Translations under genes and position numbers: made by a program
Notes under the pieces: model-generated
What the model saw: the letters and a program-made list of their open reading frames with translations, nothing else
What the model was told of the DNA's origin: nothing
The model's database searches: none
Part shown: in pieces, positions 1 to 64,000 of the stretch
Layout of the letters: each line of letters starts with the position of its first letter
How positions within the stretch are numbered: the stretch's first letter is position 1
NCBI RefSeq assembly: GCF_964355755.1
Contig: NC_092672.1
Coordinates: 11,966,001 to 12,030,000 of the forward strand
Reading direction: 5' to 3'
Length of the DNA stretch: 64,000 nucleotides
From: Antedon mediterranea
Taxonomy: Eukaryota > Animalia > Echinodermata

Positions 1-800
1 AAGAAGGCTCATAAACTGCATAACCTCCCTATTCTCGGATTTGTCAAGGTGAAAGTTGAAATCCCCGGCAATGAGCAAGTCGGAATGTACTAATGCAATG
101 GTATCAAGCATGTTAGAGAACTCATTGAAGAAATGTGAGACGGTGAAACCATTTTTCTTGCTAGGAGGAGGACGATAGATAACTATAATTTGCAGTGTTC
201 GAATTCCGTTACTAAATTGAATTCCCAACGATTCAAAAGTACTACAGTCAGGTAAGTCCAGAGAGCGTGTTTTTAGACCAGCTTTGTACATGAAGGCGAC
301 TCCCCCATGACGACCATGTTCTAGGAACATGGTTAAACATGTAACCATCTGGAGTTATGCAGCCAGCAGAAATTGAGTCATCATCACGCAACCATGTCTC
401 AGTTAGCGCAAAAATGTCCAAATCGTTATCTATAATGTGCTCAAATATTGAAGTGGATTTTCCGGTTTGATTCGGATCACAAATTGATCTTGCATTAAGT
501 AAGCAAAAAGAAATTCTGGTTTGTGCACTGCTTGGATTTGGGATGTATTCTTGAAAAAACGATATATTTTGCTTTCTCCGCTTTGATGCGCCGCCACGGC
601 ATCTCCGTCTCGTTCGTTTTTTATTGTTAAGTCCAAGCCTACATATGTAACTCCAAGTAGATGAATCCAATCGGATAGATTTCAAACAGCAGCTAGATAT
701 GCTGTATAAAACTTTTGATGTGTAGTTGTACATTGAACCAAATAAATAAATAAATGATGAAGAGTACACATTCCTAGCTAGGCTAAAGAATGTCAGCACA
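1..800 (-). mobile_element. L2/CR1-clade non-LTR retrotransposon, APE endonuclease region (frameshifted; continues off the left edge)
   Basis: ORF 248..799 contains FCLLNARSI and LDIFALTETWL. After a frameshift the minus strand continues IIVIYRPP...LLIAGDFNFHLD. These are APE endonuclease motifs. Confidence 0.85.
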
Positions 801-1539
801 TATCAGCACAAACAACAACAAAGCAGATAGGCACACAACAGCCTACACAGCCTATGCTACAGAACAATAACAGCTAAGACAATGGTAGCTTAGGTAAGCT
901 AAAAACAGCCTAACACACAGTTCAGGTACAAAATCTCTGATTAATTATTATACTGTTCATGTAAGTCACTAAGATGATACAATATATAAATAACTTTATA
1001 TACTGGTGAAATAAGTGTAATAAGCGTATAAATGCGATCAACACTGTGCTGCCAGAAGCGCTCAGTGTGGCATTCAATGATCGGTTATTTGATAAAAATG
1101 TTATATTTGTGAAAGTACCTTCTCGAATTCATTAAGTGTCAAGACAAGAAATCGGTTAGAACCATGTTGCAATAAGTAGAATTCGTTTCTTCTTCGACTT
1201 AATTTAATTCAATATTTGGATTCAATTCTCTCGATATGTCATTCCCGGAGTGACAATTCTATTTTACTACATATCAACATCGTGCCTGTATCTGCCATTC
1301 CATGTTGACGATATGTATCTAGCTTACAACATTTATTTTCATAGTTGTGAGTACATCTGTGGGCACTTATAAAAGTTATTTTTAATTTCGTAAACATTTC
1401 AAAACATTTAGGGCAGCCTAAGAATTGGGCGATTATGTAATATACCCCAGTTTTTAATATGTTGCTAATCTATAGTAGATAATAATATGTTATGTTAACT
1501 GTTTATTGTAATTCATCATTATATTTTCAAAACAGTAAT

Positions 1540-1960
1540 TATAAATCACAAATTTAAAATTGTCGGTAACTAAATTATATAACATATCATTTACAATCAA
1601 TTGTATTTGTTTTTAGAAACAATTTAAACATTATAATTTAACTCTAAACTATAACGAATATCCTGTGAGATAATTTAAAGTTCATCTACTGTAAAATTAA
1701 ATATATTGTGATTTATTTATCATTATAAAATTGTTTATAAAATATATTGATTTAGTGTTTTGAGAAATGTTTTCGTCTAACAAATCTGTAAAAATTACAC
1801 GGTCCGCTAAGAGACATTTAAGGCTTACCAATCTATAATAGAAAATTTAATTTTTGTTTTACTGTCCGTTATCTGTTTATGAGAAGTTTCACCAATTAGG
1901 CCTACTTGTCTACTAAGTAATACATTGTTTTGCTCTATATTGAATTTAGTAGGCCTATAA
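1540..1960 (+). repeat. Dispersed non-coding repeat, similar to ~36135-36475
   Basis: Shared blocks such as gataatttaaag..tctactgtaaaatt.aatatattg and gtgttttgagaaatgttt, in the same orientation. Confidence 0.65.
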
Positions 1961-4900
1961 CATTATGTTCAAAACAGGTGGAATTTCACTTTTTATATAT
2001 TTTATAAACATTTAAATTACGTTTATTCATTCTTTCAAAACGTAATATATAATGTATTGATGTGTTCGTCGTCTACGCATCCTGTCTTTATCTGCTTACA
2101 AAGGAATGCAAAATGGCTAGCGTATTCCTAATTTAGGTCAACATTAGGACTTGTTATCGTACATAATAGAGTGTGTAATCTTACAGTAATCTCTAATGAT
2201 TATATGTTTACGGTAATACAGTATTTCAATAAAATAAATACTTACAATTCATCTTATAAGTAAATGATTATTCCTTATTTCAAATCCTTTATTTCTCCAT
2301 AAGTTGCCGTGTATGTGTACGACTTGCACAATATCAACAACATTGTTTGTGACTAGATTGGTACAGAGAATACCGAGTATATTTTTTCGCTCAAAAACAT
2401 AAAAGCGACTGGAAATGGCATGCTGAATAAACACAACAGGTAGTAGATCTGAATAACAATAATTCCATAATAGGGGTCGAATAACAATATTAGGTACCGA
2501 ACTATATTGTACTCAATGTATTGTTGATATTAAAAAGAAGTTTATCGAAGCAGAAAGAGGTAGGTCTACTATGAGACGAATAGCTAGCATTCCATTAGAG
2601 CAGCCTTTGATTTTTAATTCTTACTCAATTTCCTGATAGAGAGTACGTTATTATTAGCATTGGTAATAGAGTGCTTGGTTCATTTATTTTAATGGAGAAA
2701 ATGATGCAAAGGTAACATTTAAAACAAGTTTGATAATATTATGAGTAGGCCTGATTTAAAGAACATTTAGAATAATCATAATATATTGCTACTTTAAAGT
2801 GGAGATAACTCAGTGTCAACAATCTAAGTTTTTTTCTATAAAATATTGAATATGAATAATAATAATAATAATTATGAAATCAATTTAATCTCTGTTTTCA
2901 GTAAAAAGAACTTTGTGAATAAGAAAATTTTGAAAGAGAAATATTATGTTTGAGAAAAATAATTTAATAAAAAATTAGAATGTACATAAAAATAAGAAAC
3001 CAAGCATAAAGTACGACCATGGTTAATAAAACACTTTTTTAAATGAATCAGTAATAGTCACCTTGTTAACTAAGGTAACCTAGGCCTATATGTATCCAAT
3101 TATGTACACATGTACCTCTCATTTAATTTACATTTAAAAGAGAAAAACATTTTTTACTAACATTTGATCTTGATCTGAAGTACAAGTACTAGTCTAGTAA
3201 CAAAATGTGTACATGACCTTTAAACTCTAGCTGTTCTTTATGCCCTAAAACACTCAATTACATATGGGTCGTAACTGCATTGCATTACCATTCGCACTTT
3301 ATAGAAACGTAACAGATCAGAGATCAGCTAACAGGTTTTTGTTCCAATACAAAAGGCAGCAAAACAAATAATATAGGTGAAATCTCAATGAATCGAAACA
3401 CACTATTACTGTGGAATATATTAATTTCAACTCAATGGGTTTAACAAATGACTAAGCTTATTTTGTAAAGACCAAACATATACAGGAAAAGAAACACAAC
3501 TGTTTTTTATAGGTATATTGTTAAATAAGCACCATTAAATTAAATGTTTGATACATTTTCTAAGAACATCTATGAAGAACAAAACAATTACTGTGTGTTG
3601 GGCGTTAACGTATTATAATCGATTATCATACGTTTTATGTGTCAAGTGGTTAAAATAAGAAATTGACATTTAGTTTAGGTTCAAGTTTAATTTTAATTTT
3701 CAAGTAAAAAGCAATTGTTCTTCAAAATGATTCTTCATTTGTGTGAAAAACATACCATATATTTTAAATATAATATAATAATAAATAGATATGTGTATAT
3801 TTATTGAACATAATTTCCAGACAAATTTTAGTTAGGCCTACATTGTTTTAAAAATGCTAACGTAATGAATAGTTAGCCATAAACCTAATAGGTGTGAGTT
3901 ATGGTAAAGTTAATCAATTGCAACAACTGTACACTGTAGTCACGAGTCAGAGAAAAGATGTTAGATGGAAATGGTCCGTTAAATGGTTAAAGTTATTCTG
4001 CTATACAATGTATACATGTAGGAAGTTATTCTGCTCTACAATGTATACATGTAGGAATTTACTATAGTATTCATATGTTTCATTTTTAAAACGTGTGTTG
4101 CACTACAATTTCTTCTATAACCAGTAGACACAGATGCAGTGGAAGACAAAAACAATTATGAACCACTCAAACCAAAGAAGCAAAAACAAATAATTAACAG
4201 AACAAGCCTGGAAATACACCAGATTAATAGACATACTTAATTAGTTACTCCATTTAACATAATTTAGTGTTCACATATTAAATCCCTATTTCAACCAACA
4301 TTGCTATGATAAATAGTGTATAGCATATAACGTAATATATCAGTGTACACTGTTACTATAATAAACACACTATTTGCAGCCGTGACATTACCAGAAGGCA
4401 CTGATGCCTTATTACAAATAATAAGCCCACATGCAATACGTCAATCCTCTTCGTAACGATAATTTTGATTAATTCAAAACTTTAATACAATTTATCAAAT
4501 TATTAATTAATAATAATTTGTTTTCTCTTTTTTATATTAAACAATTCCTAAACATTCGAAGCACATGATTAAAACTATATTCTAATGGTTTATAATTATT
4601 TAATTCTACTGTTTTAACTGGTTTATATACAGTGTATTTTATAATCTGATTTGAGTTGGCTAATGGATTTATAAAGGTTGCTATAATTTAAATTCGAATG
4701 CTAACATTTTTATCATTCTTGTAACAATCAAACTATATGTTTCAGCCTATTATTAAATGTACTACGTAAAATTGTATGTACAGAATCAAGTGGAATGTTA
4801 GTTATGGATATTGGTTACCGTCAGTATACAGCATAATAGTATGATCTGTGGGTACAATCAACCTTACTAAGATGTTTCATGTTAAAAATAAAAGCCTTAA

Positions 4901-5863
4901 GTAATTGAAATTGGGTAAAAAAGTAACATAATACTATTATTTTGCACACTAACACTTACATTAGTCTTCGGTTATAACCCGTTATCGATTGTTTGTCGCC
5001 TCAAATAGTATCGTGTGTTACATTTTGTGTTTTACTTACTGTTGAATATTGTTAACATTAACATTATTAGGCCTATCATCGACCACCTTTTCTTAGTTTA
5101 TTTTTTTAACATAGCATCGATATATGTCCGATAAATAATATGTTTAAATATGTTTAAATATTAACAATTGTGATGTTAATTATAAATTCGTATTATAATA
5201 AGTATTACAAATTCATAATATTATAACAATGACATTTCGATGCATATCAATGGCAATAATGGACATAATGATGTTTTGTTTATTAAATAAATAAAATAAA
5301 AACATTATTAACAAATTCAGAGGTAAAATTGTATAACAAAAACATAAAATAATTGTTGTGTGTATCACCTATTGTTTATAGAAGATGTATTTTAAAACAA
5401 ACATTACACTTAAAATAATATAAGATACACCTAAACGTAAAAATAATGTTATGTTTGTTATTAAAATGATACACCAAGGTGACAAGAATGAGGACAAAGA
5501 GAGCTCGATCATCATGTGCATTCTTCTTTTTAAAATTACGGTCTGTTAACAATTTTGAATTACATTTCAAAGAAGATTCAATTCAACTCATACATCTTGT
5601 ACCATTGATTCATTAGTGTACGTACTGTCAGTAAGGCTGAGCTGTAATTAATTTCAGTCGCCATTGTTAAACCTTCTCATCATCTTTGTTTTTCATTTCA
5701 AGCACAAGATGGCGCACTACGACTAATTAGAGTCGTTATAATAAATAGGCGTGGCTTACTTATCCCTCTACGTTCAAATATCTTCTGAACGATTCAGCCC
5801 GCAAGAGGACTCTATATAAATTTGATATACCATTATGTATTTCATTCAATATGTATTTTTTTG

Positions 5864-6952
5864 GGGTGTCACGAAAGCTCAGACCACGAAAGCTCAGACC
5901 CCTTAAGACCTAAGATCACGAAAGCTAAGACCCAACACCTAAGATTACAAATACTAAGATATACTACAGCTTAAAAACAATACTTGTTTATCCATACATA
6001 ATTTTAAACACAGTAGGTTTCATTTATTACCATAAATATAATTTAATACTACCGCAAAACATAGATAAACTCACATTATTTTCGCCCGTTGAGTAAATGT
6101 ATATTTTTTCTTTACAACAAACAAACTTGACGGGTTGTTTGTTGGTATATATTTACTCCATTGTGTTGCTTCAGAGGATGTTTTTCTTACGCACCTGCCT
6201 TTCTTGTATTTTGACTCCAAATTTGTTGACTAACTTTATCCTGAACACCACACTTTAAAATTAGGACTTATAAGTACTTTCAGAAGGAGAAACACATAAT
6301 AACATATAAATAAATACTTTAAATTGATGATTTTACAGATGTGTTTCTTTGTATACTGTAATGACAATGTAACTCCTCCTCGAGCTCCCCATGCTCAATG
6401 TTTTTGTTTCTATGGAGCGCCAAAAAAGCAACAATAATAGTACAAGTATAAAAACAGAAAGAAAACGAAACAAAAAAACTTATCATGATTTTTAAATTAA
6501 AATTTATTTGCCAGTATTTATTTCTTCGTACTTGCATGATTATACTATTATCATTACAATTTTAATTTTACATTGTTCCATCCACACTGTAGATGGACTC
6601 CGCAGAGTTTTCAGCCCTCTATATAATTTTTGCTCTTTTGACGTTCCATAGAAACAAAAACATTGAACATGGCCCATGGGGTAGGCCTACTGTACTGTAG
6701 GCTAGTCATTTTGTGTGCGAGAAAAACGTCTGTAAAATCATCAATTTAAAAATGTGTTTGTTACTTTTTATGTGATTCTTTTTCATGAAAGTGCCAATTC
6801 TAAGGTGTGGTATTCAGAATAAATGTTGGGAGTTAAAATACAAGGCAGGTGCGAAAGATAAATATTTGTAATCTTAGGTGTTGGGTCTTAGCTTTCGTGA
6901 TCTTAGGTCTTAAGGGGTCTGAGCTTTCGTGGTCTGAGCTTTCGTGACACCC
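5864..6952. mobile_element. Non-autonomous TIR DNA transposon, Mutator/MULE-like
   Basis: 90-bp TIRs (5864-5953 and 6863-6952) starting GGGTGTCACGAAAGCTC. 10-bp TSD tatttttttg at 5854-5863 and 6953-6962. No transposase ORF. Confidence 0.9.
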
Positions 6953-8087
6953 TATTTTTTTGTCGCATAGCGTCTTTTTGTCGAATTTTTTAAACCGTTT
7001 GATTTTCTTTAAACGGATATTATTGCACCATATTCAATAAGCTGGTGATAGCGTCGACAAAGAGGTTAAGCAAACAAAGTGAAAGTAAATAATACAGTAT
7101 AATACATACACATACATTTTTACATTGTATTTATTACTGCAAGTTCCATTTTAAATAAGATTTCAGAAATAATCGGTAAATGAAATATCTTACTATTATG
7201 TTATGTGATATAATAATATGTACACTTTAATAAATAATACAAATAATTGATTAGAATGATAACTAAAAGAAAACAGTTAGTCTCAATTCGAATTATTAAA
7301 TAATCAATAAGTGTGAAACCGAACCTGTTATAAGTTCAATCAGTTCATTGCTAAATAAGCAAAACCAATTTATATCGTTACCCATTCCATGTTTGAATCA
7401 ATTATTGTGACCGCTATTATTTGCATATAGTATATTGACGATTTTTAAATTATCAAATAATGACATCACATGTTATGTGGCAGATTTATTTTCAAATCTA
7501 ACATTATGCACATTGAATTTCTATAAGATAATTTTAGAACTGTAGATAATGTATGTTTTGTACTGGTGGTACTGAGCTATTATTGTTTTTTTTTATTTTC
7601 TTTTTATCATGTATATAAATATATTGTATAATCCGGGTTGTAAAATGAAAACAAACAAATGAAAATGTGTGAACTATTTTAAAACGGGATAGATGATAAT
7701 GATGATCTTTTAAAGTGTATAGCAAAATATAAGAAAATTAATGAAAAAAGGAATAATACAGAATTCATATATCTAAAAATGTTACTTATGAACTGTTACG
7801 ACATTTACAAGTTAAATAATACGATTTTATGTAATATGAAATAATATGAATGTGAATAAAAGTGGTGTTTGCGCCACAAAAGAGACAAAAAAAATGTATG
7901 TTTTGTCATTAAAAACAAACATTTTATTTTACACAATAAGAAAGTGATGCACTGTTGTCTAAATCTTCATTAAAAAAAAGAAATATAATTTATAAATAAG
8001 CTAGCCTCAGTTGCTTGTTAATGTTCGTGCTTCAGACAATTAATAACTATACTAGATATTATTATAAAGTGAGGTGTTTTAATTAAT

Positions 8088-8225
8088 AAGAAAATGAAAA
8101 TGGTATCAGACTTCATTTAATTAAGAAAATGAAATTGGTATCGGACTTCTTTTAACTAAGAAAATGATATAGTATCAGACTTATTTTAACTAAGAAGAAA
8201 ATGAAAATGAAATGGTATCAGAGAC
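8088..8225. repeat. Minisatellite of ~35 bp, about 4 copies
   Basis: Repeated aagaaaatgaaa(t)tggtatcagactt..tttaa. Confidence 0.7.
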
Positions 8226-8356
8226 CTCTTCTAATTAAGATTTTTTATATACATTATTAGTTAGGCCTATACGCATTCTTAAAAATTGCTTTTCCGCTGA
8301 CATACAGTACACGAATTGTAGATACCATACCGATACTACTCCGTATGTCTGTATCT

Positions 8357-8494
8357 CATTAAACTTGGCCACAATTGGATGAATACTAAGTTTAATATTA
8401 AAGGGAATAGCGTTTCTTAATAATGTCATCAAACTTGGCTAAAATTGAATGAATACCAAGTGCAATATTAAAGAGAATAGTGTTTCTTAATAAT
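8357..8494. repeat. 70-bp tandem duplication
   Basis: cat(t/c)aaacttggc..aattg.atgaatac.aag...aatattaaa..gaatag.gtttcttaataat occurs twice. Confidence 0.7.
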
Positions 8495-8990
8495 TTCCAC
8501 ATAAAAACAACAGTATTCATCTGAATCTCGCCTAACTTACCACAATTATCAATGATTTATAGGTACTTTCAAATGGAAGGACAAAACTGCTACTAACTGT
8601 GTAGAGAAAAACCTTTTCTTTTAGTTGGATATTTTTATGTAAGAAAATAATACTGTAGGCGGGAGTATACACTCTCGGAGTACCCTCTAGTTTGCTTTAC
8701 AAACAGCCCCGAAATGTTAGTCGAAAGTTATCGAATAATATTTCCTTGCCTTTTATAACTGATCTTTTTATTTGGCGAATTTAAATCAATTAATATAACA
8801 TTTACTGGCTTCAAAGCTCTGTCTACATTATTAAACTTTAAAACAAATTTGATGTACCCATATATGGACGTGATGATGTCTGGGCATATCACACCTTTTT
8901 TTGCTCAAAATACTTTGAGCTTTATATTGTTTACCCAAACACTTGATTGATTTACCGACATTGAGTTTGGTAATATACTCGGCATCAATT

Positions 8991-9520
8991 CTAAGCATTA
9001 TATTCTAACTTTTCAGCAGGAACAGTCAAGTTATTCTCCTTTAAAAATGCAATAAATGATTGCAAGTTATCCTCCCTTAGAATCCCCCTTTGTTCAAGAT
9101 CTAATATCACAGTCCATTGGTTGTTACTTTGTTTTTTTAGAACACTTTTCAAACGGATGAGATCTCTTGTATTTTCTTTCGAAAGTGCGTCACCAAACTG
9201 AATTAGGTGTTGTCGATATGTTGAGAAGGAGGTGATACACTGGTTGGTTTTATCAAATTTCTCCTTTAACAGTTTGTTGACCTCCAGAACACCATTGGTA
9301 CCAGTGACATTAATTGCGTCAACAAGAACTTTAACGTTTGTACTGGTAAGATGGCCAGATCGTTTCAATAGGTTGAAGAAATGTATGCAGTCAGCATCCT
9401 GCAAATCATTGTAAGGTGTTATCAGATCTTTGCATAACACCTTCAGTTTATCAATTGAGCCATGTTCATCATACCAGCTTGATATGTTTACCACGATTTT
9501 TTCAAACTCTTCGGATGATC
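8991..9520 (-). CDS. Terminal exon of copy 1: tandem DED-like (death-fold) effector
   Basis: LKVLCKDLI...FFNLLKRSGHLTSTNVKVLVDAI followed by FSTYRQHLIQFGDALS...ILDLEQRGILREDNLQSF. Spacing resembles the DED1-DED2 pair of caspase-8/cFLIP; no RxDL motif. Fold assignment is by eye. Confidence 0.7.
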
Positions 9521-12500
9521 CTGTAAAAAAGAAAACCGAAAACAATTACATTCAGATTTTCAAGTTAGAAATTGTAATAATCATATTGCGCAATATGATG
9601 AATACTATCAATTGAATACACGCATTATTTGGTACACAGTGTATATCGTTGAACACCATGGACATAAACACATTCAATTCACTAGTATCATTCCTATTGT
9701 GGTGCGTTGGTATATTAGTTACCTGGATAAATTGGTGATGGCTCCACACTACTTCTGCCTGGAAATGAAATGATAATAAATGATGTTATATTTTAATTTT
9801 AATTCTTCAAAAGCTGTGTAGATATACTTATTATCATTACATAGATATTCACGTACATTTGTCACTGAAATATATCATTGTTATTTATTTGTAGGTTAAA
9901 TATGTATATAAGTAATATAGTTAGTTGTCATAAAATACATATTTATTTTGTCATTAAACACAATATTGATGAATGTGTAATCCCACCTTCCAAAAATAAA
10001 CGCTTTAAGCGATCAGTTTTCATCGACTTCTCACCACATGGAACAGTGCTGTTGTCTTCTTTTAAACACTCTTCCAGATCGTGTAAATGAATGTGCTCTG
10101 GATAACAGGCGATACACAACACACGTAGGTTGTAACCGATTCCTTCATTAGTTTTCAGCACAGCCTTTAGTTGAAGCTGTAAATAGCTTAGTATCTAAAA
10201 CAAAAAATACATAATCAATAAGTTTGAATGAAACGTTTCTTATAACTGCATTCAGATAAGCTATTACATTACAATATTAGAATCTTTACCTCAATGCATA
10301 AGCTCGGTTTTAGTTCAAATATTTCCTCTGTGTTATTTTCGTCAACTTTACTTCGACGGGATATTTCAAGCTGTTAAAAAAGATGTATTGATTTGTTGAA
10401 TTATTTAACATATTCTATCTCACACTGCTTACGTCTACGTATATTCATTACTGTAAATTTATTTGGTGAATATAATGTATCATTTAATTTTTAGAATTTT
10501 TCAGAGAATTAAAAATACCCGTTGGGCAACCTAGATACCAAAACATTAAAAACTGTAACACAAAATAGCCTCTATATTAATTTTAGTTATATTATTATAA
10601 AATTATTTGTTGTTTTATTGTCTAAGTTACTTTTATTCTAAGAATCTTAAATGAATACATATTATTAGAATACATAAATTATGTTGTAATCACAGCTTGT
10701 ATTATTATCCATCTGTGTAGTCATGATCAGACGTACTTAGCTCTCACTACTGCTAAAACTGATTGAATGTTTAGGAGACCAAATTTCTACATGCAGAAAA
10801 TGATCGGAAATAATTGATAATTTGATATTTGTTTAAAATCTTTCTAAAGACATGCTAGCTAATCAACAGAAATAATAAATATTCAAATTATTGTAAATAA
10901 TGAGTTAAATAAATGTTCGTACCTTCAACGCATGCATGTTTTCATTTTGATGGTCGATTTTCACGGGACCTAAACGAACCTCATGATCTCCAAAGTCAAA
11001 ATCACTACGATTTTGAAATACAACTGGGTCCCGTCCTCTACCTTTAAGCTCCACCAGGTTTAGAAATGCAACAACTAATGTATTGTACACAGAATCAGGA
11101 AGGAAGTCCGTAGGTGTAAGATAAAGTGATACCTTCTGTTTCTTGTCCATTTCAACTTTAAGGCTTTCATCCTTAATTTTCATCCGACATGGAACCAGGA
11201 ACATCCGGTTATCTTCGCTTTCATGCTAATGTAAAATAAGTATTTGTAGTGTTATGAACAATATAATATATAACATCGAACTATATTACTAAAATTATCT
11301 CAGATTTAGTTAAGAGCAAATTTGTTCAACTTACTTCTAATTTCTCATAGAGCAAACCAAATGTTTTCATCACTTCAGTAAAAATATCAAAACGATTTGG
11401 ATCTTCTTCTAATTCTCTTTTCCATAAATGCCGTAGCAATTTTTTCTCAAGGATCCCTTCCTTGTTAAGCTTTTTCCAAAGATTTCTTAATTGTTTCTGT
11501 TTCCAAATAATAAATACAAAAACTAATTTGTAAACGTATTCATACAACCACAATAAATGTTGACAACAAACAACTAACTAAAAGTAATCATGTATCCACA
11601 TGTCAATATTTTAAATCCGTTTTGTGACAATTATTTTGCTGCTAACCTTATCTACTTACCACTTCAATAGTTGGTTCAACCACTGTGATCACTTTTGTCA
11701 CCATTTCAATCATGTAAAGATTTGTTATCACTGTGTTTCTTAATTTCTTGTTAGTACTTGAATACATGATAACTCCAATGTCATTCAGGTACGCTATGGC
11801 AGTGTATAGCCCATTTTTTGAAATTCCACATTCAGTGCCGATTTTAGATGTCTAATGCAAATTAATAACAAAATAGAATTTATTGAATTTGATGATTAAA
11901 TATTGTTATTTTCCTTTAAAATAATTGTAAACAGCTTATTGTTGAATAAAACATAATTTTATCTAACATTCTTCCTTTTGACTTGACATTTTAGAAATCG
12001 CATTGTCGAGAACGCCTATTTCTGGTTAAATGTAACTGTTTCCTTGCATTTTTTATATTTATTTTACATTATCTTTGTTCAGTTTTTTTAGGATGATAAC
12101 TAGCTTTTATTAACATTACGAAACAAACAATTAAAATGTTTGATTTCATTAATAATTTTAGTTGCTCATGTTTTGCGGGAACAACTAAAACAAGAAAAAT
12201 AGTACAATAATGATGAAGACTCCCAAATACTAAAAAATGACAAGACATCTATATTTACTATTGTAATATTAATTCACATCACTGGCTCGAGAAAAGAACT
12301 TGGCAACATTTATTTATTTTATTTATTTATTTATTACCATATTTACTGAGGGTAGCCTATCCAGTAAAAGTAATTGTTACCGTATAGTACACTTTTTTTA
12401 ATAAGATAATAAATTATTTTTGTACCAGCGTTCATACTCTATGTGTTTTATAAATCTGTGTTTACAGTTGTGACAACATAAAATAAACGATTATACATTT

Positions 12501-15500
12501 AAACAAAATACTTACCTCAGTAAAAGTAATACACAGTGTTGTTTTTCCAATTTCTTGCAACTGTTCTTGCAAATCCGCCCATTTTAATGGGACACTTCTC
12601 ACCATGGCCTTCATATAACGACCAACGTTTCTCCTTAGTTGTTTTATACCTTCATGCGATTTTACAGTGTTATCCACCATGTACATCTCACGATCTACAG
12701 GATCGGCATATGGCATTCCTTCCATTTTTTCAAACATTTTACGAAACTTATCCTCCACTTCCTTTAATAAAAAAGTTTTTTCATAAATACAAGCTATAAC
12801 AACAACAAAAATGTAATTATTCTTACAAACTGTTATTTCATATTCTGATTTGAATAAGTCTAACAGATAATTACACTTAATATACGATTTAATTCGTAGG
12901 CTATGCTATTTAAATTTCATCACTGTATCGGTTTTAACTAATTCAGAATTAATCCTGTCCGTGTATACCACATACTGTACCATTGAAAAATTGTAAGCTT
13001 ATTTAATGTTAATGTACGTCTGTTACCTTGATCCAATTTTTGGATTTTGACTTTTTACTAAATGTGTCCATATGTGTAGCAACCAAACAGATAGGAGGTG
13101 ACTCAATGATCTTGCCATCAATATTAATGGGACTTCCTGGACCATGTTGTGCCACAGTATGTTCATAAATGGACCTTATCCAGAACATATTCATTTCCGA
13201 ATTGGTCATTCCTAGTGTACTCTAAAATCACAAATAAAATGCAATCTTATAAAGTAATCTAAAATATTCTCAATAACAAAGATATGCATATTTAATAAAG
13301 TGTATTCGAGCAAATAAGTAGGTACTGTAGGCACTTACTGTAATTGAATCTCGCGGATTAGCTGGTTCATCCAAGTTATCACACGCATTAAACGCTACAC
13401 AGTAGGATACTCTATTTGTGAGGAAAAACTAAACAAAATACAATTGATAATAATAACTTTTTTTTATACTCCAACACATTTATTAGGGATGTGTTAATTG
13501 ATACATGCAATAATACTTTATTGAAAATGTTATACCACAACACAATGTCGTACTGTCACTATGAGCAAATATCTTTATATTTTAATAATCATTTAACATA
13601 TGAAACAAAAACTATAGAACAAACGAAAAAATACATGAATCAAATAAAATTTTAAAATATAATTTAAAGGTCTGTTTAATAAAATAGATACGTAAACAAG
13701 CAAATCAAGACCCTTTTTTTAAACATGCAGCAATAAATTTATTTTTTAATTTTTAAGACATTTTTAAGTAATAGCAAATAACAAAATAGGAACATACCCT
13801 ATGCGTTATGTAGTAGTCCAGTTGACCTGCGTAGTCCCATATCGTAGTTACGTCACTTGGAATACTTTCTGAATCATCACTTTTTACAAATTTCCTAAAC
13901 TTTTTCATCGCCCAACTATCTTTCTGTCTTCGCTTTTTTATTTTAGCAACAACTTTTCTTTGAATTGAGTCGGGAATTGTCAGATTTTCATTTAGTTGAC
14001 TCTCTACATTCAAATAATTACTACAAATCAATGGTGTGTGTGTAAATTAGATATGGATATGGATAGATGGACTGGTCTGATTTTTTGTGATTAGACATAA
14101 TGAATGTTATAAAGGATAAGTAAGTGTATACAATAAATAAATACATTAGTCAGGATAATTAAAGAATTGAACGAGCAGCGAATATTATTCATTGCCCAGT
14201 TTTAATACCGGTACCAATGCAATATTTGCATTTTAATACATTTATATGTTTGCAACAAGAACAACCGCACTCTTCCATACATATTATTTTATTAAATATA
14301 AAGAGTCCAACCCTTTTTTGCCGAATTCTCTGCCAATGACGTGCAATCAGACTCTCTAGAATCTGATGTAGAAGCCTCGCATAAAGGAAGTTCGTTGAAA
14401 GATGTTCTTTCTTTCATCTTTAATGTAATTTCTTCCACTACAGCGTCTTCAAATATTCGCTGGGTTTGCTTGAATCTCAAGTTTTCTGTCGGCGAAAATG
14501 TATAACTAAAAATAATTATTTGTGTCATGTTGCACTCATAACGAATAAAATGGTTATAGTTTTATATACTAGAGCACTGAAATATCACTTATAGGCCTGT
14601 ATAAGCTCCACAGCTCTAAAGTACTACTTTATATTAATAATAATGAAACAATAATATAAACAACACTCCTATGAAGTTATAGTGTTTATTTCAGCATCAG
14701 CATGTATAATACACTACATTAATTTGTTATTTACATTAAATTGGTTTATTTACTTTACAAAACCTAAACAATAAACTAAAATATTAATTTCTCTTTCTTG
14801 TCATGAAATTAATTTGCTGTTATTAATTCGCGTGCTGACTTGATAGGTCTATAGTAAAGTGATTAAAATGCGAAAAACCAAACTTTATTTATGCAAAATA
14901 ATCGTCAATACGTATTATATTATTGATGTTTATTTGAACACTTTAAAAATATTTAAAAAAATAATCAAACCTTCTACTGAATACACAGAGTCAGAAGATA
15001 TAGAACATTCAAAATCAGATATTGAAGGTGTTGAAACTGCACCTTGTAAATGGAATTTGGTTCCAGTTGACGTTTGTTTTTCCATCTTTGCTGTGATGTG
15101 TTCAGGCGTTTTCTGGGATGTTCCTGCAATTCATTCATATATATTTTTGATACAATATATAAAATGTCTAACATTTCACTTTTATGTATGTTTCTATACT
15201 GTATGAGTGCATCTTAACCAATACAGTTTGTTTAGAATAATAAAAATACCCTTGTAATATAAATTGTAGTAGACATTCATCATACCTGTTTTTACTGGAT
15301 CCAAAGAAGAGATTGCTGATGATTCCAGTTGGAAATCAGATTTAGATGTTGACATATCTGAACTTCCTTCGCCATCATCCATTTCTTCTTTTATTAACTG
15401 TGTTGCAAGTTTTTCTGCAAGTGCATCTTCCCGTATTTTCTTGTTGAGCTCCATAACTGTAAAAAAACACAAGGTGAAATAAGGTTGTACGGTACACATC

Positions 15501-18500
15501 ATAGAAAATAAATTAAATACTAAAATTAGAAAAATGAGATATATCATCAAATCACCGGTAAATAAAATAAATATAATATGTAGGTCATTTATGTAATTAT
15601 TGACCAAAATGCATTTTTAAGTATTTATTAAAAATATTATTTCCAATGTACCTTACCGGTACTTATTTACCTTAATTATGGTACTAATAAATCTCTATAC
15701 AAAAATTGGCCAAAGCAGGCAAGTATGCGTATGTTGAAGGAAGAGAGAGTTTCTCTCTTTTGTGGGGACAGCCCACTTTGAACGAACAGTTAATGTGTCA
15801 TTTGTTATGGTTGAATTCTTCTTTTCAAACTTACCGTCGATATCTTCCTTCTTCCACTTGTCACAGTCTTTTCCAATTGCTTGAAACAATGTCGTTGTAA
15901 TAACAATACTATCAGTAGATAGTTCGTTGGAATTAAATCTATAATAATGAATAATGAACTCCAAAAGGTCGGATTTAATGAAAGTAGAATGTATCCAATT
16001 GTTCATCTTAAAATATTAATATATTTAAAATAAAAACGAAGTGAAGATCACAAGTAAATAAGCTGTATATTGATGAAGACCATATATATTTTATTGGTGC
16101 ATCTTATAAAATAACTTGGTTCTTTTGTTACCTTAGTCCAAGCATGGCCTTTACACAGCTAGTTTTTCCAGCACCTTCTTTCCCGAGAAACACACATCTT
16201 GAATTTACAACTGCAATCTCACCATTTTCAAGTTCATTTTGAAATGATCTAACTGCCCTCTCACCTCTAGCTAATATTTCATCTGGAACTAAATTGCAAT
16301 TAAAATGAATGCAAAATATACAAAAACAAATGTAAAAATACAAATATTTTACACTTAAGAATCAATTCGAAGCCATAGTTTTAACAATGTCATTATGACT
16401 GCTCATCTTTGTCACATTCATACAGTTCAAAGGTTCAGTACAATTTTAAATGTGTGTCATTAGTAATATACTGTTTAATATTCATGATGCAAAACTCAAG
16501 AAAAGTGTATTAATGCAAACTTACTGTCAAATAACTTCAATATCTTATTTTTCGTCTGTTGGGAGATTAGAATATTTTCCTTCAAAGCAAACAGATGCAG
16601 GTGTTTCTCCTCGCTATACAAAAAAATGTATTAAAGTATTATCCACTGTTACTTTACTAATACTAGTAATGTACATAATCCGGATTGTAATGAATACATT
16701 TATAAGCCAATAACGTGCACACGTTAATATGACACAATCTGAGTACCTTTGCACTAGCCAACACCAACACTAACTGCTCTACCATTTAATGTTTAATGTG
16801 ATTGAATACGGTACACTTTAAAAATGCTATTGAAAATTTGTATAAAAGAATAGTCGATACTGATTAAATGTACATGTTAATTATCGCATCTATGAGAATG
16901 TACCCCAATGCTAACATAATGACTTTAAATAATTAGCGCCCTTTCTGATATTCTTTAGCTCCATGTTAATAACATACTCCTAATCAAAATAAGAGTATAC
17001 CTTGGATATAGGCGTAATGGTTTGCTTAATAAGCACAATTTAAAAATGCAAATTCAATTTTGCATTAATTGACGGTACCTTGTTTCTTGCTCTAAGTGAT
17101 GCTCCGTGGGCTATGAGACTGTTCACAATTTCTAAATCACCAATACTGCTAAAGCTGACGTGTCCATGTAGCGGTGTGTTTCCCTCCTGGAAAGCAGAAA
17201 GTTTTATGTATTATAATATACATTTTACACGTTTGATACTAGAACTAAGGTTTAAACACATATATTGTATTATTATCTTTCAGTAGGACTTCGATGATCA
17301 TCCCTGCCAAATCGCCAGGACTTGTCTGGTGGGTGTAGGCCAACTGGAAATGCGTCTGACAAGTGGACAGCAGGGAATGAGTCCAACGGATGTGAAGCAT
17401 GTCTATTGATTATAGATTATAGAATGAAAGTTAGATGATAAATCTTAATTGGGGTAAAAAATTAACTTCATTAATGTAAACGGGGTCCCATCGTTTTATT
17501 ATTTTTTATGAAATCATACACATAAGCGCCATTATTGGTTCGGCATCATAGTCCTCATGGTTTATGGTAAAAAAATTGTCAAGTAAATGGAGTATGTTGT
17601 TAATTGTCTACGATAGACCACAGTACATCATTACTGTAAATAATACAACTAGTTGATTTTAATTGGGACGTGGAGAGGTGTTAGCAATGAACATAATTTT
17701 GAAAGTATTGGTATTAACGTCTTGTTAAATGCGGCAGCTATATGATGTTTAAAATAATTTAAACTCACTTTGATAAATAAATATGACTTTTTTTCAAAAT
17801 AAAAATAAATTAAACAAATCCAAGGTTTGTTTATACGGGAGCTCATTTAGATTAACTTATATTGTTAATTAATACAAATGATAACGTTATTGATTTTTTA
17901 ATCATTTTGAAAGAGTAATTTACATTGTTTGTTATATAGATACAGACGGGTTAGCGCTGAACACATTTTAAAACTATTAATTTAGCGTCTTGTTCAACGT
18001 GTCTATGTAGCGGTGTGTTTCCATTCTGAAAAGTAGAAAGTTAGATTAAACTTGAGACATTTTTTTAAGAATACAGGTATTATTATATTACATATTTATC
18101 TTTTTCTATATTAATTTTCTAATTCATTAAGAGTGACTGTAAATTATATAGAAAAACCTGGTATTAAGAAAATAATACAACTTGCTGATTTTAATTATTA
18201 TAATACAGACGGGTTAGCAATGAACACATTTTAAGAAAATAATACAACTTGCTGATTTTAATTATTATAATACAGACGGGTTAGCATTGAACACATTTTA
18301 GAAGTATTGTTCAATCTAAAACGCTACAGCTACACGATTTTTAATATATTTTAAATTGTATTTCTGCTTTGATAATAACTATTATATTGTTTCCAATGAA
18401 AACACATTAAACGAATCTATGGTTTGCTTATAACGGGAGATAATGTAAATTAACTTATAGTGTTAACTAATACAAATAATTACGTTAATGATTTAAATCA

Positions 18501-21500
18501 TTGTATAAGAGTAATTTACATTGTTTGTTGCTGTGATTGATGCTCCGTGAGCCATAAGACTGTTCACTATCTCTACATTACCATCGCCAAGTGCAACGTG
18601 TCTATGTAGCGGTGTGTTTCCATCCTGGAAAGAAGAAAGTTAGATTAAACTTGACGCTTTTTTTCAAGAATACAGGTATTACTTTATTACATATTTTCCT
18701 TTTCTATATCAATTGTGTAGTTCATTGAGAGTTAACTGTAGATTATATAGATAGATATATTATATACACTTTTCCAATGAAAAACACATTAAACGAATCT
18801 TGGGTTTGCTTATAACGGGAGATAATGTAAATTAACTTGTAGTGTTAACTAATACAAATAATTACGTTAATGATTTTAAGTCATGGTAAAGGAGTAATTT
18901 ACATTGTCTGTTGCTGTGATTGAATCTCCGTGAGCTATGAGACTGTTCACTATCTCTACATTATCACGGCCCCACCAAACGTGTTCATGTAGCGGTGTGT
19001 TTCCATCCTGGAAAGAAGAAAGTTAGATTAAACAACTTGACGCATTTTTTATGCGAATACAGGTAGTATTATATTTCATATATATCCTTTTCTACATTCA
19101 TTTTCTAATTCATTAAAAGTGACTGTAGATTATATAGAATGACCTGGTATTAAAAAAATAATAAAACTTGCTGATTTAAATTATTATAATGCAGAAGGGT
19201 TAGCAATGAACACATTTTAAAAGTATTAATTTAGCGTCTTTTTCGATCTAAAACGCTACAGCTACACGATGTTTAATATATTTTAAATTGTATTTTTGCT
19301 TTGATAATAACTATACATTTTTCCAATGAAAAACACAATCAATGAATCTAGGGTTTGCTTATAACGGGAGATAATGTAAATTAACTTGTAGTGTTAACTA
19401 ATACAAATAATTACATTAATCCTTTTTAATTCATTGTAAAAGAGTAATTTACATTGTTTGTTGCTGTGATTGATACTCCATGGGTTATGAGACTGTTCAC
19501 TATCTCAACATTACCACTGCCCAACCTAACGTGATCATGTAGCGGTGTGTTTCCATTCTGGAAAGAAGAAAGTTAGTATTATTATATTTCATATTTTTCT
19601 TTTCTACATTCATTTTCTAATTCATTAAGAGGGAATGTAAATTATATGGAAATACCTGGTATTAAAAAAATAATGACTAACTGATTTCAATTAAGACATG
19701 CAGAGGATTTAGCAATGAACATCATTTTGAATGTATTGATGTTAGCGTCTTGTTTAATCTAAAATTCGACAGCTGTACATGATGTTTAAATATCGTAAAT
19801 TATATGGTGATGGTTAATAACTAAAAATAATATAATTTATTAAATTAATAAACATATTCCTACACCTGGACATTTCGTTTAGATTCAAGTAAACTTTCAT
19901 GAATACTGAATTTGTAGATATGTATGTATTTACATAACATAATTGCAAATTCCAACAATACACACTACGGTGAATTCAATAAATATTTTGTTATATTATT
20001 AATCTACTATCCATCCCACCTTCATCCTACAATAAAAAAAAATATTACGTAATTCGTTTCTCCCATTTGCTATGAGGCTTTTGAATGCAAGCTATGTGTA
20101 TGTATCGTGTTATATGACATTTGCCTTTTTGTTATATTTGTTGCATTTGTATTTTATCCTATTGGTGACGTACTGTCTGTAGTTTACCATTTTTTTTTCT
20201 ACTACGAATAATAACGTTAATGATTTAAATAATAGTAAATCTCTGTCAACGCTACCAAACTGTATCAATAAAGTGTCGTACTGTCTGTATTTTACCAATT
20301 GTATCATATCTTTACTTTATTTATTTAATATGTGACAAGCAGGAAAGTTTGTTTTACATTTCTCAGAGCTTGTTGGTATTTCATCATAATTACATTTTTC
20401 ACAAATTAAAATATTGTGGTTTAGGGCCTACATAGTTATTCTACCGTATCAACAGTGACGCAACTTCCGGGTTCCCATGAGAGGCACGACCAGTGTCCGC
20501 TAAGATCATTGTACTTCCAGAACCGCGACAGGTCAGACGTGTGCGCTAGTTGGATATTGTTTCTTTGGATACATACGGCGTGAGGATCATCGCAGTTGTG
20601 GGCTTCATAAAAGGTAACGTTAAAATTTTGCTTTAGGTGTAGTTGCTAGAGGACTGGGCGGACTGTATTACCGTACGGACGCCCTTAATTTAGCCTATAT
20701 GTCTTTATTTCTATCTCCTTATCTTATGATGAATTCGGAGTAGGCTATTATAAATTGGGAATGATGGCGTGCAAGTGAGGCTATATGCGTGGTCGCCATC
20801 TTTAATCTATGGAATGTTATGCAGGCTGTGGCATGCCGCATATTTTTGTTAAAGGGAAAGTAAGTTACTCGTTTCCCTAATGCAGTGTTTTGTTTTACAC
20901 CTGCACAATGGAGAGTAAGCTGATAGTCTCCGTTCACTCAATTAGCCAATGCGTTAAAAAGGCTATAATTTATAATTTATAAATTCATTGCTATATCAGG
21001 CGGTTGTTGGGCCTTCTACTATACTACTAGGCCTAGAGCAGGCCTATTACCATAGAGATATTATAATTTCTCTATGCTATTACTAATTAATAGTAGGTAT
21101 TGCTAGCTAGGCCTTGACTGGCAAATGTGCATGTATGCGAGTATACTAAGCAGGTCATGACCTTAATGGTATGTCTGTTGCATACAGGTGTTAAGCGATT
21201 TTCTAATATGGCAGAACATGATGGCTCGCCAGGTGGTGCAGCTTTTAGTGTTGGTGATAAATTAAAGGAGGAGTTGATTAACTCGATGTCGTCAATGGTG
21301 GCCAGCATGAAGCAAGATTTGGTTCAACAAGTCAAAGACATGGTTGACTTCACAGAAGAGCCTGATGAGGGCCAGTCCTATATGCCTGTGTGGTTGGATG
21401 ATGAGCTCCCCGCTGCACAAACAGCACAGCGCATTGATGAGTACACAAGTGGGCCAGAGGAGGTAGCTACAGCTAGTCAAACCAGTGATTTTGCTGACGT

Positions 21501-24500
21501 AGCAGCTGAATTTAGTACAACCACACTTACAGGGCCAGCTGTGGATGATAAATTGGCTATAATTGTAAGTGACCTGATTAGTGGAAGGATACTCCCTGCA
21601 AAGATGACTGAGCTTACTGGAAAATATCTTCGACCACTCAACTGTGAAATGCTAATCACACCCAAGGTGAACTTACCTGTGTGGGGCCAGTTGAAACCTT
21701 CTACCAGGACCAATGATGTTGGGTTGCAGAAAGTGCAGGCACTGTTCGTAAACTCTATGTATGCTCTCGCTCCAAGCATGTCACTAGGCCTCAGGTGATT
21801 TGAAAACTACATTGACGCATGCACTGGTTATAGCGCTGACTGCAAACCGGGAGTTTAACCTGAAGCGAAGGGAGATGTTAAAACCAGACCTTAACGCACG
21901 ATTTGTTGCACTCTGTGGGGTGACGACTCCCATAACCACAGAGCTCTATGGAGATGATGTTACCAAACAGATAGACGATCTCTTCAAATCAAACAAACTT
22001 GGCGAGAAATTATCAGGTGCTAGAAGAGGTCGGGGTCGTGGATACCACCCATATGCAGGAGCCAGACGAGTTGGTTTCCGCAGCCGAGGTGGAAGTCGCT
22101 CAGGGTTCCAGAGGTACCAGTCAAACCAGTCTTTTTTAGGAGGAAAGGGCTCCTACCAACGCAGACAGGGAGCCCGGCTGGCTGCTCAACCAAAGGGAAA
22201 TCGAGAGTAGAGGTCAGTTTTGTTAATCAGATTAATAAAATTCTTAATAATATATCATGGTAGTTTTATTGCAGGTCAATTAAGGTTCTGCGTGGACCGT
22301 TGGAAAGAGATCACTACGGATCCCTTTGTTCTGTCATGTGTTACCAATTGTGAAATTGAATTTGAAGCTATGCCTATGCAGGCTGGCTATAATCGACAAT
22401 TAGAGTCGCAATTTTCTGTTGCTGAGCAACGAGCTATTGACTCAGAACTTGCATCTTTTTTGGCCAAAAGGGTTATTGACATTTCCAAACTATGTAAAGG
22501 AGATTTTGTTTCGCCTATCTTTATCCGTCCCAAAAAAGAACCGGGTAAATATAGAGTTATTTTCAACCTTAAGGAACTTAATGAGTATGTCACTTATAGG
22601 CATTTTAAAATGGACACGATAGATTCGGCAATATAGCTTATGAAGCCGGAGTGTTTTATGTCATCCATCGACCTCCGGGACGCTTATTCGGTGCCTATTG
22701 CAGCAAAGTATAGACGGTTTCTTAAATTTTGTTGGAAAGGTGTATTTTACCAATTTAATGCGCTACATATGGGCTTATCTTGTAGCCCTCGCGTTTTTAC
22801 AAAGCTGCTGAAGCCAGTTTTTTCTACTCTAAGGAGTAGCTTTGGTATCTCATGCCTGGGTTATATTGATGACTCGTTTTACACTGACGACACATTGGCG
22901 ACACATTGGCGGGGTGTCAAGAGGCTACTTTGCAAGCTACAATGCTGCTAACAAAATTAGGTTTTTCAGTTCATCGGGAAAAATCTGTACTTAGACCCAC
23001 TCAGCAGTTAGAATACATAGGATTTCAATTAAACTCGGTGTCTATGTCTGTTTCGGTTACCAAAGCAAAGATATCAAGCATTGTTGGCATTTGCAGAGAG
23101 TTTGTATTTAAGAAATCTGGTAGCATCCGGGCATTTGCTTCACTCATAGGTAAGCTTGTTGCGACATTCCCAGGCGTGGAATATGGACCGTTATACTACA
23201 GACATCTTGTCCGAGACAAAGATTTGGCATTGCGGCATTCAGCCGGTAATTTTGAGGTGATGATGATCCTCTCGGAAGAGAGTATAATTGAACTTGAATG
23301 GTGGATAACATTTCTCCCACCAGCCTCAAAACTGATTAATCATGGCCCTATTAACTATACGATCTTCGTAGATGCTTCCCGCAAGGGCTGGGGGGGGGGG
23401 GGGGGCATAGTTGACGAGAGCAGAACGCAGGGGCTGTGGTCCCTAGAGGAAGCTGTTCACGACATAAACATTCTAGAAATGCTTGCAGCGCTATTTGGTT
23501 TACAGGCACTTTGTGGCCATTTGCACAAAGTGCATATTCGTATCATGTCGGACAACGCGACCGCTGTCTCATATATAATTTGTATGGGAGGTACGAAATC
23601 GTGGTCATGTAATTCGGTTGCCTACAAGATTTGGTACTGGGCAATAGAGCAAAATATTTGGCTTACCGCTGCTCATACTCCGGGCATAAAAAATGTAGAG
23701 GCAGATGTTCTGTTTAGAAATTTTGTATCTGGGTTAGAATGGCAAATGAATGCAGGTATTTTTTCTAAGACTGTTGACTGTTTTGGAGTGCCGGATATTG
23801 ACTTATTTGCTAGTCGAATTAATCATAGGGTACCGGCATATGCGTCTTGGAAACCAGATCCAAACGCTGTTATCATTGATGCTTTTACCAGTGATTGGTC
23901 AACATTTAAACAATTTTATGTTTTCTCCCTTTTTGTCTGATAGCTAGATGCCTACAGAAAATTTTACTGGAACATGCCACGGGCATCATGGTGGTGCCAC
24001 TGTGGAGAACACAGGCATGGTTTACGAGAGTTCTCGACTTACTCATCGACACACCACGCTGGGTGAGGGTCAACAAGTCAGTGTTAGAACACCCACTTAT
24101 TCATCACCATCCACTAAGCTCACAGTTATGTCTACTAATTTGCAAGTTGTCAGGGAAATCATCGCTGACGTCAGCCTACCGGCAGAAATTGACAGAGCAC
24201 ACAGAAGCAGTATGACTTACACATCAGAAAGTGGCGTCAATTTTGTTTTCAAAGAAAAATTGATTTCTTGCACCCCGTTGTAGGAGATGTCTTAAAGTTT
24301 TTACATAACCTTTTTAAAGAAGGTCTTTCTTACTCCTCGCTTAACACGGCTAGGTCAGCGTTAGCATGTTGCTTCACTGACTATCATGGCAGGGAGGACT
24401 GGATGCTTGCCATCGTCGCATAACATGCTCGTTTAACTAACAAATAAACAAGTAGCAAAATCTGTTTTACCACATTTGACCAGTGTCATAAAAAACTTCT

Positions 24501-27500
24501 TGGAAGAGAGATTAGGATCTCAAAATCACAATAAATGCGTAAAAATTGAATCAAACAACAATTATAACAAACTACTATTTATCAACTGTGAGATTTAACA
24601 ACAACAATGTATCTCGTCTCTTTCCCTCAAGCTTGCCGTTAAATAATTATAAACTGTAAAAATAGTGTTTAGATCTTTTAAGATGTTTAAAAACATGTAT
24701 TTTGTACCCACTATTTCCACACATTTAGCCTTAAACATGTTTAGGTTCTAAACACATTCTAAACATGTAGTCTGTATCCAACTCTACACATTAGTGACGT
24801 ATTGATTGTTAAACATGTGGAGCAATATGAAGACAAGTTTAGGTTTTAAACGTGTTTAATTTGCCATGTGTGGAGCTCATGTGTGGAGCTTTTTTCCGCC
24901 ACAGTAAAATCGTATGCACGCAACGCTAAACACATACCTAAACATTTTGACTGCTAAACATGTGGAGTAATTGAACATAATATTGACATTAGTCAAGTGG
25001 AGGAAAACAACATGTAGCTATAAACACGTTTAGCTTTTAAACACGCTAAACATGTAACTCGTGTCTAAAAGCTAAACGTGTGGAAAAAGTGGGTACAAAA
25101 TAGGTGTTTAAGATCTAAACACTATTTTTACAGTGTAGAGGGGGTAGTTTCAATAAAGCAGACGGCAAACATACAATGTATAGAGTGCGTTTAAAAATAT
25201 TTTCTGAGTTTAGTAATGAGATCAGTATTTGTAGTAGACATAAGGACAATATATTTTAATTTAGATGGATTAGTTGTGTAAGAGGAAAACATATACTTAG
25301 TTCTACTATCTTAATAAACTAAAGGGAATTCATCTTCAATTGATTGTAGAGAGCATAATTTGCATAGTCTATCATTTCTATAAGGCCTAATACGATTCCA
25401 TCTTCCTTTTTCTAGTTATAATATTCCTAGTCTTAGTTTAGTCACAATGTGTCTATGTTTGTAATTTTAATTAAGTATTCTTCCATTCCATAATTCATAA
25501 TTCAACATAATTTATATTGAATGCGTGTGAAATATTGGAGCTTAGGCCTATAGAGAGTGTAACCTATTAACTCATAGAATTGTGTCGTTCAATAAGCCTC
25601 GAATTTGTTTAAATTTTTAAATAAAAAATATTGTTGGCCTGTTGAGCATGCCATGTTGCCAAATCCATTTATATATAATGAGTTTTACATCATTGACCTA
25701 AATCGCTTATTTTGTTGCGCTTTTCTATGTTGAAAACATTGTTTAATGAATTTTTCATAATCTATTTGGCGCACTCTCAGCCACTAGCGAATTCAATTAA
25801 TGATACTTAGATTTTGGATAGGGAATTCTCAACATTCTCCTCTCATTACATCACTTGGAGCAGAATTTTCTATTCCTAAAAGATATTTCTATTCTCTAAA
25901 ATCGAAATATAATTCAAGTGGTTGTTCATCTGCTGTAAAACTACAAGTCAGTCGATGCTACAAACCACACGGGTTCGGAGAAGTCAAGCAGGCAGAAATC
26001 CATTATATATCAGATGCTTGTGAAGTAAGATTGTGGTCAATGCACGTATCTGCTAAAAATCTAAAAAGATATCAATTGTATGTAGCTACCCAGGTTTAAA
26101 AAAAATCAGCGATGCAACTTCCATAGAAAACATCTTCTAATCCGAGTGATATAGTCAGTAGAACCGTTCATCTGCCGTTGGCCGATTCAATTGATGACGA
26201 ATCGCGTAAAGTTGTTGCTTCAGAAGTAAAATATATTCGCTTATTCCACACTAATGTAGATAAGACTGTTTTTCAGTATGGTTTTATTAACAGACAGATA
26301 AAATGAACTCTAAATCACATTAAATGTATTGGATGTTCATTCCCGTTAAAGGAGCCAACACGTAGCAAAGCATAATTGTTAGATAGGTCTATCAATGGAA
26401 ACTTAACAGTGATATAATACAAAACAAGGCCAACAGCCATTAAGTCGCGTGCTACAATGCATAGTGATACCGGACCGACAGACAAACAGACCGACAGACA
26501 GACAGACCGACAGACAGACGGACCGACCGACATAGTGAACTATACTGACCGAAATTACTGAACATGTTAAAAATGTTGAAATGTTTAAAAACATTTATAT
26601 TTTTTTAATTTACACGTGCGTAGCCTGTCACTTTTGACGTGCTCGTATAACGTAATTTCGAGTTGAAAAGTAAGTCAAGAAAACAGAAATCGGGCAAAAT
26701 GAGTGCGCAATAACATTTAACGCGCAGTGCGCCGGCAAAAATCTGCGCACTCATGGCAATTTTGTAAACGCTTAAAATTGCCTGAAACGTACTCTTATTT
26801 CATCGAAAATAAATTTTGAAAATTTTAAGCGCGCGTACGCATGCGTTACATGCGCTACGCACGTAATTGTATTGCCATATGATGATTTATGCCCTGAAAT
26901 TTATGAGTACCAAATTTTATTTAATTGTGATTCATGGTTGACAGACAGACCGACCGACCGACATAGTGAACTATAGAGTCGCTTCCACGCGACTAAAAAC
27001 AGATAACATAATATAATATGAACAGATCTGTGTAAACATTACAGACAGCAATGTAACGGCAGTATGTGTAACTGAGTTAATTATTATGTAATTGTCGTTT
27101 AAAAGGTATGCTCATCTGGAATAATTTGCATATTTCAGATAATATATTTCAGATAATATTTATTTAGATAATAATGAATGAATATATACAAAATAGAAAA
27201 AAGATATTAAAGTGAACATAGATAAAGCAGTAATTCGTAGTCATTATTATCATGGATCCCTTCTAGAAGTTAATAACATGTGGCATATATTAGAAATCTT
27301 ACTAGCTAGTGCAGTTAGTTGAGACGATACTAGCGTATAAACCATAGGTCTTAGTTGTATTGCGATTTCTACATGTTATGTCATATACTATTGAGAAGTT
27401 ATACAATACATTATATCTAATGTGTCTTGATAATAACACGCCTTCCGTTTTTTTTTTCTCTTACGGGTTATCTCAACTCAAATAAGTGTCTAGTGAGGCC

Positions 27501-28139
27501 GCAGTTTTAGTATATTAGTAAAGTATATTGTGTCTGTTATTTCATAAATTTGTCATATTCACTTGACAAGCAGCTAGTATAACTTATAGAAAAGTTACAT
27601 CATATTCAACGCAATTAGAAGTATCTCTGAAGACCTTTTTGAAGCTCCGGTTAATCCTTATGAGAAAGCTCATACCGAACGTTGTATGCATATTAATCCG
27701 CTTAGTCAGTTTACTGTATGTCTATTCATCCGCTGGATTCAGTGTTCAGTGTGAATAATATCCTTTGAAAAATAGTTGGATTGTATAATTATATAAATAT
27801 ATAGTTTCTATACCTTAGCTACGGAGTTCACAAGATGTGGATATGTTGTACATATTTCTTCAATTTCTTCCAAATCTCTACATCTTAGGCCTACAGCGTC
27901 TTGCAATAAGTATCTTAAAAAAAAAGACAAAAATGCATCATGGCAAGAATATTTGGGCAATAAAGTTAATATGTTTATTTTTCATGTTTATAAACAATAT
28001 AAAAAATAATAATAAAAATATAACATTCTTTGAACTATTTTAAAATATTAAGAGTTTGTTGGATATAAAAGGTAAAGCTTACTACTCCATTTAAAAAATG
28101 AAGTCTCCCTCAATTTTAAGATATAACTTACTCATCCAT
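8991..28139 (-). CDS. Multi-exon ankyrin-ROC-COR-tandem DED protein, copy 1 (~1208 aa; may carry a frameshift). Coding exons: 28132-28139, 27814-27913, 19453-19557, 18903-19007, 18520-18624, 17079-17186, 16525-16613, 16132-16288, 15835-15938, 15286-15456, 14971-15123, 14312-14485, 13798-14003, 13339-13428, 13027-13221, 12516-12761, 11660-11851, 11335-11496, 10923-11225, 10290-10370, 9987-10194, 9723-9758, 8991-9520
   Basis: Manual splicing with GT-AG boundaries and matching phases at every junction except a 1-nt excess in 16525-16613. Motifs: GNTPLH ankyrins; ROC G1 GKEGAGKTS, G2 STDSI, G3 WDYAGQ, G4 THMD; COR-like YLNDIGVIMY and KEGILE...LW; C-terminal double DED-like helical domain. Confidence 0.85.
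9987..12761 (-). CDS. COR-domain exons of copy 1, ending in a CxxC...HxH...C...C motif
   Basis: VPLKWADLQEQL, AIAYLNDIGVIMY, LWKKLNKEGILEKKLLRHLW, FLVPC, LCIACYPEHIHLHDLEEC...VPC. Confidence 0.8.
13027..16288 (-). CDS. ROC GTPase exons of copy 1, including three phase 1-1 insert exons
   Basis: PDEILARG pre-ROC motif, GKEGAGKTS P-loop, STDSI, IWDYAGQLDYYITHRFFL, PPICLVATHMD. Confidence 0.9.
17079..17186 (-). CDS. Ankyrin repeat exon (108 nt, phase 0-0): EGNTPLHGHVSFSSIGDLEIVNSLIAHGASLRARNK
   Basis: AG/GT flanks; ankyrin consensus G-TPLH...L...GA. Confidence 0.88.
17924..18025 (-). pseudogene. Chimeric ankyrin pseudo-exon (102 nt, splice sites intact, in-frame TAA)
   Basis: Reads NGNTPLHRHVEQDAKLIVLKCVQR*. 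The centre is replaced by the array's intron block tacagacgggttagc...tttagcgtctt. Confidence 0.75.
18520..18624 (-). CDS. Ankyrin repeat exon (105 nt): DGNTPLHRHVALGDGNVEIVNSLMAHGASITATNN
   Basis: ttccag acceptor, gtaaat donor, open frame. Confidence 0.9.
18903..19007 (-). CDS. Ankyrin repeat exon (105 nt): DGNTPLHEHVWWGRDNVEIVNSLIAHGDSITATDN
   Basis: ttccag acceptor, gtaaat donor, open frame. Confidence 0.9.
19453..19557 (-). CDS. Ankyrin repeat exon (105 nt): NGNTPLHDHVRLGSGNVEIVNSLITHGVSITATNN
   Basis: ttccag acceptor, gtaaat donor, open frame. Confidence 0.9.
20440..24372 (+). mobile_element. DIRS1-like tyrosine-recombinase retrotransposon, frameshifted and 3'-truncated, intronic in copy 1
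   Basis: gag-like ORFs 21127-22210 (KYLRPLNC...PKVN); RT (FKMDT, LGYIDD); RNase H (FVDAS, HDINILEM, MSDNATAV); methyltransferase-like domain (PDIDLFASRINH...DAF); start of the YR N-terminal domain (LSYSSLNTARSAL), then truncation. The 5' boundary is approximate. Confidence 0.9.
24652..25135. mobile_element. MITE with CACTG-type TIRs (CMC/EnSpm-like), TA flanks
   Basis: (a)actgtaaaaatagtgtttagatct ... agatctaaacactatttttacagtg, with many internal aaacatgt/aaacacgt subterminal repeats. Confidence 0.7.
25930..26240 (+). pseudogene. Degenerate BEL/Pao RNase H fragment
   Basis: VSRCYKPHGFGEVKQAEIHYISDACE and a downstream SNPSDIVSR motif. Confidence 0.65.
26423..26999 (-). mobile_element. Helentron-associated (HINE/DINE-1-like) non-autonomous element, internally deleted copy
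   Basis: Reverse complement of the 34330-35130 element: sub-TIR agtcgcgtg/cacgcgact, (GTCY)n microsatellite, end ggctgttggccttgt. Confidence 0.8.
27814..27913 (-). CDS. N-cap ankyrin exon of copy 1: (E)YLLQDAVGLRCRDLEEIEEICTTYPHLVNSVAK
   Basis: Poly-T-aag acceptor and gtatag donor. Phase 2 in matches ATG GAT GA of the preceding exon; phase 0 out joins NGNTPLH. Confidence 0.75.
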
Positions 28140-28184
28140 TGAAAAAATGCACTCTGTAGTTAGTTGCCAATCATTCAGTGGTTG
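28132..28184 (-). CDS. Putative start-codon exon of copy 1 (ATG at 28139-28137); its acceptor is split by the BEL insertion
   Basis: gtaag donor. Removing the BEL element and one TSD restores gtttcatttttcag|caac. Confidence 0.65.
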
Positions 28185-28185
28185 C

Positions 28186-31100
28186 TGTGTTGCTCTTATT
28201 TTAGCTGCACCGTTCCTTTCCGAGAGAGGGCGTATGTAAATAGGATCCATGTTATAAGTTTCGTATTGACTACATGTGTTCTAGAGTTCGACTTCTAAAT
28301 GTCTTATTGTGCCGAGATAGTGTGTAATTTACTAAACTAGTAGGCCGCACATTGCTTGTAAGTTGTTAGAGTATTATATTACAATAATTAGAATTATATG
28401 AACCACAGTAGTGGCCTAGATTATTAATGCTATACTGTACTACATTGTGGTCGTAGGCCTAGGCCTGCGTAGATTGAATCGTATACGATCGCTTGAACAG
28501 CATGGCGATAAACACGAGTCTCCGTGTAGAGGGCGGTGTTCTATTTTGTATGCCGTATCTATAGAAGTAGTACGTCCGTATGAGGGCGCTGTTGATTATT
28601 TGATGACTTTGTTTAATATGTTCTTTAGGCATGTACACCTCCGTAAGAGGGCGCTACGTTTGATCTGTTTTGCAGATAGTTTATGTTATGTTTATTATTA
28701 CTATTTGGAGCTGGATTTAAGTATGCTTAATTTCAGTTCACCCTGTTTATGGCTGAATTTGCTGTATTAAAGAGTCAGTCAACAAGTGATTGTGTTGCAG
28801 TATTTTTTGTCGTGGATTGGGTTTATCTACTGAATAGCGAGTTTGACGGTTCAAGCTCGTGAGGTCAGCACAGTGAAAAGCAATGTCGACTTCTAGTAGA
28901 AGACGTGATGGTGCGAGAGATGATGCAAGGTCAATAGGGTCAAGGAGCCATAGATCGAAGGCATCATCGCAGTCAGTGTCATCATTAGAAGTATCTGCTG
29001 CACAAGCTCGTGCTGATGCTGCTGTAGCGAAAGCTCGTGTTACATTTGCGAAGAAGAAGAGTGCCGCTAAGTTAGAGGCGTTGAAGGCTGAAATGGAAGC
29101 AGCTAAAGCTATGTTAGACATAGACGAAGTAGAGAAAGAAGAAGAAATGGCTGCAGCACAGGCTAGAGCCAATGTCCTTCAAGCAGAATTGCAACATATG
29201 TCTTTTGAAGATATTGAGGAAGAGCTTTCACAGCTAGAAAGCAATAATCAGATGGAAGAGGTGCAAGGCGCACCCCAAGATGCAGTACCCAGTCAAAGAA
29301 TGGCAGAGGTACTTAACGAACTTCCAAAGATGGAACCCAGTCAGCGGGTAGAAAATTATCTAAACAATGCTGTAGAGGTACCAACGTCTACTCTTAATCC
29401 TGGAGCTAGATCTTACGAACCAAATCATATGCAGGAGTACATTCGAATACTGGCACGTCAGCGATTACCCTTGCAAGAACCGGATATTTACTCTGGGGAT
29501 CCAATAATGTTTCTTCCGTGGAAAAGATCCTTTGAAGCTATGGTGAAAACAGCCTATGTGGACACTGTTGAAAAGCTGTCATTCCTGTGTAAATATACTA
29601 CTGGCGAAGCAAAAGTTTTGGTTGATCGATTCAGACTAAGGCATGTTGAAGATGTTGACAAGGCCTATCATGAGGCCTGGACTGAGCTAGAAGACAGGTT
29701 CGGGAACCAAACCTTAATATCAGCTGAAATCATCCTGAGACTTACCAAATACAGAAGATTCAAAGCAGGTGATTTGACCGCACTCCAAGAACTGGCTGAT
29801 TTGTGTGGAGACGCAGTTGCTCAAATGCAGGAGCTACCCCATCTGATTACGTTAAACACTCCTCATGGTATTAAACCAATTGTAGAGAAGTTACCACACT
29901 TCATAATTAATAAATGGAGAGAAAAGGTCGCAAAACATAAAAGGAAAATGAAAACGTTCCCGAATTTCAGCATTTTCACAGAGTTTCTAAGTGAGATGGC
30001 TCACATCCAACGTGATCCTGATGTCCCAAGAGGAATTGTTGATGAGGTCAAAACTGATACACCGGGAAACTACCGTACACAGACAGGTTACCGTCCTAAG
30101 ACCACGCAACGTTCAACTGTAAATGTGAGAATGACTGAGGTGAATAAATCTGAAGGGATGTGTCCGCTACACAATGGTCAGCATCCGTTGGTAGACTGTA
30201 GAAACTTTCTGGCCAAGACTTATGCTGCCAAGAAGTCATTCTTTAAGGAAAACCAAGTATGTTTCCGATGTCTCTCATCTACATCACACATGGCTAGGAA
30301 TTGTGATAGAAATGTCAGGTGTGGAGAATGCGGTAGTGATCGTCACCCGACTGCATTCCATGGTGACCGTCCGCAGAAGGCGAATGGCGGGGAACAAGTA
30401 AAAGCGGAGCAAAAGGCAAATGGCGGGGAGCAAGTAAAAATGGAGCAAAAGGCAAAAGGTGAGAAGACAAATGGCGGGGAGCAGGGGACAGAGTCGCAGA
30501 AGACGAAGGAAAGAGACAAAGTAGTAAGTACTACATGTACGGATGTCTGCGGTGGAATTGGGCTGAGCCGATCGTGTGCAAAAATATATTTAGAAGACCA
30601 TCCTAACACTTTCATAAAAACCTACATTATACTAGACGACCAAAGCAATCGCTCGTTGGCCAAGAGTGAGGTATTCGACCTTTTTAATATCAATGCAAGA
30701 CTTACGTCGTATACTTTGAAGACTTGTTCGGGAGCGGCTGAAGTTCAAGGCCGAAAACTGGAGAAGCTGATAATTGAGTCCATGGATGGTAAAACAAGAA
30801 TAGCAGCCCCATCGCTACTTGAATGTAATGACATACCTGGGAACAAGGCAGAAATTCCCACTCCAGAGACAGCCAGCAATTTTCCTCACTTGAAGGATAT
30901 TGCGGATAAGATACCACCCTTGGATAAGAATGCAAATATTACCATACTGCTCGGCCGAGATGCTGCTCAAGCTCATAAAGTCCGAGAAGTACGCAATGGA
31001 CCAAATCACTCTCCATGGGGCCAACGACTTGATCTAGGCTGGATGGTTATTGGCGACGTCTGCTTAGGGGGAGCCCACCAAAAGAATATTGTCACCGCCA

Positions 31101-33894
31101 ACAGAAACCATATAAAGGTTTTGAGAAATGGTAGGCCATCCGCCATGTTTACAACTTGTAAAGGAATGATCAGTGCGAAGGAAATAACCCTGAGACACAG
31201 CTGTGATGGACTCGGTGGTAATGTATTCCAACAGAAAGAAGATGACGAGAAGTATGGAATGTCCAGAGAAGATGTGGAGTTCGTGCAACTTATGGGAAAA
31301 GAGATGAAACGAGGTGAACAAGGAAATTGGATAGCCCCACTTCCTTTTCGAGAAGAAAGAAAAAGGTTACCCAACAACAAGCAGCAAGCAATGAATCGTA
31401 TGCAGTCTCTTATTCGCACACTGGATAAGAAGCCAGAGATGAAAGCTCACTACTTAGCGTTCATGGAGAAAGTATTCTCAAAGCAACATGCTGAGCTCGT
31501 CGAAGATGACAGTCATGATGAAGAGTGCTGGTATTTACCACACTTTGGTGTGTACCATCCTCAAAAGCCAGGGAAGATCCGGGTGGTTTTTGATTCCAGT
31601 GCGCAATTCCAAGATACATCACTTAACAACGTGTTAATGAGTGGACCAGATCTGGTAAATGGGTTGCTTGCTGTATTGATACGGTTCAGGCAGGATCCTG
31701 TGGCGTTTGTAGCAGACATTGAGCAAATGTTCTACTCATTTCAAGTCGTGGAAGAACACAGAGATTATCTTCGGTTCCTGTGGTTCGAAGACAACGACCC
31801 CAGCAAAGTATTGAGAACGTATCGGATGAAAGTTCACATCTTCGGAAACAAACCTTCTCCAGCTGTTGCTACGCTAGGACTGAGAAAGACTGCACAAGAA
31901 GGAGAGAGCGAGTTTGGCGCAGATGCAAGAGAGTTCGTGGAGAAGAATTTTTATGTCGATGATGGGCTGAAGTCTTTAGCTACTTCAGATGAGGCGATCG
32001 ACCTGCTCAAGCGCACACAAGCCATGTTAGCCACAGCTAATTTACGATTACATAAAATTGTCTCAAACGATGCAAAAGTGATAGCGGCTTTCTCACCTCA
32101 AGATGTAGCAAGTAACATGTGCAACCTCGATCTCGGATCCGACGCTCCTCTTACGCAAAGGTCATTAGGAGTACTGTGGGATGTCAAGTCAGATGCCTTT
32201 ACTTTCTCTATTACGGAGGTTAGCAGCAAGACATTCACTAAGCGAGGAGTGCTGTCAGAAATCAACAGCATATATGACCCAATCGGCTTTGCGTCACCTG
32301 TCATTATAGAGGGAAGAAGGCTGTTAAGGGAAATGACAAAGGATCAATGCATAGATTGGGATGAGCCATTACAGAAACAACTACGGTCAGATTGTGGGAC
32401 GAATTTTGTTTGTGCGTGCAATATCTTGGGTGAAAGTATTCAGAAAGAAGGACAAGATAAAATTAAACGCTATCTATTGACCCGTGAATGTGAGTGGGTG
32501 TTCAACCCGCCTCATGCATCCCATATGGGAGGAAGTTGGGAACGTATGATTGGAGTAGCAAGGAAGATTATAGATGGTATGTTTAGAGATCTTGGAGAAA
32601 CCAAGTTAACCCACGAAGTCCTGGTAACACTAATGGCAGAAGTATCAGGAATTATTAATGCACGACCCTTAGTAGAAGTCTCTACTGATCCTGAATCACC
32701 ACAAATAATATCACCAAACACTCTACTTACTCAAAAGTCTCAACCATTCGCAGCACCTCCTGGAGCGTTTTGTAATGCTGATTTGTATGGTAAGCAGTGG
32801 CGAACGGTACAGCACTTGGCTAACAAATTTTGGTCAAAATGGAAAAGAGACTATATCCCTACACTTCAGAACAGAAGCAAGTGGCAACATGAAAAGAGGA
32901 ATATAAAGGAAGGAGATATTGTTCTTCTAAAGGAGAAAGACACCGTCAGAAATGATTGGCCTATGGGACGAATCGTTAAAGCAATTGAAGGATCAGACGG
33001 ACGAGTTAGGAGAGTGGAAGTGACTGTTTATAGAGGTGGAGAACTGAAAACCTTTGCAAGACCGATTAGTGAATTGGTACTGATAATGCCGACTCCTTAA
33101 GAGTTACATTGAACATTATTATAATGAATATTATGTCATATTCCTTTGTTATTTGTTTATGTTTTAACTTTTTGTATAATGGTATCCTTTAGATACCAGA
33201 CGGGGAGTGTGTTGCTCTTATTTTAGCTGCACCGTTCCTTTCCGAGAGAGGGCGTATGTAAATAGGATCCATGTTATAAGTTTCGTATTGACTACATGTG
33301 TTCTAGAGTTCGGCTTCTAAAGGTCTTATTGTGCCGAGATAGTGTGTAATTTACTAAACTAGTAGGCCGCACATTGCTTGTAAGTTGTTAGAGTATTATA
33401 TTACAATAATTAGAATTATATGAACCACAGTAGTGGCCTAGATTATTAATGCTATAATGTACTACATTGTGGTCGTAGGCCTAGGCCTGCGTAGATTGAA
33501 TCGTATACGATCGCTTGAACAGCATGGCGATAAACACGAGTCTCCGTGTAGAGGGCGGTGTTCTATTTTGTATGCCGTATCTATAGAAGTAGTACGTCCG
33601 TATGAGGGCGCTGTTGATTATTTGATGACTTTGTTTAATATGTTCTTTAGGCATGTACACCTCCGTAAGAGGGCGCTACGTTTGATCTGTTTTGCAGATA
33701 GTTTATGTTATGTTTATTATTACTATTTGGAGCTGGATTTAAGTATGCTTAATTTCAGTTCACCCTGTTTATGGCTGAATTTGCTGTATTAAAGAGTCAG
33801 TCAACAAGTGATTGTGTTGCAGTATTTTTTGTCGTGGATTGGGTTTATCTACTGAATAGCGAGTTTGACGGTTCAAGCTCGTGAGGTCAGCACA
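28186..33894 (+). mobile_element. BEL/Pao LTR retrotransposon, recent, internally deleted
   Basis: 687-bp TG..CA LTRs (28186-28872 and 33208-33894; 3 mismatches seen), 5-bp TSD gttgc (28181-28185 and 33895-33899), PPT agacggggag. Confidence 0.97.
28883..33100 (+). CDS. BEL/Pao gag-pol polyprotein (1405 aa) lacking RNase H and the integrase N-terminus
   Basis: Three Cys/His knuckles, protease ILDDQSNRS, RT FYVDD, integrase core SDCGTNF...GGSWER fused directly after WDEPL. Confidence 0.92.
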   Translation: MSTSSRRRDGARDDARSIGSRSHRSKASSQSVSSLEVSAAQARADAAVAKARVTFAKKKSAAKLEALKAEMEAAKAMLDIDEVEKEEEMAAAQARANVLQAELQHMSFEDIEEELSQLESNNQMEEVQGAPQDAVPSQRMAEVLNELPKMEPSQRVENYLNNAVEVPTSTLNPGARSYEPNHMQEYIRILARQRLPLQEPDIYSGDPIMFLPWKRSFEAMVKTAYVDTVEKLSFLCKYTTGEAKVLVDRFRLRHVEDVDKAYHEAWTELEDRFGNQTLISAEIILRLTKYRRFKAGDLTALQELADLCGDAVAQMQELPHLITLNTPHGIKPIVEKLPHFIINKWREKVAKHKRKMKTFPNFSIFTEFLSEMAHIQRDPDVPRGIVDEVKTDTPGNYRTQTGYRPKTTQRSTVNVRMTEVNKSEGMCPLHNGQHPLVDCRNFLAKTYAAKKSFFKENQVCFRCLSSTSHMARNCDRNVRCGECGSDRHPTAFHGDRPQKANGGEQVKAEQKANGGEQVKMEQKAKGEKTNGGEQGTESQKTKERDKVVSTTCTDVCGGIGLSRSCAKIYLEDHPNTFIKTYIILDDQSNRSLAKSEVFDLFNINARLTSYTLKTCSGAAEVQGRKLEKLIIESMDGKTRIAAPSLLECNDIPGNKAEIPTPETASNFPHLKDIADKIPPLDKNANITILLGRDAAQAHKVREVRNGPNHSPWGQRLDLGWMVIGDVCLGGAHQKNIVTANRNHIKVLRNGRPSAMFTTCKGMISAKEITLRHSCDGLGGNVFQQKEDDEKYGMSREDVEFVQLMGKEMKRGEQGNWIAPLPFREERKRLPNNKQQAMNRMQSLIRTLDKKPEMKAHYLAFMEKVFSKQHAELVEDDSHDEECWYLPHFGVYHPQKPGKIRVVFDSSAQFQDTSLNNVLMSGPDLVNGLLAVLIRFRQDPVAFVADIEQMFYSFQVVEEHRDYLRFLWFEDNDPSKVLRTYRMKVHIFGNKPSPAVATLGLRKTAQEGESEFGADAREFVEKNFYVDDGLKSLATSDEAIDLLKRTQAMLATANLRLHKIVSNDAKVIAAFSPQDVASNMCNLDLGSDAPLTQRSLGVLWDVKSDAFTFSITEVSSKTFTKRGVLSEINSIYDPIGFASPVIIEGRRLLREMTKDQCIDWDEPLQKQLRSDCGTNFVCACNILGESIQKEGQDKIKRYLLTRECEWVFNPPHASHMGGSWERMIGVARKIIDGMFRDLGETKLTHEVLVTLMAEVSGIINARPLVEVSTDPESPQIISPNTLLTQKSQPFAAPPGAFCNADLYGKQWRTVQHLANKFWSKWKRDYIPTLQNRSKWQHEKRNIKEGDIVLLKEKDTVRNDWPMGRIVKAIEGSDGRVRRVEVTVYRGGELKTFARPISELVLIMPTP

Positions 33895-34329
33895 GTTGCT
33901 GAAAAATGAAACCGAAACTTATATGTATATTACTTGTAATATAGCATACTAAATTGAAAAATGAACAGAAAACAAAATACATTTGTATATAGTAGGCATA
34001 TTGTCTTAGAAAAATTACAAGAATTGATATTTATTCGAGTAGGCCGAGTAGATATACGGCTCTGCTCTATATCTATATATAAATTTACGTAAGGGCAACA
34101 TTCGGTAAATCGCGCGTTACTTCTAGAATGTTAACTCGATGGTATACAAAGTTAGGTCTTACTTTCGGTACTGATTTTCACCACCTGGTGTAACCCTGTT
34201 TACTAATTAAATTGAGTTAGATAATTAGTTATTGACAATTAAATCGAATTTAGGTTCAACGATTTGCCCCAAATAGGGGTGCTTTCTGTTCGTTGTAAAC
34301 ACTGATAATGTTTCAAAGCTATTATGTTA

Positions 34330-35130
34330 TTTTTAGTCGCGTGGAAGCGACTCTATAGTTCACTATGTCGGTCGGTCGGTCTGTCTGTCGGTCTGTCTGT
34401 CGGTCTGTCTGTCTGTCGGTCCGGTATCACTATGCGTTTTATCGCTTTATGACCTTATCTTGATATCAGTTTAATCTAGCTAAGTCAATTTTTTACAGAA
34501 TATTCCTTATGGCCAGGAATCGATGTGGTTATGTTTTCACGGTGCGCAATAAAAAATTACGCGGTCTACGCACGATTTAACGAAATCACGTTTGTAATCA
34601 TATTATCTTAACAACCATGAATCACAATTAAATAAAATTTGGTACTCATAAATTTCAGGGCATAAATCATCATATGGCAATACAATTACGTGCGTAGCGC
34701 ATGTAACGCATGCGTACGCGCGCTTAAAATTTTCAAAATTTATTTTCGATGAAATAAGAGTACGTTTCAGGCAATTTTAAGCGTTTACAAAATTGCCATG
34801 AGTGCGCAGATTTTTGCGCGCGCACTGCGCGTTAAATGTTATTCCGCACTCTTTTTGCCCGATTTCTGTTTTGTTGACTTACTTTTCAACTCGAAATTAC
34901 GTTATACGAGCACGTCAAAAGTGACAGGCTACGCACGTGTAAATTTAAAAAATATAAATGTTTTTAAACATTTCAACATTTTTAAACATGTTCAGTAATT
35001 TCGGTCAGTATAGTTCACTATGTCGGTCGGTCCGTCTGTCTGTCGGTCTGTCTGTCTGTCGGTCTGTTTGTCTGTCGGTCCGGTATCACTATGCATTGTA
35101 GCACGCGACTTAATGGCTGTTGGCCTTGTT
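34330..35130 (+). mobile_element. Helentron-associated (HINE/DINE-1-like) non-autonomous element
   Basis: T-run start, sub-TIR agtcgcgtg (34335) and cacgcgact (35102), two (GTCY)n tracts, short 3' hairpin, end ccttgtt. Confidence 0.8.
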
Positions 35131-35149
35131 ACTGTTTATTGTACTTCAT

Positions 35150-36110
35150 CATTACATTTTCAAAACAACAATTCTATTTATAGTTGTTGCGTAACCAAGT
35201 AGATCGTAGAGGTGTAGTATGAAGTACAGTGCACAAAGTCCTTCTATCTTTGATGGTCTTTTTGGCGGAATCCAGAAGCTGGTAGAATGGTTTGGAAATG
35301 TCTTCCTGTTATCTCTCCAAGTCATTATGGGACCGGCTCGTTTTCGTTTTCGTTCCACAGATCCGTGGAAGATGGTTTACGAAAGGTTTGATGTTGTTCT
35401 TACTCTTGACAAAACATAAGTTTCTCTTTCACAATCTGAAAGAGATGTTTGTGGACTCCAATGAATTAGTTATCTCACTTCTTATGGATTCATTGGTTCT
35501 ATTAGCAGGAGACGACGATATAATTTTAATTCTTAATACCTCAATCTTCTTTTCTTAGCTTGCAGAGAGTGTCCAGCTTTCACATTAATCGAGGAATGTG
35601 AAGAAAACTACAGACCGAGGGAGGTTAGTTGAGTCAGAATTTGTAGTGATCTGGCCACTCTGGTCCTGATTTCTTTTTAAGACTTTCCATCCGATCCGCT
35701 GTAATGGTTCCACCAACATATATGTGAAGTACTCAAGTACTCCTTAGCTTGGTACGTCAGATGCACTTCCCATTGTCATTGATAGCTTTTGTCGGTGCTT
35801 ATTTCCATTTCACAGGCTTTTGCAACATAATCCAATCGTGTTGTCAAGTCACCAAGCTCTACTCTAGTTCTAGCTAGTAAATAAATGTCATCCAAGAAAC
35901 GCAGATTGGATATTAATGTTTCTTCAAACAATTGACACAGTTCCTTCAAAGCCTTCTAGAGCATTGTTCAAAAACAGAATAAAAAAAAACATGGGGAAAG
36001 TAAGCAGTCATGTCGTACTTCAACTGTTGTATTAATTGGTCAATTAGGATGTTGTTTACAAAGACTGCACTGATAGCATTGTTGTTTAGAGATCTGATAG
36101 TGGTTATGAT
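35150..36110 (-). pseudogene. Degenerate RTE-like LINE RT fragment
   Basis: Minus strand ISNLRFLDDI near 35890-35915 and an RKRKRAGP-like C-terminal motif; many stops. Confidence 0.6.
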
Positions 36111-36134
36111 CCATTCCCTTATATTAAAGCAACA

Positions 36135-36475
36135 ATTATAAATCATAAATTTAAAATTGTCATTAAATAAATTATATTTAAAAAAACAATTTAACAATTA
36201 TAATTTAACACTGAACTAGTTAATGAAACTTTCTGGAGGATAATTTAAAGGTCTTCTACTGTAAAATTGAATATATTGCGATATATCATTAGAAAGTTGT
36301 TTATAAAATATGTATTGATTAAAGTGTTTTGAGAAATGTTTCGTTTAACGCATCCGCTTACCAATATAATAAATATGAATAGACAATGTTATTTTTATTT
36401 GATTTTCTGTTACTAATAATAATAATAATACATAGTTTTGCTCTATTTTAAATTTAGTAAGCCTATTAGACATAA
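36135..36475 (+). repeat. Dispersed repeat similar to 1540-1960
   Basis: Shares the blocks described for 1540-1960. Confidence 0.65.
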
Positions 36476-36489
36476 CACTTAATAATGTA

Positions 36490-36850
36490 AAGCAAGAATG
36501 GCCTAATGATTCTGCATGTAAACTTTGTTAAGAGGTAGTTCATATGAAAACATCCAGTAATTTGTTTCAGTTTTCCCGAAGAAATTGTTTTTGATAACGG
36601 TCCTTAGTTTGCATGTATACATTTTAACGTAATTTGCAAAATGAATGGTATTGTATTAATGTTTTCACCCGTCTAGCATGCACCCACTAATGGGGCTGCA
36701 GAGAGATCGGTTAGAGTCATTCAAATGGCTGTAAGAAAACAAGTGATTTAAGGAAAAAATTATAATATACAAAGTTAGACTAGCTAACGTTTTATTCAGT
36801 TACAGAATAACAAATCAGACAACTACTAAGTGAACACCATCTATTTCTGA
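36490..36850 (+). pseudogene. Degenerate Gypsy-type integrase fragment
   Basis: FPEEIVFDNGP...NGI...TNGAAERSV motifs read across frameshifts. Confidence 0.6.
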
Positions 36851-37145
36851 AAATGTTAACAAATGTTGAAACATTTTTAAAAACATTTATATTTGCTTCC
36901 AAGTATTAATATCACTGTCAAAATAACGAAACATATGCATTTGAGTTAGTGTTTACTGACATATAGTGTTTTCCGACCGACGGAAAAACCGACCGGAATT
37001 GCTGAAGATGTTTTAAAATGTTGAAAATGTTTTTAAAACATTTATATTTAATATTAATATCCACTGTCAAAATAACGAAAAAATATGAATTTTAGTTAAA
37101 GTGTTTACCGACCTACCGACCGACCGACCGACATAGCTATAGATA
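36850..37145 (-). mobile_element. Degenerate HINE-like remnant with an internal duplication
   Basis: (ccga)n catag tract and aaatgttgaaa...aaaacatttatattt blocks shared with the HINE copies. Confidence 0.45.
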
Positions 37146-38739
37146 AAAAAGTAAATTGTAATTAATGCTGTATTCCACAACCAATACTTATGTAACTTGA
37201 CTCAATTTTAAAAGAAGGTAAGGTAATAAATAATGTAAATAAGTAATGTAATATATTCATATGAGCAATTTAAAGACTGGATTGGAGACTTCTCTGGAGT
37301 CTCTTCTTCTTCTTTGGAGTTCTACAAGATGGCTGAACATCACCACATGATATAATTTCATACTGAAATACTTTGTATTATAATACATTCTATGAGCACA
37401 ATCTATAACAGTTACCATCTGTGTTTAGTATGGTAGCCTACGTTGTTATAAAACAAAAACTATTATTTTTTGTCGCGACTGCAACCATGTATATGGCCTT
37501 GTTAACTTTATTACTGTATTACAGAAGGTGGAAAATATGTTTAAATAAAACATTATGCCAGTGCCATGCCACTATTTCAATTTATAATAAGCAAATTCAA
37601 CATAGTAATTGGGGACCTACCACTCCAAATGCATCAAATATACCAGGACATGTATTCGGTTAGCGATACCATACTAAACTCAATGTTGTGAAAAGTTTAT
37701 CTTTCGGAATTAATTTAAAGGGTGCGAATCTTATTTTACAACATACATCACCGTATCTGTATGTATTCGCTCCTTCTGGACAACAGGTATATGTCCCTTT
37801 GCCTGCCTGCAGTATTCGAGAACCATTTATTTATACAGTATGGGCATGTAGTATGTTATTTGAGAAATTAAATTATGCCTTATTTAACGTTTGTCGCAGT
37901 GGAGGTTTTTAACTTGCAATAACCAAGACTCCAAATACAATTTCTCACCGAGCTGAGAGTTTGCGTCAGATATCATTGACAGGGTTCATCTACCTACTTC
38001 AAAGTTAGGTATCAAATAATGCAGTCAGTATTCTTGTGATTATCATTATTTTGTGGGTGATTCAGGATAATATTAAAGAATAGTGATAGTGTGTAATACT
38101 CACAATTTATTCAAAAAAGCTGGTATCCTTTAAAGCATAGTTGTTCAGTAGGGTTGCGTTGTTGAAATGCACCAGAATATACTTTTAAACAAACATTTTT
38201 TGTGACTAGATAGGTGCAAAGTACAGTTTTAAATCGCTGTTAACAAACACAGACATGTCATTTTGACCTCTTAAATAAATAAAATAAGTAGCAACTACCT
38301 AAAAACATTATAAGTGTTGATAAGATACATAATCAGGGTCAAATAATTCGATAGAGGTGGATCAAAAAGAGTGTTATGACTGTGTTCACAAATACTATAC
38401 ATTCTGAATTAAAGACGGATTGTTGTTGCCGAAATCATTTTTTTATATAAATAGATGTCTAGTATTTATAAAATAGGATTAACTGTGTAAGTATTATTGA
38501 TAAAATACACACAAGTACAATACAGTACAATACAATACACCAAGTCAGTTTCACCAACCGCAATAAAATTATACAAACAATAAACAAAAACACACAACAG
38601 AACAAATGATAAAATTCGTGTTGTTCCATTCAAATAAAAACAAAATAACTTCGACTATCCTCAAGGTGATAGACATTAGGAATGTATTAGTGACTGCACA
38701 CATTATAATATACTAGCAGTTTTAAAGATATATAGAACA

Positions 38740-38766
38740 CTAGCAGCAGTACCCGTCTTCGACGGG
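38740..38766 (-). mobile_element. Helitron-like 3' terminus (hairpin + CTAG)
   Basis: Minus strand CCCGTC-GAA-GACGGG tactgctg CTAG t. The 5' end was not located. Confidence 0.45.
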
Positions 38767-39322
38767 GGGGGGGGGGGGGAGGGGTATCTAATAAGCACAG
38801 AGTTCAACCGAGAAAATGATTGAGAGAGAAGTTATAAATTGGAAAATGGAATATTTTTTTGAAGACTAAGTAACCAGCCTAATATTAAGTATTAACTAAT
38901 AAGTATTAACTAATAGTAATACCAATTAAATAAGTCAATATCAAACAATAGGCTATATTGAGCTGCATTCGTGATTGAGTATTGTCACTTAGTGCAAGGA
39001 GACCAATATGAATGAAATGGTTACGAACAATGTTTGACATTTTACTTTTTAAACCATACGTAACATTTAAATGAAAGCGATAAAAAGATACATAAATAGT
39101 ACTGTATAGTAATAATCTAATTAGACTAGTTATTTCATTATGTCGCCCTCACGAAATAAAAAAAAAGTCGTTGGATTTAATGCAGTCGTCATGTGTTTTT
39201 TTAATTTTATAGTACTTTAAATAGACCGTATTTATGTGATGCCCTGAATTTTCAGACACCGGGATAATAATCGATTACAATACAATTAAAACAGTAATAA
39301 ATGGTAACTGAAATGCTTCTAC

Positions 39323-39378
<56 letters not shown>

Positions 39379-41246
39379 TTTACCGTGAGAAAAGTTTTAA
39401 AATACATTTAAAAAGAAACAACGTAATATACATTACATTATTTGAAATTTCTTATAGATATACAATGTTTGTTGTTTTGTTGTCTTGGCATAGTATATAC
39501 AATGATTTTGATGATCCAATTCTGGAACAACCATAATACAATTGACCATGTGAAAAACATGGCGATGTTAAATCCAGTCCTGCTACGGTGACACTAAGGC
39601 GCAGGATTGGTCATAGTAATAAATAGCAAACTATAGTCATCAACTAGCATAACCATAGATAGCAAGGAATAGCTGTGAAATTGTTATACTCACCCGATTC
39701 TGGTAATGTCCATAGGTGTATCTGTAAAACTGTAGCTTATAAGGTAATACTAAAAATAAGCTAGTCCCGGAAGCTTTTAAATAGTATTTTGTTTCCACTT
39801 TTGAAATAACCTTTTACCTACTAAACTTAAGGTGACTTTTCTACAATATTTTCTTCAACATTTTCCGTTGCTGTCTGCATTTATTGTGATATAAAGATAT
39901 ACTTTTATATTTAAGAAATTGACCTTTGTATCGGAATTCAAATAGGTTCACAAACTTGACCCAGAAAGTCCAAAGGAGAGTTTGTCCAGATGTTTTAATG
40001 ACCATTTAGTTTATAATAGAATCCCTAAAGAAAACACTTAGCTTAATTTTGTGACTTTCCCATCGTTAAACCAGGAGTGATCGACACTATTTAAGTACAG
40101 ATTTGACAGTGTCATCCATCACAGAAATACCTTATTATACCGTTAATCACTCCCACTTAAACACCCCTGGATCAACTTAGGACCAATCGTTACCCTCACA
40201 AATGATGTAATGACATTATGCAAATGAACTGAGCCAATATACTCCCAAGTTTCAGAAGGGCCCAGACACACCTTACAGCCACCTCACGGAGCACACACCT
40301 TACAGCCACCTCACGGAGCACACACCTCACAGCCACTTCTTCAGAAGCAGACCTACACACTTCACACCTCACTGACAGCATCAATCATAGATCGTCCGTT
40401 CCTTATCTATACTTATAGTTGTATATTGTACTGAAGTATTATACTGAATAAACAATATATGTGTTACGACAGTCAAGCGAGTCAGAGTCTTCATTAGTAC
40501 CTCAACAACCGCAAACATTATATTACATGGTGGAAGACCCAAATTTCATAAGGAACGGAGTGAGAAAACAAGAAATAAACACTTAACAAGACACGAAGAC
40601 GAAGACAAAGACAAAAATAACCATATTTGTTTGAAAGGAGAGAAATTTACTTTGACTCGAAAGACAAGCTGAAATTATATTTGAATGAGATCGAGACAAG
40701 CAGAAATTTTATCAAATTATTACCATTGGATGAAGACAAAGAAGATAATCGAGGAAGACACAAAAGACAAGCTGAAATTATATTTGAATGAGATCGAGAC
40801 AAGCAGAAATTTTACCAAATTATAACCATTGGATAAAGACAAAGAAGATAATCGAGGAAGACCCAAGAAGAATCAAAACAGAAGCAAGCGGACAAGAACT
40901 GTTTCGTTTAGACACTTTCAACTTCACGCCGTTTTTTTTCGATCGTTTTTTTTAACATTTACTTTTTTGAACATTGATGAACACCTTTCGCATTTTTTTT
41001 AATTCGTTGTTTGAAAATTTGAACATTGATGAGCACCTTTAACATTTCTTTAATTCGTTGTTTGAACATTTAGACATTTTTGAACACTTTTTGCATTCCT
41101 TTAATTCATTTTTAATTGGATCCGAAGCATTTGGGGTAAGTCGAAACCATTTTGATTTTTGATTTGTAACCTTGATTGAAAAAGTGAGAGTTTACATATA
41201 CACTAAATTGTTTTTGATATTTGATTAATAATTAATATTATAAAGT

Positions 41247-42212
41247 ATGGTCGACGTTGTTGATAACGAAGTAATTTTAAATGAGCCCGTCAATCCTCAC
41301 CCCGTGCCCCACCTAAGACAAACCGATTTCCTTCCCAAAAGATATGACGGTTCCATAACCGATCACGACCAATGTAGTGCACACTACTTATCGTTTACCG
41401 ACTACCTTGAGGCCCACACGTTAGAAAACCCTGTAAACAATGCCCAATTAATTAATGTAATAAGTATTTTTAAACGTAGCCTTCAGGGCCAAGCTAGACT
41501 CTGGATTGAGGGAAAGCAGTTCGATTCACTGGAATCCTTAAAAACCCAATTCATCAACAGGTTTAGTAAAAACAAATCAATCTATGCGCACATAAGAGAA
41601 TACGATTCAATTACATACACCACTGGCGACAACGCCGAAAAGCACTTAACCAAAATCAAACAAGCCGCAGACAGAATTGGATACGCTGACCAGCAGATAA
41701 AGAATAAATTTATTTCGACCCTTCCACCAAAATGTAGAGCAGCTGTAGCCATGTCCACCCCAATCGATGCCACTATTGAAAATATTGTAAATAGCACACA
41801 AAATTACCTTGACCTTTCCGTAGATGATGCCACACGGGAAGTTTCATTCAATATCAATAAGGAAACAGATAGGCCTAATAGTCTCGAATCGCTCCAACAT
41901 GAGATAAATTCTCTCAAGTTAGACATGGCCACGACAAAACGATCCCTTAATGATGATACTCGACGCTCACGTTCCCCCACCCGAAATTATATCCCAAGAC
42001 GAAACCGAAGCCCAAGCCCATACAAACCCCGATTCCAGACCCCATCGACCCCAAGATATAGACAACCTCCCCCAACCTGTTATTACTGCGGGAAACCAGG
42101 CCACATAGCAAGGCACTGCCGACAACAAAACCGCTTTTACGAAAATTATCCCCCGCCATACCCATACCAACAGTCAAACAATTACTACCCTAGCCACCAG
42201 CAGGATTTTTAA
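41247..42212 (+). CDS. gag: Gypsy Gag with CCHC knuckle
   Basis: CYYCGKPGHIARHC. Ends in ggatttttaa, a plausible -1 frameshift site into pol. Confidence 0.9.
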   Translation: MVDVVDNEVILNEPVNPHPVPHLRQTDFLPKRYDGSITDHDQCSAHYLSFTDYLEAHTLENPVNNAQLINVISIFKRSLQGQARLWIEGKQFDSLESLKTQFINRFSKNKSIYAHIREYDSITYTTGDNAEKHLTKIKQAADRIGYADQQIKNKFISTLPPKCRAAVAMSTPIDATIENIVNSTQNYLDLSVDDATREVSFNINKETDRPNSLESLQHEINSLKLDMATTKRSLNDDTRRSRSPTRNYIPRRNRSPSPYKPRFQTPSTPRYRQPPPTCYYCGKPGHIARHCRQQNRFYENYPPPYPYQQSNNYYPSHQQDF

Positions 42213-45200
42213 AAAGGGGACTAGATGCCGCCTATAATCTGGCCCCCCATACTAAATACGACAATTTTAAGGCAAAATACTTAGGGAATTCAGATAATAT
42301 TGATTTGTTACTTAACGACAGAAATTACGTTAAAGGAAATTTACCAGATGGTAGAAATGTTTTAACTTTATTTGACAGTGGTTCAACTAGAACTATAATC
42401 TCACAATCGTACGTTAATTCCTCACTTTATTTATCGCGTTTAAAGCCAGTTAAAGTGAACACAACTAAATTTAGATTAGGTAACGGTGACTTCTTATATG
42501 CCAACCACTTAGTGCAATTCGAATTATTTATCCAAGGACACAAATTTAAAATTTCAGCATTAATCGTTAAAAATTTGACAGGTATTGACCTGATACTTGG
42601 AACCGAAACATTGTCTGAACTCGACGGTACTTTAAATTTTAAGGAAAACACATTTCGCAATAGACCAAAGATTTTTAGCTTTCGTCCAGTACACAAGATT
42701 TTTCTTAAACCCGGTGATACTAAAACAGTTAAATTAAAAGGAAGGGTTCCCGCCTTTGTACGCAATTCCGATGTTGTTCTACATGCAACCACCCATATTT
42801 CAAAACTTTGTCCATCAGACATGTTAGTAAAATTACACAGAGGAGAAACCAACATTGATATCACTAACAACACAAACAGAAACGTATCTCTAAATACACA
42901 TCAACCTATCGCGAGCCTTCACTTAACCAACCTTGTCACAGTTACTAATGACCTACCAATAGATAGAATAAAGTTGACCAATGACAACGCAAACAAGTAC
43001 CCACATTTAGAACGTACAGACCCATTGCTAACTTTAACCGAGGAAGAAATAATTAGAAAACAAGTTGATTTAACAGACAGCGTTTTAACACATAGAGAAA
43101 AAGAAGATTTGTATAAAACCTTACAACAAAACAGAAACGCATTTTCACTTTATGGTGAACTATCTAGCTGCCCAAACTTCAAAGCTGACATACACCTCTC
43201 TAACGATGAACCATTTTTTATTCGACCATACTTCGCGACAGACAAAGACAAAAATGTTATTGAGGCCGAATTGAACAAATTAGTCAAACTAGGAATCTTA
43301 GCAGTAGGACACCAATCGTATACTTCCCCTGTCCTTCTTGTTTCAAAGAAAAATTCAAAAGATAAAAGAGTTGTCACAGACTTTCGCTATCTAAATTCCA
43401 GGATAAAACGTATTAATCACCCATTCCCATTATTGGCCGAAACTTTGAAAACAATAGGTAACGCTAATGCACAGATTCTTAGCGTAATTGATTTGAAATC
43501 AGCGTTCCACTGTGTACCATTAGCCGAACATGCCCAACAATACACAGGTATAGCTTCATATCATGGTGGAAAGCATTATTATTATAAGAGATTAGCACAA
43601 GGATTAAACGTTTCACCAGGTATATTTCAAGCAAAGATTGACGAAATTTTAAATGAAATCCCAAATTCTAGAGAATTCTGTATCGCCCATCATGATGATA
43701 TTATTTTATTTAGCCAAGACAAATTTGCTCATAAGCAGCACCTCGTTTCCGTTTTACAAGCCCTACAATTAAATGGTTTTAGAATTTGTCCAAAGAAATG
43801 TAAGTTATTCAAGAATAAAGTGCAATATATGGGACACACCATCCTGATTAATTCTTCAGGACACGCATGTATCACACCATTAGGCGACAGGTGTGCAGCT
43901 ATCCGAAATTTGCCAGTCCCACGAACCCATAAAGAAACTAAACGATTTATTGGTGCAGTAAATTATGTATCCCACTTTTTCCCTCAAATACAATCAATTT
44001 TACGTCCGTTACACACACTCGCAAGCAAACGCCGAAAATTTTGTTGGTCTACTGAACACCAGAAAGCATTTGACGAAATTAAACAATTAATGGTTAAACC
44101 ACCAACTCTTCAAATGCCTAGAAAAGAAGGTAGATTTACGCTATATAGCGACACTTCAAGAACCGCAACAGGTTCATATCTAACACAAACAGTAAACGGA
44201 AGAACACATAATAGGTTATTATTCCAAAATCTTACCACAAGCCTGTCAACGATATAGCGTCACAGAACTAGAGTTATTTGGACTTTACATTAACGTTTCA
44301 GCATTTCGACATTTACTAAAGGGTTGCGAATTTGATGCATTCGTAGACCACTCAGCGATTGTACAAATTTGGCATTCAAAAGATCAGCCATGTACACCCC
44401 GTCTACAGAAACTAATATTACGATTGTCCGGATACATTTTCCAAATTGGTTATAAGAAAGGAACTGAATTAGTTTTAGCAGATTTTCTCTCCCGAGCCCC
44501 TCGTGATGACGATTCCGAAATTGATCAAGTTGTACCCATTGCATTTAATATTACAGAGACTGAATCTCTTAACCCGATTACAAACACATCTACTAGCAGA
44601 CCAGTAACAAGGTCATACGCCAAGCAAATGGGAATAAATATACCTGACCTACATAAACCCAAACCCAAACAAACGCCTGTCATTAATCAAAACCCAGTGA
44701 CAACAAACACGCGACCTACACCTCAACCTACCGCTACACCGCAAATAATCACGAGACAACAAACAAACGCACATCGATCACCGCCCATCACAACGCCACC
44801 CATCGTAACACCACCCCCAATACGTAATGTAAACATTCGACAACCTCCAGAGGAACGACTAGTAGACAAAAATAAACAAAGCAAAGACACTACACATCGA
44901 AATGTACCAGTTGAATTGTATACATCGCCCAAACCACTAGTACCCAACATAACTGAATTTAAGTCAGCACACATCCCAAAACAACAAGACTTAGATAGAT
45001 TAATGGATGTTATTCAAAGAAAGATAATTAGAGATTATAACCTCCCAGTAGATGTTAAACAATTACGTGTTGAACAAGAAACTTCACCATTTTTTAAGCC
45101 AGTTTACGATTATTTAGTTCATGATATCCTTCCAGCTGATAAGAAAGCAGCTCGTGCAGTTCAGAATAAGTCAGAGCAGTACATATTGTGCAACGGTTTA

Positions 45201-46916
45201 CTATTCCGTTTATTTTTCCAAGATAAAGGTGGAGAATTTGTATTGCAATTAGCTGTTCCTGAAAACTTAGCAGAGACTGTTATTTCTCAGTATCACGACA
45301 ATTTGTTAAGTAGCCACCAAGGTACGATGCGTACTTACCTTACTATTAGAAAATTATTTTACATGCCTCTTATGTTCGAGAAAGTCAACAATTATACCCA
45401 AGCGTGTCTTAGATGTCAACAATTTCGTCCCAAAACCGATAAATTACGTCCTTTACACGATCGAGTACCAGCAACTTACCGTCCTTTTCATACACTCAGT
45501 CTAGATTTTAAGAGTATGCCAACTTCACCTTCAGGTTTTAAACATATTATGGTAGTATGTGATGAGATAACTAGATTTTTGATTTGTGTACCTTTGAAAT
45601 CCATTGATGCCGAAACAATTTGTGAAGCACTAATTCAAAAGGTCATCAGTATTTTTGGACCCCCATCTCGTCTTATTTCAGATGCAGCAACCTCCCTTAC
45701 AGGAAAATTATTAACACTATTATGTAACACCCTTAATGTTGATAGGAAAATCATCAGCGTCCACAATCACGGTAGTTTACAAGTTGAACGTCATATCCGC
45801 ACCGTATCGGACCTGTTAAAGGTCAACCTTAACCAATTCGGAACAGATTGGGTTAGATTTGTATCAACAACATGTTATGCTTATAACTCGTTTTCATCCC
45901 CACATCTAGGAAACCACTCCCCTTACGAATTAGTTTTTGGCCGCCAACCTCCAAGTTTGACCTCATTAGCATTTAACCCTATTTCAGGATTGTCTCATTC
46001 CTATGAAGAATACTTTGAACATCTCAAGAAGAAATTTCAAAACATTTCACAGACAATGCTACAATTACAGCGAACACAACAAAACGTCCAAAACTCAAAG
46101 ATTTCCCAACGCTTAGAAAAAAGTCCAATTTACTCAGTAGGACAACTCGTATATTTATACAAGCCAACATCATCATCACTAACAGCAAATTCAAAGAAAA
46201 TCGCCGCAGAATGGGTCGGACCATTAGTAATTCATGAAGTACTAGACAGAACACACTACATCCTAGCGACGATTAAAGGAGAAATACTTCGCGACGTATT
46301 CAATTATAACAGACTGAAACCCTGTTTTATGAGAACACCCAAAGAACGCAAAAATTTTACACATCTCCAAAAACTTAAACAATTGTTGAATGAACCCACC
46401 GATGATAATAACGAGAAAATCCAAAACACCATTAATGTAGTAAATGACGAAATCAATGTTGAATTTGTAGACGAACATGATAGGACACCCACCCAATTGC
46501 AATCAGATACCCTTACACATCCAACTAAAGTAGAACCCCTTAACTTGCAACCTTACATTGACTGTGTAGAGAACAACATGGGATTAGCAGCCCCATTCCA
46601 AATGAAAGAGGAACAAATTAAGGAACAAACTAATCTAATTATGACAGCACCTAATGATTCAAATATGACATTAAACCGAGGTAGATTTAAAGCAGGACAT
46701 TTCCAAGTTTTAGTTTCATATTCTAAACCGACTTCAGCCAAACGCAACACCGATAAAACAAAACACGAATCTAATGATCGCAAATTTTGGTGGAATATTG
46801 ACAGATATAACGATACAGATAAATTGATTAAAGAGATCATTAATGATAAACAGATACCGATAAGTGGATCGCCAAAACGATTCATAAAACGTTTGTATAA
46901 TGCAACGAATTACTGA
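42205..46916 (+). CDS. pol: Gypsy Pol (PR-RT-RNase H-IN) with a 1-nt frameshift near 44200
   Basis: PR LFDSGS; RT IDLKSAF with an HHDD active site; RNase H YSDTS...YSVTELE...VDHSA; IN HHCC plus LDF...SDAA...VER. Confidence 0.9.
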
Positions 46917-48532
46917 TTTAATTTTTTTTGCAAGATTATTTTTAAATTACGACATTTGCTAAATTAATGATAGCATAGTCTACGTATGTGATGAGATTTG
47001 TTTAATAATAATGTGATTTCAGTTAAAAGAGAATTGAATTTATGTTTAAGTATTGATTTTGTAACGAGTTTTTTGATAATGATTAATTTTGAATTTTGAA
47101 TGATCGATATATTGAGATATTGAAAAGAACGACAATCATTTTGTAACAAATATTTTGTTTAACCTTTGAGTCGTTAATCTCAAGCATTAATTAATTGATA
47201 TACAATAACAGGAGATTTTCTTAGTACTTTTAATTTTAATATTTTTTAAATTGAGTACAAAAGTCGAATTCGTCGATTGATTGAAATCGTAATTACCTGT
47301 GAATATAAATGCTTAAATCGATAAAGTTGTGACGATAACGATATATTGTGGATAAGTTTGTGTCAACGGGACACACACATTTGTTTCTTTAAAGTTTTAA
47401 GTGATTAAGTTTGATATTTTGATTTTAGGCTAATCAGCCACAGTTTCTTGAGTTTTATGTTTTGATTTGATGATTTATGTTTGAAGACCATTAGAACGCG
47501 ATGAGTGTCGCACGATTTGATGTAACATACTATTTTTAAGTTTTGTAATTTTATTTTTAACTGATTTATGTTTGATTTACGCGAATTTTTATACCAAATT
47601 CATTTTTATAATTTCATTTTTTTTAAGAGAGAGAAGAGAGAGAGTGAAAGTGATAAGGTTACACTTCAGAGTCAATGGTTTTGGCTAACTCAATTTTTGC
47701 ATATATGTATAATGTTTTTTTTCTTTTATATAACTTTAATTTTGCATGCCACTATTATAACCATTTTTATATTTAAATAGATTAGAAAAAAAAAGGGAAA
47801 CAGAGGGATGTGATATAAAGATATACTTTTATATTTAAGAAATTGACCTTTGTATCGGAATTCAAATAGGTTCACAAACTTGACCCAGAAAGTCCAAAGG
47901 AGAGTTTGTCCAGATGTTTTAATGACCATTTAGTTTATAATAGAATCCCTAAAGAAAACACTTAGCTTAATTTTGTGACTTTCCCATCGTTAAACCAGGA
48001 GTGATCGACACTATTTAAGTACAGATTTGACAGTGTCATCCATCACAGAAATACCTTATTATACCGTTAATCACTCCCACTTAAACACCCCTGGATCAAC
48101 TTAGGACCAATCGTTACCCTCACAAATGATGTAATGACATTATGCAAATGAACTGAGCCAATATACTCCCAAGTTTCAGAAGGGCCCAGACACACCTTAC
48201 AGCCACCTCACGGAGCACACACCTTACAGCCAACTCACGGAGCACACACCTCACAGCCACTTCTTCAGAAGCAGACCTACACACTTCACACCTCACTGAC
48301 AGCATCAATCATAGATCGTCCGTTCCTTATCTATACTTATAGTTGTATATTGTACTGAAGTATTATACTGAATAAACAATATATGTGTTACGACAGTCAA
48401 GCGAGTCAGAGTCTTCATTAGTACCTCAACAACCGCAAACATTATATTACATTATACAGACAGCAACGTGTGTGACTTGCTATAGTTTTACAATTACCAC
48501 CTATGGACAGTAGCAGAATCGGGTGTTATACT

Positions 48533-49250
48533 TGATATAGCATAAATTGCAAACAAATAGCTGTTTGCTATACTTGATATAGCCATAAATAGCAAACAAA
48601 TAGCTGTACAATTGTAATACTTGATATAGCCATAAATAGCAAACAAATAGATGTGTAATTGCTATACTTTATATAGCCATAAATAGCAAACAAATAGCTG
48701 TGCAATTGCTGCTATACTTTATATAGCCATAAATTGCAAACAAATAGCTGTACAATTGTAATAATATATATAGCCATAAATAGCAAACAAATAGCTGTAC
48801 AATTGCTATACTTTATATAGCTGCCATAAATTGCAAACAAATAGCTGTGCAATTGCTATACTTTATAGCCATAAATAGCAAACAAATAGCTGTACAATTG
48901 CTATACTTTATATAGCCATAAATTGCAAACAAATAGCTGTACAATTGTAATACTTGGTATAGCCATAAATAGCAAACAAATAGCTGTGTAATTGCTATAC
49001 TTTATATAGCCATAAATAGCAAACAAATAGCTGTGTGATTGCTATACTTGATATAGCCATAAATTGCAAACAAATAGCTGTACAATTGCTATACTTTATA
49101 TAGCTGCCATAAATTGCAAACAAATAGATGTGTAATTGCTATACTTTATATAGCCATAAATAGCCAACAAATAGCTGTACAATGGTTATACTTGATATAG
49201 CCATAAATAGCAAACAAATAGCTGTGCAACTGCTATACTTGGTAATAGCC
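48533..49250. repeat. 47-bp minisatellite, about 15 copies
   Basis: Unit gctatactttatatagccataaatagcaaacaaatagctgtacaatt, with an internal palindrome gctata..tatagc. Confidence 0.92.
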
Positions 49251-49726
49251 AGATTGTCCCTGCGATTTGTTGATCCTCATACTGAAGCACAGGCGGACTG
49301 GAAATTGTAGACGCCGAAACTCAAACGGAAGATCTTTTGGTATAACTGGGATTTTTGGTATGAAAACATCTTCATTTTTGTACGGACCTGTTAAAATGTT
49401 GATTATGATTTGTTTTTGTGGAAATCTGAGTTTAGAATTTCGAGAGAGGTAACATTTAATTTCTTAACTGTCAGGAAAAACAGAAAGGACATTACAGTAA
49501 TTGTGGTTGCGGTCGTTGGAGACAGTTTGATAAATACAGAAACAACTACTACACAAAAGGAAATATTAAACGCATTGTACACAATGAGTTTCGTTTACTA
49601 CATTCTGGTTTACTACATTCTCGTTTACTACATTCTCGCCGCATCTGTAGGCCTATAATTCCTGTTGACAAACTCCTTTGACAACAGCAGAACATACATG
49701 GTTATGTGGTTGATGACTGGCCTGAA

Positions 49727-50083
49727 CCAGCGAGTGAGTGGCCGAGCGGTTATGAAACTGTGGAACCGTAATTACGTAGCCATAACATCGGCAAGGGTTC
49801 TAGGCTCACTCGCTCCATGGTTCTGGTGGTAGAACGAGTCTTCTCGGATAAGGACTATAAACCATAGGTCCAGTGTACACATACCTCATGTGCACTTTAA
49901 AGAACCTAGTACATCTTTCGAGACGAGTAGGGGGTTACCCAGGTGTACTAGTCTACACAAACACAGCCACTGTCACACACAACCACTGTGCAATTTGGAC
50001 TGGACCGTTTTTAGAGGTGTTTACCACCTAGCTGTTGGTCCCGATTCTTTACTAACAGTGTTGGTGAGAAGTTAAATAAATAA
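49727..50083 (+). mobile_element. tRNA-derived SINE with a Deu/Nin-like central domain
   Basis: A-box tggccgagcgg, B-box-like ggttctaggc, core gtcttctcggataaggactataaacc..aggtcc...ctttaaagaacc...tttcgagacgagtagggg, (taaa)n tail. Confidence 0.75.
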
Positions 50084-50231
50084 CCATTCGTAGTAAAACA
50101 CTGGAATATGTAGGAAAAACGTTATGTTGTTTAATAACGACTACATACAAATATTTCGAATTTGAATATAAATATACCGTCTAAGAATACTTACAGTGAA
50201 TATTCTTTCCTGGATTAACATAAACATAAAA

Positions 50232-52898
50232 GACAAATTTCGTTTTTGTAAAAGCACAAGTTAACGGAGTACTTACTCGAACGTTTCGATCTCTATCAGA
50301 GATCCTTCTCAACTGACTGCGGAGTGTTAATGCAGCTTGGTCATTCTTGACGTCATCTGTTGATGACGTCGTACGCCTCCGGTTGTAGGTTGGAGGTTGT
50401 GCGGGGCTCGGCCAGGTGATGTGTCTATCAAATCATTGTACAAATGCGAGAGTTCGTCGTGGGCTACAGTGTCCCGGTTCATGGTCTTCTCCTTATTTCT
50501 CCTTATATGTAATGATTCTCTAATCTGTCTGTCTTTGCGTTTAGACTCTTTGGTTAAGATGGTCGCCTCCCAGTTCGGTACATGATTGTGTTTTATGACA
50601 TGTTCTGTAATGGCAGATTTGTGTATGATCGAAGATGTGGATGTTCTGGAGGCCCTAGTCATTACTCCCCCCGTGTTTGTTGTAACATCTTTTTTGTGAT
50701 CATTAATTCGTGTTTGTAATGCCCTCCCTGTTTCCCCAATGTAAACTTGTGGACAGTTGCGGCAGGTGACTTCGTAGATTACTCCACATGTATCCATCTT
50801 CTCGATTTTATCTTTTGGGTGGACGAGGCTATTCTTGATTTTATTTTGGGGTAGGAAATAGGTTCCGACATTGTGATAGGAGAGAGTGCGTCGTATTCTT
50901 TCTGCCATTCCTTTTACATAGGGGATTCCTATGCTACCTCGCATCTTGATCTTTTCCTTCTGTGGTTCGTGTCCGTTGTTCTTTTTTCTTTTTCGGTTTT
51001 CCATAACTCTCTGGAAGGACCACTCTGGATACTGGCAGTTGTGTAACGCTTTCTTGATGTTATCCATCTCAACTTTCCTCAAATCCATACCTCCCACTAC
51101 CTTCTCAGCTCTGTCCACAAGCGTGTTTATAAGCCCCAGTTTGTGTTCGAGTGGATGATGTGAGTTGAAATGTAAATATTGGTCTGTGTGAGTGGGCTTC
51201 CGATAGACTGAGGTGGTAACAGTTCCATTGTCATTGAGTGTGATGAGCATGTCCAGGAAAGGTATTGTGTTGTTTGTCATGGATTCTGTGGTGAACTTGA
51301 TATTGTCAGTTATATCGATGTTATTAAGATGTGTGTTAAATGTATGTACTGTACCTGTGGGGATGATAGCTAATACATCATCAACGTATCGTTTCCAATA
51401 CACAGGCTTGATGTTAGTGGGTGCCGTGTTTATGGCTTGATGTTCGAGCCACTCTAGATACAAGTTCGCCAATATAGGACTTATTGGGCTTCCCATAGCA
51501 ATGCCTTGTATTTGCCTATAAATGTTACCATTGAACGAGAAATAGGTTTTGTTCACAATTAAACCGAGGAGCTCCATTATGTCTGTCACATGTAGTTTAG
51601 TTCTATCCAGAAGTGTCGGATCTGTTGTTAGGCGATTTTCGACAACTTTGAGGGCCTCTTCTACATGGTGAGCGACACTAATGTTTACGAACTGCCAAAA
51701 CGTAATCCAACACAAAACTATAAACGAAAAGTGGTCAACATCATAGGCAGGTTGTTCAAAGAAAAGAAAATCAACTACAGAGAGAAAGAATGGCTGTTTC
51801 TCACGGCTGAAATTGTACCTAGGTTGTATTGTCTTCCGAAGATACATAAACCAAATTGGCCATTAAGACCTATAGTAGATAACATCAACACCGTTTTTTA
51901 CACCGTTGCACAATTCCTCACCAAAATCCTGTGTCCGCTTGTCGGAAACACAGAACATCATGTAACTTACTCAGGAGAGTTGGCGAGTGAACTAAAAGAA
52001 ATAATAGTCAAACCAAGTGAAACATTTGTCTCGTTTCAAATATGGATTTGAGGAAAGTTGAGATGGATAACATCAAGAAAGCGTTACACAACTGCTAGTA
52101 TCCAGAGTGGTCCTTCCAGAGAGTTATGGAAAACCGAAAAAGAAAAAAGAACAAAGGAAACGAACCACAGAAGGAAAAGATCAAGATGCGAGGTAGCATA
52201 GGAATCCCCTATGTAAAAGGAATGGCAGAAAGAATACGGCGCACTCTCTCCTATCACAATGTCGGAACCTATTTCCTACCCCAAAATAAAATCAAGAATA
52301 GCCTCGTCCACCCAAAAGATAAAACCGAGAAGATGGATACATGTGGAGTAATCTACGAAGTCACCTGCCGCAACTGTCCACAAGTTTACATTGGAGAAAC
52401 AGGGAGGGCATTACAAACACGAATTAATGATCACAAAAAAGATGTTACAACAAACACGGGGGGAGTAATGACTAGGGCCTCCAGAACATCCACATCTTCG
52501 ATCATACACAAATCTGCCATTACAGAACATGTCATAAAACACAATCATGTACCGAACTGGGAGGCGACCATCTTAACCAAAGAGTCTAAACGCAAAGACA
52601 GACAGATTAGAGAATCATTACATATAAGGAGAAATAAGGAGAAGACCATGAACCGGGACACTGGAGCCCACGACGAACTCTCGCATTTGTACAATGATTT
52701 GATAGACACATCACCTGGCCGAGCCCCGCACAACCTCCAACCTACAACCGGAGGCGTACGACGTCATCAACAGATGACGTCAAGAATGACCAAGCTGCAT
52801 TAACACTCCGCAGTCAGTTGAGAAGGATCTCTGATAGAGATCGAAACGTTCGAGTAAGTACTCCGTTAACTTGTGCTTTTACAAAAACGAAATTTGTC
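50232..52898. mobile_element. Penelope-like element: minus-strand RT+GIY-YIG copy, inverted RT 5' fragment, and an inverted second 3' copy
   Basis: RT GIAMGSPISP...RYVDD, YRKPTHTDQYL; GIY-YIG VIYEVTCRNC...YIGETGR. ~858-bp inverted repeats at 50232-51089 and 52041-52898. Plus-strand fragment 51665-52036 reads PRLYCLPKIHK...LRPIV. Confidence 0.93.
52810..52856 (+). ncRNA. Putative Penelope-associated minimal hammerhead ribozyme (mirror copy at ~50274-50320, minus strand)
   Basis: TTGAGAA-G-GATCTC-tgata-GAGATC-GAAAC-GTT just after the ORF stop: variant core box, stem II and GAAA box. Confidence 0.6.
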
Positions 52899-53429
52899 AT
52901 CTATACAAAATCGAAGCTAAATGAAATTCTTTCAAGATAAACATAAAACTCTACAGTGAATAAAATGTAAAACACTGGAATTTAGAAAAAAACGTTTTAC
53001 GTTTTGATAACGACTACATACGTATAATTCAAATTTGAATAAACAGACCATGTAGGAATCATATCTACAGTGAATACAATTCACTGTAGAACCGAAATAA
53101 TAAATGGTGCCGTTTTCGCCGTTACTGCTTTTATAGTCTTGAATGAAACCCTCTGGAAATTCCACACTTGATAGCCTTTTGATACAAAGGTAATTTTTAA
53201 AATATTTAATTCATAATTTAAGTCATAATTCAGTAACTATTTGGTTTACGAACTTATTATATAACCATCTCCGGGAATTAACACCACGGCGGGCATAGAG
53301 GACAAACTGTTTGTGTTTGCATTTTATATAGATTATGATTGCATAGATTATGCAAATTATTTTTATATAAAAAACCTTTTCTTGCAATTAGTTTGATTTA
53401 AAAATGTATTACCCGTGGGCTAGTTACCT

Positions 53430-54180
53430 CGGTGTTTTTTTGGCCCTGTGTTTTTTCTCTGCGACATTGACGTTGGTCCCCTCTCGCTTGTTTCCTGGGT
53501 CTGAATGATGTCATCGTATATTATCATATGTTAGAGGTTGTGTCCACCGTCGTCTCTCGTTCTTGTATCTGTGGTTTTTCTTATCCAAATAGATTCTCTT
53601 ACTTTTAAAAATGAAGTATTATGTTTGTAATAGTGTAGCCCTCCAATACAAAAGACATATCGTCCGATAGAGGGCGGCAGATAGAGAGATTAGAAAGATC
53701 ATAACATAGAGCATGTGTAATGTTATAAATGTTCAGTGAGAATAAAGCCATCCCAAACCACTATATTTGAAGTGTTTATATTCATTTTCGGAGTCGGGAA
53801 CATAACATATGGTAATCCACGATATATTATGTTTAGTTAAATAGCATGGTCTGTTTTTGGAAGATTTTGGATGTATGCATATGTTTCTTGATCTGTTTTG
53901 TGTTCTTTTTTTACATATGATTTGTGTCCCAACTCTTTATTTGAGTGTTCCGCCTTTTTAACCGAATATAATGTAAACTGTTAAAAAAAATTCGGGAAAC
54001 CTTATGTATACAGTCAAAATGCTTTTTCTTTTTTTATTGTCATCATTTGGTGATACTAAACCCAATCTAAATTTGCTTTGTGATGTGAAATGCGTGTTTA
54101 TGCTGTGCGTTTTTAGTGTTCTTTTGATTCTTTTAGTCATTCAGTGCACATATGGGATCTCCACAAATCCTAAGTCAAGG
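53430..54180 (-). pseudogene. Older degenerate Penelope GIY-YIG-region fragment
   Basis: VEIPYV...KRIKRTLKTHSINTHF and RESIWI...RDDGGHNL...IYDDII on the minus strand. Confidence 0.6.
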
Positions 54181-55973
54181 CATTTCTACAAATTTTTCAC
54201 TGATTATAACTATGCTACTCCAACTGTACAAAACAAATAGGATATTTTCTCTGATATAAAAGAACTACATTGGGAAGCAATAATGTCATAATCAAGTGTG
54301 GTGTTTGAAAAAATGAGGTCTAAACACAGTTCAATTATATAAGCTTTTTGCATAACATTTTAATTTATAAAAAAAATCTAAGCAAATAGAAATTATCAAA
54401 TTCCAATAGATGTATGAAAAATGTAATGCAGGTGTCTAAAATAAAGAGCACATGCTAGTTAAATGTAAATTATGTTAACAAATACTAGTCTAACCTTAAT
54501 AAATTGTGTAACCGTAAGCTGTACAGGTATATATATATATAATTTCTTTAAGCATAATATCAGTTGCCCGTGGCTGAAACAGTCATGAAATGTTTATTTC
54601 AATTATAGTAAAACCAATATTGCTGTATACATAATACAAAGAAATAACTGCATTCAAATTATATTATTATTATTATAATTGTATACTATACATTTATACA
54701 AGAATATAATGTATATACAAGATAAGAACATATAAGAAAATTATTATGATTGTTTAAGAATAAATGTCAAAAGAATTTTTTTTTCTGCACATGAGTTATC
54801 CTTTAGACATAAATTATTAAAAACAAAATTAAATTCACCTCATGCACTGTAAACATTTTTGTTACAGGATTGCATAATCAATTGTTCGTTCATTCATACG
54901 TGCGTTATAATGTTTCGTTTGCGCAGCGCAGACAACCAAACTCGTCCAATTTCACATATACCTGTACTTTATTTAATATGTTATTGATAGTATCGTTATA
55001 ATTAATATCAATTTAAATGAATACCGTGTTCAGATATAATTTAAAACTAACCATAAAATAAAAAACGAGATGCAAGCAACACATGTAATAAGTAAAATCA
55101 TTTCTAATAAATTGGAGAAATGTATTAACGCCTTTAAATTAATTAATTTCATAATAGGACGAACAGAACATATGCTAACCTACACGAACAATAATATATT
55201 ATGCAATTGGGATAGTTACTGGTATATATTTAACGATAATGCAATAGTACCTCTATGCTTAGTATACCAGTTTTAAGTTTCGTAGGAAATTTCATGTGAA
55301 CCCATGCCATCATGTATATATTATGTTAGACTGATACAAATTAATAATCAAGCTAAAATATATGGTCAATGTCAATTTATGAGTATTAATAATTCATACT
55401 TTAAAAGTGTAACCATTGGTAGTGGGCAAAAGCTATTTAAACTAAAAAACTATATTAATTACTATACACTACTCATAATTTGAATTATTATTTCATTTAG
55501 GACTACTTATTTGAATTAAATTGACAGTTTATAGTATAGTACACTATAAATTGAACTGCAACTAACACAACTAAGTAATACTCTAATGTAGAGAACTCAA
55601 AGTAAAACATTATTATAAAGATCTTGCAACTATAACCCCCAGACGCTTAACGTTTACGTCCTTCACAATAGTACTTTGCCTACACATTCTCAAATACGAA
55701 AGTTTTACTTGATCATTAAGTATAAACTAATCTAAATAAGTAAATACCAGAATATTATTTAGATAAACTACATCAACCAGGGTAGCTCCATATAAGGAGA
55801 CTGAAGGCATGTTGATTATTGGACGTTTAGATCTACTTGATTATTTTCAAAGATTATTTTAATTGGTGTTACATATGAGAATTGTATTCATAAAATGTCG
55901 TGAAGCATTTCGAATTACAGTACATTGTATGTTACTATCTTTAAACACAATCTACCAATGCACTGACATTGAT

Positions 55974-58900
55974 TTATAGACCTAAACCCTTTTTTAGCAC
56001 ATTGGCTTCGATCATCATTCTGTTCCTTTCAAGTTTATCAATAAATACACCCATGTCATTAAACACATATCTCTTATCCAGTTCAAACAAGAGGTCCCAC
56101 TCATTTGCTATTTGGTCAACAGCAATTTTATACCAACGGCAAATCGCATTTCTCTTATCTTCATTTAACATGCGACCAAATAGGATCAAATTTTGTCGAA
56201 GTTGGGAAAACTTAGTTATTGTGATACCGGTAACGAATCCATTGAAACACGGCATCTTCTGTTTAATGATATTCGCAGCACCATGCCATCCACACAAACT
56301 GAAACATTCAATGATCAAATCAACATTTGTACTGCTAATACGTCCAGTAGTAACAAGTAATCTGAATAGATTGAATGGGTCTCCTTCTTTCTCTATGGCT
56401 GCTACAGCAATGTCGTTGAAATCTAAAAGTAGTAACTTTAACATGTGTACATTCCCTTCATCTTTTACCCAGCTTGACAAGTCGACAAGAAGCTCCAGAA
56501 AGGCTTCATCAGAAAGATCTTATAAAGAAAACAAATTTGATTTTAGTAAAATTTATATTTTCATATACAAAATCTCAATTTATCCAAATATCGAAAGAAA
56601 AATAAAATAACTAACAATAAGTGAAAGGCCTAAAAATAATGGATATATAATATTACAAGAAAACAAATTTGGAAATGATAATAATCGCATGATGATGATG
56701 CGAATGTACTGTTATTATAGAAAATATCAAGGGTAACCGCGCTGCATGACAATGGTAAAATAAAGTTGGACAGGTATGTGATATATGTTATAGCAATGTG
56801 TCCGCTGGACGTAATATGCGCATACGCATTATTTTCAATGTTGTGACAGTGAGATTATAACGTATTGTAAGATTGTTACCTGTATTCAATGGAGCCAATG
56901 GTAGTGTTTCAGGTAGGCATACTGCTGTATTAATATCACCTGTACAAAAATTAAAAATAATGTTTTTAATGAAATATAACTTGAAAGCACAAATTCAAAA
57001 ATGTTTTGTTTAATTTGAAAAAAATAAACCGAAAACATAAATCGGCAGTAAAAAGAATGTAGTCAATGTTTGTTTACTTACGTTTCGCTGTTGTTCCTGT
57101 TGGCCCAGTGGCAGCTGCATCTTCTTGTTCAACTGTATCTAATGCGTAACACAGTAATAAACATTACTTACTTTCCACTAATTGATTTCAGAATATTGTA
57201 TGTGTACAAAGTTGAAATTGATTGATTTATTATTGTGTTGCTATCTATCGTGAATTATACAATACACCAGTGCACTAGAAGGCATTTGGCATTAGTGACA
57301 ATTATCTGTAGTTCTGTTCTGTAGGTCAACATAATATTTTTTTTAGAAAATGTTAATAACAATGTATACTTTCAACTAACCATCTACAAGCAGATACTTT
57401 AAACGATCAGTTTTCATAGACTTTCTGCCACATGGAACAGTATCTTCTTTCAGGCATTTTTCGAGATCGTGTAAATGAATATGTTCTGCTGTATGACAGG
57501 CGATACACAACACACGTAGGTTGTAACCAATTCCTTCATTAGTTTTCAGCACAGTTTTTAGTTGATGCGTTAAATATCGTAACACCTACAAACCAATTGA
57601 TAATAGAAAAGATGAGTTAAAAAACTGTTTTTGTAAAATGATTGTAATACTGTAGTTAAAAAGAAACCTTATAATCTTTACCTCAATGCATAAGCTCGGT
57701 TGCGGTCCATATATTACCTCTGTGTTATTATCATCAACTTCAATCCGACGGGATATTTCAAGCTGATGAGAAAAGTTGTCTTCTTTGTTAGTATTATGCC
57801 TACATATAGTACACTTATACAAGGGGAGAGTGACAATTTTACTCTTCCCTGCTATCCTACCGACTAAAATATTTGGAATGGAATATAAAAGGATCAAAAC
57901 AATTGACTATCGTGTCGACACTGAATATCAAACATTTTAGGTTATGAACTGACAATTCACTTAATTTCTATACCGCGGGACCATAGTAGGCCTATTATCA
58001 AACCGATATTGAAATACAGTATAATATAAGTATAAGTAACAGTAAATAAGTAAATTATACAATTAATAAATGTAGGTGGTTTGCATTGTGTATTCTCAAG
58101 CTAGCGTTTACCACTTAACCTAATTTATGCGTTTACTATTTATTTTTAACAGTAGCTTTATACTGTATACATTAGTGAAATGTTAGTTTCTAACGAATTC
58201 ATACAATATAACTTTTTATACTGTACCTTTAATGCATGCTTATTTTCCCTTTGATGCTCAATATTTACGGCACCTAAACGAACTTCATGATCCCCAAAAT
58301 CAAAGTCACTGCGATTTTGGAACACCACTTGATCACCACGCCTACCTTTGCTCTCCATTAAATACAGAAATGCAACAACTAATGTATTGTACACAGCATT
58401 AGGCAGAAAGTCAGTAGGTGTAAGATACATCGACAACGTGTGTTTCTCGTCTTTTTCAACTTTCAGGCTCTCTTTCGTGTTTTGCATTCGAGATGGAACA
58501 AGGAACATCCGGTTGTCTTCGCTTCGGTGCTGATGTAAAAAAAGTTTAATTATAGTGTTATGAAAAAGTAACATCGATTTGGAATAGGCCTACTATAATA
58601 ATCTCAGATTTAATCAAAAGCCAAGATGCTTAACCTACTTGTAATTTCTCATAGAGCAAACCAAATGTTTTCATCACTTCAGTAAAGATTTCAAAACGCT
58701 TTGAATCTTCCTGTAATTCATGTTTCCATAAATGCCGTAACAATTTTTCCTCAAGTATTCCTTCCTTGTTAAGCTTATTCCATAGCATTCTTAGTTCTTT
58801 CTGTTACCAAATAATAGAGAAAAAAAACTAATGAATAATAACTTATACATACACTATAAAACCGCAATATATTTCATCAAAACAACTAAAACGGATATTA

Positions 58901-61900
58901 GGTATCTATGTTGGACATGATAAGGAATATTGTTATCAAAAGAACTGGAAAGAAAAAATAGACGCATTAGAAAATACCCTAAAAACATGGGAGAAAAGAC
59001 ACCTCACTTTTTTTGGAAGAATTACTATTGTAAAAACATTAGCGCTCTCAAAAATTATATACAATTCCTGCATTTTGCTAGTACCAGAAAAAGTAATAAA
59101 AGAGGTGGATAAATTAATTTTTAAATTCATTTGGGAAACTAAGAAAGAGAAAATAAAAAGAAAAACCATGTGTGCCAATTACAGTCAAGGTGGTCTAAAA
59201 ATGGTAGAATTCAGATCTCAGGTAATATCTTTCCAAGTTAAATGGTACAGGAGACTGTATGAAAACGATGATGCCAAATGGAAATATTTACCTACATTTT
59301 ATATAGAAAAGATAGGCCCAAAATCATTAACCTCAAATTTATCAAAAGTTCCGTGTAATATATCCGTACCACCATTTTACCTCTCAGTTATTAAGTCTAT
59401 AGCAGTAGCTAATGCTTGTAATAATAGATTAAATAAGGAACCAATAAGCTATGATGACATTATTAATCAATCATTATGGGGTAATGAGTTTATATGTATT
59501 AAAAAGAAGCCGTTATATAACTGTAACTGGATTAGTTCAGGGTTTTTAAAAATATATGATGTAATAAATAATAATGTGTTTAAGCCTGCGATAGAGATAA
59601 AAAGAAGGTTAAGATGTACACAAAATTGGATCAGTGAATATTCATGTATATTGAAAGCCATTCCAAAAGAATGGAAATGTATTTTAAAATCAACACATGA
59701 CATTAATGTAAATGATATACCTATTACAAACAATAAGGTCTTAAATATGACGTCTAGACAATTATATAGATTCATAATAGATGCTCAATATATTACACCT
59801 ACGGCACAGGTTAAGTGGGAATCCATATTTGGTAATATGCCATGGACAAAAATATGGGTTAAAAAAGTTTCTGGTCTTAAAGAAAAAAAACTGGCACATT
59901 TTAATTTTAAATTGTTGCACAGAATATTGCCAACAAATGAAAGATTACATAGGTGGAGACTTGTAAATTCCCCATGTTGTGACACTTGCAATGTTATTGA
60001 GAATGATAAACATATGTTAGTAGAGTGCATAACAGTAAAATGTTTATGGAGAGAGATAAACGAAATAATTAGAGCAGTAAGCATACATATTCCTGTTTTT
60101 TCTTTCAAAAGACTTTTATTTGAAACTGACAATAATTACGTAAATAAATTATACACTTTAGGAGCATTTTGTATTTATAAAGTAAAGATATTAAGTTTAT
60201 TGGAAAAAGAAAAAAAAATCAATCTCCTACAAATGTTTAAATCTGAAAAAAAGATAAGAAATATGTAAATCTGCAGGTATACTGTATATGCTCAACCAGA
60301 TTAAGGAAGAAAATATGTAAATGAGATACCATGAATGATGAATCTATTATGTTTTTTTTTTTCTACTATACTGTATGTTTTGTAAACATGTATACCTTGA
60401 TGATTTGAAAACAAAAAGACAAAATGTGAAAAGCTTTTTATAGATTGAAGATAAAAAAAAATGATGAAGGATAAGAAGGTTTAGGTTTAAGTGGGGAAGT
60501 GTTTTCATCAAAGCTTTCATATTATAGGTATATACCGTATATATGTAATTTGCACATTCTTACTGCATGTGGATTTTTGAAATGATAAAATGGTTAAAAA
60601 GAAAAAAAGAATGTCTAATTTTTTTAATGGATCATTAAACACAAATGTTGTTAAATGATAATGTATGTATAAAAAAATAATAGAATAAATAATAAGTAAA
60701 AAAAAATAATTGAATGAACCCACATAGGAAAAAAAAAAGTTAAATGAAACTTTGATGGGTTATACTGTAGATGCAAAAAAGGATAATCTGTTGGAAATAA
60801 ATTTTGTAAACATTTAAAGATCAAAAAAATCAATGTTAAAGGATGGGACAAACCCATGGGATGGATTTATTAAACATAAACGTATTATAATTGTATGAAA
60901 TAAATATGCATGTAGATGAAAAAAAAAAACAAAAACAACTATGTAAGAAAAAATAAGCTTTGTTAATGAAAATGTGTTATAGATAATATGTATAAAAAGA
61001 GGAAACTATGTAATCAATGTGGTTAAATGATAATGTATGTATAAACAAAATAATATATGGAAATAGTTTTTTTTTTTTTAAAGAAAATAAGTAAAAAAAA
61101 AAAAAAGTGGAATGAATCCACATAAGAGAAGAAAGTAAAAAAGTTAAATGAAAATTTAAGAAGTTATAGATGAAAAAAAGGATCTGCTGGTTTTGTAAAC
61201 ATTAAAGAACAAAAATATTAATATTAATGTTAAAGGATGAGAACAATATTATGTTAACAGTAAACATGTAGTAAGTAATGAGTATAACAGAGAATATGCA
61301 TTGTTAAATGAAAATGTGGTAGATGAAAAAATCAAAAACAACTATGTAAGAAAAAAAAAAGCTTGTTATTGAAAATGTGTTACAGATAATATGTTTAATC
61401 AATGTGATAATATGTAAACAAATGAATAAATAAGTATATGTATACAGATGATTAAACAAACATTGTAAATATAATGATATGTATAGTGTATAGTGAAAAA
61501 TATATGTAAAGAGAACAGTGGTTTGGAAATAAAAGTGGGATGAACCCACATAAGATAAAAAAAAAAAAACAACTAAAACGTTTTATATTCACATTGTTTT
61601 GTAACAATTATTTTGTTAACCATATCTACTTACCACTTTTATAACTGGTCGTTTCACTGTGATCACTCTTGTCACCATTTCAAGCATCATGTAAAGATTT
61701 GTTATCACTGTGTTTCTTAATTTCTTGTTAGTACTTGAATACATGATAACTCCAATGTCATTCAGGTACGCTATGGCAGTAGATAGCCCGTCTTTTGAAA
61801 TTCCACATTGAGTGCCGATTTTAGATGTCTAATGCAAATTAATAAGAAAATAGAGTGTACTGAATTTGATGATTAAGTATTGTTATTTTCTTTTAAAATA

Positions 61901-63347
61901 ATTGTAAAGATTTATTTTTGAATACACATTTTAGAAAGGGCATTGTCCGGAAGCCCTATTTCTGGTAAAATGTTACTGTTTCATTGCATTTTTAATCGCG
62001 TGGACGCGACTCTATAGTTCCCTATGTCGGTCGGTCGGTCGGTCGGTCTGTCGGTCGGTCCGGTATCACTATGCGTTTTATCGCTTTTCTGTACTTTTTG
62101 AACTGTTTTGATGTACAGAAAAGTTTTAAAGTACATTACTTTTTGAAAGTTCATTTTTTTCTGAGAGCACGCGACTTATGGCTGTTGGCCTTGTTTATAT
62201 TTATTTTACGTTATTTTTGTTCATTTTTTTAGGATAGTAAATAACTTTATTAACATTACGAAATAACCAATTCAATGTTTGATTTTATCAATAATCTGAG
62301 TTGTTCATGTTTTGCGAGAACAACTAAAACAAGAAAAATAGTACAATAATGATGAAGATTTCCAAATACTAAAAAATGACAAGACATCTATATTGACTAT
62401 TGTAATATTAATTCAAATCGCTGGCTCAACAAAGAACTTGTCAACATTACATTGTAGACAGAAATGTGAACTTCAAATTATGACGTTATACATTATAATT
62501 GTTACCGTATAGTACACTATTTTAATAAGATAATAACATTTTTTACCAGCGTTCATACTCTATAATGTTTTATCAATCTGTGTTTACAGACGTTACAACA
62601 TACAATTCACGGTTATACATTAAAAACCAAAATCTTACTTCAGTAAAAGTAATACACAGTGTTGTTTTTCCAATTCCTTGCAACTGTTCTTGCAAATCCC
62701 CCCATTTTAATGGAATACTTCTCACCATGGCCTTCATGTAACGACCAACGTTTCTCCTTAGTTGTTTTATACCTTCATGCGATTTTACAGTGTTATCCAC
62801 CATGTACATCTCACGATCTACATGGTCGGCATATGGCATTCCTTCCATATTTTCAAACATTTTACGAAACTTATCCTCCACTTCCTTTAATAAAAAGTGT
62901 TTTCATAATTACATGCTATAACAACAACAAGAATGTAATTATTCTTACAAACTGTTATTTCATATTCTGATTTGAATAAGTATAACCGATAATTAAACTT
63001 AATACACGATTTAATTTGAGGACCGTAGGCTACGCTATTTATATTTCATCACTGTATCGGTTTTAACTAATTCAGCCCTAATATCCTGTCCGTGTATACC
63101 ACATACCGTTGCAAGATTGTAAGCTTATTTAATGTTAATGTACGTCTGTTACCTTGATCCAATTTTTTGATTTTGACTTTTTACGAAATGTGTCCATATG
63201 TGTAGCAACCAAACAGATAGGAGGTGACTCGATGATCTTGCCATCAATTTCAATGGGACTTCCTGGACCATGTTGTTTCACAGTATGTTCATAAATGGAC
63301 CTTATCCAGAACATATTCATTTCCAAATTAGTCATTCCTAGTAAACT
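55974..63347 (-). CDS. ROC-COR-tandem DED paralogue, copy 2 (5' part beyond the window). Exons: 63153-63347, 62639-62884, 61634-61828, 58639-58800, 58227-58529, 57682-57762, 57381-57585, 57082-57138, 56880-56939, 55974-56518
   Basis: Exon-for-exon homology with copy 1 (PPICLVATHMD, MVRSIPLKW, YLNDIGVIMY, LCIACHTAEHIHLH), GT-AG boundaries and consistent phases, no stops seen. Confidence 0.88.
58894..61565 (+). mobile_element. 5'-truncated L1/Tx1-clade LINE in an intron of copy 2
   Basis: Open ORF2 C-terminus to 60268 (LGIYVG..., YSQGGLKMVEF, CDTCNVIENDKHMLVEC zinc finger), long A-rich 3' UTR, poly-A, TSD aaaacaactaaaacg (58879-58893 and 61566-61580). Confidence 0.9.
61989..62194 (+). mobile_element. 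Short HINE-like element in an intron of copy 2
   Basis: Same termini and (GTCG)n tract as the 34330 copy; absent from the paralogous intron at ~12046-12060. Confidence 0.85.
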
Positions 63348-64000
63348 CTAAAATCATAAATAGATGCAATCTTACAAATTAAGCTAAAAATATTCTAAAT
63401 ATTAAACATTATTAGCAAATACAACGAACAATATGTGAGAAAAACATATAATTGTCTACCAGTTTCCAGGAAGGTTCAAGAAGTCGGCAAATATACCACT
63501 TTCATCTAACGCCCGTATTCTTAAACCTGACTTTAGTCGTAGTACGAGCTAAAACTAAAAAAATGACGTCATTTTAATTCATAAACCGAACTTCAACTAA
63601 ATCACCGACTAAATCAAGCCAACCTCGACTAAATCGAGACGGATTTTGATCGATTTTTTTAGTCCTGGAGGGGCAGGCTAAATTGTCGACTAAATGGTTT
63701 TTAAACGATTTTTATAAAAAACGTAACAGTCACTGAGTTGTTGTATTGGCCAGATATTGAAGAATGAAATATCTATATTTATATTAGCTTAATTAAATAT
63801 ACATTGGTATAAGTTATAATAATGAAAATCATCTTTATTTACAACTGTATACAAATTACATTATTTTCTTCGCGCAAGTCCGACTTGAACTACGTCACGC
63901 CATAGCGACAATGGGAGATGCGGCAATTCACCACGCGATGGAATGTTTGGGAAATATGACCGTTATCGCGAAATTTTCGACTTCGCATGACGTCATTAAT

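What the first reader, a model, noticed from the sequence alone, without database searches (positions are those of the whole stretch)
8991..28139. Ankyrin-ROC-COR-tandem DED protein: a candidate ROCO-based immune/cell-death receptor
Seen: a spliceable minus-strand gene with N-terminal ankyrin repeats, a ROC GTPase, COR, and a C-terminal pair of DED-like domains, with no kinase. Established: ROCO proteins (LRRK1/2, DAPK1, MFHAS1) are GTP-regulated switches; DAPK1 ends in one death domain; tandem DEDs typify caspase-8/-10 and cFLIP and nucleate filaments. Inference: a sensor-switch-effector layout like an NLR, but with ROC-COR in place of NACHT and coupled to FADD/caspase-8 signalling. I do not recall this architecture being characterised.
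Basis: partly seen in the sequence, partly recalled or inferred. Interest (0 to 1): 0.9.

Follow-up and report, generated by a model that had tools for sequence, protein, structure and literature searches.

The report
Feather-star GTPase with swappable death tail
A feather-star gene joins ankyrin repeats, an LRRK2-type GTPase and a tail predicted to fold like the double death-effector domain of caspase-8; it belongs to an expanded family that appears to swap these tails and likely acts as immune or cell-death switches, but this copy carries a frameshift and is probably disabled.

Summary
The architecture is real: 23 GT-AG exons (28139 to 8991, minus strand) encode an N-cap, four ankyrin repeats, Roc, COR and one tandem-DED exon (Z 16 to caspase-8 tDED), with no kinase. 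But four extra bases in the exon before Roc stop the frame at codon 200, and an LTR element sits 46 bp before the ATG: this copy is probably a young null. Intact siblings exist as public models, and one contig shows a sibling spliced from the ankyrin cap into Roc. The gene belongs to a crinoid family in which Roc, COR and tail trees disagree (AU p 0.002 to 1e-81); tails include several tDED types, Death and HEPN. The same tDED occurs on crinoid NACHT-LRR receptors and double-tDED adaptors; no caspase fusion was found, so FADD/caspase-8 coupling is unsupported. The layout (repeat sensor, Roc-COR, variable effector) is already described in bacteria, Trichoplax and brown algae, and this scan noted death-domain swapping in Trichoplax before; a tDED version was not found in ten paper searches. 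Function untested. New variant; interest 0.55.

The parts
28132..28139 (-). Exon 1, ATG, 8 nt
   Evidence: GT donor, phase 2 fits exon 2; not shown by RNA
27814..27913 (-). Exon 2, N-terminal capping helix region
   Evidence: AG/GT, joins exon 1 to ank1 in frame; resembles the N-termini of P0006, P0012, P0013 by eye
19453..19557 (-). Ankyrin repeat exon 1 (phase 0-0, one repeat per exon)
   Evidence: Pfam Ank E 2e-5
18903..19007 (-). Ankyrin repeat exon 2
   Evidence: Pfam Ank E 1.6e-4
18520..18624 (-). Ankyrin repeat exon 3
   Evidence: Pfam Ank E 7.5e-7
17915..18024 (-). Broken ankyrin exon: first 10 codons intact, middle replaced by intron-like sequence with a stop
17079..17186 (-). Ankyrin repeat exon 4 (last intact repeat)
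   Evidence: Pfam Ank E 9.6e-6
16525..16613 (-). Ankyrin C-cap exon, 89 nt, with a 4-nt excess near 16588 that shifts the frame; stop at 16547
   Evidence: one X1 contig equals the window, near-identical contigs in X1 and X3 lack 4 nt
16132..16288 (-). Roc exon with alpha0 and G1 P-loop (GKEGAGKT)
   Evidence: profile A2 aligns this part to C. tepidum Roco; acceptor seen spliced in a sibling contig
15835..15938 (-). Roc exon with switch I; conserved G after the threonine is S here
14312..15456 (-). Three phase-1 exons (15456-15286, 15123-14971, 14485-14312): Ser/Thr/acidic insert between switch I and G3, predicted disordered
   Evidence: 83-96% identical in P0002 and P0011; pLDDT under 50 over residues 209-418 of P0011
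13798..14003 (-). Roc exon with G3 (WDYAG)
12516..13428 (-). Three exons (13428-13339, 13221-13027, 12761-12516): Roc G4 (THMD), G5 region and start of COR-A
9987..11851 (-). Five COR exons (11851-11660, 11496-11335, 11225-10923, 10370-10290, 10194-9987); one codon missing in the first against 24 of 24 homologues printed
   Evidence: Pfam COR-A; fold of close relative P0011 matches LRRK1/2 and C. tepidum Roc-COR, E 5e-12 to 2e-9
9723..9758 (-). 36-nt phase-1 linker exon
   Evidence: identical peptide in P0008 and P0009
8991..9520 (-). Terminal exon: whole tandem DED plus stop, entered in phase 1
21015..24420 (+). DIRS-like retrotransposon in intron 2 (approximate ends; class name is my inference)
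   Evidence: RVT_1 E 1.4e-9 and phage-integrase N-terminal SAM hits
28186..33896 (+). Bel/Pao LTR retrotransposon inserted 46 bp upstream of the ATG
   Evidence: LTRs 99.6% identical, 5-bp target duplication, Peptidase_A17/DUF1759/DUF5641
57381..63347 (-). Paralogue B: last Roc exons and COR, open frame
   Evidence: model is 632 of 632 identical to public protein P0034
55974..57138 (-). Paralogue B: two phase-1 linker exons and a different tandem-DED exon (30% identical to gene A's)
   Evidence: no DNA match to gene A beyond the last COR exon

Best explanation
This is a recently frameshifted, probably disabled copy of a crinoid-expanded family of kinase-less ROCO proteins that likely work as intracellular immune or cell-death switches. 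Shown: the domain order, the frame break, the family, the variety of tails and the disagreement between domain trees. Inferred mechanism for intact siblings: the ankyrin stack (one repeat per exon, variable at the end of helix 1) binds a ligand; Roc-COR changes between monomer and dimer with the GTP cycle, as reported for C. tepidum Roco; because the tDED hangs on the C-terminal end of COR, dimerisation would bring two rigid tDEDs together and seed a DED assembly; the seed would recruit proteins with a matching tDED type, most likely the crinoid double-tDED adaptors and tDED-NACHT-LRR receptors, and through them death or immune output. The single phase-1 terminal exon lets recombination re-wire the output by replacing the tail.
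For: Fold: Z 16.0 to caspase-8 tDED; all 24 Foldseek rows shown are tDED structures, TM up to 0.71, none at E<=0.001; family profile hits caspase-8 tDED E 1.3e-6 and C. tepidum Roco E 8e-15. Family: 28 of 28 close Roc-COR relatives are Antedon mediterranea or Anneissia japonica; their tails are tDED in 15, HEPN_DZIP3 in 3, Death in 1, a second Roc-COR in 1, none recognised in 8. Four public models carry Ank+Roc+COR+DED in one chain (P0002, P0006, P0011, P0013). Mosaicism: against gene A, P0011 is 88/60/93% and paralogue B 94/80/30% identical in Roc/COR/tDED; three AU tests reject congruence. Network: the same tDED sits N-terminal to NACHT in 7 proteins, N-terminal to Roc in 6, and in 20 proteins without an NTPase match. 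Ankyrin differences cluster (12 of 22 variable sites in one 24-nt window, p 0.0065). Splicing: an X8 contig joins the cap-exon donor to the Roc G1 acceptor, 25 of 26 letters, without the 4 extra bases. Lesion.
Against: No functional data; no expression in immune cells tested. The ankyrin signal rests on three repeats and the dN/dS codon set was chosen after seeing the data (pooled dN 1.26, dS 0.67 on about 9 synonymous sites). DED1 has V where FADD and caspase-8 have F of the hydrophobic patch, so it may not polymerise the same way. ROCO proteins form dimers, not NLR-type wheels, so the seeding step is weaker than the NLR analogy implies. The Roc-COR-tDED part is not visibly decayed (5 private changes at 198 conserved columns against 0-10 in 12 other models), and a weak GAG acceptor 4 nt downstream would keep the frame, so 'disabled' is not proven. 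The tDED tree has long branches that the tool flags, and annotation chimeras in a tandem cluster could mimic some swaps; the A-versus-B contrast is read from the window itself and is free of that.
Confidence: 0.6

Rival explanations
1. One reading: an intact receptor that signals directly to the host FADD/caspase-8.
For: Closest solved structure and best PDB sequence hit of the tDED are caspase-8; DED families interact homotypically (PMC11874512, passages). An alternative acceptor would give an open frame.
Against: Frame break in this copy; 17-20% identity to caspase-8 tDED against 50% to P0130's second tDED; no caspase domain in 26 of 26 tDED proteins without Roc/COR profile match, nor in 4 more. 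These are only the best 150 of 6652 hits, so a distant crinoid caspase-8 would not be listed.
Confidence: 0.15
2. The tDED acts as a cFLIP/vFLIP-like brake or decoy: the ROCO caps or diverts DED assemblies of the tDED-NACHT receptors, or signals to NF-kB, instead of triggering death.
For: vFLIP and cFLIP tDEDs score Z 12-14; KSHV vFLIP activates IKK (PMC11874512, passages); the patch residue differs from FADD/caspase-8; some ROCO tails group with NLR tDEDs (P0047 with P0108/P0134).
Against: Tails are interchangeable with HEPN_DZIP3 and Death domains, which suits an output slot better than a brake; caspase-8 scores above cFLIP by profile (1e-6 against 0.19).
Confidence: 0.15
3. The cluster is mostly neutral duplication debris in a transposon-rich region, with no immune role; tails differ through drift and gene conversion.
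For: Gene A is frameshifted; five retroelements lie in the window; many public siblings begin inside Roc (P0001, P0003, P0004, P0008, P0009).
Against: Purifying selection between A and B in five Roc-COR exons (dN 0.085, dS 0.335); G1, G3, G4 motifs kept across two crinoid genera; a spliced sibling transcript; tDED core residues invariant across types.
Confidence: 0.1

Closest known systems
Prokaryotic AP-GTPase (Roc)-COR counter-invader proteins, Kaur et al. 2021, PMC8195603 (passages and section 15 read; supplements not read)
   Same: Repeat head, Roc-COR core, variable C-terminal effector, several paralogues per genome each with a different tail; shared small adaptor domains link sensors to effectors.
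   Different: Bacterial, LRR head, effectors such as TIR, caspase, trypsin, GT4; predicted only. Here animal, ankyrin head, tandem DED tail on its own exon.
Trichoplax ROCO expansion, Civiero et al. 2014, PMC4104024 (passages read)
   Same: At least 17 animal ROCOs with Roc-COR flanked by repeats and death-fold domains.
   Different: CARD and Death domains with TPR or LRR; 'DED' and 'ankyrin' occur 0 times in that text.
Brown-algal LRR-ROCO candidate immune receptors, Teng et al. 2024, PMC11378527 (abstract and passages read)
   Same: Expanded ROCO family, one sensor repeat per exon, shuffling and diversification of repeats.
   Different: LRR not ankyrin; mostly no death-fold tail; 'DED' occurs 0 times.
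DAPK1 (domain order recalled; C-terminal death domain confirmed in PMC6337361 passages)
   Same: Ankyrin repeats, Roc-COR, C-terminal death-fold domain.
   Different: DAPK1 has an N-terminal kinase and one Death domain and is single copy; this family has no kinase, a tandem DED and many mosaic paralogues.
Invertebrate DED-NACHT NLRs (amphioxus, sea urchin, Nematostella; PMC2575513, passages read)
   Same: DED as connector of an NTPase-switched intracellular receptor; crinoid NACHT-LRR proteins carry this very tDED.
   Different: STAND ATPase instead of Roc-COR, effector at the N-terminus, sensor at the C-terminus.
Caspase-8, cFLIP, vFLIP/MC159 tandem DEDs
   Same: Predicted rigid two-DED fold over the whole exon.
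   Different: 13-20% identity, N-terminal in those proteins, no GTPase; patch F is V here.

Membership tests
ROCO (Roc-COR) proteins | Roc G-domain with G1, G3, G4 motifs | tested here: met
   GKEGAGKT, WDYAG, THMD; Pfam Roc above cut-off in P0002, P0006, P0011; switch I G is S in this copy
ROCO (Roc-COR) proteins | COR directly after Roc | tested here: met
   COR-A; P0011 model matches LRRK1/2 and C. tepidum Roc-COR over 510-580 columns
ROCO (Roc-COR) proteins | GTP binding, hydrolysis and nucleotide-dependent dimer cycle | not testable with these tools
   inferred from PMC6337361 passages
DAPK1 / LRRK orthologues | Protein kinase domain | tested here: not met
   no kinase exon in the 23-exon model; no Pkinase hit in the 30 close relatives scanned
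Tandem-DED proteins | Two DED folds in the caspase-8/FLIP arrangement | tested here: met
   predicted model, Z 16.0, rmsd 2.8, 161 of 175 aligned; PYD and DD rows reach Z 9.6 at most
Tandem-DED proteins | Hydrophobic patch (FL) of FADD/caspase-8 | tested here: inconclusive
   family consensus LKvL aligns to LKFL of FADD and caspase-8 DED1: L kept, F replaced by V; functional weight of the motif is recalled
Tandem-DED proteins | Filament formation or binding to FADD/caspase-8 | not tested
NLR (STAND) receptors | NACHT or NB-ARC ATPase | tested here: not met
   Roc GTPase instead; works-like claim only
Intact protein-coding gene (this copy) | Open frame from ATG to stop | tested here: not met
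   stop at codon 200 with the canonical splice sites; open only with a weak alternative acceptor

The most novel reading that the evidence does not exclude
Crinoids run a tDED-wired signalling network of their own in which ROCO GTPases serve as a second class of NLR-like receptor beside NACHT-LRR proteins: both plug, through typed tandem DEDs, into double-tDED adaptors, and ROCO genes re-wire their output by swapping one terminal exon. That would make a GTPase dimer switch a nucleator of DED assemblies, which my searches did not find described.
Probability: 0.4. Interest if true: 0.78.

Novelty: new variant of a known kind. Interest (0 to 1): 0.55.

Why it matters
Whether kinase-less ROCO proteins are immune receptors has been proposed for bacteria, brown algae and simple animals but, in the papers I read, not shown. 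Here the effector is a module with a simple in vitro readout (DED assembly) fixed to the end of COR, and the same module is shared with NACHT-LRR receptors in the same genomes. That makes the question testable: does the Roc-COR nucleotide cycle gate death-fold nucleation? It would also give a kinase-free model of how LRRK2-type switches pass on a signal. The weight is limited by the broken state of this copy, the restriction to crinoids so far and the known precedents.

Tried and rejected
No RNA holder on record was listed; X8 is a guessed RNA run and also has intronic contigs, so only its one exon-exon junction is used. One search showed no GT-AG joints among the 15 rows printed (135 not shown). 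First idea that the frameshift was a homopolymer slip in an A run: rejected, the excess is 4 nt near 16588 and one X1 contig carries it exactly; X1 may be the source sample, so this is not independent, and in X3 0 of 2 contigs over that place carry it. Contig depth was not used as copy number. First doubt about the ATG at 28139 (phase clash) was resolved by exon 27913-27814. Single-sequence PDB search with the tDED exon found no DED (best rows EB3, E 0.15). Foldseek gave no tDED match at E<=0.001. The profile search put FADD marginally first (E 0.004), weaker. Complex prediction of gene A tDED with P0130 tDED2 was not available; no verdict. General decay of the Roc-COR-tDED part: not seen. Scan look-ups by sequence, by place and by crinoid words were empty. 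PMC6321704 (placozoan immunity) holds no Roc passage. Not-in-print claim rests on ten full-text searches of an open-licence library; subscription papers (for example the Marin ROCO surveys, recalled, not seen) and all supplements were not read and could list a Roc-COR-DED architecture.
Full report
Observation. The window is AT-rich animal DNA with many retroelements. Reading the minus strand gave 23 coding exons from the ATG at 28139 to the stop ending at 8991, all introns GT-AG. They encode a short N-cap, four ankyrin repeats each on a phase 0-0 exon (4 of 4 pass Pfam Ank), a cap exon, a Roc domain split by a 166-residue low-complexity insert, COR, a 12-codon linker and one terminal exon. That exon matches Pfam DED twice, just under cut-off. 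Its AlphaFold model from a 14-row alignment has mean pLDDT 85; against 48,161 solved chains the best rows are caspase-8 tDED (Z 16.0, 161-163 of 175 aligned), then vFLIP, MC159 and cFLIP (Z 12-14), single DEDs (Z 10.5-11.6) and PYDs (9.6 or less). The ESM Atlas top cluster is a DED cluster, commonest taxon Echinodermata, score 0.94, with recognition just under the tool's threshold. A model of the close intact relative P0011 (mean pLDDT 61) matches LRRK1, LRRK2 and C. tepidum Roc-COR.

The copy is broken. The cap exon is 89 nt; the phases on both sides and the homologues P0002 and P0011 need 85. The frame stops at codon 200, far upstream of 16 further introns, so decay of the message is expected (established knowledge, not tested). 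Of the contigs over the site, 1 of 3 in run X1 equals the window, and one each in X1 and X3 is near-identical but lacks 4 nt at 16588; whether that is the other allele or a paralogue is open. Other lesions: a fifth ankyrin exon overwritten, switch-I G to S, one codon lost in COR-A, a Bel/Pao element with 99.6% identical LTRs 46 bp before the ATG. Against this reading, the 1001-residue Roc-COR-tDED frame is open and no more eroded than its siblings, and a weak acceptor 4 nt downstream would keep the frame. I put a young null allele or pseudogene at about 75%.

Intact siblings exist. All 7 hits of the tDED exon and all 28 hits of the Roc-COR core are Antedon mediterranea or Anneissia japonica models named 'uncharacterized'; the window is therefore most likely Antedon (inference). 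P0006 and P0013 have Ank, Roc, COR-A and DED in one chain, P0002 and P0011 too with one weak Ank. One contig of run X8 leaves the window exactly at the cap-exon donor and goes on with the start of the Roc G1 exon, 25 of 26 letters, and lacks the four extra bases: a sibling is spliced from ankyrin cap into Roc. My model of paralogue B (63347-55974) equals public protein P0034 at 632 of 632 residues, micro-exons included (source not looked up).

The family is modular. Among the 28 close relatives the tail is a tDED in 15, HEPN_DZIP3 in 3, Death in 1, a second Roc-COR in 1 and unrecognised or missing in 8; P0005 adds ZU5 and a second tDED. Identities to gene A in Roc (G3 onward)/COR/tDED are 96/96/96 for P0009, 88/60/93 for P0011, 94/80/30 for paralogue B; P0006 and P0014 share 84% in COR and 25% in tDED (12 of 18 rows tabulated). 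AU tests on 12 rows reject the tDED grouping in the COR tree (p 1e-81) and two COR groupings in the tDED tree (p 0.0016, 5e-48) (groups were taken from the other domain's tree; long branches are present). At DNA level A and B align from Roc to the end of the last COR exon and not beyond, and both tDED exons are entered in phase 1. Five equal-length Roc-COR exons show dN 0.085 against dS 0.335. In the three 105-nt ankyrin exons 12 of 22 variable sites fall in one 24-nt window after TPLH (p 0.0065); that this is the ligand face is recalled from designed ankyrins.

The tDED is a shared plug. A profile search of 1.84 billion representatives gave 6652 hits at E<=0.001, of which 150 were listed. All 40 tDED-bearing proteins with a looked-up name are from the two crinoids; the rest, P0130 included, were not looked up. 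P0119, P0130, P0159 and P0161 pair an N-terminal tDED of one clade with a C-terminal tDED of other clades; P0130's second unit is 50% identical to gene A's (FastTree). Some short tDED-only models may be gene fragments. No caspase domain was found in the 30 proteins scanned for this. Farther Roc-COR relatives in amphioxus, brittle star, hemichordate and sea anemone end in Death, Death-TIR, kinase or caspase, and none of those named carried this tDED.

Mechanism. Shown: anatomy, lesion, family, mosaicism, shared tDED. Inferred: ligand binding by the ankyrins; a GTP-linked monomer-dimer cycle through the C-terminal half of COR (reported for C. tepidum Roco, PMC6337361, passages); pairing of tDEDs by that dimer; nucleation of a DED assembly as for caspase-8 tDED (PMC11874512, passages); recruitment of matched crinoid tDED adaptors. 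Which nucleotide state is active, and whether the output is death or transcription, is open. Rivals: direct FADD/caspase-8 coupling, a FLIP-like brake, neutral debris.

Comparison. It is a ROCO by Roc motifs and COR; it fails DAPK/LRRK (no kinase) and NLR (no STAND ATPase) membership but works like the latter by layout. Precedents: bacterial LRR-Roc-COR with at least 24 effector types (PMC8195603, section 15); Trichoplax ROCOs with CARD and Death (PMC4104024); brown-algal ROCOs with one repeat per exon (PMC11378527); Roc-COR-TIR and Roc-COR-Death genes in anemones and Aplysia (PMC5094078, PMC9334734, passages); DED-NACHT in amphioxus (PMC2575513). Earlier notes of this scan report death-domain swapping in Trichoplax ROCOs (unchecked here). 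Ten searches found no paper on Roc-COR with tandem DED or on this crinoid family; supplements and subscription papers were not seen.

Verdict. Real gene, probably disabled here; new variant of a known kind; interest 0.55; the bolder network reading has probability 0.4 and interest 0.78.

Noticed in passing
window 28186-33896 (+): Recent Bel/Pao LTR element with a 1407-codon open stretch, 5-bp target duplication, 46 bp upstream of gene A's ATG.
   Followed up: partly
window 39885-48452 (+): Gypsy-type LTR element, LTRs 99.8% identical, RT, RNase H and integrase in two overlapping frames.
   Followed up: no
window 50232-52898: Penelope-like element (RT plus GIY-YIG) with an 858-bp inverted duplicate at 99.2%.
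   Followed up: no
window 58835-60265 (+): LINE fragment (zf-RVT) inside a COR intron of paralogue B.
   Followed up: no
window 63401-64000: Paralogue B loses similarity to gene A just upstream of the G4 exon, where A has the next Roc exon 117 bp away; public model P0034 starts inside that G4 exon, so B may be cut at its 5' side too.
   Followed up: partly
window 48524-49251: Tandem array with a period near 47 bp (self-alignment).
   Followed up: no
window 26423-26940 and 34612-35130: Very high-copy short repeat with GTCC/GTCT microsatellite, two inverted copies 98.7% identical.
   Followed up: no
proteins P0012, P0047, P0052, P0057, P0059: Odd crinoid ROCO layouts: double Roc-COR with a hydrophobic tail; tDED-Roc-COR-tDED; TAZ-KIX-Roc-COR-tDED; four tDEDs before Roc; DED-Macro-Roc-COR-Death.
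   Followed up: no
proteins P0038, P0169, P0182: Five tDEDs before NACHT-LRR; tDED-TIR-tDED; tDED-OTU-NACHT, all Anneissia japonica.
   Followed up: no
proteins P0071, P0088, P0089, P0092, P0095, P0111, P0118, P0136: A recurring Neuralized-Roc-COR-Death-TIR protein (P0071 amphioxus); P0135/P0179 from Exaiptasia join HEPN, Roc-COR and a caspase.
   Followed up: no

Follow-up and report, generated by a model that had tools for sequence, protein, structure and literature searches.

What kind of diversity, if any, is generated by a short array of ankyrin exons in the crinoid Antedon mediterranea? The initial annotation of this locus proposed a specificity generator driven by recombination or splicing and subject to diversifying selection. 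We think it fairly probable that the array is the sensor of a likely NLR-like immune-receptor family with an ANK-ROC-COR-DED architecture, in which germline turnover of exon units is combined with selection on the binding face. Units of exon plus intron would be duplicated and deleted in the germline, thereby diversifying the repertoire, and selection on a few binding-face codons would diversify it further. A foreign ligand may then be bound by the surface formed by helix 1 and the following turn, whereupon the ROC-COR GTPase would change state and the DED-like domains would cluster and recruit a caspase or an adaptor. Exon skipping would probably be a minor additional layer.

Gene layout, exon array and lesions

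The gene lies on the minus strand, running from 28139 to 8991 of the window (the whole 64-kb stretch of DNA analysed here), with the ankyrin array as its sensor end (Table 1). The array contains four intact ankyrin exons and a fifth, fused copy bearing a stop. All four intact exons have AG...GT borders, are in phase 0-0, encode one repeat each and score above the Pfam Ank cut-off, in agreement with the one-repeat-per-exon array first described, and the four variable motifs quoted after TPLH read as stated. One repeat per phase-0 exon is often found in ankyrin genes in general. Since such exons are symmetric, gain, loss or skipping of a repeat leaves the reading frame intact. The array itself is thus real, but the span originally assigned to it (17079..19830) is not: the array stops at 19557, with no additional ankyrin exons in the stretch from 19557 to 27814 or in any other part of the 64-kb window, and the gene reaches far beyond. 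Copying of exons together with their introns, also part of the initial annotation, holds for exons a1, a2 and a3 (74-80% identical) and for the broken exon, but not for the downstream side of the terminal exon a5, which shares the acceptor side alone (12-15 of 22 downstream bases differ). We rejected an assembly artefact as the origin of the array, because differences between the units run through exon and intron alike and RefSeq proteins show the same design.

Table 1. Features of the locus, in window coordinates
Feature	Position	Strand	Basis
First exon, coding part (ATG GAT GA, then GT donor)	28132..28139	-	paralogue P0018 (XP_071944626.1) begins MDE
N-cap exon, phase 2-0	27814..27913	-	90% to P0018 residues 16-35
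Ankyrin exon a1, D-HV-RL-G-SG, 105 nt	19453..19557	-	Pfam Ank
Ankyrin exon a2, E-HV-WW-G-RD, 105 nt	18903..19007	-	Pfam Ank
Ankyrin exon a3, R-HV-AL-G-DG, 105 nt	18520..18624	-	Pfam Ank
Broken ankyrin exon, 102 nt, splice sites intact, in-frame TAA	17924..18025	-	sequence comparison
Terminal ankyrin exon a5, G-HV-SF-S-SIG, 108 nt, 36 codons	17079..17186	-	Pfam Ank
C-cap exon, 89 nt	16525..16613	-	comparison with paralogues
ROC exon with P-loop GKEGAGKT	16132..16288	-	comparison with A. mediterranea models
ROC exon, presumed switch I, NELSTDSI	15835..15938	-	comparison with relatives
Four exons, ROC insert through WDYAGQ	13798..15456	-	comparison with A. mediterranea models
Remainder of ROC, COR, linker: nine open exons	9723..13428	-	Pfam Roc, COR-A on close A. 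mediterranea relatives
Last exon, DED-like domain, probably tandem	8991..9520	-	Pfam DED
BEL/Pao LTR retrotransposon	28186..33896	+	Peptidase_A17, DUF1759, DUF5641
Degenerate retroelement, ORF span, in intron between N-cap exon and a1	21118..24283	+	RVT_1
Tandem paralogue, 3' half (ROC end, COR, divergent DED-like exon)	55974..63409	-	comparison, Pfam
RT-like insertion within tandem paralogue	58835-60268		

Downstream of the array, most exons are 81-100% identical to A. mediterranea models, and cluster relatives carry Pfam Roc and COR-A. With a P-loop and WDYAGQ in its own exons, the gene as predicted is a ROCO, that is, a ROC GTPase followed by COR. The last exon matches Pfam DED with an E value of 7e-8 and 33 bits, which is below the cut-off of 35.9.

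A frameshift, a switch-I change and a transposon at a splice site make this copy a probable null allele or decaying pseudogene within a birth-and-death family. The C-cap exon is four bases longer than the 28 codons plus one base of its paralogues and is therefore frameshifted from the homologous acceptor; alternative AGs at +4 and +7 keep the frame with the rest and lose the RGxTP motif. In the exon that we take to be switch I, the Ser position of NELSTDSI is Gly in 12 of 12 relatives. Finally, the BEL/Pao element, whose LTRs are 99.6% alike and which has a 5-bp target duplication, likely occupies the splice acceptor upstream of the ATG. Given these lesions, any selection on this copy can only be past. 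Its probable pseudogene status was absent from the initial annotation. The locus is dense in retroelements; the degenerate one upstream of a1 is, from its layout, presumably DIRS-like.

The broken exon, which had been overlooked, is likely a fusion of two units. Codons 1-10 are followed by roughly 60 nt from an intron unit, the TAA included (matching intron 19244-19185 at 88.5%), and then by the final four codons, and the flanks of this exon are asymmetric (singletons 2/26 vs 22/37, p = 2e-5), which fits an ordinary two-unit deletion. Being stop-containing yet intact at its splice sites, it must be skipped for this copy to work. Its template switches at codon 11, where the variable codons begin.

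Variation at predicted binding-face codons

Exons a2 and a3 differ at 16 nucleotides, 11 of them in codons 8, 11, 12, 14 and 15 and 5 elsewhere, exactly as first counted; this is, however, the most extreme pair, as the same five codons hold 10 differences (vs 8 elsewhere) between a1 and a3 and 5 (vs 8) between a1 and a2. A 24-nt scan test for clustering gave p = 0.0007 for a2-a3, 0.022 for a1-a3 and 0.91 for a1-a2. The initial annotation had suggested codon-wise dN/dS as a check, and we ran a fixed-site codon model on a1-a3 only, these being the three exons with comparable DNA, calibrated on 202 intron columns. At six binding positions taken from a designed-ankyrin library (PMC3308923), omega was 4.6 (p = 0.0009), and an exon-only version gave 5.0 (p = 0.01); framework omega was 0.45-0.83. 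At codons 8, 11 and 12, a set picked, like the five-codon set, after inspection of the data, omega reached 15 (p = 2e-6). Local counting, on the other hand, found no excess of pN over pS at these three codons (0.68 vs 0.79), and at all five no more than a modest one (0.61 vs 0.43). Omega can be inflated by multi-base changes or short conversion tracts.

Could this pattern have arisen with no selection for diversity, through conversion that evens out the frameworks while surface codons drift under relaxed constraint or take block mutations? The unclustered a1-a2 pair would fit such a process, as would the high local pS within the variable codons, the framework omega of up to 0.8 in a decaying copy and the broken exon, which likewise switches at codon 11. 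Even so, we regard it as unlikely. Codons 8-15 diverge beyond the introns in two of the three pairs (p = 4e-5, 9e-4 and 0.06), two pairs differing at 10-11 of 24 nucleotides there and the flanking introns at about 10-16%; 0.04-0.7% of neutral simulation runs gave 11 differences within a 24-nt window at any position; and codons 9, 10 and 13, which lie in between, do not differ among a1-a3. The same sites are, moreover, variable again in paralogues. In a set of 12 repeats, four from the window and eight belonging to three A. mediterranea proteins, codons 8, 11, 12 and 14 have an entropy of 2.25-2.52 bits, and 13 of the 35 positions never change. Among the five internal repeats of paralogue P0018, the sites chosen from the window differ in 31/50 comparisons vs 56/300 elsewhere (p = 0.006), a test that is not fully independent because repeat 1 of P0018 resembles a3. 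Taken together, the comparisons support diversifying selection at codons predicted to lie on the binding face.

How well these codons coincide with a known binding surface is a matter of degree. Codons 8, 11 and 12 correspond to designed-ankyrin library positions 10, 13 and 14 (PMC3308923 Table 2), as the initial reading of a DARPin-like surface would have it, but among the three 105-nt exons there is hardly any variation at hairpin positions 2, 3 and 5, and the insertion in the turn is extra. Structural mapping was also proposed at the outset; in a model of P0018, helix 1 carries codons 8 and 11, and the turn carries codons 12-15.

Turnover of exon units and the role of splicing

Repeat number differs among family members: 4+1 in this gene, six in P0018 and 1-8 per protein among seven A. 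mediterranea models, the paralogue counts being taken from automatic gene models, some of them visibly truncated. In the sister subfamily P0014 (8 repeats), which is variable at the same turn, the closest repeats are often non-adjacent. Neither number nor order of cassettes is invariant across paralogues; the initial annotation had named invariance as counting against its reading. The fused fifth exon and the differing repeat numbers support germline gain and loss of exon units. Mosaicism among the units was not significant (11 informative sites, p = 0.49).

The second proposed engine is splicing. Of two RefSeq isoforms of an A. mediterranea paralogue, X1 and X2 (XP_071957837.1, XP_071957838.1), one lacks exactly one 36-residue repeat that the other has, a single pair from automatic annotation over near-identical exons; a dedicated splicing-driven generator is unsupported. 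Combinatorial skipping of symmetric ankyrin exons within each animal as the main source of diversity is likewise unlikely. Every repeat is in phase 0-0, a working version of this copy would need to skip its stop-containing exon, and skipping has been reported for brown-algal ROCOs (PMC11378527). Yet besides hanging on that one isoform pair, such skipping would leave the codon-level divergence unexplained, and the combinatorial space is small with at most 8 repeats per array in the models seen.

We also compared contigs from five (X2, X5, X7, X8 and X9) of nine runs belonging to three studies; none of the nine is recorded as RNA, and X8 is by our guess an RNA run. In contigs of family members from runs X8 and X9, whose junctions are not specific to one locus, ankyrin is joined to ankyrin, ankyrin to cap and cap to ROC at exon boundaries, and a 31-letter loose end in X8 runs from an ankyrin exon into the N-cap exon type. 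We rejected a joint in X8 between an a3-like exon and the terminal exon as a case of broken-exon skipping: one of its sides is just 21 letters long, and its source may be a paralogue. No X8 contig spans most of this copy's C-cap exon, and the window's letter at several places (e.g. 16253, 16282, 16607) is absent from the compared contigs. The DNA contigs of runs X2, X5 and X7 show many unit-to-unit joints, with paralogues mixed and no copy number.

Beyond the array, related ROC-COR proteins have swapped ends (DED, Death, HEPN, TIR, TAZ-KIX, Macro), and nine of the ten looked up are crinoid. A simple motif scan of 143 ROC-COR relatives at greater distance picked up repeat arrays in five, none with near-identical internal repeats by eye. 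It is rather improbable that a natural DARPin library arose independently in crinoids, as a family of ROCO-based death receptors whose ankyrin exons are reshuffled and combinatorially spliced so rapidly that every animal, or every immune cell, has a receptor repertoire of its own. More doubtful still are receptors that sense conspecific self and non-self, or selfish elements, instead of pathogens, as fungal NLRs do in allorecognition: the effector set of DED, TIR and HEPN suits anti-pathogen defence and, to our knowledge, tissue fusion is not known as a recognition context in crinoids. In their favour are the retroelement-dense locus and the link to non-self recognition of those fungal NLRs whose ANK repeats are conserved and under positive selection (PMC4986451). 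Programmed somatic rearrangement or templated mutation yielding cell-to-cell diversity, as hypothesised for the Ectocarpus ROCO (PMC3341825), is highly improbable, for while the template switch at the start of the variable codons would suit it, the window contains neither a cassette reservoir nor a recombination signal, nor any exon copy on the opposite strand, and the flank asymmetry of the broken exon matches an ordinary two-unit deletion.

Significance and comparison with known systems

If our preferred reading of a germline-diversified immune-receptor family is true, it would add a third, convergent animal route to variable intracellular receptors, in which ROC-COR plays the part that NACHT has in NLRs and ankyrin exons that of the LRR. 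It would also lend support from an unrelated lineage to the hypothesised immune role of brown-algal ROCOs, and provide a defined candidate family for crinoid immunity, on which our literature search found little. With the variable sites few in number and already located, long reads would allow direct tests of selection, of skipping and of somatic variation. The same search, with most subscription journals outside it, yielded no account of ANK-ROCO exon arrays from crinoids or from animals generally. The design principle, however, is already published for brown algae and fungi, and ANK-ROC proteins occur widely among invertebrates, with ANK+Roc clusters frequent in molluscs, sponges and arthropods and an ANK-ROC-COR-Death protein present in a hemichordate.

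DAPK1 has an N-terminal Ser/Thr kinase and the order ANK-ROC-COR-death fold. The Antedon gene shares this order with DAPK1 and with kinase-less DAPK1-like ANK-ROC-COR-Death proteins, but it and P0018 start with MDE followed by the N-cap and have no kinase, the predicted effector is DED-like rather than Death, and the hypervariable repeats are recently duplicated. DARPins (PMC3308923; PMC4308713) resemble the array in having an N-cap, internal repeats and a C-cap, variable helix-1 positions 10, 13 and 14 and, as far as modelling goes, a matching fold. The Antedon gene is natural, however, with repeats two to three residues longer and a variable two-residue turn insertion, not present in DARPins, that holds codons 14-15; hairpin positions 2 and 5 hardly change, and position 3 varies mainly in P0018.

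Fungal ANK NLRs of Podospora (PMC4986451) likewise combine similar ankyrin frameworks with variable inner-helix sites and repeat-number variation, and follow the same logic of sensor, NTPase and effector. They differ in their switch, which in Antedon is a ROC-COR GTPase instead of NACHT/NB-ARC, and in the position of the sensor, which in Antedon is N-terminal; the Antedon repeats are separate exons and, at 74-80% alike, fall short of the criterion of 85% over 100 aa.

The analogy with Ectocarpus LRR-ROCO genes, already drawn in the initial annotation, is closer than proposed because the Antedon gene is itself a ROCO. There are differences: ankyrin repeats of 35-36 aa in phase 0 as opposed to algal LRRs of 24 aa in phase 2, an animal host, a C-terminal DED-like effector, shorter arrays and a 64-kb window without opposite-strand exon copies. 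Brown-algal LRR-ROCOs, candidate receptors with exon shuffling (PMC3341825; PMC11378527), nevertheless share with it the ROC-COR core, one sensor repeat per symmetric exon, paralogues that differ in repeat number, clusters, pseudogenes and positive selection on the predicted binding face (in Antedon from a codon model on three exons); the one inactivated exon copy in the Antedon array, on the coding strand, may be a further parallel. With copied one-repeat exons ahead of a GTPase switch and a DED-like domain, the gene likely belongs to a fast-evolving family of putative immune receptors resembling those of brown algae.

An array of single-repeat ankyrin exons

As the initial annotation had described, the minus-strand gene carries one ankyrin repeat per phase 0-0 exon. 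Each exon is flanked by AG and GT, and the four intact exons (a1, a2, a3 and a5) are all matched by Pfam Ank. In a fifth copy, the middle part consists of about 60 nt of intron-unit sequence that includes a stop. While the upstream flank of this copy is as distant from the other units as these are from one another, its downstream flank is far more diverged (singleton changes 2/26 upstream versus 22/37 downstream, p = 2e-5), a pattern that fits two units fused by deletion. Given this asymmetry and such a fusion, the gene is likely to have formerly had at least six repeats. The intron preceding the fused exon also holds a 67-bp tandem duplication (18164-18300).

Features of the window, in window-relative positions
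Feature	Position	Strand	Details
ATG exon	28132-28139	-	upstream end of window gene
N-cap exon	27814-27913	-	between ATG exon and ankyrin array
a1 ankyrin exon	19453-19557	-	105 nt, phase 0-0
a2 ankyrin exon	18903-19007	-	105 nt, phase 0-0
a3 ankyrin exon	18520-18624	-	105 nt, phase 0-0
Fused fifth ankyrin copy	17924-18025	-	codons 1-10 and last four codons kept
a5 ankyrin exon	17079-17186	-	108 nt, phase 0-0
Second paralogue	starts 55974		tandem to the window gene
Gypsy-type LTR retrotransposon	39885-48452		LTRs 99.8% alike; gag, pol and integrase frames open
Penelope-like RT/GIY-YIG element	50226-52904		864-bp inverted duplication
519-bp element	26423-26940 and 34612-35130	opposite orientations	GACA/GACC microsatellite ends; copies 98.7% alike; further fragments near 36843 and 62026
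Minisatellite	48527-49240		47-bp unit, about 15 copies
MITE-like inverted-repeat elements	5864-6952 and 24650-25137

The array is followed 3' by a C-cap exon, by ROC with its P-loop GKEGAGKT and the WDYAGQ motif, by COR and by a final exon that encodes a DED-like domain. The nearest proteins come from the crinoid Antedon mediterranea itself (95% across the DED exon), and the paralogue P0018 (XP_071944626.1) has the design in intact form, running from MDE through N-cap, six repeats and C-cap to ROC. Contigs from sequencing runs X8 (guessed to be RNA) and X9 contain an ankyrin-ankyrin joint (short side 56 letters) and a joint from ankyrin toward the C-cap (43 letters), and continue from C-cap to ROC and from ankyrin to N-cap at exon boundaries; since they differ from the window copy, they show splicing of family members rather than of that copy. 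The majority of close relatives lie on a single 39-Mb A. mediterranea contig. Between the two tandem paralogues of the window, COR exons are 76-88% identical in DNA and the DED-like exons (55974-56519 versus 8991-9520) about 29% alike in protein (P0008 versus the second copy), which suggests effector swapping.

Variation at the predicted binding-face codons

With exon codon n placed at designed-library position n+2 (Table 2 of PMC3308923), codons 8, 11 and 12 become the randomised helix-1 positions 10, 13 and 14; the library positions are set out in passages of PMC4308713 and PMC3308923. The variable sites, which the initial annotation had assigned to helix 1 of the binding surface, map in the AlphaFold model of P0018 (pLDDT mostly >85 within repeats) to helix 1 (codons 8 and 11) and to a turn (12-15) predicted to be two residues longer than in a standard ankyrin repeat. 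The modelled fold matches DARPins and ankyrins.

A fixed-site codon model, applied to a1-a3 only and with 202 intron columns as the neutral scale, gave omega 4.6 (p = 0.0009) at the six library positions, the one codon set chosen independently of the data, 4.2 (p = 0.0003) at codons 8-15, and 15 (p = 2e-6) at codons 8, 11 and 12. Without introns, the respective values were 5.0 (p = 0.01), 4.1 (p = 0.011) and 35 (p = 3e-5). Omega can be inflated by multi-base mutation or conversion. Simple counting within codons 8, 11 and 12 of a1-a3 gave no pN excess (pN 0.68, pS 0.79), because these codons are multiply hit. The reported concentration of differences between a2 and a3 was recovered (11 nt in codons 8, 11, 12, 14 and 15 versus 5 elsewhere), though neither of the other two pairs is as extreme; scanning for clusters with a 24-nt window gave p = 0.0007 for a2-a3, 0.022 for a1-a3 and 0.91 for a1-a2. 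For the diversifying selection proposed initially, omega above 1 at the library positions of a1-a3 speaks in favour, while the unclustered a1-a2 pair and the counting, with pN below pS, do not.

Protein data agree with this site pattern. Over 12 repeats, codons 8, 11, 12 and 14 reach an entropy of 2.25-2.52 bits and codon 1 reaches 2.0, and 13 of the 35 positions do not vary at all; among the five internal repeats of P0018, sites chosen from the window differ in 31 of 50 comparisons versus 56 of 300 at the other sites (p = 0.006). P0014, an eight-repeat member of the sister subfamily, varies at the same turn.

Proposed repeat turnover and domain exchange, and the state of the window copy

Cassette number ranges from one to eight across seven A. 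mediterranea models (6, 4, 2, 5, 8, 1 and 1 repeats), as the initial annotation would lead one to expect, but some of these models are truncated at the 5' end. Repeats 1, 2 and 7 of P0014 are mutually nearest, as are 3 and 8. The proposed recombination- or splicing-driven specificity generator did not emerge: mosaicism among the window's units was not significant (11 sites, p = 0.49), and the sole sign of exon skipping is an automatically annotated RefSeq isoform pair (X1/X2) of a single paralogue, in which the whole difference is one 36-residue repeat in the same register. In a contig of run X7 (joint 18575/18004), exon codons 8-17 are replaced in register by an open block reading, by eye, I-YL-LK-H-SAG-L, the HxYL motif of the sister subfamily in the framework of the window subfamily; it is possibly a chimeric exon or a block conversion.

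Among 34 relatives scanned, ROC-COR is preceded by ANK, TAZ-KIX, Neuralized, Macro, DED or CARD-fn3 and followed by DED, Death, HEPN or TIR; nine of ten relatives looked up belong to Antedon or Anneissia. Judged from predicted domains, such varied ends on a ROC-COR core are a sensor-switch-effector logic. Transcription-cofactor or Macro domains occupy the sensor position in the ROCO relatives P0166 and P0187 (TAZ, KIX), P0158 and P0183 (Macro) and P0268 (QLQ), P0166 and P0158 being crinoid, and in the ROC-COR proteins P0138 and P0140 (Anneissia japonica) a C-terminal HEPN_DZIP3, a predicted nuclease, replaces DED.

As for mechanism, a ligand would bind the helix-1/turn surface, ROC-COR would flip, and DED-like domains would cluster and recruit a caspase or adaptor. 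Across generations, unequal recombination of the symmetric exon units would alter the repertoire, as would selection at contact codons and the birth and death of paralogues. We consider this account as a whole, namely a putative immune receptor with predicted ligand binding and germline repertoire change, moderately probable.

The C-cap exon of the window copy measures 89 nt, where three paralogues have 28 codons + 1, a difference that breaks the reading frame unless a neighbouring AG at +4 or +7 is used. In its switch-I motif, a Ser takes the place of the Gly present in 12 of 12 relatives, a BEL/Pao element (LTRs 99.6% alike) sits at the likely acceptor preceding the ATG, and the next-but-one intron after that insertion holds a degenerate retroelement. 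The fused exon contains a stop; the other ROC-COR-DED exons are open. Most likely, this copy is a pseudogene that died recently, or a null allele.

Relation to known systems

Clusters of ANK+Roc are common in arthropods, molluscs and sponges, so the ANK-ROC domain order is not new. An animal exon-cassette version with hypervariable ankyrins was not found in the open-access literature searched, and the consulted portions of PMC8195603, PMC9334734 and PMC5135030 contain no description of this gene family. The feature is real; its design principle has been published already, and the window copy is probably dead. The TAZ/KIX, Macro and QLQ domains in the ROCO sensor position resemble the integrated decoys of plant NLRs, and PMC4986451 reports ANK repeats of fungal NLRs as conserved and positively selected. 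Brown-algal LRR-ROCO genes, according to PMC3341825 and PMC11378527, combine one repeat per exon with inactivated copies of exons, positive selection and numerous pseudogenes; the system described here works alike, yet is not a member of that family, its sensor being ankyrin rather than LRR.

What the first reader, a model, noticed from the sequence alone, without database searches (positions are those of the whole stretch)
55974..63347. Paralogues share a near-identical ROC/COR core but carry very different effector exons
Seen: the exons and even the introns at 61600-63350 closely match 11630-13260. Similarity falls through the later COR exons. The linker differs (one 36-nt exon versus 57- and 60-nt exons), and the tDED exons share only roughly a quarter of residues by eye (SSW, LK.L..D, STNV, FS..RQ.LI.FG). 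All these 3' junctions are phase 1. Inference: gene conversion homogenises the switch while effector modules are swapped or diversify, which would give combinatorial sensor x effector pairing.
Basis: partly seen in the sequence, partly recalled or inferred. Interest (0 to 1): 0.75.

Follow-up and report, generated by a model that had tools for sequence, protein, structure and literature searches.

The report
Mix-and-match Roco genes in a crinoid
A feather star carries a family of GTPase-switch genes (ankyrin repeats, Roc-COR switch, death-effector tail) whose copies are patchworks, with the same front halves joined to different back halves and tails, most likely through recombination between copies, which would make it an animal example of receptor-like genes, probably immune, being reassembled module by module.

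Summary
The window holds two minus-strand ankyrin-Roc-COR-tandem-DED genes (A 8991-19557; B 55974-63347, 5' part outside the window) of the crinoid Antedon mediterranea. Between A and B, dS is 0.08 over exons 14-16 (introns 89-94%), 0.19-0.96 over exons 17-20 and about 2 in the tDED. Database paralogues show why. A, B, P0012 and P0014 carry all four combinations of two exon 14-16 blocks and two exon 17-22 blocks: 12 then 156 informative sites, one switch, at or next to intron 16/17, inside COR. A second break lies at the phase-1 linker: C-type genes share A's tDED (93-94%) but only 54-55% of its COR 3' half. Segment trees are incongruent. So Roc is shared, COR is not one homogenised core, and the tDEDs are old, conserved types that were exchanged, not fast-evolving copies. 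Conversion versus unequal crossover is unresolved. Immune sensor-effector function is inferred only. Gene A looks damaged, and the paralogues are gene models not checked against DNA or reads.

The parts
63153..63347 (-). Gene B exon 14 (Roc C-terminal part, ATHMD motif); 'b' type block begins; upstream exons not in the window
62639..62884 (-). Gene B exon 15 (end of Roc, start of COR-A)
   Evidence: 100% to P0001 and P0014
61994..62195 (.). 202-nt repeat insertion in B intron 15/16, absent from A; related to repeats at 26423-26940, 34329-34448 and 34612-35130
61634..61828 (-). Gene B exon 16 (COR-A, first half); last exon of the shared 5' block
   Evidence: (COR-A E 2.6e-6)
58801..61633 (-). 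B intron 16/17: the recombination boundary (between A residues 561 and 567); first 38 aligned nt 36/38 identical to A, then identity falls
58894..61565 (+). 5'-truncated LINE retrotransposon, antisense to B, A-rich tail, perfect 15-bp target-site duplication starting at 58879 and 61566
   Evidence: (zf-RVT E 2.2e-7)
58639..58800 (-). Gene B exon 17 (COR-A, second half); B-type 3' block begins
58227..58529 (-). Gene B exon 18 (COR)
57682..57762 (-). Gene B exon 19 (COR)
57381..57585 (-). Gene B exon 20 (end of COR-B), ends in phase 1
   Evidence: COR-B E 0.015, weak
57082..57138 (-). Gene B linker exon, 57 nt, phase 1-1
   Evidence: matches P0001 100%
56880..56939 (-). Gene B linker exon, 60 nt, phase 1-1
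   Evidence: matches P0001 100%
55974..56518 (-). Gene B terminal exon: tandem DED, beta type
   Evidence: pLDDT 92.7; TM 0.71 to caspase-8/cFLIP tDED
17079..19557 (-). Gene A ankyrin array: four one-repeat, phase-0 exons (19453-19557, 18903-19007, 18520-18624, 17079-17186) in duplicated exon+intron cassettes, plus a broken repeat exon starting at 18025
16525..16613 (-). Gene A exon 6: 4 nt longer than the paralogues imply, out of frame from the first AG (stop), open from a second AG at 16609
13339..16288 (-). Gene A exons 7-13: Roc G1-G3 with a long low-confidence insertion; conserved STDG glycine reads serine in A
11660..13221 (-). Gene A exons 14-16, 'a' type block (95-97% to P0012)
9987..11496 (-). 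Gene A exons 17-20, A-type COR 3' block (96-99% to P0014)
9723..9758 (-). Gene A 36-nt linker exon, homologous to the last linker segment of C-type genes
8991..9520 (-). Gene A terminal exon: tandem DED, alpha type
   Evidence: (DED E 5.3e-8, 33.4 bits, under the 35.9 cut-off)

Best explanation
A and B are members of a crinoid family of ankyrin-Roc-COR-tandem-DED genes whose copies are mosaics of a few old sequence blocks, most likely produced by repeated recombination between paralogues, and the proteins likely work as NLR-like receptors in which ankyrin repeats would sense, Roc-COR would switch and the tandem DED would recruit DED partners. Shown from sequence: a shared Roc pool; exon 14-16 blocks a, b, c; exon 17-20 blocks A, B, C; tDED types alpha and beta; combinations aA-alpha (A, P0035), bA-alpha (P0014), aB-beta (P0012), bB-beta (B), cC-alpha (P0005, P0011, P0013). 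Inferred: non-allelic homologous exchange (conversion or unequal crossover) starting in the near-identical Roc exons and introns and ending where homology drops (intron 16/17; the phase-1 intron after exon 20), with matching exon phases keeping the products in frame. Further inferred, from other Roco and DED proteins: the exchanged COR 3' half sets dimer partners and the tDED type sets the downstream adaptor or caspase.
For: Four-gamete set A/P0012/B/P0014: 12 of 168 informative sites (all in exons 14-16) group A with P0012, 156 of 168 (all in exons 17-22) group A with P0014, none the third way, 2 runs, 0 of 100,000 permutations. A vs C-type genes: Roc 91-92% (P0005, P0011), exons 17-20 54-55%, tDED 93-94%; A vs B-type: 76-77% and 28-30%. 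With outgroups: quartet A/B/P0011/P0006 p 64 of 100,000; A/P0012/P0011/P0016 0 of 100,000. On 13 sequences each segment rejects the other two trees by AU (p at most 0.0012). PHI-like test 0 of 2000 for exons 14-20 and 14-22. tDED types are conserved within type (alpha 89-100% without P0015, beta 92%) and fall in separate clades (support 0.94 and 0.97), each with proteins in which my COR profile found no hit. tDED fold TM 0.71 to caspase-8/cFLIP; Roc-COR fold matches LRRK1/2 and C. tepidum Roco at E about 1e-13 to 1e-14. The same tDED family sits on 5 NACHT proteins and 1 caspase among 50 proteins scanned. Anneissia relatives end in DED, Death or HEPN_DZIP3. Ankyrin exons differ mostly at codons 8-15 (pN 0.26-0.50 versus 0.06-0.07).
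Against: All paralogues except A and B are RefSeq gene models whose DNA I could not see (no genome; no reads), so mis-joined models are not excluded. For the tDED segment the SH test does not reject the COR tree (p 0.133) although AU does, and beta sits on a very long branch. The PHI-like test finds no signal within exons 17-20 (1397 of 2000) or exon 22 (1669 of 2000), so the intra-exon switch in P0015 (Fisher 7e-5, breakpoint chosen after looking) is weak, and the one in P0013 rests on 2 sites plus an exon-13 expansion in both P0013 and P0014. Gene A has a frame problem in exon 6 and a changed STDG glycine; B's model starts at an internal methionine, and several other models are 5'-short, so many mosaics may be dead copies. 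The ankyrin window was chosen after looking, on 3 exons, and pS there is 0-0.37, so positive selection is not shown. No expression, ligand, GTPase or DED-binding data.
Confidence: 0.72

Rival explanations
1. The recombination is real but is a neutral by-product of birth-and-death turnover in a transposon-rich gene cluster; most mosaics are pseudogenes and no new sensor-effector pairing is selected.
For: A has a frame-breaking exon 6 and a broken ankyrin exon; B carries two insertions and a 5'-short model; the 36 kb between A and B is full of retroelements; many models lack the 5' part.
Against: A exons 7-22 and B exons 14-22 translate without stops; exons 17-20 show dN 0.10-0.14 against dS 0.19-0.96; P0005, P0011 and P0012 are full ankyrin-to-tDED models with Roc motifs intact; divergent COR and tDED types persist beside a homogenised Roc.
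Confidence: 0.35
2. The reciprocal combinations are artefacts: gene models that join exons of adjacent tandem copies, or haplotype mix-ups in the assembly.
For: Only A and B were read from DNA; models have neighbouring accession numbers; P0010 and P0011 are identical over their shared length, P0019 and P0020 nearly so.
Against: The A/B step and A's own pairing of an A-type COR with an alpha tDED are in the window's DNA. P0012 and P0014 are not identical to either window gene in either half, so they are not joins of A and B; two opposite mis-joins would be needed. The cC-alpha pairing recurs in P0005, P0011 and P0013, and COR-C-like with alpha-like tDED also in P0006-P0008 on another contig.
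Confidence: 0.1
3. Plain duplication followed by faster evolution towards the 3' end, with no exchange between copies.
For: Identity between A and B alone falls from 5' to 3'.
Against: Synonymous sites and introns step with the proteins; each tDED type is highly conserved within type; all four block combinations exist; trees conflict.
Confidence: 0.03

Closest known systems
Roco proteins (LRRK1/2, DAPK1, MFHAS1, C. tepidum Roco); Trichoplax Rocos with CARD/death domains (PMC4104024, passages) and Aplysia Roc-COR TIR proteins (PMC9334734, passages)
   Same: Roc followed by COR, G-motifs, fold match to LRRK1/2 and 3DPU/6HLU; lineage-specific expansion with death-fold partners.
   Different: Ankyrin-only N-terminus, long insertion in Roc, no kinase, C-terminal tandem DED; block mosaicism between paralogues was not described in the passages read.
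Brown algal LRR-ROCO genes with exon shuffling (PMC3341825, PMC11378527, passages)
   Same: One repeat per exon, an inactivated repeat exon in an intron, damaged copies, immune role proposed from evolution alone.
   Different: Ankyrin not LRR; no inverted repeat exons found in the window; exchange here also covers COR halves and effector exons, whereas the algal papers describe shuffling of the repeats ('gene conversion' 0 occurrences in both main texts).
NLR/STAND receptors with interchangeable effector domains, e.g. Podospora NLRs (PMC13449251, passages)
   Same: Repeat sensor, nucleotide switch, cell-death effector; changes of effector between sister genes; intergenic repeat exchange.
   Different: Switch is a Roc GTPase, not NACHT or NB-ARC; domain order is reversed (repeats N-terminal, effector C-terminal).
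Caspase-8, cFLIP and vFLIP tandem DEDs
   Same: Same fold, TM 0.60-0.71 for the top ten matches; profile hits to caspase-8 tDED E 3.5e-6.
   Different: 12-18% identity; C-terminal on a GTPase rather than an N-terminal prodomain; partners untested.

Membership tests
Roco GTPases | Roc domain with G-motifs | tested here: met
   Pfam Roc 40.7 bits (cut-off 27) in P0012; GKEGAGKT, STDG, WDYAG, ATHMD present; A has STDS; B's G1-G3 lie outside the window
Roco GTPases | COR directly after Roc | tested here: met
   COR-A 60 bits (cut-off 35.3) in P0012; fold match to 3DPU, 6HLU, LRRK1/2
Roco GTPases | GTP binding and hydrolysis; COR-mediated dimer cycle | not testable with these tools
   Needs biochemistry; role of the COR C-terminal half taken from PMC6337361 passages
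Tandem DED (caspase-8/cFLIP type) | Two packed DED helical bundles | tested here: met
   Model pLDDT 92.7; TM 0.71 to 8YM4, Foldseek E 2.8e-3, probability 1.00; Pfam DED under its cut-off for both exons
Tandem DED (caspase-8/cFLIP type) | Homotypic DED assembly with adaptor or caspase | not tested
   Only family context: related tDEDs on a caspase and on NACHT proteins
NLR (STAND) receptors | NACHT or NB-ARC ATPase core | tested here: not met
   Pfam finds Roc and COR-A, no NACHT or NB-ARC, in P0011, P0012, P0015
Brown algal exon-shuffling ROCOs | LRR repeats | tested here: not met
   Repeats are ankyrin
Brown algal exon-shuffling ROCOs | One repeat per exon, with inactivated repeat exons in introns | tested here: met
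   Four phase-0 single-repeat exons and one broken one in A
Brown algal exon-shuffling ROCOs | Repeat exons inverted on the non-coding strand | tested here: not met
   tblastn of 24 family proteins against the window: all ankyrin hits on the gene strand; one gene only
Gene conversion (as against unequal crossing-over) | Non-reciprocal tract bounded on both sides with flanks and gene order unchanged | not testable with these tools
   Needs the DNA of the other loci; no genome held

The most novel reading that the evidence does not exclude
Crinoids have built an NLR-like immune receptor repertoire on a Roco GTPase, diversified in the germline at three levels: single-ankyrin exon cassettes, exchangeable COR dimerisation halves and exchangeable tandem-DED (or Death, HEPN) outputs drawn from the same pool as their NLRs and a caspase, with a shared Roc acting as the recombination platform.
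Probability: 0.3. Interest if true: 0.82.

Novelty: new variant of a known kind. Interest (0 to 1): 0.62.

Why it matters
Roco proteins are best known as single-copy genes such as LRRK2, and their proposed immune-receptor role rests largely on brown algae. A deuterostome family with natural reciprocal chimeras gives ready-made constructs to ask whether Roc-COR can act as a sensor-to-death-domain switch, whether the COR 3' half sets dimer specificity, and how an invertebrate reassorts receptor modules without adaptive immunity.

Tried and rejected
No whole genome is held and the sequencing-run search gave no answer, so loci, expression and A's exon 6 stay unchecked. The complex prediction of two copies of B's COR (P0001 66-412) gave no verdict (score 0.01, alignment not used) and is used neither for nor against dimerisation. 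A single-sequence PDB search with A's tDED found only 5 weak EB3 hits, E 0.15-0.8, rejected as chance. The cheap-gap sliding alignment inflates identity in unrelated introns and was not used beyond exon 16. An IQ-TREE run timed out and was redone with FastTree. That the LINE causes the boundary: it lies about 53 nt from the exon 16 donor, some 12-15 nt past the identity edge, but its intact duplication suggests it is younger than the A/B COR divergence, and I cannot see whether P0012 has it; kept as a lead only. Positive selection on ankyrin codons not claimed (3 exons, window chosen after looking). Three look-ups of earlier findings returned nothing. Seven paper searches listed no title on this crinoid family; I saw only the listed rows (17-20 each, of 19-264 matching papers), and most subscription papers are not in the library. 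No supplements were read; those of the algal, Aplysia or echinoderm genome papers could list such genes.
Full report
Observation. The window holds two minus-strand genes of one family. Gene A (8991-19557) runs from ankyrin exons through Roc and COR to a tandem DED; gene B (55974-63347) shows exons 14-22, and tblastn with 24 family proteins found no further exon of it up to the window's end and no family fragment between the genes. B's exons match the RefSeq protein P0001 of Antedon mediterranea at 100% from exon 15 on. Divergence between A and B is stepped: dS 0.08 in exons 14-16 with introns at 89-94%, dS 0.19-0.96 in exons 17-20, about 2 in the tDED (Fisher p 4e-11).

The family. Three homologue searches and cluster look-ups gave 40 proteins, nearly all from Antedon and Anneissia. 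Nine close paralogues besides P0001 share its 38.96-Mb contig (P0005, P0010-P0015, P0035, P0036); their physical order is unknown to me. P0005, P0011 and P0012 are full ankyrin-Roc-COR-tDED models. A profile search of 1.84 billion representatives found 254 proteins at E up to 1e-30; of 10 looked up, 8 were crinoid, 1 amphioxus, 1 unnamed. The model of P0012 (mean pLDDT 75.9) matches LRRK1/2 and C. tepidum Roc-COR; B's last exon folds as a caspase-8-like tandem DED.

Breakpoint 1, inside COR. Exon-by-exon identity shows A like P0012 in exons 14-16 (95-97%) but like P0014 in 17-22 (91-99%), and B the reverse (97-100% to P0014, then 79-100% to P0012). Of 168 informative sites in this quartet, 12 in exons 14-16 give one grouping, 156 in exons 17-22 the other, none the third; two runs; 0 of 100,000 permutations. 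The switch lies between A residues 561 and 567, spanning the phase-0 intron 16/17, which in the P0012 model falls in a loop between helices 620-631 and 641-653. In B this intron holds a LINE with a perfect 15-bp target-site duplication close to the edge of high identity; whether it acts as a barrier is untested.

Breakpoint 2, at the linker. C-type genes (P0005, P0010, P0011, P0013) are 54-55% identical to A in exons 17-20 but 93-94% in the tDED, while B-type genes are 76-77% and 28-30%. A's 36-nt linker exon is homologous to the last linker segment of C-type genes, so linker and tDED travel together from the phase-1 intron after exon 20. P0006-P0008 on another contig pair a C-like COR with an alpha-like tDED, which suggests, by inference, that the A lineage took its tDED from C-type genes. 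Over exons 7-13, A, P0005, P0011 and P0012 are 91-95% alike whatever their 3' ends, so the shared part is Roc, not Roc-COR; P0014 (77-79% to them) shows that a second Roc type also exists. On 13 sequences the trees for exons 14-16, 17-20 and tDED reject one another by AU (p at most 0.0012); SH does not reject the COR tree for the tDED data (p 0.133). The PHI-like test on 10 sequences is significant across segments (0 of 2000) and within 14-16 (1 of 2000), not within 17-20 or 22. P0010 (no exon 14) was left out of the AU trees and PHI test; P0003, P0004, P0016, P0017, P0019, P0020 and the Anneissia proteins were left out of the AU trees because they lack an alpha or beta tDED or are distant.

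Effectors are old types. Among 112 tDED modules from 77 of 182 proteins held, alpha and beta fall in separate clades, each with proteins that my COR profile did not hit (deep branches poorly supported). Related tDEDs occur on 5 NACHT proteins and 1 caspase of 50 scanned (the caspase's species was not looked up). Of 18 family proteins scanned, two Anneissia members end in HEPN_DZIP3 and one in a Death domain. The COR sister group of A/B (P0016, P0019, P0020) carries a third tDED type.

Sensor end. A has four single-ankyrin phase-0 exons in duplicated cassettes whose downstream introns are 92-94% alike, and one broken copy. Differences gather in codons 8-15, which from recall correspond to the binding face randomised in DARPins. 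The same ankyrin subfamily precedes alpha (A, P0005, P0011) and beta (P0012) outputs. That these repeats sense anything is inference.

Mechanism. Shown: block mosaicism, two boundaries, frame-compatible phases, folds. Inferred: exchange between paralogues seeded in the near-identical Roc region; conversion and unequal crossover not separated. Inferred from other systems: the COR C-terminal half drives dimerisation in C. tepidum Roco (PMC6337361, passages), so blocks A, B and C could set partner choice, and clustered tDEDs could nucleate adaptor or caspase assembly as caspase-8 tDEDs do (recalled; structures listed).

Against. A's exon 6 is out of frame from its first acceptor and its STDG glycine is changed; B's model and several others are 5'-short; the paralogues are unverified models; no reads or genome were available.

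What is known. Read as passages only: PMC3341825 and PMC11378527 (repeat-exon shuffling in brown algal ROCOs), PMC4104024 (at least 17 Trichoplax Rocos with CARD and death domains), PMC9334734 (Aplysia Roc-COR TIR proteins), PMC13449251 (effector changes and repeat exchange in fungal NLRs), PMC6337361. Recombination in clustered immune gene families is commonplace (own knowledge). The listings of seven searches showed no paper on this crinoid family or on COR-half and tDED exchange. Verdict: a true Roco family, NLR-like in layout but not an NLR; a new variant of a known kind; interest 0.62.

Noticed in passing
window 21118-24280 (+): Retroelement ORFs (gag-like, RT, RNase H-like) resembling a DIRS-type element by recall, just upstream of A's ankyrin array; no start exon of A was found.
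   Followed up: no
window 28186-33896: LTR retrotransposon with 689-nt repeats 99.6% identical and a 1407-aa ORF, BEL/Pao-like by recall.
   Followed up: no
window 39885-48452: LTR retrotransposon with 644-nt repeats 99.8% identical and gag/pol ORFs in three pieces, Gypsy-like by recall.
   Followed up: no
window 50226-52904: 864-nt inverted repeat (99%) around RT-like and GIY-YIG-like ORFs, Penelope-like by recall.
   Followed up: no
window 26423-26940 and 34612-35130: Two inverted copies (98.7%) of a 519-nt non-coding repeat; a related short piece sits in B intron 15/16.
   Followed up: partly
window 14312-15456 (A exons 9-11): About 160-residue, mostly low-confidence insertion inside Roc between G2 and G3, on phase 1-1 exons; absent from P0004, P0006, P0007, P0016; P0012 lacks half of exon 10.
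   Followed up: partly
P0003, P0008, P0063, P0070 (database proteins): Further crinoid Roco architectures: a second Roc-COR with hydrophobic tail; tDED-ZU5-tDED; zf-TAZ/KIX before Roc; DED-Macro-Roc-COR-Death.
   Followed up: no
P0043, P0109, P0126, P0143, P0167, P0172 (database proteins): The same tDED family on NACHT proteins (up to five modules in P0043) and on a caspase with two tDEDs, hinting at a tDED-based signalling network.
   Followed up: partly
window 48524-49251: Tandem repeat array of roughly 95-nt period.
   Followed up: no
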